A DNA stretch of 32,000 nt from NCBI RefSeq assembly GCF_000196355.1, contig NC_007614.1, positions 420,001 through 452,000 of the forward strand, read 5' to 3'. This document shows, piece by piece, positions 1 to 32,000 of the stretch. Both the position numbers and the translations under genes were made by a program. The DNA comes from Nitrosospira multiformis ATCC 25196 (lineage in GTDB: Bacteria > Pseudomonadota > Gammaproteobacteria > Burkholderiales > Nitrosomonadaceae). The first letter of the stretch is position 1; every line of letters starts with the position of its first letter. The notes below the pieces were generated by a model. That model did not search any database. It was given only the letters and a program-made list of their open reading frames with translations, and was not told where the DNA came from.

Positions 1-1
1 T

Positions 2-127
2 CTGAAGGACAATTGCCAAGCCTGGGAAATGGACAGCGAGGGTCGTTATCATCTGAGGCAGTCCGGTCAGCGCAAGAAGCAAAGTGCTCAGGAGACGCTG
101 CTGATGGAACTGGCCGCCGCGCAATAG
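2..127 (+). CDS. 3' end of an unidentified CDS entering from upstream of the window
   Basis: Frame 2 is open from the window edge (LKDNCQAWEMDSEGRYHLRQSGQRKKQSAQETLLMELAAAQ) and ends at TAG 125-127. The fragment is too short to assign a family. Confidence 0.3.
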   Translation: MKDNCQAWEMDSEGRYHLRQSGQRKKQSAQETLLMELAAAQ

Positions 128-198
128 AGGCGGTAGTTCTCAGGAATTTGGCGTTATGCCCTGGCAGTAAATAGCCGCTCCGATAATCGGAAAAAACC

Positions 199-1758
199 AT
201 GCCGCTCGAAATCGAACTCAAATTAAGATTATCACCCGAGGACGTCGGCCGGCTTCGAGGTGATCCGTTACTGACATCGCTTACTGTCTCCCGCCCCGTT
301 AGCCAGAAACTTTTCACTGCCTATTACGACACACCTGATCTGTATCTTCAGAGGCATCAGATGGCGCTCCGGTTGCGACATATCGGAAGAAAATGGATAC
401 AGTCCATCAAAGGAGGGGGGGAAGCTGCTCTTGGATTGCATCAGCGTCACGAATGGGAATCCATGGTGCCGACAGGGCGACCCGATTTCTCTCAAATAAC
501 CGATCCGTCTCTCATCCGCCTGTTCGACGGTGCCGAATCGCACGGTCAATTATGTGTTCTGTTTACGACCGACTTCCAGCGCAGCAAGCGCGTGTTGCGC
601 CTGGTGGACGGAAGCGAGATCGAATTTTCGCTGGATCGGGGAGTGATCAGAACGCCGGCTGATTTTACCAGCGAGATTTGTGAAATCGAGCTCGAACTGA
701 AGTCGGGAAGTGCGCAGTCGCTATACCAGTTCGCGCTGGATATATTGCACATCGTTCCTTTCAGATTGGAAAACACAAGCAAAGCCGAGCGGGGCTATAG
801 ACTCGTTACCGGCTTCAAACCCACGCCCATCAGGGCGGCAGCTGTTCGACTCGAAACGGAAATGAAATTGGGCGAAGCCATCAAGGTGATCGCTTGGAAT
901 TGCCTGGATCACTTGCATGGCAACGAGGCAGGCATGCTACAACACCAGGATCCGGAGTATCTGCACCAGATGCGCGTGGCATTACGCAGGATACGTACAG
1001 CCCGCCGTGTTTTTGCCCGGGCATTTGCTGCAACCGGGTTTGCTTCTGCCACCTCGGACTTGAAATGGCTATCGCGTTCCCTCGGGGGGGCGCGGGACTG
1101 GGACGTATTCGTATCGGAAACATTAAGCGAAGTGAGGAATTACTTTCATGAGCGCCCCGGTATTTTTGCCTTATGGGAAGAGTGCGAGCAGATACGGCAA
1201 AACCACAATGAGGCGGCATGTGAGGCGGTAGGATCTACCCGATACACGGAGGCAATGCTGAGGCTGGGGGCTTGGCTGAACGCTGAAATCCGGCTTCTGG
1301 CACCTGATTCGCAGCAGAGTGAATTGCGAAAGACTGGGTTGGAATGGCCGGTGAAGAAATTCGCAGACAGTGCGCTGTCGCATGGGCACGAAAAATTGAA
1401 AAAGTATTACAAAAGGGCGGAAGGGCAGAGTTCAGAGGCGGTACATGCCCTGCGCATTGCGGTGAAAGAACAGCGATATACCGCTGAATTTTTCTCAGAC
1501 CTGTATCGCCGAAAAAGGGTGAAGCGCTACATCAAGTCTCTGACTGGGTTGCAGGAAACGCTGGGCGCGGTAATTGATACTACCGTGACCGAACGATTGC
1601 TGAATGAAGTCGGAGTTGCTGAAGGCAGGGACGAGAATGACGGCATGTGCGAGGCAAGGGGTATTGTCCTCGGTTGGACCGTCCAGCGTGGACTGATGAA
1701 AAGAAGTGAGCTTGATGAGATATGGGGGGATTTCGCGAAAAAGGAAGTGTTCTGGTAG
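199..1758 (+). CDS. CYTH domain + CHAD domain protein (YgiF-like inorganic triphosphatase family)
   Basis: 519-aa ORF. The N-terminus MPLEIELKLRL carries the ExExK CYTH signature. The C-terminal half is helical and Arg/His-rich (LHQMRVALRRIRTARRVF, ALRIAVKEQRYTAEFF), as is typical of CHAD. Confidence 0.85.
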   Translation: MPLEIELKLRLSPEDVGRLRGDPLLTSLTVSRPVSQKLFTAYYDTPDLYLQRHQMALRLRHIGRKWIQSIKGGGEAALGLHQRHEWESMVPTGRPDFSQITDPSLIRLFDGAESHGQLCVLFTTDFQRSKRVLRLVDGSEIEFSLDRGVIRTPADFTSEICEIELELKSGSAQSLYQFALDILHIVPFRLENTSKAERGYRLVTGFKPTPIRAAAVRLETEMKLGEAIKVIAWNCLDHLHGNEAGMLQHQDPEYLHQMRVALRRIRTARRVFARAFAATGFASATSDLKWLSRSLGGARDWDVFVSETLSEVRNYFHERPGIFALWEECEQIRQNHNEAACEAVGSTRYTEAMLRLGAWLNAEIRLLAPDSQQSELRKTGLEWPVKKFADSALSHGHEKLKKYYKRAEGQSSEAVHALRIAVKEQRYTAEFFSDLYRRKRVKRYIKSLTGLQETLGAVIDTTVTERLLNEVGVAEGRDENDGMCEARGIVLGWTVQRGLMKRSELDEIWGDFAKKEVFW

Positions 1759-1861
1759 CCGCCCCAGCCTGCCGGGGTGGTGATTGCAAGTGCAAGATCG
1801 GGGCCAGCCGGCAGCTCTGGAAGTTCGAGCAATTCGACCGGGCACTTTAGCCTCCGGTAAT

Positions 1862-1892
1862 AAAAAGGCGAACCGTATCGGCTCGCCTTTTA
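1862..1892. terminator. Bidirectional rho-independent terminator between the convergent CYTH/CHAD and fba genes
   Basis: AAAAA-GGCGAACCG-TAT-CGGCTCGCC-TTTTAT. The stem is 9 bp with one mismatch (1867-1875 / 1879-1887), with an A-run on one side and a T-run on the other. Confidence 0.6.
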
Positions 1893-1964
1893 TCCCGTTC
1901 GAATTCCAGTTGCTTATAAAACCAGCGCTGGCGGTTGAACTGGTGGAACTGTCAGTTTGCCTGA

Positions 1965-3029
1965 TTACTTGATGACGGCTTTCAATTCCCCCTTCGCGTA
2001 TTTGCCCGCCATGTTGTCCAGAGCAATGGGTTTGATTTTAGCCGCCTGTCCCGCACACCCAAACGCTTCAAAGCGCGCCTTGCAAATGTCCCTGGCTGCG
2101 GCAGTCGCGTCCTTCAGATATTTACGCGGGTCGAATTCGCTCTTGTTCTTGGCAAGATGACGCCGTATCGCACCGGTCATCGCCAATCGGATATCGGTAT
2201 CGATATTGACCTTGCGTACGCCGTATTTGATCCCTTCCTGGATTTCCTCGACTGGAACACCATAGGTTTCTTTCATCTCTCCACCGTATTCACGGATGAT
2301 GTCGAGCCAATCCTGCGGCACGGAGCTGGAGCCATGCATCACCAGATGAGTATTGGGAATGCGGGCATGAATTTCTTTTATGCGCTCGATGGCGAGAATA
2401 TCTCCCGTTGGCTTGCGCGTAAACTTGTAGGCGCCATGAGAAGTGCCGATGGCGATTGCCAATGCATCCACACCCGTTTGCTTGACGAAGTCGGCCGCCT
2501 GTTCCGGATCGGTCAGCAGTTGATCATGGGACAGCTTGCCTTCGGCGCCATGGCCATCTTCCGCTTCACCCATGCCGGATTCCAGAGAACCGAGACACCC
2601 GAGTTCACCCTCGACGGAAACACCCACCGCATGGGCCATTTCCACCACCTTGCCTGTGACTTCAACATTGTATTCATAGGAAGAGGGCGTCTTCGCGTCC
2701 GCTTCAAGGGATCCATCCATCATGACGCTGGAGAAGCCGCTGCGAATGGCATTGACGCAAACCGCGGGCGAAGCGCCATGATCCTGGTGCATGACGATGG
2801 GAATGTGCGGATAGGCCTCTACGGCTGCGGCAATAAGGTGGCGCAGAAAGGGTTCCCCGGCATATTTACGCGCCCCTGCTGAGCCCTGCATGATCACCGG
2901 GCTGTCGCATTCATCCGCAGCCTGCATGATTGCGTGAATCTGCTCCAGATTGTTGACGTTGAAAGCAGGCAGGCCATAGCCATTTTCTGCCGCGTGATCC
3001 AAAAGTTGACGCAATGATACGAGTGCCAT
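1965..3029 (-). CDS. fba: Fructose-1,6-bisphosphate aldolase, class II (Calvin-cycle/CbbA-type length)
   Basis: 354-aa ORF with [35 protein letters not shown] and GTSHGAYKF motifs. A strong SD (GAGGAGG) lies upstream. Confidence 0.95.
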
Positions 3030-3111
3030 TAGAACCTCCTCAAAGTTAGAATCAGTGTATATGGTAAAACATCACAGGCAGTGAAAAGATCGAGACGAAT
3101 ATCTGCACTGC

Positions 3112-4566
3112 TCAGGATTCCACCTTCCGTTCCTGTTTTCTGTGCTCGCCGACCTTCACTATTTTCATCGTATTGGTGCCGCCTGCCTTGCCCACCGGTT
3201 CACCGATGGTCATGATCATTAGGTCGCCGTTGCGTACCGCGCCTCGTCTGAGCAACTCGTTTTCGGCATGATTCAGGATGATCTCCGGGTCGTTCGAGCC
3301 TCCGCCGAACTTGACGGGGTACACACCCCGAAATAACGTCATCTTGCGCCGTGTATCTTCCTGGGGACTCAGCGCGAATATGGGTACGGTGGAACTCCTG
3401 CGCGACATCAGCAACACGGTCCTGCCGCTTTGTGTAAGCGCCGCAATGGCCCTGATCTTCAATCCTCCTGCGGTGAACATGGTCGCACGGGCAATTGCTT
3501 CCTCGATATTGTCGGGCAGGCCGCCCTGCAGCCGTCGGTTTTCGCTGCTTACCAGGTATTCCTTTTCCGCCTCCAGGCATACCCTCGCCATCGCCGCAAC
3601 CGCTTCAACGGGATATTGGCCGGTGGCCGATTCCGCTGACAGCATCACCCCATCAGTGCCATCCAATACCGCATTTGCTACATCCGATACCTCCGCGCGG
3701 GTAGGGATGGGACTGCTGACCATGGACTCCATCATCTGGGTAGCTGTTACCACCAGCTTGTTCTTGGTTCGGGCAGTGCGAATCATTCGTTTTTGCAATG
3801 CCGGCACCGCTGCATCGCCTACCTCTACCGCAAGGTCTCCGCGCGCAACCATGATCGCATCGGAAGCCTCCAGAATGTCATCCAGCGCCAGGATGGCTTC
3901 CGATCGTTCGATCTTCGCCATCAATAAGCTTTTTCCGCCCGCCTCGCGCATCACATCGCGTGCCCAGCGCATATCATCGCCAGAACGGGGAAATGATACC
4001 GCCAGATAGTCGGCTTTAAGCGCTGCGGCCGTTCGGATATCTTCCACGTCCTTGCCGGTGAGGGCAGGAGCACTCAGGCCGCCGCCTTTGCGGTTGATTC
4101 CCTTGTTGTTGGACAGTATCCCACCTTGCTCAACCACGCAATAAACCTGGCTTCCCTTGACTTCGGAAACGCCGAGCACGATGCGTCCATCATCCAGGAT
4201 CAGTGTTGCACCGGTCTCGACATCATTGGGCAGTTCCTTGTAATCCAGGCCCACCCGTTCCTGGTTTCCAAGCTCGCATTCGGCGTCGAGTATGAATTGA
4301 TCGCCCGTTTTCAGCAGAATTTTATTATTTTCAAATTTGCCGATTCGAATCTTGGGTCCCTGCAAGTCCGCCAGCACACCTACTGCGTGGCCAGCGGCAC
4401 GTGCGAGGGAGCGCGCCAACTCGGCGCCTTCGATATGCTCTTCCCTGGTCCCATGGGAAAAGTTGATGCGTACTACATCAACGCCGGCGTTTATCATTCG
4501 CTCCAGCACCTTTGCATCTCGGGATGCGGGACCAAGTGTTGCTACGATTTTTGTTCTTCGAATCAT
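3112..4566 (-). CDS. pyk: Pyruvate kinase
   Basis: 484-aa ORF with MIRRTKIVATLGPAS, DLQGPKIR, MVARGDLAVE and TQMMESM motifs. Confidence 0.95.
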   Translation of the reverse strand: MIRRTKIVATLGPASRDAKVLERMINAGVDVVRINFSHGTREEHIEGAELARSLARAAGHAVGVLADLQGPKIRIGKFENNKILLKTGDQFILDAECELGNQERVGLDYKELPNDVETGATLILDDGRIVLGVSEVKGSQVYCVVEQGGILSNNKGINRKGGGLSAPALTGKDVEDIRTAAALKADYLAVSFPRSGDDMRWARDVMREAGGKSLLMAKIERSEAILALDDILEASDAIMVARGDLAVEVGDAAVPALQKRMIRTARTKNKLVVTATQMMESMVSSPIPTRAEVSDVANAVLDGTDGVMLSAESATGQYPVEAVAAMARVCLEAEKEYLVSSENRRLQGGLPDNIEEAIARATMFTAGGLKIRAIAALTQSGRTVLLMSRRSSTVPIFALSPQEDTRRKMTLFRGVYPVKFGGGSNDPEIILNHAENELLRRGAVRNGDLMIMTIGEPVGKAGGTNTMKIVKVGEHRKQERKVES

Positions 4567-4622
4567 TCTGATGAGGGCACGCGTTGAACCGGCATATCAA
4601 GCCGCATATTCGCTACCTGGAC

Positions 4623-5810
4623 CTATCTGCTGCCGGCTGCGCGCTGTTCGAGTATTTCCACGGCAGGTAACTTCTTGCCTTCCAGAAATTCCAGAAAGGC
4701 TCCCCCCGCAGTGGAAATGTAAGAAACCCTGTCATAAATATCGTATTTCTGGATAGCGGCAATGGTATCTCCCCCCCCTGCCAGGGTAAAGGCATCGGTA
4801 TCGGCGATAGCCATGGCAATGGTTTTGGTGCCTTCACCGAATTGATCGAACTCGAACACTCCGACGGGGCCGTTCCATACTACGGTACCGGCTTTCATGA
4901 TGATGTCCGACAACTCGCGGGCACTCTTCGGGCCGATATCGAATATCATATCGTCATCTGTTACCGCATCTGCATTCTTCAATACCGCCGGTTCACTGGC
5001 GTCGAATTTTTTCCCGACGACAACGTCAACGGCAATTGGAATGGTCGCATTCCGCTTTGCCATTTTTTCCATGAGCATTTTGGCGATGGGAACCAGATCA
5101 TCTTCGCACAGGGATTTTCCAACGTTCTGTCCCGCCGCTTTGAGGAAGGTATTGGCGATGCCGCCCCCCACCACCAGTTGATCCACTTTTTCTGACAGGG
5201 ATTCCAGAACGGTCAATTTTGTCGAGACCTTCGAGCCTCCGACGATCGCCACCATGGGGCGGGCTGGATTCAACAACGCCTTGGTCAGCGCGTCCAGCTC
5301 TTCTGTAAGCAGAATGCCCGCGCAGGCAACAGGAGCGTATTTGGCAATGCCATAGGTCGATGCTTCGGCCCGATGCGCTGTGCCAAACGCATCCATCACA
5401 AATACATCGCACAGCTTTGCATATTTCTGGGCCGTTTCATCTGCATTTTTCTTTTCCCCCTTATTGAAGCGGCAATTTTCGAGGATGACCAGTTCGCCTT
5501 CGGCCACGTCGAAGTTGCCGTCCACCCAATCCTTGATCAGGCGCGCCGGCTTGCCGAGACGTTCGGAAATATTGTCGGCTACCGGTTTGAGCGAATTTTC
5601 TTCTGACCATACGCCCTCTTCCGGTCGTCCCAGATGGGAGGTAACCATTACTTTGCCGCCTTGCTTCAGGCAGTAGTCGATGGTACCCATGGAGGCGCTG
5701 ATGCGTGCGTCGGAGGTAACTTTGCCATCTTTCACGGGCACATTGAGGTCGGCGCGGATGAACACGCGCTTGCCTTTCAGATCAAGGTCGGTGACTCTAA
5801 TGACAGACAC
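4623..5810 (-). CDS. pgk: Phosphoglycerate kinase (GTG start)
   Basis: 395-aa ORF with [17 protein letters not shown] and [14 protein letters not shown]-like motifs. GGAG lies 7 nt upstream of the GTG at 5810. Confidence 0.95.
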
Positions 5811-5833
5811 TGGGGAACTCCACGTTTTAAGAC

Positions 5834-5858
5834 ATAAGGAAGTCTAGGGATTCCTTAT
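5834..5858 (-). other. Intercistronic stem-loop (gap-pgk spacer)
   Basis: ATAAGGAA (5834-5841) pairs with TTCCTTAT (5851-5858), giving an 8-bp stem and a 9-nt loop. Confidence 0.35.
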
Positions 5859-5887
5859 GATGAATTGAAGAGAAGGACAGGGATCAG

Positions 5888-5919
5888 GGGGAAGAAAAAC
5901 GATTCCGAGTTTCTTCCCC
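5888..5919 (-). other. Intercistronic stem-loop just downstream of gap
   Basis: GGGGAAGAAA (5888-5897) pairs perfectly with TTTCTTCCCC (5910-5919), with a 12-nt loop. No clear U-run follows on the minus strand, so I do not call it a terminator. Confidence 0.4.
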
Positions 5920-5940
5920 GTGTGACGAATTGGTCCTCTG

Positions 5941-6945
<1,005 letters not shown>

Positions 6946-6976
6946 TTACACTCCTTGGATAAAAAAAGAACCTCGG

Positions 6977-7000
6977 ACGCGGAGAAAATTTTCTCCGCGT
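6977..7000 (-). terminator. Terminator-like/attenuator hairpin between tkt and gap
   Basis: Perfect palindrome ACGCGGAGAAAATTTTCTCCGCGT (12-bp arms). On the minus strand a T7 run follows, but only after a 9-nt gap, so termination is probably partial. Confidence 0.4.
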
Positions 7001-7022
7001 TTCGGCTGGCAATTGGTCAGAA

Positions 7023-9044
7023 TTAAATGACGCTGTTTACCGCCTTTATCACATTCTCTACGGTGATGCCGAAGTGCTTGAACAGCTCTCCAGCCGGCGC
7101 GGACTCGCCGAAGGTATCGATACCGACCACTGCTCCCTCCAGGCCTACATACTTGCGCCAGTAATCCGTCACGCCTGCTTCCACCGCCACGCGCCCTATA
7201 CCCTTGGGGAGCACGCTGCTTTTATAATCGACATCCTGGCGATCGAATACGTTCGTGCAGGGCATCGAAACGACGCGCACATGAATTCCCGTTTCGGCCA
7301 GCGCTTTTTGCGCCATCATCGCCAGGCCGACTTCCGAACCTGTGGCAATGATGACTGCCCGCGGTTGATTGTCGGAGGCTTCCGACAGGATATAGCCGCC
7401 CTTATCGATCAGCTTGATCGTATTCCCTTCGCGTTTCTGAAAGGGAAGGTTCTGGCGGCTGAAAATCAGTGTGGAGGGGCCATCCTTGCGCTCGATTGCC
7501 CGTGCCCAGGCGACGGTCGACTCGACCGTATCGCACGGACGCCACACATCCATGTTGGGGATGTAGCGCAATGTGGCGGTCTGTTCCACCGGCTGGTGGG
7601 TAGGACCATCTTCGCCCAAACCGATGGAATCATGGGTGAATACGAACAGGCAGCGTATTTTCATCAGGGCGGCCATGCGAAGCGCATTCCGCGCATATTC
7701 TGAGAACATGAGGAAAGTGGCGCCGTAAGGAATGATTCCGCCATGCAGCGCCAGCCCGTTCATGATGGCGCTCATGCCGAATTCGCGCACGCCGTAATAT
7801 ACGTAGTTGCCGCCATCCTGCCGGGCGATGCCTTTTGAACCCGACCAGAGGGTAAGGTTCGATCCGGCCAGATCTGCCGAGCCGCCGACCAGTTCCGGCA
7901 ACTTGGGTGCCAGTCCTTCAATCGCATTCTGCGATGCCTTGCGGCTTGCAATGGTTTCTTCCTTTGCATGAACACGTGCAACCAGGCCATCCACGTGCTC
8001 CTGCCACCCCTCCGGCAGTTCACCTGCCATCCGCCGACTGAATTCGGCCGCTTCAGTCGGATATTTCGCAGCGTACTCTGCGAACTTGCGATTCCAGCCG
8101 TCTTCCAGCTTTTGTCCTTTTGCGCGCGCATCCCAGTTCTGGTAGACATCCTCGGGGATCTCGAATGGCAGGTGATTCCACCCGATATGCGGGCGCGCAG
8201 CGGCTATTTCCAAGTCCCCCAGCGCCGCGCCGTGCACCTCGTGAGTATTTGCCTTGTTGGGCGAGCCCATTCCGATCACGGTCTTGCAGCAGATCATGGA
8301 AGGTTTGTCCACGGCCTGCTTGGCAGCTTCGATGGCGGCCTCTATCGCTACCGGATCATGTCCGTTGACATTCGGCACAACATGCCAACCATAGGCTTCG
8401 AAGCGTTTGGGCGTGTCGTCTGTGAACCATCCCTCCACATGCCCATCGATGGAAATGCCGTTGTCGTCATAAAAACAGATCAGCTTGCCCAGCCCCAATG
8501 TGCCTGCAAGCGAGCAGGCCTCATGGGAAATACCCTCCATCAGGCAGCCATCGCCCAGGAATACATAGGTATGGTGATTGACGATATCGAAGCCGGGACG
8601 GTTGAATTCCGAGGCAAGTATTTTCTCTGCCAGAGCCATTCCCACAGCATTGGTGATCCCCTGGCCCAGCGGACCTGTGGTCGTCTCGACGCCGGGTGTA
8701 TAACCATATTCCGGATGGCCGGGAGTCTTGGAATGAAGCTGACGGAAACGCTTGATTTCCTCCATCGGCAAATCGTAGCCCGTGAGGTGCAGCAGGGCGT
8801 AAATGAGCATGGATCCGTGCCCATTGGACAAAACGAAGCGGTCACGGTCGGCCCACTTCGGATTTGCCGGATTATGGCGTAGGTGATGTATCCACAATAC
8901 CTCAGCGATCTCAGCCATGCCCATAGGCATTCCCGGATGGCCCGAGTTGGCTTTTTGCACGGCATCCATCGCCAGTGCACGGATGGCGCTGGTCAGGTTC
9001 TTGAATACCGGCGCTTCAAAATCTCGAAATGTTCCCATGAACAT
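7023..9044 (-). CDS. tkt: Transketolase
   Basis: 673-aa ORF with [45 protein letters not shown] and the [16 protein letters not shown] motif. The start could instead be the second ATG at 9038, because the GGGAG spacing is 4 nt versus 10 nt. Confidence 0.95.
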
Positions 9045-9075
9045 GAACTCCCTAGCTCAACAATTTATACGCACA

Positions 9076-9100
9076 CAAAAACACCGCTCAAATAGCGGTG
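9076..9100 (-). terminator. Rho-independent terminator downstream of ntrX
   Basis: Minus strand reads CACCGCT-ATTTG-AGCGGTG followed by TTTTTGTGTG. The stem is at 9082-9088 / 9094-9100. Confidence 0.6.
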
Positions 9101-9177
9101 CGGGTCGGCAAAACCATTATTATCTCTTAAGATAGGATGCCAGACAATATGACAACTCCGATTGTAGAGAATGAATC

Positions 9178-10428
9178 TCAATTCCCGCGCAGCCTGATGC
9201 CGAGCAGTTTGAGCTTGCGGTACAGATGGGTGCGCTCCAGGCCGGCACGTTCCGCCACTCGGGTCATATTGCCGTTTTCCTGTTCGATAAGCTGTTCAAA
9301 ATACGTTTTTTCGAACATGTCCCGCGCTTCACGCAACGGTATGTCGAGCGGGATACCCGCCACTGCCTGTGAAGGCGAGGAAGGGACCAGTATCTGTTTT
9401 ACGTCTTCTGCCGATATTTCATCGCTGGTGCAACTCAGCGCAAGGGTATGCACTGCGCCCGTCAATTGTGCGAGATTTCCGGGCCAGTCGTGATTTCGCA
9501 GGCAGTTGAGGGCAGCGGTGCTGAACTGTCGCAACGGAACGTCTCCTGATTCGATGTAACGCGAGAGTATCTGGGTCGCGAGTTCGGGAATGTCTTCCCG
9601 ATGCTCCCTTAGTGCGGGCACGTTGATGCAAAGTCCGCTCAGCATCTCATACAGCTTGGGGTCGTAGACCCCTTGAGCTGCCAGGCTGGCAAGCGGCGTG
9701 GAGGTCACGCATACGAGCCGGACACTGTATCTTTCCAGCTTGCCCAGCAGCAGCAACAGTCCTTTTTGCGCCAGTTTGTTGAGCTCGTCGATTTCCTTGA
9801 GAAAAAGCAATCCTCCTTTTGCTTGTTCAAGTAACTCAAACGGAGCATTCGACAGGGTGGCGAGAGTATCGGGTTCTACCCAAGGTGTATTTGGCTCGTG
9901 CAGAAAGCGGGCGCACAGATCCACGCCCGTTCCCGGTTCACTTATGAGGAGCACCGGTGCCGTGAGGCTGGCAACCTGTTCCAGCCGTCTTTTCAGGTCT
10001 GTAATCAGCGCCCCTCGTCCCAGGCTTGCCAGGGGAAGTGTCATGCGCGGCTTGGCCTGCCCGCTGCGCAACGCCCGGCCGACTGTGCTCAGCAGTTTTT
10101 GCAGCGGTACCGGTTTCTCGAGATAGGCCGCTGCCCCCATGCGCGTGGCTTCTACCGCTGTGTCGATTGTGCCGTGGCCCGACATCATCACCACCGGCAT
10201 GGTGAGAAGTCCGCTGCTGACCCATTCTTTCAGCAGAGTGATGCCGTCGGTATCCGGCATCCAGATATCCAGCAATACCAGATCGGGGCGAGCCTGTTTC
10301 CGCCATGCGCGCGCCTGTGCGGCATTTTCTGCCAGGGCGACGCGATAACCCTCATCCCGGAGGATTTCGGACAAAAGCTCACGGATGCCGATTTCATCGT
10401 CAACGATCAGTATCGTATTGTTGCTCAT
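9178..10428 (-). CDS. ntrX: NtrX-type response regulator (REC + degenerate AAA+ + HTH)
   Basis: REC domain (ILIVDDEIGIRELL, DLVLLDIWMPDTDG), an NtrC-like central domain (REHREDIPELA, WPGNLAQL) and a C-terminal Fis-type HTH. I chose the ATG at 10428 (MSNNTILIVDDE) over the ORF-track start at 10476. The gene lies directly downstream of ntrY. Confidence 0.85.
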   Translation of the reverse strand: MSNNTILIVDDEIGIRELLSEILRDEGYRVALAENAAQARAWRKQARPDLVLLDIWMPDTDGITLLKEWVSSGLLTMPVVMMSGHGTIDTAVEATRMGAAAYLEKPVPLQKLLSTVGRALRSGQAKPRMTLPLASLGRGALITDLKRRLEQVASLTAPVLLISEPGTGVDLCARFLHEPNTPWVEPDTLATLSNAPFELLEQAKGGLLFLKEIDELNKLAQKGLLLLLGKLERYSVRLVCVTSTPLASLAAQGVYDPKLYEMLSGLCINVPALREHREDIPELATQILSRYIESGDVPLRQFSTAALNCLRNHDWPGNLAQLTGAVHTLALSCTSDEISAEDVKQILVPSSPSQAVAGIPLDIPLREARDMFEKTYFEQLIEQENGNMTRVAERAGLERTHLYRKLKLLGIRLRGN

Positions 10429-10485
10429 AATTCCAGGAATAGATTTGCTTGCCACGGAAATGAAATTGAACGTCAAGCTTACCTC

Positions 10486-12720
10486 TTATTCTTTTGACTG
10501 CAGTTCACAGGAAAGTGAAAGCGCTGGCTCTCCCGCGATCGGTCGGAACCATCCATCTTTGAGAGAAACCACGAGTTTGTCCGGGGAGAGGGGGAGTACG
10601 ATTGAAATACGCGCGCCGTGCGGTCGCCTATTTTCAATCTGTATCGTTCCCCTGTGTTCTTCGATTATCTTTTTTACAATGGGAAGACCCAGTCCGGTCC
10701 CTTTCGGTTTTGTTGTCACATAGGGTTCAAATACCCGTGCTCTCACCTGTTCAGGAAACCCCCCGCCGTTATCGCTGACGGTGAAACGTATGCCTGAGGG
10801 CAGCGTTTCCGTTTTTATCATGATTGCGGGCTGAGGCAAACCCGCCAGCGCATCCTGCGCATTCTGCAGGAGATTGTGGATCACCTGGCGCAGTCGCGCG
10901 GAGTCACCTTTCATCATCGGCAGGTCGGGCACCAGAACCAGATCGATGTGTGGTTGCCGATTATCCGGCGCTGCTGTGGCTGGACTTTCATATAAGGCCA
11001 GTACTTCCCGTACCAGTGCATTGAAATCCAGCAGGTGAAATTCGGGTTCAGGCGCACGCGCGTATTCGCTGAATTCATTGACCATTCTTTTGAGCGCTTC
11101 CACCTGATTGACGATCGTTTCGGTGGAACGATGCAGAATTTGCGCGTCATTGTCATTCAGCTTCGCGGCAAGCTTGTGTTGTATGCGTTCAGCGGACAGT
11201 TGTATCGGCGTCAGAGGATTCTTTATTTCATGCGCCAGACGGCGCGCCACTTCTCCCCAGGCTGCAGCGCGCTGAGTCTCCAGCAGATGGGTGATATCGT
11301 CGAACACGACGACGCCTCCCCCGCCCGGCACATGCGCCAGCCATGTTCCCCGTAGCAGCAGGACCTGACGCGTGCCCTCCCTCGTTCGCTCTACCTGGCG
11401 CTGCCACTCGCCCTTTGTTTCCGAATGAAATCCTTCCAGAATTCCATATGCGAAGGCATGCAACTCGGATTCACGCATCGCGCATTCCTCGATCGTCAGC
11501 CCTTCCAGACCGGGCAGCGGGACGTTCAGGATTTGCTCCGCGCTTAGATTGGCTGTGCGCAAGTGCAGGCTTTCATCGAATACCAGGACGCCCGAGGAAA
11601 GATTGGCCAGGATGTTTTCCAGATAAGCCCGCGCGCTTTCCACTTCCTGTTGATTGTGCTGGGCAGTTATCCGCGCTTCCTCCAACTGTTGGGTCATGAG
11701 ATTGAATGATTCGGTCAGTACGCCCAGTTCGTCGCGGCTCCGTACCGGATGGCGCCTGCTGAAGTCGCCCTGCGCAACCGCTCGCGTGCCCTCCGCCAGC
11801 ATTCCCAGAGGTGCGCTGAGCCGTTCGCTGATCAGGAATGCAGCGGCCAGGGCAGAGAAAAGCGCAAGCAGCAGCGCGAGCGTCAGGGTCACCCCGTAGA
11901 GGTGTTTGAGACCTTCGCGTGACAGCAGCAATTCCTGGTAGTCCCGATAGGCTGCCTGTACTATTTCCGCGTCTTCCGCCAGTTGTGTCGGCACGGGCTG
12001 CGTCAACTGCAGAATCCGCGTATTGTTTCTTACGCCGGGAACATCGATAGGCGACCATACCTTCAGGTACAAACCTTCGCCGGCAATCGACTCGATCGTG
12101 CTGTATCCGTTCTCCGTCCTGATCTGATGCAGTGAAGTTGTACTAAGTGCGTCAGGGACGGTTTCACTCGTGTCCGCACGTGCAAATGCAACGACGTTAC
12201 CTTCGTGATCGAACAGGACTGCTTCCTGCGCCTGCATTTGATGGACGAGTTGGTTTAATACCGGTGGCAATGGTCCCGCCTGCTCGGATAATGCAAGTGC
12301 GGCGAGATCGGCTTCCCTGTGCAGATCTTCCAGCCGGCTGTCGAGAATGGTGCGCCCCAGTTCCAGCCCGCCTTCCAGAGCGCGGTCCACTTTTACGTCG
12401 AACCACGATTCGATGCTTTTTCCCAGAAACTGGACCGATATGCTATAGACCAGGACGCCCGGGAGCACCGCCATCAGCGAGAAGATCAGCAACAGGCGCA
12501 GCGCCAGTCTGGAACCGAATACGCCCGCCTGAAGCCTGCGCCTGAGCCTCCATAGCAGGTATCCGACGATTGCCATGAGGAACAGCACCAAACCGGCGTT
12601 GAGCCTGATCAGCAGTCTGTATTTGCGGTCGAAGAGTCCGGTATCGGCGCCAGCGCTCGCGAGCAGGAGCAGCATGATCGCCCCCAGCGCCACGCCGGCG
12701 ATGATGAGGTATTTCATCAT
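10486..12720 (-). CDS. ntrY: NtrY-type sensor histidine kinase (TM-HAMP-PAS-HisKA-HATPase)
   Basis: H-box HEIKNPLTPIQLSAERI, N/G boxes (NLLQNAQDA, DNGGGF, GTGLGL) and N-terminal TM segments. The preferred start is the ATG at 12720, which overlaps the upstream stop in an ATGA junction. Confidence 0.9.
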   Translation of the reverse strand: MMKYLIIAGVALGAIMLLLLASAGADTGLFDRKYRLLIRLNAGLVLFLMAIVGYLLWRLRRRLQAGVFGSRLALRLLLIFSLMAVLPGVLVYSISVQFLGKSIESWFDVKVDRALEGGLELGRTILDSRLEDLHREADLAALALSEQAGPLPPVLNQLVHQMQAQEAVLFDHEGNVVAFARADTSETVPDALSTTSLHQIRTENGYSTIESIAGEGLYLKVWSPIDVPGVRNNTRILQLTQPVPTQLAEDAEIVQAAYRDYQELLLSREGLKHLYGVTLTLALLLALFSALAAAFLISERLSAPLGMLAEGTRAVAQGDFSRRHPVRSRDELGVLTESFNLMTQQLEEARITAQHNQQEVESARAYLENILANLSSGVLVFDESLHLRTANLSAEQILNVPLPGLEGLTIEECAMRESELHAFAYGILEGFHSETKGEWQRQVERTREGTRQVLLLRGTWLAHVPGGGGVVVFDDITHLLETQRAAAWGEVARRLAHEIKNPLTPIQLSAERIQHKLAAKLNDNDAQILHRSTETIVNQVEALKRMVNEFSEYARAPEPEFHLLDFNALVREVLALYESPATAAPDNRQPHIDLVLVPDLPMMKGDSARLRQVIHNLLQNAQDALAGLPQPAIMIKTETLPSGIRFTVSDNGGGFPEQVRARVFEPYVTTKPKGTGLGLPIVKKIIEEHRGTIQIENRRPHGARISIVLPLSPDKLVVSLKDGWFRPIAGEPALSLSCELQSKE

Positions 12721-13334
12721 TTGCTGTTGTCCTGCAGCTTCTGGGAGGGTAAGCGGGTATTCCACCGCAAAGTACCGGAACCGAGATCCCATTCCCGGGA
12801 GCCGAGCGTTTCCACCTGGAACGGCTTGGGCAGCGCCGCTATATCGAGACGCGTGCGCAATTCCACGGTATATTCCGCGTTCGGGATCAATTCTTCACTC
12901 GCGTTGATCGGCCGGTCCCGCACGCGGCTTAACGCCTGCAATGCATCGCTGAGCGAACCGAAGTTCTGTGACAATGCCCCCCGCGTCAGGCGATACTGAC
13001 GAGTGAGGGCGTAGTAGCTCAATCCTTCGCGCACCCGGCTATAGCCTACTCTTTCATCGAACCAGTACCAGCGTGAATTGACCAGGCTGAGTTCGGTGAC
13101 AAAATAAAGCACAATACCCTTCTCCAGGGCATGCTCCAGTTTGTGATTGAGAGTGATCTGGAAATCGGCGTCAAACTCGTAGGCGCCTTCCACGGGTTTG
13201 ATTCTGACCGACTTGATCTCTATGCTTGCTTCCCCATGTGCGCTGGATGCCTGTCCTATGAGCGCAAGCAGCAGCGCTGCCACAGTCATGCGCAGGAGAC
13301 GGGGCAGGAAATCAGAGCTTTTCAAGCAATGCAT
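12717..13334 (-). CDS. DUF4390-family exported protein
   Basis: A signal-peptide-like N-terminus (RLLRMTVAALLLALIGQASSAHG) is followed by a soluble domain. The position between rsmB and ntrY matches my recollection of the DUF4390 context in Betaproteobacteria. The start is ambiguous: 13334 (overlaps the rsmB end) or 13289. Confidence 0.7.
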   Translation of the reverse strand: MHCLKSSDFLPRLLRMTVAALLLALIGQASSAHGEASIEIKSVRIKPVEGAYEFDADFQITLNHKLEHALEKGIVLYFVTELSLVNSRWYWFDERVGYSRVREGLSYYALTRQYRLTRGALSQNFGSLSDALQALSRVRDRPINASEELIPNAEYTVELRTRLDIAALPKPFQVETLGSREWDLGSGTLRWNTRLPSQKLQDNSK

Positions 13335-14640
13335 AAAAAAAACCGTCGTGATGGAGGTCCGGCAACAACTGGCCCTCCACGATTTCCGGCACGGAAAAGG
13401 GCAGTAGACGAGCATCCGGATGATGATTCAGGAAGCTTTCCACCTGAAGACCGTTTTCCTCTGCGAATATGGAACAAGTGACATAGAGCAATTTACCGCC
13501 TTTGACCAGGGTTTGCCAAAGGGCATCGAGGGTTTTACGTTGTATCTCGGCAAACTGCGCCAGGTCGCTTTCGCGTCGCAGCCATTTGATGTCGGGGTGA
13601 CGGCGCACCACCCCGGACGCAGAGCAGGGGGCATCAGCCAGGATACGATCGAATGGCCTTCCATCCCACCACTCCCCCGGGTGCGTGGCGTCGCCGTGAA
13701 TGATGCGATAAGGCTTGAGGCCGAGACGAGTGAAATTCTGCTTTAGCCGTTCTAACCGCTCGCCATCATTGTCAACCGCGGTCAGTTCCAGATCGGTCAA
13801 TTCAAGCAGATGCGCGCTTTTCCCGCCCGGGGCAGCGCAGGCGTCCAGCACCCGCATTCCGCTCTGGGGACAGAGTAGCGGCGCTGCCATTTGAGCGGCC
13901 ACATCCTGAACTGATACCAGTCCTTGACCGAAGCCCGGCAGTTTTTCCACCGGGACCGGGTGAAATAATTCAAGCGCCTCTTCTGTCCACTCGTTTTCCG
14001 GTCGCCGGGCATTCAGTCCGGCATTGTGCAGCAGCTTCTGATATGCTTCAACGTTTGTCCTCCGCTGATTGACTCTGAGCGCCATAGGTGGTCGTATATT
14101 GGCTGTCTCCAGTACAGCCTGATAGCGGGAGGGATATTGCGCACGGAGTTTGTCGATCCACCATTGTGGATGGGAATACCTTCCTACTTCGGTTGCCGCC
14201 GTTTTTTCAAGCAGGGCGGGACGTTTGCGCAAGAAGTTGCGCAATATCGCATTGACCAGTCCGCCTATACTTTTCGCATGGCGGGGATCCAGCATGTTCC
14301 TGCTATTCCTGCCATCGATCGAGGGGCTGCAAGAAGCGGATACTGCACTGTCCACCACGACGTGCGGCGCCGTTTTGCTGTATTGAAGCTGATACAGTCC
14401 CACCAGTAGCAGGTAGCGCAAACTCTGGTCCTTCAGGGGTTTGTTCAGCAATAAGCCAAGCAATATGTCCAGTTGACCATAAAAGCGCAGTACGCCATAG
14501 CTTAAATCCTGAATCGCACCGCGCTGCTGGTCGGAGAGGCCGCTGTGGCTGCGCCAGGTTTCCTGCAAAACCGTTGTCAGACTTGCGCCACTCACCACTC
14601 TTTCAACAGTGGTGGCGGCGAGACGCTGCGTCCTGATCAT
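13312..14640 (-). CDS. rsmB: 16S rRNA (cytosine967-C5)-methyltransferase RsmB/Sun
   Basis: 442-aa ORF with a NusB-like N-terminal domain, the SAM-binding motif DACAAPGGKS and the catalytic PCSASGVVRRHPDIKW. The start overlaps the fmt stop (ATGA at 14637-14640). Confidence 0.9.
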   Translation of the reverse strand: MIRTQRLAATTVERVVSGASLTTVLQETWRSHSGLSDQQRGAIQDLSYGVLRFYGQLDILLGLLLNKPLKDQSLRYLLLVGLYQLQYSKTAPHVVVDSAVSASCSPSIDGRNSRNMLDPRHAKSIGGLVNAILRNFLRKRPALLEKTAATEVGRYSHPQWWIDKLRAQYPSRYQAVLETANIRPPMALRVNQRRTNVEAYQKLLHNAGLNARRPENEWTEEALELFHPVPVEKLPGFGQGLVSVQDVAAQMAAPLLCPQSGMRVLDACAAPGGKSAHLLELTDLELTAVDNDGERLERLKQNFTRLGLKPYRIIHGDATHPGEWWDGRPFDRILADAPCSASGVVRRHPDIKWLRRESDLAQFAEIQRKTLDALWQTLVKGGKLLYVTCSIFAEENGLQVESFLNHHPDARLLPFSVPEIVEGQLLPDLHHDGFFYALLEKL

Positions 14641-15575
14641 TCCCCGCTTTCAAAACGATCGTGCGGGTGCAGAGAATGCCCCAGGAGGAATTCAGCGGAT
14701 CTTAATTTTTTACCTCCGGATTTTTGCACGATCTTCAATATCAAGGCATGCTTGCCGCATGCAACGACAATTCCGTCCGGTCTTATTGCAACGATTTCCC
14801 CCGGTTTTTCATCTGTCTCTGCGATATCTACGCTGGTCTGCCACACTTTCATGGAAATTCCATTCACGGTGGAATGCATGCCGGGACGAGGATTAAAGGC
14901 CCTCACTGCGCGATCGATATTTTCTGCATCCATCCGCCAGTCAATTTCGGCTTCCGTCTTTTCCAGTTTGGAGGCGTACGTGGCCGCCAGATCATTCTGG
15001 GGAGTGGCGATAATTTTTCCTTGCTGCAACAAAGCCAGCGCTTCTACGATACAGGCTGCTCCCAATTGTCCAAGCTTTTCATGCAATGTTCCGGCAGTGT
15101 CATCCTTTGCGATTGTAATACTTCGTACCAGCAGAATGGGGCCGGTATCGAGACCGCGATCCATTTGCATGATCGTAATTCCTGTTTCCCGATCTCCCGC
15201 TAGAATCGCCCGTTCGATTGGAGCCGCTCCGCGCCACCGGGGCAGTAATGAGGCATGAATGTTCACGCAGCCGAGTTTTGGGATATTCAGAACAGAGAAA
15301 GGCAGAATCAATCCATACGCAGCGACAACCATGATATCTGCCCTGACGGCCTCGAGTTGCATGTGTAACTCGGGTTGCCTGAGGGAGGGGGGCTGCAGTA
15401 GACCAAATCCCCGCTTTTGTGCAAGTAACTTTACTGCGCTGGAAGCATTTTTCATGCCTCTTCCGGCAGGTCGATCCGGCTGGGTCAGCACCAATGCAAT
15501 TTCGTGGCCAGCATCTGCCAGGGCTTCAAGCGCGGCGGCGGCGAAAGGAGGCGTTCCGGCAAAAATGATTCTCAT
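14637..15575 (-). CDS. fmt: Methionyl-tRNA formyltransferase
   Basis: 312-aa ORF with MRIIFAGTPPFAA, NIHASLLPRWRGAAPI and the C-terminal tRNA-binding domain. Confidence 0.95.
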   Translation of the reverse strand: MRIIFAGTPPFAAAALEALADAGHEIALVLTQPDRPAGRGMKNASSAVKLLAQKRGFGLLQPPSLRQPELHMQLEAVRADIMVVAAYGLILPFSVLNIPKLGCVNIHASLLPRWRGAAPIERAILAGDRETGITIMQMDRGLDTGPILLVRSITIAKDDTAGTLHEKLGQLGAACIVEALALLQQGKIIATPQNDLAATYASKLEKTEAEIDWRMDAENIDRAVRAFNPRPGMHSTVNGISMKVWQTSVDIAETDEKPGEIVAIRPDGIVVACGKHALILKIVQKSGGKKLRSAEFLLGHSLHPHDRFESGE

Positions 15576-15779
15576 GGGGATGGGCAGGGGTAGGCGCGTG
15601 ACGGCAAGAAAGGATGGTCAGTATCCGCATCCCGTTCCCGGAGCACCGGTCACCAAATTCTCCGGATAATCTCCCCTTGCGGTTGCATCGGTTTGCTGTG
15701 GAAACAGGGAATGCGCCGTGGAATGGACCAAGAGCGTGCAAGAGACGGATAATAAAGATATAAATTTTTACATGGTCTG

Positions 15780-16283
15780 CTACATTACCTTTCGGCGCTG
15801 CTTCCGGAATTTTGCCTGAATCCTCGATTGCTTCATCCGCGACCAATACTCCACAAATACTCTTCCCAGCAGGTGATCCATTTCATGCTGGATACACACC
15901 GCCAGAAGCCCGTCCGCATCCAGCGTGAAGCGCTCGCCGTCCTTGTTCAGGGCTTCGACGGTAATCTGCGCAGCGCGCGGCACCTTGCCAAATATGCCAG
16001 GTACGGACAGGCAGCCTTCCTCATAGTCCGATTCCCCCTCGTGCGTGGTGATTTCCGGATTAATCAGCACAAGCAGCTGATCATGGGTATTGGAAACATC
16101 GATTACGATAACACGCTTGTGCACGTCCACCTGCGTCGCGGCCAACCCGACTCCCGGCGCGGCATACATGGTTTCCGCCATATCCTGCACCAGGACGCGT
16201 ATTTCATCGGTGACTTCGGGAACCGGAGCCGCAATGGTGTGTAACCGTTCGTCAGGATATTGCAATATTTTCAATAGCGCCAT
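15780..16283 (-). CDS. def: Peptide deformylase
   Basis: Start taken at the internal ATG at 16283 ([14 protein letters not shown]). Motifs [17 protein letters not shown] and QHEMDHL are all present. Confidence 0.95.
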
Positions 16284-16538
16284 AAAAAGGCTTGAACATA
16301 AAAGAAACTGAATGCAAAATTCAAGGCGACGCCTGATAGCGATAGTCCGTCGCACCTTCGCAGGATTCCTGCGGATATATTATATCCTGATTTACCTGCA
16401 ACCTTCTTTTCTCCGACTTTCAATCACTGCTAAGTTCCTATATTTCATCAGATTGTCTTGCCATGACGGTAACCGGGGATTTGGGCTCCAGGTTTATCAC
16501 CGTGAGTTCCGCAACGGTGAAGGGATGAAGTCCGCCGG

Positions 16539-17681
16539 ATGCGGTTACGGGATGAAAAGACCATGTCATCAATACCTGTCCAGGTAATTTCGCAGCGGAA
16601 TATCGAACCCGATATCGCATCCTGGCTCGCCCTGGACTTGATCGATGGCCTGGGTGACGAGTCGATGAGGTGTTTGCTTGCGACTTTTGGCAGCCCCGCT
16701 GCAATTCTTTCGGCCAGCATGACTTCATTGGAGCGCGTGGTTAAAAGGAAGGTGGCGGACAACATTATCGGGGGAGCTGACCCGCAAAAGCTGAATGCTT
16801 CGCTCAAATGGCTGGAAGACCCGCAGAATTCCGTCATCACCCTGGCAGATCCGGATTATCCCGCACTGTTACTCCATATCCCCGATCCCCCGCCGCTTCT
16901 CTATGTCAAAGGAAAGCGCGCTCTGCTGAACGCGCCAATGCTTGCCATTGTCGGCAGCCGGAATGCTACGCCCCAAGGTCTTTCCAATGCAGAAGCCTTT
17001 GCCGAGGCGGCGAGCAATGCAGGATTTTCCATCGCCAGCGGCATGGCTCTTGGCATTGACGCCGCAGCGCATCGTGGAGGACTGCGAGGAAGGGCCAGCA
17101 GTATTGCCGTGGTGGGTACCGGACTGGATCTCGTTTATCCCGCAAGCCATCGCAAGCTGGCGCATGAGTTGGCGGAAAGGGGCGCGCTTGTCTCCGAGTT
17201 TCCGTTGGGCACGCCTCCCATCGGCAGCAACTTTCCGCGTCGCAATCGCATCATCAGTGGCCTGAGCAGGGGATGCCTTGTGGTCGAGGCCGCATTGCAG
17301 AGCGGTTCTCTTATCACGGCGCGGCAGGCGTTGGAGCAGGGACGGGAAGTATTCGCCATTCCGGGCTCCATCCACTCGCCCTTGTCCAGGGGATGCCATG
17401 CACTCATCAAGCAGGGTGCCAAGCTGGTGGAAAGCGCAGGAGATATTCTGGAGGAATTCGGTTGCCCATCTGGCATCCCCATCCTCGTTCCGGAAGGGGG
17501 TGAGGCTGCAAGAGAAGAATTTTTGCTGTTGAAACACCTCAGCCATGACATCATCGATGTCGATACCCTCTGCCTGCGTAGTGGCTTGACGGTAGAAACG
17601 GTATCGGCCATGCTGTTGACGCTTGAACTGGATGGCATAATCGCCAGTCTTCCCGGCGGGCGTTACCAGCGGCTCCGATAG
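16539..17681 (+). CDS. dprA: DNA-processing protein DprA/Smf
   Basis: IVGSRNATPQG, GMALGIDAAAHRG, FPRRNRIISGLS and VVEAALQSGSLITA motifs. An alternative start ATG lies at 16563. The gene is divergent from def, as in many proteobacteria. Confidence 0.9.
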   Translation: MRLRDEKTMSSIPVQVISQRNIEPDIASWLALDLIDGLGDESMRCLLATFGSPAAILSASMTSLERVVKRKVADNIIGGADPQKLNASLKWLEDPQNSVITLADPDYPALLLHIPDPPPLLYVKGKRALLNAPMLAIVGSRNATPQGLSNAEAFAEAASNAGFSIASGMALGIDAAAHRGGLRGRASSIAVVGTGLDLVYPASHRKLAHELAERGALVSEFPLGTPPIGSNFPRRNRIISGLSRGCLVVEAALQSGSLITARQALEQGREVFAIPGSIHSPLSRGCHALIKQGAKLVESAGDILEEFGCPSGIPILVPEGGEAAREEFLLLKHLSHDIIDVDTLCLRSGLTVETVSAMLLTLELDGIIASLPGGRYQRLR

Positions 17682-17967
17682 GTGGCGGTGTCCGAGGTAT
17701 GTACGGCTTTCGTATGATCACCCCATCCGGAGGGGGTAAGAGGGGATAACGTGGGACCGGAAGAGATTGCAGGAGTTGCAGCGACCGGTACGGACGACAG
17801 GATTCCGCGGGGAGAAGCATGCTGGTTTTCTGCTGAGCTTGCCTGCCTTCGGGGTCCTATCATGATGATGTTTTTGGTTGCAGGTCGCTGGCAGTGCTAT
17901 CTATTTTTGCTTGCCCCCTGTTATGCTGATAAATCACACGGGGTGGTGGGACATTTACAGGAATTTC

Positions 17968-20508
17968 ATGGGTAAAACCTTAATCATTGCCGAGAAGCCT
18001 TCTGTTGCCGCAGACATTGCGCGTGCCTTAGGGGGATTCACGAAACATACCGACTACTTCGAGAACGATGAATATGTCGTGTCGTCCGCCGTAGGGCATT
18101 TGCTTGAGCTCGCGGTCCCTCCGGAACACGAAGTCAAGCGAGGGAAATGGAGTTTTACGAATCTGCCCGTCATTCCACCGCATTTTGACCTCAATCCCAT
18201 CGAGAAAACCGAATCGCGGCTGAAGCTTTTGACCAGACTCATCAAACGGAAGGATGTGGACGCGCTGATCAATGCTTGCGATGCAGGCCGGGAAGGGGAA
18301 CTGATTTTTCGCTACATCACTCGCCATGTCGGAACCAAAAAGCCGGTTAAACGGCTATGGCTGCAATCGATGACGCCCGCTTCCATCCGGGAGGGTTTCA
18401 ATAAGTTGCTGGATGATGAGGACGTGTGGCCATTGGCGGAAGCAGCGGTAAGCCGTTCAGAAGCTGACTGGCTGGTGGGCATAAACGGCACACGCGCCAT
18501 GACCGCATTCAATTCACAGGAAGGCGGCTTCCATAAAACCACAGTGGGACGTGTACAAACTCCTACATTGGCGATTCTGATCGAGCGCGAAGACATCATC
18601 AAGAAATTTGTCCCTCGCAGCTACTGGGAAGTGCATGCAACGTTTTCCGCCCGCGAAGGAAGCTATAAGGGTCGCTGGTTCGACGAGTCGTTCACGAAAG
18701 CCAGGAAAGACAATGAGCAAAAAGCAGAGCGGTTATGGGACCATGCGACTGCGGAAGCTATTCGTGTCAAGTGCCTCGGTAAATCTGGGGTCGTCACCGA
18801 AGAAAGCAAGCCTGCTACCGAAACCTGCCCTTTGCTCTATGACCTTACCAGTTTGCAGCGCGATGCGAACGGCCGTTTCGGCTTTTCCGCCAAGACTACC
18901 CTCTCCCTGGCGCAGGCATTATATGAAAAGCATAAGGTATTGACTTATCCGCGCACGGACTCGCGGGCTCTGCCGGAAGATTATATTGCCACCGTCAAGG
19001 AAACCCTGGGTTCTCTCCAAAACTCTGGATACGGAGCATTTGCTGCGCAGATTCTCGGAGCAGGCTGGGTTAAGCCCAATAAACGTATATTCAACAATGC
19101 AAAAATCTCCGACCACTTTGCGATCATCCCTACGACCATTGAAGCCAGGGGGTTGAACGAGGTGGAGTCAAAACTGTACGATCTTGTTGTCAAGCGTTTC
19201 CTCGCGATATTCTACCCGGCGGCTGAATTTCTCGTTACCACCCGTATCACGCGGGTGGAGAACGAGCCTTTCAAGACGGAAGGAAAAGTTCTGATCAATC
19301 CCGGCTGGCAGGCCGTTTACGGCAAGGAGGCGCAGCCTTCGGGTACGGAGGACAACTCGACCCTGGTCAAGCTGGAGCCGGATGAACCGGTGACCGCCGA
19401 GGAAATTGAGGTTGCCTCGCATCAGACTCGCCCCCCTCCCCGATTCAATGAAGCCACTCTGCTGTCCGCGATGGAAGGCGCGGGTAAATGGGTGGAAGAT
19501 GAAGAACTGCGGGAAGCCATGAGCGCAAAGGGACTTGGCACGCCGGCGACACGCGCGGCGATTATCGAAGGCCTGGTATCGGAAAACTACATCCAGCGTG
19601 TGGGACGGGAACTGCATCCCACTGCCAAGGCCTTTTCCCTCATCACCTTGTTGCGCGGGTTGAAAGTACCGGAACTTACTTCGCCTGAGCTGACGGGTGA
19701 CTGGGAATACAAGCTGCGCCAGATCGAACAGGGGAAGCTCGAACGCAACAAGTTCATGGCTGAAATCGCGGAGATGACGAGCCACATCGTGCAACAGGCA
19801 AAAAGTCATCGCGGCGAAACCATAAGTGGAGATTTTTCGACGCTCAAGTCGCCCTGTCCGAAATGCGGCGGTGTGATCCAGGAGACATATAAAAAATTTC
19901 AGTGCCAGAAATGCGATTTCGCGCTATGGAAAATTCTGGCGGGACGACAATTTGAAACAGCGGAAATGGAGCAGCTCATTACCCGGCGGGAGGTGGGGCC
20001 TCTCCAGGGCTTTCGGAGCAAGATGGGACGGCTGTTCAACGCCAACATCAAACTGACGGATGAGCTCGAGATGAAGTTTGATTTCGGTGCAGACGGGGAG
20101 CAGGATACTGAAGAGGTTGATTTTTCCGGGCAGGAACCGTTGGGAAAGTGTCCCCGGTGCAGTGGGCGGGTATTCGATCATGGCATGAGCTACCTGTGCG
20201 AAAAATCGCTCGGTTCTGCACACACATGCAGCTTTAAAATAGGGAAAATCATTCTCTCGCGGCCGCTCGAGCGCGAGCAGGTCATGAAATTGTTGCAGAC
20301 CGGCAAAACGGATTTGCTGACAAAGTTTATTTCGAAGAAGGGCAGGCCGTTTTCAGCCTATCTCGTTGCGGGCAAGGACGGAAAAATCGGGTTCGAGTTC
20401 GAAGTGAAGGAGGCAAAGGTTAAAACCCCGGCAGAGACGGAGGAAACAAAGGTGGCGAAGCCGAGGGCTGCGCCGATGAAAAAAACCCTCTCCGCGAAAA
20501 CGAGGTAA
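17968..20508 (+). CDS. topB: DNA topoisomerase III-type (type IA) with two C-terminal zinc-ribbon/topoisomerase C-terminal repeat modules and a Lys-rich tail
   Basis: Start taken at the ATG at 17968 (AGGA lies 6 nt upstream). The N-terminus MGKTLIIAEKPSVAADIA is TopB-like rather than TopA-like. Motifs DAGREGELIF, ADWLVGINGTRA, GRVQTPTL and YPRTDS are present, and the C-terminus has CPKCGG...CQKCDF and CPRCSGR...C...C. Confidence 0.9.
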   Translation: MGKTLIIAEKPSVAADIARALGGFTKHTDYFENDEYVVSSAVGHLLELAVPPEHEVKRGKWSFTNLPVIPPHFDLNPIEKTESRLKLLTRLIKRKDVDALINACDAGREGELIFRYITRHVGTKKPVKRLWLQSMTPASIREGFNKLLDDEDVWPLAEAAVSRSEADWLVGINGTRAMTAFNSQEGGFHKTTVGRVQTPTLAILIEREDIIKKFVPRSYWEVHATFSAREGSYKGRWFDESFTKARKDNEQKAERLWDHATAEAIRVKCLGKSGVVTEESKPATETCPLLYDLTSLQRDANGRFGFSAKTTLSLAQALYEKHKVLTYPRTDSRALPEDYIATVKETLGSLQNSGYGAFAAQILGAGWVKPNKRIFNNAKISDHFAIIPTTIEARGLNEVESKLYDLVVKRFLAIFYPAAEFLVTTRITRVENEPFKTEGKVLINPGWQAVYGKEAQPSGTEDNSTLVKLEPDEPVTAEEIEVASHQTRPPPRFNEATLLSAMEGAGKWVEDEELREAMSAKGLGTPATRAAIIEGLVSENYIQRVGRELHPTAKAFSLITLLRGLKVPELTSPELTGDWEYKLRQIEQGKLERNKFMAEIAEMTSHIVQQAKSHRGETISGDFSTLKSPCPKCGGVIQETYKKFQCQKCDFALWKILAGRQFETAEMEQLITRREVGPLQGFRSKMGRLFNANIKLTDELEMKFDFGADGEQDTEEVDFSGQEPLGKCPRCSGRVFDHGMSYLCEKSLGSAHTCSFKIGKIILSRPLEREQVMKLLQTGKTDLLTKFISKKGRPFSAYLVAGKDGKIGFEFEVKEAKVKTPAETEETKVAKPRAAPMKKTLSAKTR

Positions 20509-20583
20509 AAAGGGCAGTGGAGCGCAGCCTGCTTCTTGAAGAAGACCCGTTCGGGAGATCGGGGGACTGCGAGAATGGGAGAA

Positions 20584-20623
20584 GAGGGAAAGGGCGTGAT
20601 TGCGTAACGCCTCTTCCTTTATT
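20584..20623. terminator. Hairpin terminator between the convergent topB and ACP genes
   Basis: GAGGGAAAGGGCGT-(gattgcgta)-ACGCCTCTTCC followed by TTTATT on the plus strand. The stem is imperfect (one mismatch, G-U pairs) and abuts the ACP stop codon at 20619-20621. Confidence 0.4.
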
Positions 20624-20894
20624 GGGGGGGCGCCGATGGCTGATGGGTTTCGATGTAGGAGACGATATCCCCTACGGTGGTGAATCCCTTTGCTTCCTCG
20701 CTATCGAAATTGATGCCAAACGCATCTTCAGCGTCAAACAGAAGCTGTATCGTATCCATGGAGTCGAGTCCAAGTTCTTCAAATTTTGAAGAGCGGTTGA
20801 TAGTGGAAGCATCGAGATTCTCGACTTTTGTGGCAATGAATTGTATGACCTTTGCTTCAATCTCCGCTGTGTCCATATCTAGTTCTTCCTTCAT
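20619..20894 (-). CDS. Acyl carrier protein (dedicated, non-housekeeping context)
   Basis: 91-aa acidic ORF with the phosphopantetheine-attachment motif LGLDSMDTIQL. The start ATG overlaps the KAS stop (ATGA at 20891-20894). Confidence 0.85.
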   Translation of the reverse strand: MKEELDMDTAEIEAKVIQFIATKVENLDASTINRSSKFEELGLDSMDTIQLLFDAEDAFGINFDSEEAKGFTTVGDIVSYIETHQPSAPPQ

Positions 20895-22111
20895 GCAAGG
20901 GTTGTGAAAAGAATGCTCGCATTGTTGCCACCAAATCCGAAAGCGTTACACAAGCCGGTGCGGACACTTCTTTTCTGCGCAACGTTGGGGGTGTAGTCGA
21001 GGTCACACTCGGGATCGGCCTCATCAAGATTGATGGTCGGATGAATGGTGCCGGTATGAAGCGCCATGATGGTGGCGATACTGCCGATTGCTGCCGATGC
21101 GCCGATGGAATGCCCTACCATCGATTTGGTGGCGCTGATGGCAATGTCAGCAGCACGCGCTCCAAAAAGATTTTTTATTGCCCGCGTTTCGACTGTATCC
21201 CCCAGCGGTGTGGAAGTCGCATGCGCATTGATATGCTCAATGGAATCCAGCTCCATTCCCGCATCACGGATGGCTTCCTGCATGGCAGCGATCTGGCCTT
21301 CCATGTCGGGCATGACAATATGCGTTGCATCACATGCCTGTCCATAGCCGGCAAGCTCGGCATATATTTTTGCTCCCCGCTGGCGGGCCTGCTCTTCCTT
21401 CTCGAGGATCAGTATTCCCGCACCCTCTCCCATGACAAAACCATCGCGGCCTTTTGCGAAAGGACGCGAGGCTCTGGCTGGATTATCGTTGGAAGTGGTG
21501 GTCAGGGCGTGCAATATCTCAAAACCGTTGATGGTGAGCGGCAATACGCATGCTTCAGCACCGCCGGCGACCACAACGTCCGCTCTTCCTGCACGCAGGA
21601 GATCGAGTGCCGCACCGATGGCATTGGCTCCCGAAGAGCAAGCTGTACTGGAGGTCAGGTTCATGCCTTTGAACCCATGCCTGATCGCGATCCAGGCCGC
21701 AGCGGAGTTGGCCATTGTGCGTGGTACGGTGAAAGGCGGGACCGGCTGACTCCGAAACTTGCGCAGCGCGGACGATTCAAAGGTGGAAAAACCACCCATT
21801 CCCGAACCTATGCTCACCCCGATGCGGCGAGATTCATAAGCCTCAAGGCCGCCGGCGTCCTCGAGGGCAAGACGCGCAGCAAGCAGGGCAAGCTGGGTGA
21901 ACCTGTCGGTTTGCTCGATATACTTTTGAGAGAGGAAGGTTGAAGGATCAAAGTCCGTCACTTCTCCTGCAATTTGGGAACGCCTGCTCGATGCATCAAA
22001 GCTGGTTATCCTTTTTATTCCGCTCACACCCTTGACAGCGGCTGACCAGAACTGGTCAACCCCGATACCAATGGGGGAAACAACTCCCATTCCTGTAACG
22101 ACTACACGCAT
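20891..22111 (-). CDS. Beta-ketoacyl-ACP synthase, KAS I/II (FabF-like) family
   Basis: 406-aa ORF with MRVVVTGMGVVSPIG, the active-site Cys in TACSSGANAIG, the two His in NAHATSTPLGD and KSMVGHSIGASAA, and the C-terminal NAFGFGGNNASILF. Confidence 0.9.
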   Translation of the reverse strand: MRVVVTGMGVVSPIGIGVDQFWSAAVKGVSGIKRITSFDASSRRSQIAGEVTDFDPSTFLSQKYIEQTDRFTQLALLAARLALEDAGGLEAYESRRIGVSIGSGMGGFSTFESSALRKFRSQPVPPFTVPRTMANSAAAWIAIRHGFKGMNLTSSTACSSGANAIGAALDLLRAGRADVVVAGGAEACVLPLTINGFEILHALTTTSNDNPARASRPFAKGRDGFVMGEGAGILILEKEEQARQRGAKIYAELAGYGQACDATHIVMPDMEGQIAAMQEAIRDAGMELDSIEHINAHATSTPLGDTVETRAIKNLFGARAADIAISATKSMVGHSIGASAAIGSIATIMALHTGTIHPTINLDEADPECDLDYTPNVAQKRSVRTGLCNAFGFGGNNASILFTTLA

Positions 22112-22297
22112 ACAAAACCGGAAATAATCATGGGAATCTGCTCGACCTCATTATGGGGAGGTATTCAATGCAGCGAACAGGTGAGCGCTCGTTATGTAAT
22201 GGGCAGCCTAAATGAGCAGCGGAGTCCGCCCGGAATCGTTGACCGGCCATTGACTGAAGGCTTCCGGGTCTCACGGTTGCGCAGGACACTCGTATTG

Positions 22298-22552
22298 CTA
22301 TTTTGCGTTGAATATCATTGGGAACAGGTATCTCAATATGCCTCCCATAATCCAGATGACGAGTAATAAACTCGAGATGACCGCTGCCCCTTCGATAAGC
22401 GCTGACACGAGCGTTGCAGCCAAGCTATCGAATTCCTGTTGCCCGGCTTCGTTGCGCCGGCGCTTGCGGCGGTTCCTTACCCATACTTGCAGCCCGATAA
22501 CGACAGGAATAAGGGCGAGAGACACTAGCAGGTTATACTCAGAACTTTCCAT
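22298..22552 (-). CDS. Small two-TM membrane protein with a polybasic loop (hypothetical)
   Basis: 84-aa ORF with two hydrophobic helices flanking RNRRKRRRNE. GGAAGG lies about 10 nt upstream of the ATG. It is on the same strand as, and upstream of, KAS/ACP. I see no recognisable family. Confidence 0.45.
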   Translation of the reverse strand: MESSEYNLLVSLALIPVVIGLQVWVRNRRKRRRNEAGQQEFDSLAATLVSALIEGAAVISSLLLVIWIMGGILRYLFPMIFNAK

Positions 22553-22744
22553 CGATAATCAACCTTCCGCAAATAATCGTTACAGAATCCATTACCAGTC
22601 GCTGTTTTTTCTTTTACTTCATTCGCTATACTGCACCGCTCGTTTCCGGACTGAGTGCGCGAAGATCGCGGGGATAAATGCTGAAGTCCGCCCTCAGTTA
22701 GCAGACCGGCAATTATAATATCACACGTCAACAAGGTGTCATCG

Positions 22745-22760
22745 AGTTAACAAGTTAACA
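22745..22760. repeat. Tandem 8-mer AGTTAACA x2 (each contains the palindrome GTTAAC) in the divergent control region
   Basis: Read directly as gAGTTAACAAGTTAACAta. It lies 25 nt from a palindromic ATTATAAT (22712-22719). It is a candidate operator. Confidence 0.3.
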
Positions 22761-22926
22761 TATCCGCCCGGTATGGACGATTCTGCCGGGATTGGGTAAA
22801 GCAGAAACCGTTTCGATCTTCAACTCATTTTCGGGGCGCAGTCTTTCAAGGTACAAACGTTTCCGGTCTCCGGAGGCAATGCGACCGTGGAATATCCACG
22901 TCCGATCATCACTTGGCCAGTTTTAC

Positions 22927-24081
22927 ATGAAAAAAAAGATTAGCGGCCCGCACTTCCCGGAAGTCATTGTCCGTCCGGTCAGAAGCTATCGGGAAATGGG
23001 AATTTTTATCGATATTCCCTGGAGTATTTACGCTGACGATCCCATGTGGGTGCCTCCTTTACGGCTTGAGCGGCGACTACATTTTTCGAGATTCAATCCC
23101 TTTTTCAAGCACGGAAAATGGCAGGCCTGGATTGCATACAGGGATGATCAGCCGGTGGGAAGGATCAGCGCCCAGATCGATCAACTGCATCGGGAACGCT
23201 ACGGCGGTCATACCGGACATTTCGGTCTGTTCGAATGCATAGATGACAAGGAGGTTTCAGCCGCCCTCTTCCAGATGGCTGAGGCATGGCTGGGGGCGGA
23301 GCAGACGAGACATGTGACAGGCCCCTTCAATTTATCGATCAACCAGGAATGCGGCATATTGGTGGACGGTTTTGATAAGCCGCCAGTAGTGATGATGCCC
23401 CACTCCCGCAGATGGTACGGTCGCCTGCTGGAGGAACAAGGGTATCAACAGGCAAAGGATTTGCTTGCCTATTGGATAGAACTCGATTTCAAGGTGCCGC
23501 GGCTGATGGACGCCTTGATCGGTAAATTTGCGGATCAGGTGCACCTGAGAACTCTGCGCCGCGACAAGTTCAACGAGGAACTGGAAGTCCTGCGTGATAT
23601 ATTCAACGATGCCTGGTCCGAGAATTGGGGTTTCGTTCCTTTTACCCAGGCGGAGTTCGCGGAACTTGGCGCCAGCCTTCGCTTGCTCGTACCCGATGAT
23701 TGTATCCAGATTGCGGAGGTCGACGGGGTGCCCGCTGCGTTCATGGTGGCATTGCCAAACCTCAACGAAATTTTTGCCGAGCTGAACGGACACTTGTTTC
23801 CGTTTGGCTGGACCAGACTGGTCCGGATCAGATCCAGGGGAGGAGTGCGTACCGGTCGCATCCCATTAATGGGAGTACGCAGGCGCTTCCATAATACTCC
23901 GCTCGGTATGGCGCTTGCCTTCATGGTCATCGACGCGCCGAGGGAACTCGGACGAGTCATGGGAGTGAAGGCAATGGAATTATCCTGGATACTCGAGGAC
24001 AACAAACCCATGCGTGCCATTCTGGATAGTTTGGGCTGCAGGGAGTATAAACGTTACCGGATTTACCAGAAGATGCTGTGA
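22927..24081 (+). CDS. GNAT-like (apparently tandem acyl-CoA/acyl-ACP N-acyltransferase fold) protein, substrate unknown
   Basis: A 384-aa product if it starts at the ATG at 22927 (alternatives: ATG 22879, TTG 22792). The C-terminal half has a GNAT motif-A-like stretch (LMGVRRRFHNTPLGMALAFMV). The N-terminal half (QPVGRISAQID...GHFGLFECIDDKEVSAALFQMAEAWL) looks like a second, degenerate GNAT lobe. The family call is from motif resemblance only. Confidence 0.6.
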   Translation: MKKKISGPHFPEVIVRPVRSYREMGIFIDIPWSIYADDPMWVPPLRLERRLHFSRFNPFFKHGKWQAWIAYRDDQPVGRISAQIDQLHRERYGGHTGHFGLFECIDDKEVSAALFQMAEAWLGAEQTRHVTGPFNLSINQECGILVDGFDKPPVVMMPHSRRWYGRLLEEQGYQQAKDLLAYWIELDFKVPRLMDALIGKFADQVHLRTLRRDKFNEELEVLRDIFNDAWSENWGFVPFTQAEFAELGASLRLLVPDDCIQIAEVDGVPAAFMVALPNLNEIFAELNGHLFPFGWTRLVRIRSRGGVRTGRIPLMGVRRRFHNTPLGMALAFMVIDAPRELGRVMGVKAMELSWILEDNKPMRAILDSLGCREYKRYRIYQKML

Positions 24082-24127
24082 ATGCCGGATGGAGCAACTG
24101 AAGAACCGGAATCGGTAAAACGATGCA

Positions 24128-24976
24128 ATGAAAAAGAATGATCTGTTTACCGCCGTGGTGCTGGCAGCGGACCGCACGGCCCGCGATCCCATCTCCTTGG
24201 AAACGGGAGCACCCTGCAAGGCGTTCGCGCGCGTCGGAGGAATACCGATGATCATCCGCGTACTGGATGCGCTGGAAGCCAGCGGCATGGTGAAGAGCAT
24301 CATTTTGTGCGGGCCGCCCAAGTCCTTGCTGCCCGCTTGTCCGGAACTGCAGGAACGTATTCGCAATGGGCGCGTAGTCTGGCTGCCAAATCTCGATTCT
24401 CCCAGCCGCAGCGCTCGCAGCGGCCTCTCCCACGTGAATCAGGAGGCCCCGGTATTATTGACCACAGCCGACCACGCGTTGTTGACACCGGCCATCGTGC
24501 AATATTTTCTTCGCAACTCCCAGGCGTCGGATTGTGATGCTGCTGTCGGGGTCGTCAAATATGAAGATGTGGCAGCTGCATTTCCCGGGGCAAAGCGAAC
24601 GGTAATAAGGTTAAAGGATGCGAATATTTGCGGCTGCAACCTATATGCCTTTCTCAATGATCGCGGCCGCGGCCTCGTATCATTCTGGCAACGTGCGGAA
24701 GATCTGCGCAAGCGCCCGGTACGCTTGATCATGGAGACTTTCGGGTTTGCGACTGTCTTCTATTATCTGCTGGGGTTATTGACGATAGAAAGGGGATTGA
24801 GAGCAGTCAGAAGGAAAACCGGCATCAGGGCCCATCCGGTATTCCTGCCCTATCCTCAGGCGGGGGTCGATGTGGACAAGGTTGCAGATCTGGTACTTGC
24901 GGAATCGGTACTAGCGCGCAAGGCGCCGGCTGCCGGAGGAGGGTCCGATTTGCACGGACCCACTCCTGAAATGTGA
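24128..24976 (+). CDS. MobA-like (NTP_transf_3-type) nucleotidyltransferase family protein
   Basis: The N-terminus FTAVVLAADRTARDP...PCKAFARVGGIPMI resembles the LAGGxSxR...K..l...G.P.l signature. An internal LLTTADHALLTP and a C-terminal GVDVDKVADL are typical of this fold. Confidence 0.65.
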   Translation: MKKNDLFTAVVLAADRTARDPISLETGAPCKAFARVGGIPMIIRVLDALEASGMVKSIILCGPPKSLLPACPELQERIRNGRVVWLPNLDSPSRSARSGLSHVNQEAPVLLTTADHALLTPAIVQYFLRNSQASDCDAAVGVVKYEDVAAAFPGAKRTVIRLKDANICGCNLYAFLNDRGRGLVSFWQRAEDLRKRPVRLIMETFGFATVFYYLLGLLTIERGLRAVRRKTGIRAHPVFLPYPQAGVDVDKVADLVLAESVLARKAPAAGGGSDLHGPTPEM

Positions 24977-25009
24977 GAGGCTTGAATTCCGATCAACGCG
25001 ACAGGCAAC

Positions 25010-26086
25010 GTGAAAATAATAGAACGATATATCACGCGGGAACTGCTGATACCGTTTATGGTAGTCACCGTAATCCTTGCGACATTGTTTGCAAGTTTCA
25101 GTATGGCCCGTTTTCTTGCCGGAGCAGTGACAGATTCGCTTGGCCTTATCCCCGTGCTCAGGCTCGTGTTTCTGAAAACGCTGATCGCACTGGAAGTGCT
25201 GATGCCCATTGCCCTGTACGTGGCTGTCATCATGGGACTGGGTCGCCTGCACCGGGATCAGGAAATAGTCGTTTTGCGTTCCGCTGGGGTCAGCGAACAC
25301 CGCATTATCTATGCGGTGCTCATCGTTGCGATTCCTATGGGGCTTATCAGTGGTTTATTTTCCATTTTTGCGCGTCCATGGGCGTATGAGGAAAGCTACC
25401 TACTCAATGCCCAGGCAGAGGCAGAGTTGAATACGGATCGGTTCCGCGCCGGGCGTTTCTACGGCAGCGAAAAAAAAGGCCGGGTGATTTATGTGCAGGC
25501 CAAGGATAGCTCGGGCAAGCAGATGGGAGAGGTATTCCACTATCTGAACAAGCATGACAGCAGCGAGATCATTCTTGCCAAGAAAGCTCACCAGCCTGAG
25601 CTTGTGTTCGGCCAGCGCCCCCAGATACATCTGCTGGATGGCTCCATTTACCGGCTATCGCACACCGGAAAAGGCGATACCGTCGTCCAGTTTGAAAAGC
25701 TGGTTTATTTCACGGACAGCGGAAACGTAACGGATTACAGGCGCAAGGCTGCCTCTACCGCGGCATTGATGCAATCTGATCAGCCGCGGGATACTGCCGA
25801 GCTTCAGTGGCGGCTGTCGCGCCCGCTGGCAACGATCCTGCTGGCGCTGATAGCGGTGCCCTTCAGCCGCGCTTCACCCCGCCAGACAAAGGGAGATAAG
25901 ACTTATTATCTGGCAGCTCTGGTTTTCGCCATTTACTACATTTTGAGCGGATTGGCCCAGACTTGGGTCGAGCAGGGCACGATCGGGAGGGTGCCGGGTG
26001 TGTGGTGGCTCTATGCTGTCATGCTGCTGTTTGCAATCTCGTTATTATCGCCTGGTTTCTGGCGGAAGTTGCCTTTGCGCAGATGA
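25010..26086 (+). CDS. LptF-like permease (YjgP/YjgQ family), GTG start
   Basis: MKIIERYITRELLIPF has an LptF-type N-terminus. Three TM segments are followed by a roughly 130-aa soluble insert and three more TM segments, and the conserved ELQWRLSRPLATILLALIAVPFS...PRQ block is present. Confidence 0.8.
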   Translation: MKIIERYITRELLIPFMVVTVILATLFASFSMARFLAGAVTDSLGLIPVLRLVFLKTLIALEVLMPIALYVAVIMGLGRLHRDQEIVVLRSAGVSEHRIIYAVLIVAIPMGLISGLFSIFARPWAYEESYLLNAQAEAELNTDRFRAGRFYGSEKKGRVIYVQAKDSSGKQMGEVFHYLNKHDSSEIILAKKAHQPELVFGQRPQIHLLDGSIYRLSHTGKGDTVVQFEKLVYFTDSGNVTDYRRKAASTAALMQSDQPRDTAELQWRLSRPLATILLALIAVPFSRASPRQTKGDKTYYLAALVFAIYYILSGLAQTWVEQGTIGRVPGVWWLYAVMLLFAISLLSPGFWRKLPLRR

Positions 26087-27147
26087 CAATAATTTACCGC
26101 TACCTGGGGCTCCAGGTTTTGATGGGTCTGGGAATCGCTACCGCGGTGCTTCTGCCGCTCTTCGGTTTCCTTGATTTGCTGGATCAGCTCGATGACGTGG
26201 GAAAGGGCACGTACAGCGTCAAGGATGCGTTTCTTTATACGGCTCTACTGCTGCCGCGACGGTTTATTCAACTCGCGCCTTTCATTGCATTGATGGGCAA
26301 TGTAACTGCATTGGGAAGGCTTGCCGTCGGATCGGAACTGACGGCATTACGAGGAGCAGGGGTATCTCCGCTGGGCATCAGTCTCGCGCCGGTTGTCGTT
26401 GGAATAATTCTTTTACTGTTTATTACTGTACTGGATCAGTTCGTGGCGCCGCAATTTCAGCAGAAAGCCATTTCATCCCGCGCAGCCGCGCTCGAGAAGA
26501 GCGCCGCGCTTGGCCAACAATTAGGGATATGGACGCGGGATGAGCGGAATATACTGCGAATCGGAGAAATGCTGCATGCGAGAAGGGCGGCGAACATCGA
26601 AATAATGCATTTTGACGACAATGGCTTCCTGTTACGCTATACGTATGCCAAGTATGCTGATATCATAAACGAGGGGTTGTGGGAGTTAAGGGACGTCGTC
26701 ATCAAGACATTCAACGGCAATGCCATGGAGATCGTAAGCAGAGAATCGGTACCCTGGGAACCCTTCCTGAAGGAGGAGGATATCTCGACGTTGACCAAAT
26801 CGCCGGAAAGTCTCTCACCCGCCGAGTTATTTTTGCATGTGCATTTTCTGCGCGCCACGGGTCAGGAATCGGGCGCTTATGAGCTGGCGTTGTGGCGCAA
26901 GGCGGGTGGTGCCCTGACGACCATCGCGATGCTGTTGCTTTCGATTCCCTTTGTTTTTGGATCGGTGCGGGCAGGGCTCGGCAACCGACTCGTGGTTGCA
27001 TCGATGCTTGGAATCAGCGTCTATCTCTTCGACCAGATCACTGCCAATGCCGGCTTGTTACTGCATTTGAATCCGGCGCTGAGCGCACTTCTTCCAGGAG
27101 GGGTGCTGATCGCCGTAGCTTATTTCTGGTTACGGCGAATTTTTTAA
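26083..27147 (+). CDS. LptG-like permease (YjgP/YjgQ family)
   Basis: Start taken at the ATG at 26083, which overlaps the upstream TGA (ATGA). MTIIYRYLGLQV...LDQLDDVGKGTYSVKDA...SELTALRGAGVS and the C-terminal LWRKAGGALTTIAMLLLSIPFVFGSVRAG...YLFDQI closely resemble the LptG layout. Confidence 0.8.
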   Translation: MTIIYRYLGLQVLMGLGIATAVLLPLFGFLDLLDQLDDVGKGTYSVKDAFLYTALLLPRRFIQLAPFIALMGNVTALGRLAVGSELTALRGAGVSPLGISLAPVVVGIILLLFITVLDQFVAPQFQQKAISSRAAALEKSAALGQQLGIWTRDERNILRIGEMLHARRAANIEIMHFDDNGFLLRYTYAKYADIINEGLWELRDVVIKTFNGNAMEIVSRESVPWEPFLKEEDISTLTKSPESLSPAELFLHVHFLRATGQESGAYELALWRKAGGALTTIAMLLLSIPFVFGSVRAGLGNRLVVASMLGISVYLFDQITANAGLLLHLNPALSALLPGGVLIAVAYFWLRRIF

Positions 27148-27273
27148 CAAACCCCGGATTTGTTCACGATTTTCTTGACCTGAATGCCTGCCGCAATCTC
27201 GCGGAGCACTTGCAAAACCTATCAATTGACAACTCCAGACACAGAGATAAGCAAGCAGCTGGCGGATTCGTCG

Positions 27274-28467
27274 ATGCCTGTTTATATCCACATCATTGGC
27301 GACAGCGAAACCGATATCTGGGGCTTGAGTGGCCGGGAACGCCTGCAGCGCATGTTAAAAGCATTCGCCGGGACGAGGCTGGTTGACAATCCAGCACGGA
27401 TTCCCGCTCCTGCCTCGGCACTGCTTTTACGCGGGGATTATCTTTTTGACGCTATCGTGCTGGACGCGCTGCTCAAAGCAAAAACAGATCTTATGCTCGT
27501 CAGCGATGAGGATAAGCCAGTCGCAGTGCGGATTTCCGGTGAGAACGTGCATCAGGTGCTTGCCGAATTTGCAGGCGAAGGACAAAATCTTTCTTCCTTG
27601 CGGCGTTATGAACTGGGAGAGCTCGGTCTGCCAAATCTACGCCAGAACCTCAAGAAAAGAGATGCCCCTTACGTTTTACCGATCAGCAGGAACAGCCGCT
27701 GCAATCTGGAGTCAGAGCTCTTCAAACGGTCTTACAAAGGGGTGACCGACTTTGTGACAAAGTGGCTTTGGCCAGCGCCTGCATTTCATGCGGTACACTT
27801 CTGCATCCGTATGGGTCTGCGCCCCAACCATATTACACTGCTCAGTCTTTTGTTTGCTGTGCTGGCCGGGGTTGCGTTCTGGTATGGTTTCTATGGGTCG
27901 GGACTGGTGATGGGATGGTTCATGACCTTCCTGGACACCGTCGACGGCAAACTGGCACGGGTAACCGTTACTTCCAGCCGCTTCGGTGACGTGCTCGACC
28001 ACGGCCTGGATATCATTCATCCGCCGCTCTGGTACATTGCCTGGGGGGTGGGGTTGTCCGCCGACTATTCCTTATCCTCGCATCTGCCCCTATTATTCGC
28101 GCTGATTCTTATCGGTTACATCGGCGGACGGCTGTGTGAGGGAGCATTCCAGTTCTGGGTCGCGTCATTCGATATTTTTATCTGGCGTCCACTGGATTCC
28201 TTCAATCGGCTCATTACTGCCCGCCGCAACCCCAATCTTGTTCTGCTGACATTCGGCTGGCTGGCGGGAAGGCCGGATATCGGCCTTTTGTCCGTCGTGA
28301 TCTGGCACTTGCTTTCGACCGGTTTTCTCTTGGTGAGAGTGGCGATGGGATGGGTATCGCGCCGGTCGTGTGGACCCTTGCATTCCTGGTTTGAGGAGAT
28401 CGTTGGGGGACAGGATGAAGGAAAGCTGGCCGTTCGTATTTTTGCACCTTTAAAATCACGTAAATGA
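27274..28467 (+). CDS. CDP-alcohol phosphatidyltransferase family protein with a ~170-aa N-terminal cytoplasmic extension
   Basis: The canonical motif D-x2-D-G-x2-A-R-x8-G-x3-D-x3-D is read as DTVDGKLARVTVTSSRFGDVLDHGLD, and the C-terminal half is multi-TM. I prefer the start ATG at 27274 (MPVYIHIIGD, GGCGGA upstream) over 27184. Confidence 0.85.
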   Translation: MPVYIHIIGDSETDIWGLSGRERLQRMLKAFAGTRLVDNPARIPAPASALLLRGDYLFDAIVLDALLKAKTDLMLVSDEDKPVAVRISGENVHQVLAEFAGEGQNLSSLRRYELGELGLPNLRQNLKKRDAPYVLPISRNSRCNLESELFKRSYKGVTDFVTKWLWPAPAFHAVHFCIRMGLRPNHITLLSLLFAVLAGVAFWYGFYGSGLVMGWFMTFLDTVDGKLARVTVTSSRFGDVLDHGLDIIHPPLWYIAWGVGLSADYSLSSHLPLLFALILIGYIGGRLCEGAFQFWVASFDIFIWRPLDSFNRLITARRNPNLVLLTFGWLAGRPDIGLLSVVIWHLLSTGFLLVRVAMGWVSRRSCGPLHSWFEEIVGGQDEGKLAVRIFAPLKSRK

Positions 28468-29480
28468 CAGAAAGATCACGGGTCGATAGATTGAAGTCTG
28501 GAACAGGATCCGTCGGATTGCTTTTCAATCCGCTCAGTGGGCGCATCCGTAAGCGGAAGGAGGCGATCCGGCGGGCGGCGGAGGAGATTCCCGGTGCTTG
28601 CAGGGAAGTGACGAATGCTCGAGAAATCAGCGCGTCGGTGGATACGTTCGTGAACGATGGCACGGATCTCCTGATCATTATCGGCGGGGATGGCACGGTA
28701 CAGGGTGTACTGTCCCATCTGTTCGCCACTCAGCCTTTGGCAAAGTGGCCCGTCCTGACGATAGTGCCTGGCGGTACAACCAACATGACCGCGCTCGATC
28801 TCGGCATAAGAGGGAGCCCGGAATCCGTCCTGCGGCAATTGAGCGCCTCCTTTCAAAAAGATTTCCCCTCCGCGCTCGTGGAGCGTCATGTTCTTTGCAT
28901 AGAACAGGCCGGCGCGGAGAAGGTTTATGGGATGTTTTTCGGCGTGGGACTCATCGCCCGCGCCGTGATCTTTTCCCAGAGCAGGATAAAGCGGTTGGGT
29001 ATTACCGGAGAAATCTACTCTGCTCTTATCACCTTCGGTTATGTTGCAGGCTTCCTGCTCGGGCGGCGTCAGGGAGCATGGGCCCCGGTCCGGATGACCA
29101 TTACCGAGAAAACCTTATCCCGGCCCCATGGAACCTACGCGTTTCTTTTCGCCAGCACCCTCGACCGTCTGTTGTTCGGCATGAGGCCATACTGGGGCGG
29201 GCAACCGGAGCCGCTGCACGTCACATTCGTCAGGCAGCAGCGGCAGCTTCCCTTGCGTTCCGTGCTCCGGTTGTTGATAGGACGTGGAAACGATCTCAAG
29301 GACAAGGATGGTTATCATAGTTGCAACACCGATGAACTGGAGTTGCTGATCGATGACGATTACATCGTCGACGGCGAGTCTTATCGTGCCACCAGTCAGG
29401 GTGGACCCTTGCGCATTACGCCTGCTGGCCCGATCATCTTTCTGGCGGCGGAGAGGGCGGCCGCAAACGCAAAATCATGA
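28464..29480 (+). CDS. Diacylglycerol-kinase-catalytic-domain lipid kinase (LCB5/YegS-like)
   Basis: GLLFNPLSGR followed by LLIIIGGDGTVQGV, the DAGK_cat signature. It is a soluble 338-aa protein. The start overlaps the upstream stop (ATGA at 28464-28467). Confidence 0.85.
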   Translation: MTERSRVDRLKSGTGSVGLLFNPLSGRIRKRKEAIRRAAEEIPGACREVTNAREISASVDTFVNDGTDLLIIIGGDGTVQGVLSHLFATQPLAKWPVLTIVPGGTTNMTALDLGIRGSPESVLRQLSASFQKDFPSALVERHVLCIEQAGAEKVYGMFFGVGLIARAVIFSQSRIKRLGITGEIYSALITFGYVAGFLLGRRQGAWAPVRMTITEKTLSRPHGTYAFLFASTLDRLLFGMRPYWGGQPEPLHVTFVRQQRQLPLRSVLRLLIGRGNDLKDKDGYHSCNTDELELLIDDDYIVDGESYRATSQGGPLRITPAGPIIFLAAERAAANAKS

Positions 29481-30463
29481 GTATTCTTCAAGGGGCTGCA
29501 ACAGCAGATCCGCCGCTTCCCGAAGGTTTGATTTCGGAGATGGCGACACTGAGTTCAAATACGGTATCCGCGGATTTTCTCGTTTTGCTCGAGGCGTTGA
29601 AATTGCGCTTCGGTTCAGCCCTCGACGCTGTGCTTCTTTATGGATCGTGCCTGCGCGCGCGTGAGATAGGGGATGGGGTGGTCGATTTTTACGCGGTTGT
29701 GAGCAGTTACAGCAGTGCTTACCCGGAGCGCTATCTGCGCTATTTCAACACATTGCTACCTCCGAATGTCTTTTATCTGGAGGTATCCCAAGAGGAGAAA
29801 ACGTTTCGCGCCAAGTATGCGGTGGTTTCAATGGCTGACTTCGAGCAGGGGACCCGTCGCTGGTTCCATCCTTATCTCTGGGCGCGTTTTGCTCAGCCCT
29901 CGAGGTTATTATTTTTCCGCGACGAGGCTGCTCGCAAGCGAATTTCGGAGTCTCTAGCCCATGCGGTCGTCACTTTTCTCGGATCCACCCTGCCTACCCT
30001 CGATTGTTCCGGGACCGGAGCGACTACCACCGAAATGATCTGGACCAATGGATTGACCCAGACCTACGCGGCGGAATTGCGGCCGGAGAGAGCAGGGCGC
30101 GCGCGCCAGCTCGCACAGATGAACCTGGAGGTCTATTCACGCCTGACTACCCTGGCAGTACCTGCACTGGCAGGAAAATTGATGCCCCTCCCGGATGGAA
30201 GTTACGAATCTCTGATAGACGATGCAGGACGTCGGAAGTCACTTTGGCACTGGCAGCTGCGGCGTTGGCAGGGAAAAGTCCTGTCCGTGCTGCGGCTGTC
30301 AAAGGCGGCTTTTACCTTTCATGACAGCATTAGCTATGCGGCCTGGAAAATCGAGCGCCACACCGGTATTCGCGTCGAGGTGACTCCTATGCTACGGCGC
30401 CATCCCCTGTTGTGGGGTTTCAAAGTTTCCTGGCGCCTGCTGCGGCGTGGCGTATTACGCTGA
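29477..30463 (+). CDS. Pol-beta-type nucleotidyltransferase-fold protein resembling the Tam41/Mmp37 phosphatidate cytidylyltransferase family
   Basis: 328-aa ORF whose start overlaps the upstream stop (ATGA at 29477-29480). It has an NTase-like LLYGSCLRAREIGDGVVDFYAVV. The blocks PPNVFYLEV...KYAVVSMADFEQG...W...YLWARFAQPSRLLF parallel my recollection of yeast Tam41 (GAGVYFNP...KYGVVSMETLLKDI..W..FYLAGRLQKPVKIL). The coding call is firm; the family call is from memory. Confidence 0.55.
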   Translation: MSILQGAATADPPLPEGLISEMATLSSNTVSADFLVLLEALKLRFGSALDAVLLYGSCLRAREIGDGVVDFYAVVSSYSSAYPERYLRYFNTLLPPNVFYLEVSQEEKTFRAKYAVVSMADFEQGTRRWFHPYLWARFAQPSRLLFFRDEAARKRISESLAHAVVTFLGSTLPTLDCSGTGATTTEMIWTNGLTQTYAAELRPERAGRARQLAQMNLEVYSRLTTLAVPALAGKLMPLPDGSYESLIDDAGRRKSLWHWQLRRWQGKVLSVLRLSKAAFTFHDSISYAAWKIERHTGIRVEVTPMLRRHPLLWGFKVSWRLLRRGVLR

Positions 30464-30562
30464 CAGTGAAGCAATCACGAGCGGAATTCGACATCAAAAG
30501 CCGGGATTGAGCGCGGCACACGATATAGCGTCCGGTATGCGTAAACAATTCTTCCAGGCGGA

Positions 30563-31768
30563 TCATGAGTACGCTTCCGCTTCAGCGGAGTCATGTCGTA
30601 TGGTTTCTCTTGATCGGAGAATCAAGTCGCATACCTCGCGAACCGCGCCGTGGCCACCCGAATATTCACACATATAATGGGCCTGCCGCACGACCAGGGG
30701 GACAGCATCCGCCGGGCAGAAGGCAACGCCTACGCGGCTCAGGCATTCCAGATCGCTGAGGTCATCACCCACATACCCGATATTTTCCAGAGGAACCCCC
30801 CAGCGTTTGGAAAGCTTTAGGAGGAGAGGAAATTTATCGCTTATGCCCGGGTAGTATTCGTCGATGCGCAATTTTCTCATCCTTGCTTCAACGGAAGGAC
30901 TAGTCTCGGTGGTGATTACGCAAACCCCGAGGCCATGTTCACGCAACCGTTGCAAACCATGGGCGTCGCGAGTATTGAATTTTTTCAAGGCTTCGCCGGC
31001 GGGGCCGTAATACATTCCCGCATCCGTCAACGTTCCGTCCACATCGAGTACCAGAAACTTGATTCGTGACGCGCGGGCTTGGACCGACCCCCGTTCCTGC
31101 TCCCGTAAAAGACGCTCCACGATGTTCCAGCCAGCCTCTCCGGTGATCTCGATCGCAGTTTCGGGCGCCATCTCGTGAATACCCATGCGTCCACCCAGAT
31201 AATGATCGTTGTCTCGAAGTAATTTTTCATGTGTCAGATAGAAGGCGCCATTTTCCAGCAGGTATCCCTCCGGATTCGATGCATCGCATGACGCACGGGA
31301 TTTTAGCGGGTCATGACCGACGGGTTCTCCCATCCTTGTCCACAGAAACCGTCTGGACGGCGCAGCTGTCAGAAGCGAGTCAAGATTTTCCGAAAGAAAT
31401 TTGCGCTTAGCGGCACGAAAATCTTCAGCACGCGTGAGGGGCGAGGCTGCCTGTATTGAACAGACGACGTCGAAGGGGATCTTCTGCTGAAACGTGTGTA
31501 GGAGACTGGTCCAATTCTCTACGCCCGTACGGGTTGCGCCACTGCAATCGAGAATCTCGATTATCGTGTCGGCTCGCGAAAATTCTTCCACTATCCGTTT
31601 TCGAATGACAGGCGGGTCGGCAGTTACGTAAATGGTGTCGAAACATCCCGATATGACGGCCTGCTCCAAGCTCCAGGAAAATAATGGCCTTCCCGCCATG
31701 CTGCGTGCGCTGCTTCGGGAAACCGGCCCGAAATTTCCATGCAAAGGCGCGAAAGCTACCCAGCGCAT
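30563..31768 (-). CDS. Bifunctional acylneuraminate cytidylyltransferase-like (NeuA/CTP_transf_3) + KdsC-type HAD phosphatase
   Basis: The N-terminal half has SIQAASPLTRAEDF and LENGAFYLT (NeuA-like). The C-terminal half has FLVLDVDGTLTD, FNTRDAHG, YVGDDLSDLECL and GGHGAVREVCDLIL, very close to KdsC. The start overlaps the neuB-like stop by 1 nt (TGATG). Confidence 0.85.
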   Translation of the reverse strand: MRWVAFAPLHGNFGPVSRSSARSMAGRPLFSWSLEQAVISGCFDTIYVTADPPVIRKRIVEEFSRADTIIEILDCSGATRTGVENWTSLLHTFQQKIPFDVVCSIQAASPLTRAEDFRAAKRKFLSENLDSLLTAAPSRRFLWTRMGEPVGHDPLKSRASCDASNPEGYLLENGAFYLTHEKLLRDNDHYLGGRMGIHEMAPETAIEITGEAGWNIVERLLREQERGSVQARASRIKFLVLDVDGTLTDAGMYYGPAGEALKKFNTRDAHGLQRLREHGLGVCVITTETSPSVEARMRKLRIDEYYPGISDKFPLLLKLSKRWGVPLENIGYVGDDLSDLECLSRVGVAFCPADAVPLVVRQAHYMCEYSGGHGAVREVCDLILRSRETIRHDSAEAEAYS

Positions 31769-32000
31769 CAGTTAAAGTGAACCCCTTGTACGCGCTTGAG
31801 TTTGTCGCGTTGTGCAAGCTCGATTTCCGTCATGTCTCCCTCCTTGAACTTCAGGGTCTTGCAGACATTGCGAACATCACGGACCAGCCTGCGCAATCCG
31901 TCGGGCTCCAGCGAAGCGGCATGATCGGTTCCCTTCCAGGTCCGGTCCAGCGTGAAATGACGTTCGATCCAGGATGCCCCCAGGACCACAGTCGCAATGT
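31768..32000 (-). CDS. NeuB-family (N-acylneuraminate/nonulosonate synthase-like) protein, 3' portion; the gene continues past the window end
   Basis: GASWIERHFTLDRTWKGTDHAASLEPDGLRRLV matches the NeuB/SpsE C-terminal barrel motif. The frame is open to the window edge. Confidence 0.8.
   Translation of the reverse strand, partial: IATVVLGASWIERHFTLDRTWKGTDHAASLEPDGLRRLVRDVRNVCKTLKFKEGDMTEIELAQRDKLKRVQGVHFN

Follow-up and report, generated by a model that had tools for sequence, protein, structure and literature searches.

A seven-gene block in Nitrosospira multiformis related to the Caulobacter phosphosphingolipid pathway

Phosphosphingolipid loci in other bacteria

In Caulobacter crescentus, genes within CC_1152-CC_1168 have been assigned to a pathway in which ceramide is proposed to be converted to ceramide-1-phosphate, then to ceramide-phosphoglycerate (CPG) and on to CPG2, followed by Lpt-type export (PMC11324152, PMC9393093, PMC12275187, preprint 10.64898/2026.04.12.717747). 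The genes lie in several operons and encode bCerS, CpgA/B/C and LptF2/G2, the enzyme families also found in Nitrosospira, alongside spt, acpR, cerR, aasR, cpgD, a phosphoesterase, a HIT protein, lptC2 and a flippase. Deletion of cpgB stops the pathway at ceramide, deletion of cpgC at ceramide-phosphate, and deletion of cpgA at CPG. CpgD makes CDP-glycerate, thought to be the donor for CpgA; CC_1153, a putative nucleotidyltransferase, is required for CPG2; and LptF2/G2, which bind LptB, become necessary when CPG2 is produced. Even in Caulobacter, the activities assigned to CpgC, CpgA and CC_1153 are putative.

A closer relative is Nitrosomonas eutropha C91, which belongs to a different genus of the same family, Nitrosomonadaceae. 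Its genes Neut_1100-1106 are listed as orthologues of the Caulobacter CPG/CPG2 genes (Olea-Ozuna et al. 2024, PLoS Pathog, PMC11324152, Fig 7, S2D Table), corresponding respectively to CC_1154, CC_1153, CC_1156, CC_1155, CC_1159, CC_1160 and CC_1161, that is, bCerS, a CC_1153-like protein, LptF2, LptG2, CpgA, CpgB and CpgC. This assignment is bioinformatic only, and the searched literature yielded no report of a phosphosphingolipid from any nitrifier. The N. eutropha spt (in the region Neut_0458-0461), acpR, cerR and aasR genes are located away from this block, as is Neut_0268, the orthologue of CC_1152 (CpgD; 44% identity, PMC11324152). Nitrosomonas europaea carries the same seven genes, with 45-61% identity per protein to the Nitrosospira set. 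In Escherichia coli strains of the B and B2 type, the locus yghO-aasR-cerR-acpR-spt-lptG2-lptF2 combines a bCerS homologue, adjoining acyl-AMP ligase, epimerase, ACP and spt genes, with LptF2/G2-type permeases. Its annotated flanks lack genes for a kinase, a Tam41-like protein or a CDP-alcohol transferase and carry instead YtfJ-family, flippase-like and YghR/S/T genes.

Below, enzyme roles and product are taken from the Caulobacter literature. Our own analysis covers the layout of the genes, the family and fold of the proteins, the conservation of gene order, the presence of spt near related clusters in other genomes, and the resemblance of the permeases to the F2/G2 type. Orthology to Caulobacter was drawn from the published sister-genus table together with our sequence comparisons with E. 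coli and Nitrosomonas.

Gene anatomy of the Nitrosospira block

The window, meaning the whole 32-kb stretch of N. multiformis DNA analysed, contains seven plus-strand ORFs at 22927-30463, all in frame and each with one terminal stop (Table 1). We consider it highly probable, at roughly 85%, that, within a phosphosphingolipid pathway of the Caulobacter type, they form the module that completes ceramide, adds the head group and exports the lipid. The first-pass annotation could match the combination to no named pathway, but both the seven genes and their order agree with those published as Neut_1100-1106. Its family calls largely held in profile searches and structure prediction, and its chemical logic (phosphorylation, nucleotide activation, head-group addition, acylation, a second nucleotidyltransferase and Lpt-like export) closely resembles the Caulobacter scheme.

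Table 1. Features of the seven-gene block, in window coordinates
Feature	Coordinates	Strand	Length	Assignment
ORF1	22927..24081	+	384 aa	bCerS / CC_1154 / YghO / Neut_1100 type; tandem-GNAT N-acyltransferase
ORF2	24128..24976	+	282 aa	MobA/CofC-like nucleotidyltransferase; counterpart of CC_1153 / Neut_1101
ORF3	25010..26086	+	358 aa	LptF permease, sphingolipid-locus kind (LptF2); GTG start
ORF4	26083..27147	+	354 aa	LptG permease, sphingolipid-locus kind (LptG2); start overlaps lptF stop (ATGA)
Hairpin	27110..27138	+	11 bp	Terminator-like site within final lptG codons; followed by AUUUUUU
ORF5	27184..28467	+	427 aa (397 aa from ATG 27274)	CpgA-type CDP-alcohol phosphotransferase; counterpart of CC_1159 / Neut_1104
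ORF6	28464..29480	+	338 aa	CpgB-type lipid (ceramide) kinase, DAGK/LCB5 family; counterpart of CC_1160 / Neut_1105
ORF7	29477..30463	+	328 aa	CpgC-type, Tam41-like nucleotidyltransferase fold; counterpart of CC_1161 / Neut_1106

The coordinates, spacers and three ATGA start/stop overlaps earlier read as one expression unit were all confirmed. ORF1/ORF2, ORF2/ORF3 and ORF4/ORF5 are separated by 46, 33 and 36 nt (126 nt for the last if ORF5 begins at its alternative ATG), and the overlaps lie at 26083-26086 (ORF3/ORF4), 28464-28467 (ORF5/ORF6) and 29477-29480 (ORF6/ORF7). ORF1 has alternative in-frame starts at 22879 and 22792. The seven genes are probably carried on a single transcript; promoter and terminator scans gave scores no higher than shuffled background. 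The RNA fold of 27095-27190, which spans the hairpin at the lptG/ORF5 junction, has an energy of -27.8 kcal/mol (z -2.4), and the hairpin is possibly an internal terminator or attenuator between these genes. It is conserved in the closest Nitrosospira relatives only, and in other taxa the junction is occupied by a phosphoesterase gene on the reverse strand.

In Nitrosospira, a divergent fabF-acp pair borders the cluster on one side, and a convergent nonulosonic-acid gene set, with a cytidylyltransferase-KdsC-like fusion and NeuB, lies downstream. Nitrosomonas loci are without these flanks, and there a DUF2959 gene follows the ORF7 homologue. Unlike the Caulobacter genes, which are split among several operons, those of Nitrosospira form one compact co-directional block without the extra partners.

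Ceramide and head-group enzymes

ORF1 had been called a GNAT-like acyltransferase, and the fold held up, although its Pfam GNAT score (18.6 bits) falls under the cut-off of 20.7: the AF2 model (pLDDT 73) matches the tandem GNATs 5kf1, 7q3a and 2wpw best in the PDB (E ~1e-13, TM 0.55-0.71). The assignment can be made more exact, with 48% identity to E. coli YghO over the full length (E 6e-135) and no predicted transmembrane segments. By sequence and model, ORF1 is a soluble protein of the bacterial ceramide synthase type. YghO, CC_1154 and Neut_1100 have been tabulated together as the acyl-CoA N-acyltransferase gene needed for dihydroceramide synthesis. ORF2 matches PF12804 (NTP_transf_3, MobA-like; E 2.8e-17) and the structure 2dpw (TTHA0179; E 2e-18); it agrees with Neut_1101 in position and gene order, and most related loci have its homologue placed between those of ORF1 and LptF.

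The remaining three proteins, ORF5-7, showed no match to any of the 13 proteins compared from the E. coli sphingolipid locus. ORF6 matches PF00781 (DAGK_cat, E 6.7e-17), with GGDG at residue 74, no predicted transmembrane segments and only distant PDB matches (DgkB and BmrU, E 5e-4). The Tam41-like call for ORF7, like the GNAT call, was faint by HMM and borne out by structure prediction. Pfam Tam41_Mmp37 (PF09139) gives E 0.15 and 11.8 bits against a threshold of 24, and the sole PDB matches of the family profile (1141 clusters at 50% identity) are to Tam41 (6ig2, 6ig4; E 0.08). ORF7 nonetheless models as a Tam41 fold (AF2 pLDDT 82, pTM 0.83), the top five Foldseek PDB matches all being Tam41, including bacterial 7ecd (E 3e-7 to 2e-6, TM 0.45-0.58). 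A Tam41 assignment of CC_1161 has been reported through InterPro. Mitochondrial and bacterial Tam41/Mmp37 proteins are CDP-diacylglycerol synthases; ORF7 shares with them the stretch KY.V.S..D...W..YL..RF.QP at 12-15% identity, and is set apart by conserved sequence at its C-terminal end (WKIERHTG, RRHP). The effect of deleting cpgC in Caulobacter makes ceramide-1-phosphate the likely substrate of ORF7, that of Tam41 being phosphatidate. In Nitrosomonas ureae Nm13 the kinase and Tam41-like domains are fused (664 aa; locus L032, 8951-10945), and the same fusion occurs in six further loci, the hosts being several Nitrosomonas and Nitrosospira genomes, which supports consecutive steps for ORF6 and ORF7.

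ORF5 is predicted to consist of a cytoplasmic N-terminal domain of about 200 aa, with a faint NTP_transf_4 match only (E 0.19), and 3-4 transmembrane helices. Residues 214-304 match PF01066 (CDP-OH_P_transf, E 3e-9), and the motif D251TVDGKLAR...GDVLDHGLD276 is intact (pattern DxxDGxxAR...GxxxDxxxD). Similarity to distant homologues mostly starts near residues 30-34. The nearest characterised relatives are (archaetidyl)inositol-phosphate synthases, with PIP synthases as top PDB matches (E 1e-6) and scores far under the cut-offs of the NCBIfam PIP-synthase and DIPP-synthase models. This bears on the possibility that the module is a sphingolipid one with differing accessory enzymes and a head group other than the mono- or di-phosphoglycerate of Caulobacter, such as phosphoglycerol, phosphoinositol or a longer phospho-polymer, higher polymers not being excludable according to Zik et al. 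ORF5 is also missing outright from some Nitrosospira and Nitrosovibrio loci, which suggests that the product varies within the family, and genes for a CpgD-like PF00483 nucleotidyltransferase and a CC_1158-like metallophosphoesterase, found inside the cluster in other taxa, are absent, together with SPT, CerR, AasR and AcpR genes, from the window and from the 21-kb locus L001. However, N. eutropha has both the CpgD orthologue and a CpgA-like protein, Neut_1104 (41% identity, 96% coverage; PMC11324152), so the same chemistry is the simplest reading and we regard a different head group as unlikely.

Conserved linkage, export and the proposed pathway

Of 80 related loci, 33 carry all seven genes with order and strand unchanged, an arrangement far beyond chance, and a further 8, Nitrococcus mobilis among them, lack only ORF5. 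The first-pass annotation had proposed examining co-occurrence across genomes, and the seven families do travel together. The full order occurs in Nitrosomonadaceae, other Gammaproteobacteria and Nitrospirales, and two Desulfobacterota loci (L066, L072) have the same families rearranged. Within 10 kb of the cluster we found AasR in 23 related loci, CerR in 14, AcpR in 8 and SPT in 7, including Nitrosomonas sp. Nm51, whose SPT is closer to that of S. wittichii (E 4e-121) than to KBL (4e-60). The earlier argument that a missing serine palmitoyltransferase speaks against sphingolipid synthesis thus fails, since spt lies near the cluster in these loci and elsewhere in the genome in N. eutropha.

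A glycerolipid route, in which the kinase would form phosphatidic acid, the Tam41-like protein CDP-diacylglycerol and the CDP-alcohol transferase an unusual phospholipid, would fit the activity of Tam41 proper and the in vitro phosphorylation of diacylglycerol by CpgB (PMC10331486). The absence of spt from the window would fit it as well, as would the best 120 matches in the SPT homologue search, all of them Nitrosomonas proteins. This route is very improbable: it leaves the ceramide-synthase-type ORF1 without a role, and in other genomes spt, acpR, aasR and cerR accompany the cluster. Purified Caulobacter CpgB is a ceramide kinase, its deletion leaves phosphatidic acid unchanged, and genera with cpgB nearly all encode sphingolipid synthesis (PMC10331486).

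The permeases point the same way. ORF3, with multiple predicted transmembrane segments, has 35% identity to the LptF encoded in the E. coli sphingolipid locus (182-202 bits) versus 24% to K-12 LptF (84-107 bits), and ORF4 34% (177-181 bits) versus 29% to K-12 LptG (141-146 bits). The preference for the sphingolipid-locus copy holds in 60/60 loci for LptF and 57/64 for LptG, and a neighbor-joining tree places K-12 LptG as an outgroup, outside every cluster LptG copy (bootstrap 74). By sequence comparison, ORF3 and ORF4 are closer to the E. coli sphingolipid-locus copies than to the housekeeping pair. An ordinary LPS export operon, with housekeeping lptFG and neighbors modifying lipid A or core by phosphorylation or phospho-alcohol addition, could be read from the adjacent NeuB and KdsC-like genes and from ORF3 and ORF4 exceeding the NCBIfam LptF (TIGR04407, 348 bits) and LptG (TIGR04408, 327 bits) equivalog cut-offs, but is hardly credible given these affinities, given that the cut-offs do not discriminate because PGAP names the spt-adjacent E. 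coli second copies LptF and LptG too, and given that the NeuB side is conserved only in Nitrosospira (~7 loci) and the seven-gene set across phyla.

In the Caulobacter-type reading, the sphingoid base would be made by SPT, AcpR, AasR and CerR encoded elsewhere in the genome and N-acylated by ORF1 to (dihydro)ceramide. ORF6 would phosphorylate this to ceramide-1-phosphate, on which ORF7 would act, most likely giving a CDP- or NDP-activated ceramide en route to ceramide phosphoglycerate. ORF5 would then use a CDP-alcohol donor to add another phospho-alcohol to the lipid of the ORF7 step, with ORF2 as a putative second nucleotide-activating enzyme. ORF3/ORF4 would pull this anionic lipid out of the inner membrane on its way to the outer membrane, with the cell's LptB presumably supplying the energy. 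The Caulobacter products are known as CPG and CPG2, whereas the Nitrosospira pathway is known here from its genes; by analogy, we infer that its product is the same. We read the Nitrosospira set as a further case of a known pathway, whose genes have been described before in Caulobacter and Nitrosomonas.

Correspondence with known phosphosphingolipid genes

The seven plus-strand genes between 22927 and 30463 very probably constitute a Caulobacter-type phosphosphingolipid synthesis and export locus in a further genus, rather than an uncharacterized pathway. Their content and order are the same as those of Neut_1100-1106 in Nitrosomonas eutropha, listed as orthologues of genes in the Caulobacter CC_1152-CC_1168 region, which is responsible for two phosphosphingolipids, ceramide phosphoglycerate (CPG) and the diphosphoglycerate CPG2 (Olea-Ozuna et al. 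2024, PMC11324152). In that list Neut_1100 is the orthologue of CC_1154 (bCerS), Neut_1101 of CC_1153 (a MobA/CofC-like nucleotidyltransferase), Neut_1102 and Neut_1103 of CC_1156 and CC_1155 (LptF2 and LptG2), Neut_1104 of CC_1159 (CpgA), Neut_1105 of CC_1160 (CpgB), and Neut_1106 of CC_1161 (CpgC, with a Tam41 signature) (PMC11324152). Orthology to Caulobacter rests on the N. eutropha BLAST table (24-41% identity, E 1e-9 to 5e-105) together with the identity between the window and Nitrosomonas. The first-pass annotation had proposed the synthesis and export of a membrane lipid by a pathway without a name, and had set sphingolipids aside; its gene anatomy and families stand, but the pathway can be named and the exclusion of sphingolipids does not hold.

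That exclusion had been drawn from the missing serine palmitoyltransferase (SPT) gene. In N. eutropha, spt-acpR-cerR-aasR (Neut_0458-0461) and the CpgD orthologue (Neut_0268) both lie in other regions, apart from the seven-gene block (PMC11324152), so the lack of spt in a 32-kb window carries no weight. Neither spt, acpR, aasR and cerR nor a homologue of CpgD (CTP:phosphoglycerate cytidylyltransferase, PF00483) was found in the window or in the 21-kb locus L001, and the block itself lacks genes for an ATPase, an LptC, a flippase, CpgD and a phosphoesterase. A homologue search with the SPT of Nitrosomonas sp. Nm51 as query gave Nitrosomonas proteins only, at 78% identity or more, among the 120 matches listed.

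Each of the seven ORFs was recovered with one terminal stop by ORF listing and direct translation, at the coordinates and on the strand first reported. The junctions are, in order, 46 nt, 33 nt, an ATGA overlap, 36 nt (126 nt with the later ORF5 start), and two further ATGA overlaps. Three overlaps and short spacers are compatible with co-expression, and a single transcript may be inferred from this arrangement. Consensus scans for promoters and terminators did not rise above shuffled expectation (8 versus 5.3 and 12 versus 8.9), making them uninformative on the operon boundaries. A stable GC-rich hairpin overlaps the end of the lptG coding sequence, 36 nt ahead of ORF5. Its conservation is confined to the N. 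multiformis group, the nearest relatives, and it could act as an internal attenuator or simply result from the coding sequence.

Coordinates of the seven-gene block, its neighbours and features of related loci (positions in the window unless a locus, L-number, is named)
Feature	Location	Strand	Remarks
ORF1, predicted bCerS type	22927-24081	+	
ORF2, CC_1153-like	24128-24976	+	
ORF3, predicted LptF2 type	25010-26086	+	GTG start
ORF4, predicted LptG2 type	26083-27147	+	
ORF5, predicted CpgA type	27184-28467	+	alternative start 27274
ORF6, predicted CpgB type	28464-29480	+	
ORF7, predicted CpgC type	29477-30463	+	
Hairpin	27110-27138		11 bp, then AUUUUUU; fold z -2.4
84-aa ORF	22298-22552	-	divergent intergenic region
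fabF-like gene	20891-22111	-	TIGR03150, 521 bits
ACP gene	20619-20894	-	after fabF-like gene, ranges share 4 nt; below AcpP cut-offs
CMP-sugar cytidylyltransferase-like + KdsC/KDN-9-phosphatase-like HAD fusion	30563-31768	-	convergent with ORF7
Set after the fusion gene	L001 12100-18891		includes NeuB, a 466-aa protein, a second CTP_transf_3, a GFO/IDH oxidoreductase and an SDR
Two-domain PLD-like gene (PLDc_2)	L001 19047-20156	-	
Kinase/Tam41-like single ORF	L032 8951-10945		N. ureae Nm13, 664 aa
DUF2959 gene	L019 10974-11621		directly 3' of ORF7 homologue
spt-linked E. coli permease pair	L084 20800-22946		NZ_OW967178.1
Extra cluster gene (example)	L046 6750-7742	-	
Extra cluster gene (example)	L044 14132-14926	-	
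Extra cluster gene (example)	L044 10976-11746	+	
Extra cluster gene (example)	L058 2568-3689	+	

GC content is even throughout the region, giving no sign of recent insertion. A protein identical to ORF6 is encoded on contig FNVK01000001.1 (GCA_900108135.1) and in two sequencing-run assemblies. Judging from homologues and related loci, the window belongs to a Nitrosospira near N. multiformis, protein identities to the loci L004 and L014 being 87-97%. Ordinary chromosomal genes fill the rest of the window. They comprise CYTH-CHAD, an NtrY/X-like pair, rsmB, fmt, def, dprA, topoisomerase and a set of the glycolysis and pentose-phosphate/Calvin type (aldolase, pyruvate kinase, PGK, GAPDH and transketolase).

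Predicted enzymes and permeases

Profile HMMs bore out the families first assigned to ORF2 through ORF6, while the GNAT and Tam41 calls for ORF1 and ORF7 fell below threshold by HMM and gained support from structure models. ORF1 aligns over its full length with E. coli YghO, a ceramide-synthase-type protein (48% identity, E 6e-135), and its model (pLDDT 73) is a tandem GNAT. On the annotated E. coli chromosome yghO directly adjoins spt and the genes for an acyl-AMP ligase, an epimerase and an ACP; a published list puts it together with CC_1154 and Neut_1100 under the N-acyltransferase that dihydroceramide synthesis requires. By homology and predicted fold, ORF1 is a bCerS-type N-acyltransferase. 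ORF2 is securely a MobA-like NTP transferase by HMM. ORF6 is a DAGK/LCB5-type kinase (DAGK_cat E 7e-17) without a transmembrane segment; its GGDG motif at residue 74 and the ATGA overlap of its gene with a cpgC-type gene fit a predicted soluble kinase of the CpgB type.

ORF5 is equally secure as a CDP-alcohol phosphotransferase (PF01066) with an intact catalytic motif. An N-terminal domain of about 200 amino acids is followed by 3 to 4 transmembrane-like segments beyond residue 217, an architecture that agrees with the description of CC_1159. It scores below every known head-group transferase family cut-off tested (PgsA, PssA, PIP synthase and IPCT-DIPPS), the best scores being 53 bits for archaetidylinositol-P synthase (cut-off 180), 39 for PIP synthase (cut-off 170) and 30 for IPCT-DIPPS (cut-off 580). 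An IPCT-DIPPS-like bifunctional enzyme was considered, and the N-terminal domain matched a nucleotidyltransferase model at no better than E 0.19.

Against Pfam Tam41, ORF7 scores 11.8 bits (E 0.15; gathering threshold 24). The best five PDB matches to its AlphaFold model (pLDDT 82) are all Tam41, one of them bacterial, and the family profile matches Tam41 alone in the PDB. One close homologue has a precomputed PF09139 match, UniRef labels some members phosphatidate cytidylyltransferase, and CC_1161 carries the Tam41/Mmp37 signature IPR015222. ORF7 thus appears to be of the CpgC type and, given its Tam41-like fold, probably works like a Tam41-type nucleotidyltransferase, though it lies outside the PF09139 family by HMM.

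ORF3 and ORF4 pass the NCBIfam equivalog cut-offs for LptF (348 bits versus 230, TIGR04407) and LptG (327 bits versus 240, TIGR04408). E. coli, however, has two lptFG pairs, the housekeeping pair and a second beside spt, and RefSeq/PGAP labels the spt-linked pair "LPS export ABC transporter permease LptG/LptF". Because these copies receive the same names, passing the cut-off neither discriminates between the pairs nor establishes LPS as the substrate, an annotation pitfall in which the equivalog models merge sphingolipid-locus permeases with the LPS exporter. Direct comparison does separate them. With the second E. coli copy the LptF of the window reaches 182-202 bits (35% identity), versus 84-107 bits (24%) with housekeeping LptF; its LptG reaches 177-181 versus 141-146 bits. 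The second copy is likewise the better match for all 60 LptF proteins compared from the clusters and for 57 of the 64 LptG proteins. A neighbour-joining tree places the K-12 proteins outside all permeases from the clusters, as outgroups, and groups the window pair with the E. coli sphingolipid-locus copies. As sequences, ORF3 and ORF4 look like LptF2/LptG2 paralogues distinct from housekeeping LptFG. In Caulobacter, production of the anionic lipid makes LptF2/G2 essential, and they associate with the only LptB of the cell (preprint 10.64898/2026.04.12.717747).

These assignments suggest a route in which ORF1 would complete ceramide and ORF6 would convert it to ceramide-1-phosphate, ceramide being the presumed substrate by analogy with CpgB, the ceramide kinase of Caulobacter (PMC10331486). 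ORF7 would then carry ceramide-1-phosphate towards ceramide phosphoglycerate, judging from the Tam41 fold most plausibly via a CDP-ceramide-type intermediate. For this CpgC step Zik et al. proposed direct glycerate addition (PMC9393093), and Olea-Ozuna et al. nucleotide activation (PMC11324152). A CDP-alcohol donor would provide the further phospho-alcohol that ORF5 attaches, ORF2 would perform an undefined nucleotide activation, and ORF3/ORF4 with LptB would extract the product for delivery to the outer membrane. Deletions in Caulobacter block the pathway at ceramide (cpgB), ceramide-phosphate (cpgC) and CPG (cpgA) (PMC9393093), and Caulobacter CpgD makes CDP-glycerate (PMC12275187).

Conservation, variants and neighbouring genes

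Scanning a genome collection with a 14-sequence ORF7 alignment yielded 80 loci. Co-occurrence of the seven families across genomes, named as a check in the first-pass annotation, was borne out: the genes are co-linear in 33 of the 80, in Nitrosospira, Nitrosomonas including N. europaea, other gammaproteobacterial MAGs and Nitrospirales. Two Desulfobacterota loci (L066 and L072) have the same families in a different order and strand arrangement, 8 further loci, Nitrococcus mobilis among them, lack ORF5 only, and contig ends cut many of the remainder. Genes of ceramide synthesis accompany the cluster at distances of up to 10 kb: SPT in 7 loci, AasR in 23, CerR in 14 and AcpR in 8. Nitrosomonas sp. 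Nm51 has its AasR, CerR and SPT genes at a distance of 4-8 kb downstream; against Sphingomonas SPT structures its SPT gives E 4e-121, compared with 4e-60 for KBL.

The kinase and the Tam41-like protein, whose ORFs overlap in different frames in the window, form a single ORF in N. ureae Nm13. Six other loci of Nitrosomonas and Nitrosospira (L008, L014, L023, L027, L028 and L030) also have the fusion, and a 662-aa database representative (protein P0121) is consistent with it. Such fusions support consecutive action of the two proteins.

The cluster without ORF5 was seen at L011, L012, L013, L018, L056, L060, L065 and L069 (also L044, L045 and L063), with Nitrosospira and Nitrosovibrio genomes and Nitrococcus mobilis among these relatives. 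Zymomonas, predicted to stop at CPG, offers a parallel. Outside the Nitrosomonadaceae the cluster includes extra genes: a reverse-strand calcineurin-like metallophosphoesterase gene between lptG and cpgA (27 loci), a CpgD-like PF00483 nucleotidyltransferase gene between ORF2 and lptF (13 loci, by clustering), an LpxO-like Asp/Asn beta-hydroxylase (12 loci) and an ELM1-like glycosyltransferase (6 loci). Since the genes are interrupted in many other taxa, and in Caulobacter are spread over several operons in contrast to the one compact block of the window, the compact arrangement is derived in Nitrosomonadaceae.

Neighbouring genes vary by lineage. The fabF-like/ACP pair, divergent from the block, accompanies it in Nitrosospira and closest relatives (about 11 loci) and in no Nitrosomonas locus; it may be a dedicated acyl-chain supply. 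The ACP was rejected as AcpR, matching E. coli AcpP at 35% and 45 bits versus 22 bits for E. coli AcpR. Likewise, the NAD-epimerase genes that follow ORF7 in certain Nitrosospira and Nitrosovibrio loci were rejected as CerR, with no match at E 1e-10 to the CerR of L043 or E. coli. The set running from the HAD fusion through NeuB looks like a nonulosonic-acid (sialic/Kdn-like) pathway and is kept beside the cluster in Nitrosospira only. The PLD-like gene of L001 is of the cardiolipin-synthase or phospholipase type, and a GT2 glycosyltransferase gene follows it, about 9 kb downstream of the cluster. The NCBI record lists the 84-aa ORF as a gene; it has a hydrophobic N-terminal stretch, an RRKRRR stretch and no Pfam hit. 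The DUF2959 gene (E 7e-86; lipoprotein-like N-terminus by eye) is found at L019 and 18 other Nitrosomonadaceae-type loci, mostly Nitrosomonas, and not in Nitrosospira.

Head group and significance for nitrifiers

CpgD and the phosphoesterase are unlinked to the block and certain Nitrosospira and Nitrosovibrio loci lack ORF5, so the Nitrosospira head group may differ from that of Caulobacter. A wider departure, which we consider improbable, is that the anionic outer-membrane lipid made by the block in Nitrosospira and other nitrifiers is not CPG2. It would have another head group, given the absence of CpgD and phosphoesterase from the locus and an ORF5 that is optional within the genus, or, if the genome has no spt, a non-sphingoid backbone, with the exporter pair maybe the sole LptFG, serving both LPS and this lipid.

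As a Caulobacter-type phosphosphingolipid locus, the window adds a genus and not a new system, since the pathway has been described in Caulobacter and the block had already been listed bioinformatically for N. eutropha. The literature searched held no report of Nitrosospira sphingolipids, no lipid analysis reporting an anionic phosphosphingolipid in ammonia or nitrite oxidizers, and nothing specific on the combination of Tam41, LptF and CDP-alcohol genes. The natural kinase/Tam41-like fusions support a direct action of CpgC on the ceramide-1-phosphate that CpgB produces. The ammonia and nitrite oxidizers (Nitrosospira, Nitrosovibrio, Nitrosomonas, Nitrococcus and Nitrospirales) probably carry an anionic phosphosphingolipid in the outer membrane, together with a dedicated Lpt-type exporter.

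Follow-up and report, generated by a model that had tools for sequence, protein, structure and literature searches.

A Tam41-like nucleotidyltransferase in a predicted sphingolipid head-group cluster of Nitrosospira multiformis

The 32,000-nucleotide stretch of Nitrosospira multiformis ATCC 25196 DNA analyzed here (the window) encodes a nucleotidyltransferase (NTase) reminiscent of Tam41, also known as Mmp37 or TAMM41, the mitochondrial CDP-DAG synthase. The gene follows those of a lipid kinase and a CDP-alcohol phosphatidyltransferase, an arrangement that raises the question of which phosphorylated lipid the encoded enzyme would activate. We argue that ceramide phosphate is the most likely substrate of the enzyme and that a role in bypassing the usual synthesis of phospholipids is less likely, because the block in which its gene lies is the Nitrosospira copy of the ceramide-phosphoglycerate cluster of Caulobacter.

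The open reading frame and its gene block

The target open reading frame (29477..30463, forward strand) starts with an ATG and encodes a CpgC-type Tam41-like nucleotidyltransferase of 328 residues. The G-S-x12-D motif, exactly as given in a preliminary description of the locus, is found in YGSCLRAREIGDGVVDF, where D70 follows G56-S57 after a spacer of 12 residues. All three residues are invariant among 34 relatives displaying 30-46% identity to the target, as are K113, R137, and R202, with a Tyr (residue 72) occupying the position of the second carboxylate. The protein shows no predicted transmembrane segment (maximum Kyte-Doolittle 19-residue average of 1.4), in line with its earlier description as soluble. 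The predicted layout comprises (i) an NTase domain (residues ~30-150), (ii) a winged-helix-like domain (~150-248), and (iii) a basic amphipathic C-terminal region (249-328), these last 80 residues having a net charge of +14, with 18 R/K and 6 W, and their best amphipathic helix at 309-326 (hydrophobic moment of 0.56). The conserved C-terminal block of the family reads AAWKIERHTG...TP.LRRHP, and Y287, W290, K291, and H295 are invariant within this conserved region. Clustering of the family at 50% identity gives 1325 clusters for E ≤ 1e-3 and 473 for E ≤ 1e-30, which argues that the target is no chance open reading frame.

The target closes a block of seven genes on the forward strand, in the order bCerS-like, MobA-like NTase, LptF, LptG, CDP-alcohol transferase, kinase, and Tam41-like. 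The leading gene (22792..24081) encodes a homologue of the bacterial ceramide synthase (bCerS/CerS) of the CC_1154 type, with 46.7% identity to the corresponding gene of the Roseomonas spt locus (E = 7e-102) and no match in Pfam and NCBIfam searches; translation probably begins at the ATG at 22927, since the homologues align only from residue 44-58 on. The second gene (24128..24976) encodes a MobA-like NTP transferase, the counterpart of CC_1153 (Pfam NTP_transf_3, E = 2.8e-17). The two permeases comprise LptF (25010..26086; Pfam E = 1e-68; NCBIfam LptF equivalog 347.7 bits, cut-off 230) and LptG (26083..27147; LptF_LptG E = 2.2e-62; NCBIfam LptG equivalog 327.2 bits, cut-off 240), the start of lptG likely being the ATG at 26083 that overlaps the lptF stop as ATGA. 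The CpgA-type CDP-alcohol phosphatidyltransferase (27184..28467) matches CDP-OH_P_transf over residues 214-304 (E = 3.1e-09), with a catalytic region at ~205-310 preceded by an N-terminal extension of ~200 residues without assignment, and shares 39% identity (E = 2e-72) with a gene of the Roseomonas locus. The sixth gene (28464..29480) encodes a CpgB-type lipid (ceramide) kinase matching Pfam DAGK_cat (E = 6.7e-17), so that both upstream genes bear the identities first proposed for them. The kinase gene overlaps each of its neighbors through an ATGA, at 28464-28467 with the transferase stop (...AAATGACAG) and at 29477-29480 with the target start (...TCATGAGT), both junctions of the double coupling noted previously being found in the sequence.

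A promoter and terminator scan of positions 22000-31000 returned counts at chance level; its sole notable item is a hairpin followed by a T-run at 27110-27138, near the end of lptG.

Kinship with Tam41/Mmp37

The preliminary description had placed the target among Tam41/Mmp37-like NTases, and proposed a comparison with the Mmp37 family of Pfam (PF09139) and with Tam41 structures. The Pfam comparison gave a divided answer. The target sequence alone scores 11.8 bits against PF09139 (E = 0.15), below the Pfam gathering score of 24 bits, and finds no match in Pfam and NCBIfam at E ≤ 0.1. On the other hand, PF09139 is the sole Pfam family matched among the relatives of the target and the best Pfam match of 20 out of 20 close homologues (lowest E of 1.6e-5); it reaches E ≤ 1e-3 in only 4 of 34 diverse relatives, with one relative, P0135, passing the threshold at 34.3 bits.

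A profile built from the 34 relatives matches, among PDB sequences, the mitochondrial Tam41 entries 6IG2 (Schizosaccharomyces pombe) and 6IG4 (E = 1.5e-5, 27.6 bits); the Tam41 of a Firmicutes bacterium is PDB 7ECD. The profile alignment sets target residues 89-220 against Tam41 residues 136-264, with the KY.V.S, RF..P, and Y..[DE].R..E motifs in register. HMMER comparison to 6IG2 aligns blocks that the preliminary description had likened to Tam41, placing KYAVVS of the target opposite KYGVTS, YLWARFAQPxRLL opposite MYLAGRFQKPVVIL, and TYAAELRPE opposite SYLGDIR..AE. Residues K113, R137, P141, Y197, E200, R202, and E204 are identical or similar in Tam41, where E200 is replaced by Asp.

The AF2 model of the target (pLDDT of 82) displays a Pol-beta NTase domain followed by a winged-helix domain, as in Tam41, and its five best Foldseek matches are all Tam41 (E ~1e-7, TM 0.45-0.59), from S. 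pombe and from a Firmicutes bacterium, the latter structure having been solved with CTP-Mg. Tam41 retains one of the three canonical acidic residues of NTases (PMC11646218), a one-carboxylate description that fits the single D70 and Tyr72 of the target; the invariant K113, R137, and R202 are consistent with the basic residues that line the CTP site of Tam41. In addition, Tam41 carries a positively charged amphipathic C-terminal membrane anchor (PMC7018664), and the target is predicted to share this feature, a basic amphipathic C-terminus devoid of a transmembrane helix.

Taken together, profile and model support the target as a distant bacterial relative of Tam41/Mmp37-type NTases, and the earlier assignment stands in that sense. 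Both have, as modeled, NTase and winged-helix domains, a G-S...D motif, the sequence blocks KY.V.S, R-F-x-x-P, and Y-x-x-[DE]-x-R, and a basic C-terminus, and a single catalytic Asp may be a further parallel; nevertheless, the identity to Tam41 is just 13-14%, the TM score lies at ~0.5, the Pfam score falls below threshold, and the target family adds a conserved C-terminal block of its own. We consider it reasonably probable that the target is a soluble enzyme of Tam41 architecture that binds membranes peripherally and relies on one catalytic Asp. Compared to CdsA, an integral membrane protein of unrelated fold, the outline chemistry would be the same if the reaction proposed below holds (lipid phosphomonoester and CTP yielding CDP-lipid and PPi); nothing in sequence or context suggests that the target replaces CdsA.

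Correspondence with the ceramide-phosphoglycerate clusters of Caulobacter and Nitrosomonas

The Nitrosomonas eutropha genes Neut_1100-1106 were published in 2024 as orthologues of Caulobacter CC_1154, 1153, 1156, 1155, 1159, 1160, and 1161, respectively, a set made up of CerS, CC_1153, LptF2/G2, and CpgA/B/C (PMC11324152). The published values include 41% identity between Neut_1100 and CC_1154 (E = 5e-105), 41% between Neut_1104 and CpgA (E = 5e-75), and 32% between Neut_1106 and CC_1161 (E = 2e-38), with Neut_1101 and Neut_1105 assigned as the orthologues of CC_1153 and CpgB (PMC11324152). The window block corresponds to Neut_1100-1106 in its seven-gene order, gene for gene by protein family; therefore, the target is very probably the orthologue of CpgC in a sphingolipid head-group cluster. 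The link to CpgC runs through the N. eutropha BLAST values, synteny, and the Roseomonas and Qipengyuania plasmid loci, and the target shares 55-57% identity with Nitrosomonas proteins at the equivalent cluster position.

CpgC of Caulobacter (CCNA_01219/CC_1161), whose listed orthologues are Neut_1106, Swit_3902, and HNE_1589, occupies the same third place, preceded by the genes for a CDP-alcohol transferase and a DAGK-like ceramide kinase, the order of the three genes in the window being that of CCNA_01217, 01218, and 01219. It also has in common with the target a Tam41-type domain, annotated as InterPro IPR015222 in the study that proposed an NDP-ceramide intermediate (PMC11324152). [quoted passage not shown] The Caulobacter cluster and the window block further share CerS, the MobA-like NTase, and LptF/G. 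The differences comprise the host, Nitrosospira being a member of the Betaproteobacteria; the window block lacks counterparts of CC_1158, CC_1166-1168, and lptC2; it does not adjoin the core ceramide genes; and the LptF/G of the window score as canonical LptF/LptG and not as diverged paralogues.

The block is conserved well beyond the Nitrosomonadaceae, its seven-gene order being kept also in Gammaproteobacteria, Nitrococcus, Nitrospirales, Desulfobacterales, and Hyphomicrobiales. The coupling to a lipid kinase proposed initially is borne out across loci, since in 70 of 76 the gene that immediately precedes the Tam41-like one encodes the kinase; the two are also fused in P0121, a kinase::Tam41-like protein present on two contigs. 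A second natural fusion, P0238, joins a CC_1153-like NTase to a Tam41-like protein, and the MobA-like NTase of the window matches its N-terminal half with 35% identity (E = 2e-44). Where the upstream flank is sufficient (n = 59), bCerS is found in 53, LptG in 52, and LptF in 50 loci. Of 72 loci with the Tam41-like gene, 21 have no CDP-alcohol transferase gene in the cluster, and most of these keep the kinase directly upstream.

The Roseomonas mucosa locus also encodes spt, acp, an SDR, and an acyl-AMP ligase, and provides clear homologues (E from 5e-24 to 7e-102) of five of the seven window proteins, namely the bCerS-like protein, the NTase, the CDP-alcohol transferase, the kinase, and the target, the latter sharing 34% identity (E = 6e-42) with the gene at the same position of this spt locus. 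LptF and LptG match it weakly (E = 4e-06 and 1e-04), both to a single permease. In other lineages, spt, acpR, cerR, and aasR adjoin the block: in ~20 related loci, a homologue of spt, cerR, or aasR occurs at a distance of no more than 10 kb, among them those of Nitrosomonas sp. Nm51 and of a Longimicrobiales MAG, the latter with spt directly upstream. The 10 kb around the Nitrosospira loci examined yielded no spt, cerR, acpR, or aasR, and the best 120 matches to the Spt of Nitrosomonas sp. Nm51 are all from Nitrosomonas (78-100% identity). The weak SDR matches near two Nitrosospira loci (L003 and L017) were considered as CerR and rejected as partial (~155 residues, 30% identity). A literature search combining Nitrosospira and sphingolipid retrieved nothing relevant.

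Proposed reaction, alternatives, and significance

In the proposed route, the cpgA-cpgB-cpgC operon would build the anionic head group of an outer-membrane ceramide (di)phosphoglycerate in five steps. The CpgB-type kinase would convert ceramide into ceramide-1-phosphate, as known biochemically for Caulobacter CpgB. The Tam41-like enzyme would then transfer CMP from CTP to ceramide-1-phosphate, yielding CDP-ceramide and PPi and mirroring the action of Tam41 on phosphatidic acid; glycerate or phosphoglycerate would displace CMP to give CPG. A second phosphoglycerate would be added from CDP-glycerate by the CpgA-type transferase, a step modeled on Caulobacter genetics and CpgD biochemistry, and the LptFG encoded in the block would extract the lipid on its way to the outer membrane. 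As a whole, a CpgC orthologue of Tam41 architecture within such a five-step anionic head-group route is the best explanation of the data and one that we hold to be fairly probable. Ceramide-1-phosphate cytidylylation as the specific reaction is advanced by analogy and more guardedly, at somewhat short of an even chance.

The same evidence of kinship with Tam41 might suggest instead a bacterial enzyme that produces CDP-DAG from phosphatidic acid (PA) supplied by the kinase and feeds the adjacent transferase, a CdsA-independent glycerophospholipid route as envisaged in the preliminary description. A Firmicutes Tam41 homologue makes CDP-DAG according to the passage of PMC11646218 that cites Kimura 2022, and some close homologues of the target bear the UniRef name phosphatidate cytidylyltransferase. 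Moreover, Caulobacter CpgB accepts DAG in vitro and phosphorylates it about as fast as ceramide (PMC10331486), which renders PA a chemically possible substrate of the target. This route is nonetheless quite improbable, and the CDP-DAG proposal is not supported by the genomic context, with a ceramide synthase homologue in the block, the order of Neut_1100-1106, and spt, acpR, cerR, and aasR beside the block elsewhere, a context that indicates ceramide-1-phosphate rather than the phosphatidic acid used by Tam41. The family also sits at the edge of PF09139, not inside it. In Caulobacter, the accumulation of ceramide phosphate upon cpgC deletion argues against the CDP-DAG route, as do the unchanged PA levels upon cpgB deletion (PMC9393093; PMC10331486). 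Deletion of cpgA abolishes only CPG2, with the first product CPG still made (PMC9393093), and CpgA is thought to use CDP-glycerate, the product of CpgD (PMC12275187); the linear chain first proposed, ending in a transferase that consumes the CDP-lipid, therefore conflicts with the genetics, and the clusters that lack the transferase gene speak against it too. Ceramide-1-phosphate, which the preliminary description had named as an alternative assay substrate, is the better guess over phosphatidic acid.

A further alternative retains ceramide-1-phosphate but has CpgC release no CDP-lipid, either coupling activation and condensation in one site or taking a (phospho)glycerate unit from a nucleotide-activated donor, the product of the MobA/CofC-like NTase, and placing it on ceramide-1-phosphate. 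The literature names no enzyme dedicated to the condensation in the first step (PMC12275187; PMC11324152), Caulobacter cpgC mutants show cofitness with gluconeogenesis genes (PMC11324152), the NTase and the Tam41-like protein occur naturally fused, and the conserved C-terminal region is absent from the crystallized Tam41 constructs, which bear 74-residue C-terminal deletions. On the other hand, CC_1153, the CofC-like Caulobacter protein needed for CPG2, is dispensable for the CpgC step, CPG still being made upon its deletion (PMC11324152); the usual chemistry of NTase-fold enzymes is NMP transfer, and what the target shares with Tam41 are the conserved motif residues. We regard such a mechanism as rather unlikely. 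An unrelated small-molecule or defense NTase (ANT, MNT, or CD-NTase-like) placed beside lipid genes by chance is scarcely credible. Foldseek does list ANT(4'), AadA, LinB, and Hailong HalB (E from 3e-5 to 1e-2), and the profile weakly matches the small NTase domain protein 9xbd (E = 0.006) in the G-S motif region only; nevertheless, these NTases reach TM scores of 0.22-0.36 (0.29-0.36 for the aminoglycoside NTases) against the 0.45-0.59 of Tam41, and the ANT, MNT, and CD-NTase families all rank below Tam41, a match to an aminoglycoside or antitoxin-type NTase having been named in the preliminary description as counting against its assignment. The target has no match among the PADLOC defense models, the synteny with lipid genes is kept across phyla, and the Caulobacter orthologue has a published lipid phenotype (PMC9393093).

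None of this amounts to a new discovery, since both the N. eutropha cluster and the presence of a Tam41 domain in CC_1161 were described in 2024. The JBC 2025 paper on CpgD presents CpgC as the one ceramide-phosphoglycerate step still without assigned chemistry, and the idea, already in the literature, of a Tam41-like mode of action for CpgC is supported here by the profile homology, the best structural match, the putative single-Asp site, the basic tail, and the natural fusions, as read from sequences and a model.

To our knowledge, CDP-ceramide has not been observed in any organism; if confirmed, it would constitute a new class of activated lipid, the bacterial parallel to CDP-DAG. More tentatively still, CpgC-type Tam41 homologues may in general be ceramide-1-phosphate cytidylyltransferases of a widespread CDP-ceramide route, often hard-wired to canonical LptFG. 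If so, the route would span the 1325 clusters of the family, reaching Nitrospirales, Desulfobacterales, and Gemmatimonadota, and anionic sphingolipids would exit the inner membrane through the LPS extractor in many lineages. The gene cluster described here adds Nitrosospira and many uncultured lineages to the predicted makers of anionic sphingolipids, lipids that would bear on the outer-membrane biology of nitrifiers and on their polymyxin sensitivity.

The nucleotidyltransferase and its kinship to Tam41

The open reading frame at 29477-30463 (+) starts with ATG and encodes 328 residues, exactly as the preliminary description had it, and includes the G-S-x12-D motif YGSCLRAREIGDGVVDF, in which G56-S57 is followed by twelve residues and D70. 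Two ATGA overlaps, also as described, join it to the genes upstream: AAATGACAG at 28464-28467 is common to the stop of the CDP-alcohol (CDP-OH) transferase and the start of the kinase, and TCATGAGT at 29477-29480 to the stop of the kinase and the start of the target, with both upstream families recovered in Pfam (DAGK_cat, E=6.7e-17; CDP-OH_P_transf, E=3.1e-09). Among the candidates scored, 5857 homologues were found at E≤1e-3; clustered at 50% identity, the family comprises 1325 clusters, 473 of them at E≤1e-30. The nearest named homologues are Nitrosospira and Nitrosovibrio proteins, and the target shares 93-94% identity with a Nitrosospira multiformis protein.

The proposed assignment as a Tam41/Mmp37-like nucleotidyltransferase is borne out by the family profile and by structure matches, although not by the single-sequence score. 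The target alone shows no Pfam or NCBIfam match at E≤0.1, its best Pfam match, PF09139 (Tam41_Mmp37), reaching 11.8 bits (E=0.15), below the cut-off of 24 bits. Nevertheless, PF09139 ranks top for all 20 close homologues (best E, 1.6e-5) and is the sole family matched by 34 diverse relatives, four of them at E≤1e-3; one relative exceeds the cut-off, with 34.3 bits. The profile built from the 34 relatives matches Tam41 from S. pombe (6IG2, 6IG4) at E=1.5e-5, and the Tam41 sequence blocks previously cited fall in register in this alignment (KYAVVS/KYGVTS, WARFAQP/AGRFQKP, and TYAAELRPE/SYLGDIR..AE). The five best PDB matches of the AF2 model (pLDDT 82, pTM 0.82) are all Tam41 structures, including those from S. 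pombe (6IG4, 6IG2) and from Firmicutes in complex with CTP-Mg (7ECD), with E values of 1.4e-7 to 8e-7 and TM scores of 0.45-0.59, followed by aminoglycoside nucleotidyltransferases at TM 0.29-0.36.

The active site and the C-terminus display further resemblance. A single Asp (D70) is invariant in the family, with Tyr at the place of the second carboxylate, in agreement with the reported Tam41 active site, which keeps only one of the three nucleotidyltransferase acidic residues (PMC11646218). The C-terminal 80 residues carry a net charge of +14, with 18 R/K and six W, and include an amphipathic helix at 309-326, paralleling the basic amphipathic membrane anchor of Tam41 (PMC7018664); no transmembrane segment is predicted in the target. 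Taken together, the profile, structural, single-Asp, and basic-tail evidence sustains the Tam41-like reading and places the protein on a divergent branch at the margin of the Pfam Tam41 family.

The seven-gene block and its surroundings

The block comprises, all on the forward strand, (i) a CerS-like protein of 429 residues without family match (22792-24081), (ii) a MobA-like NTP transferase (24128-24976; Pfam NTP_transf_3), (iii) LptF (25010-26086) and (iv) LptG (26083-27147), both passing their NCBIfam equivalogs (347.7 bits against a cut-off of 230 and 327.2 against 240, respectively), (v) the CDP-OH transferase (27184-28467), (vi) the kinase (28464-29480), and (vii) the target. For the CerS-like frame, the listed TTG (22792) probably lies too far upstream, the likely start being the ATG at 22927 (M46, MKKKISGPHF...); the alignment with homologues in at least 50 loci begins only at residues 44-58. 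The CDP-OH transferase displays an N-terminal cytoplasmic extension of ca. 200 residues (1-200; 27184-27800, +), without Pfam or NCBIfam match but kept in a Roseomonas homologue, the alignment starting at window residue 45; it may represent a nucleotide-binding domain that has degenerated, of the kind seen in IPCT-DIPPS fusions. A terminator-like hairpin of 11 pairs followed by ATTTTTT (27110-27138, +) lies where lptG ends, immediately ahead of the transferase gene, hinting that cerS-NTase-lptFG and cpgABC are transcribed as separate units; the terminator count over the region is at chance level.

The same order is found in N. eutropha, for which orthology to the Caulobacter ceramide phosphoglycerate (CPG) genes has been published, with identities and E values (PMC11324152, S2D table): Neut_1100 to CerS (CC_1154; 41%, 5e-105), Neut_1101 to CC_1153 (33%, 7e-36), Neut_1102 to LptF2 (24%, 1e-09), Neut_1103 to LptG2 (33%, 6e-15), Neut_1104 to CpgA (41%, 5e-75), Neut_1105 to CpgB (25%, 2e-22), and Neut_1106 to CpgC (32%, 2e-38). 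The seven-gene order of Neut_1100-1106 is identical to that of 22792-30463, and the Nitrosomonas loci in the compared set preserve it, with target homologues 55-57% identical. The LptF and LptG of the window score as canonical, whereas the copies in the Caulobacter cluster are the diverged paralogues LptF2/G2; Nitrosomonadaceae may carry a second pair or may, as proposed for Sphingomonas wittichii, rely on a single LptFG serving both LPS and sphingolipid.

Upstream, divergent from the CerS-like gene, lies a FabF-type β-ketoacyl-ACP synthase II (20891-22111, -; equivalog, 520.6 bits against 493.75), a position kept in Nitrosospira loci; it might supply sphingolipid acyl chains or be the housekeeping fabF. 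Positions 199-20508 hold housekeeping genes, including a CYTH-CHAD protein (199-1758), fba, pyk, pgk, gap, and tkt (1965-9044, -), NtrY/NtrX-like two-component genes, DUF4390, rsmB, fmt, def, dprA, and topA. The glycolytic genes, which make 3-PG and 2-PG, stand at least 13 kb from the block, and their sharing of the window is therefore probably coincidence. Downstream, the convergent gene at 30563-31768 (-) fuses an acylneuraminate/CMP-sugar cytidylyltransferase domain to a KdsC-type phosphatase (KdsC model, E=4.6e-46), followed in the N. multiformis locus L001 by genes for NeuB, a PLD-like protein, a GT2, and a Kdo hydroxylase; this looks like a variable nonulosonic-acid/LPS region, not conserved with the block.

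Conservation across loci

Window proteins were mapped onto 80 related genomic loci. The block order is kept well outside Nitrosomonadaceae, in many Gammaproteobacteria MAGs, Nitrococcus mobilis, Nitrospirales, Desulfobacterales, and Hyphomicrobiales. In the 59 loci whose upstream sequence spans 9 kb or more, the CerS-like protein and the kinase are each present in 53, LptG in 52 and LptF in 50 (across several phyla), the MobA-like protein in 47, and the CDP-OH transferase in 44. By tblastn, the kinase gene immediately precedes the Tam41-like gene in 70 of 76 loci; two plasmid loci join these by annotation. Many loci outside Nitrosomonadaceae have an added metallophosphoesterase, a phosphocholine-cytidylyltransferase-family gene (CpgD-like), and a HIT protein; two Gammaproteobacteria MAGs (L066, L080) have no kinase between the transferase and the Tam41-like gene.

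Two natural fusions were found. P0121 (L084, 4390-6378; 662 aa, two metagenome contigs) joins DAGK_cat to the Tam41-like protein directly downstream of a CDP-OH transferase gene, and might reflect a frameshift at the ATGA overlap instead of a real fusion. P0238 (L083, 7364-9148; 594 aa, one contig) joins a MobA-like to a Tam41-like protein, its CC_1153-like N-terminal half sharing 35% identity with the window counterpart (E=2e-44), with a ketoacyl synthase gene directly upstream.

Homologues of spt, cerR, or aasR occur within 10 kb of the target homologue in about 20 loci. Nitrosomonas sp. Nm51 carries aasR-cerR-acpR-spt ca. 4 kb downstream (aasR, 15054; target homologue end, 10945), and a Longimicrobiales MAG has spt directly upstream (L059; order aasR, spt, Tam41-like, CerS-like, CDP-OH transferase). 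The Nitrosomonas Spt proteins are named serine palmitoyltransferase by NCBI, and the best 120 matches of the Spt search are all from Nitrosomonas; in the Nitrosospira loci, no spt, cerR, or acpR was found within 10 kb. Independently, searching plasmids by tblastn disclosed a Roseomonas mucosa locus encoding an NTP transferase, a hypothetical protein, two LptF/G, a CDP-alcohol transferase, a DAG-kinase-family protein, and a hypothetical protein, further to a GT39, a PLP aminotransferase (Spt), an ACP, an SDR, and a fatty acyl-AMP ligase. Its counterparts match the window CerS-like protein (46.7% identity, E=7e-102), NTase (33%, E=8e-40), CDP-OH transferase (39%, E=2e-72), kinase (28%, E=5e-24), and target (34%, E=6e-42).

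Probable lipid substrate and proposed reaction

In Caulobacter, cpgB (CCNA_01218) encodes a ceramide kinase, cpgC (CCNA_01219) is required to convert ceramide phosphate into CPG, and cpgA (CCNA_01217), with a PgsA-type CDP-alcohol transferase domain, converts CPG into ceramide diphosphoglycerate (CPG2) (PMC9393093; PMC12275187). CpgA is thought to add the second phosphoglycerate from CDP-glycerate made by CpgD (PMC12275187). The suggested three-chemistry module holds as far as the linkage of the chemistries goes, but they do not form a plain linear sequence with the CDP-alcohol transferase as its last step: the Caulobacter cpgA deletion still makes CPG (PMC9393093), and in 21 of 72 loci, those of Nitrosospira briensis and Nitrococcus mobilis included, the cluster lacks the gene (among the 21 are L003, L010-L012, L017, L049, L050, L060, L064, and L070). 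All 21 retain the Tam41-like gene, most with the kinase directly upstream; they could make CPG only, in line with the published argument that Zymomonas, without CC_1159, should stop at CPG (PMC11324152), or carry the transferase gene elsewhere in the genome.

Ceramide rather than diacylglycerol is most likely the lipid concerned, because ceramide phosphate accumulates in the cpgC deletion (PMC9393093) and the cpgB deletion leaves phosphatidic acid as before (PMC10331486); on chemistry alone phosphatidic acid could also serve, CpgB phosphorylating diacylglycerol comparably in vitro (PMC10331486). A CpgB-type kinase would make ceramide-1-phosphate, as shown for Caulobacter; by homology to the action of Tam41 on phosphatidic acid, the target would then move CMP from CTP to this phosphate, acting as a putative ceramide-1-phosphate cytidylyltransferase giving CDP-ceramide, from which glycerate or a phosphoglycerate would displace CMP. 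An NDP-activated ceramide has been proposed as a product that CpgC might form (PMC11324152). The two fusions lend the proposed CMP transfer weak backing. The family-specific, highly conserved C-terminal block, with Y287, W290, K291, and H295 invariant, leaves room for a rival reading, in which CpgC itself would complete the condensation or would use nucleotide-activated glycerate.

The gene family, Tam41 domain, operon partners, N. eutropha cluster, and NDP-ceramide hypothesis were already published in 2022-2025, and the window adds one Nitrosospira member. Added here are the structural and profile support for Tam41 kinship, the single-Asp site, the basic-tail anatomy, the fusions, a far broader taxonomic range, and canonical-scoring LptF/LptG inside the block. 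CDP-ceramide, if its formation is true, would be a new activated lipid.
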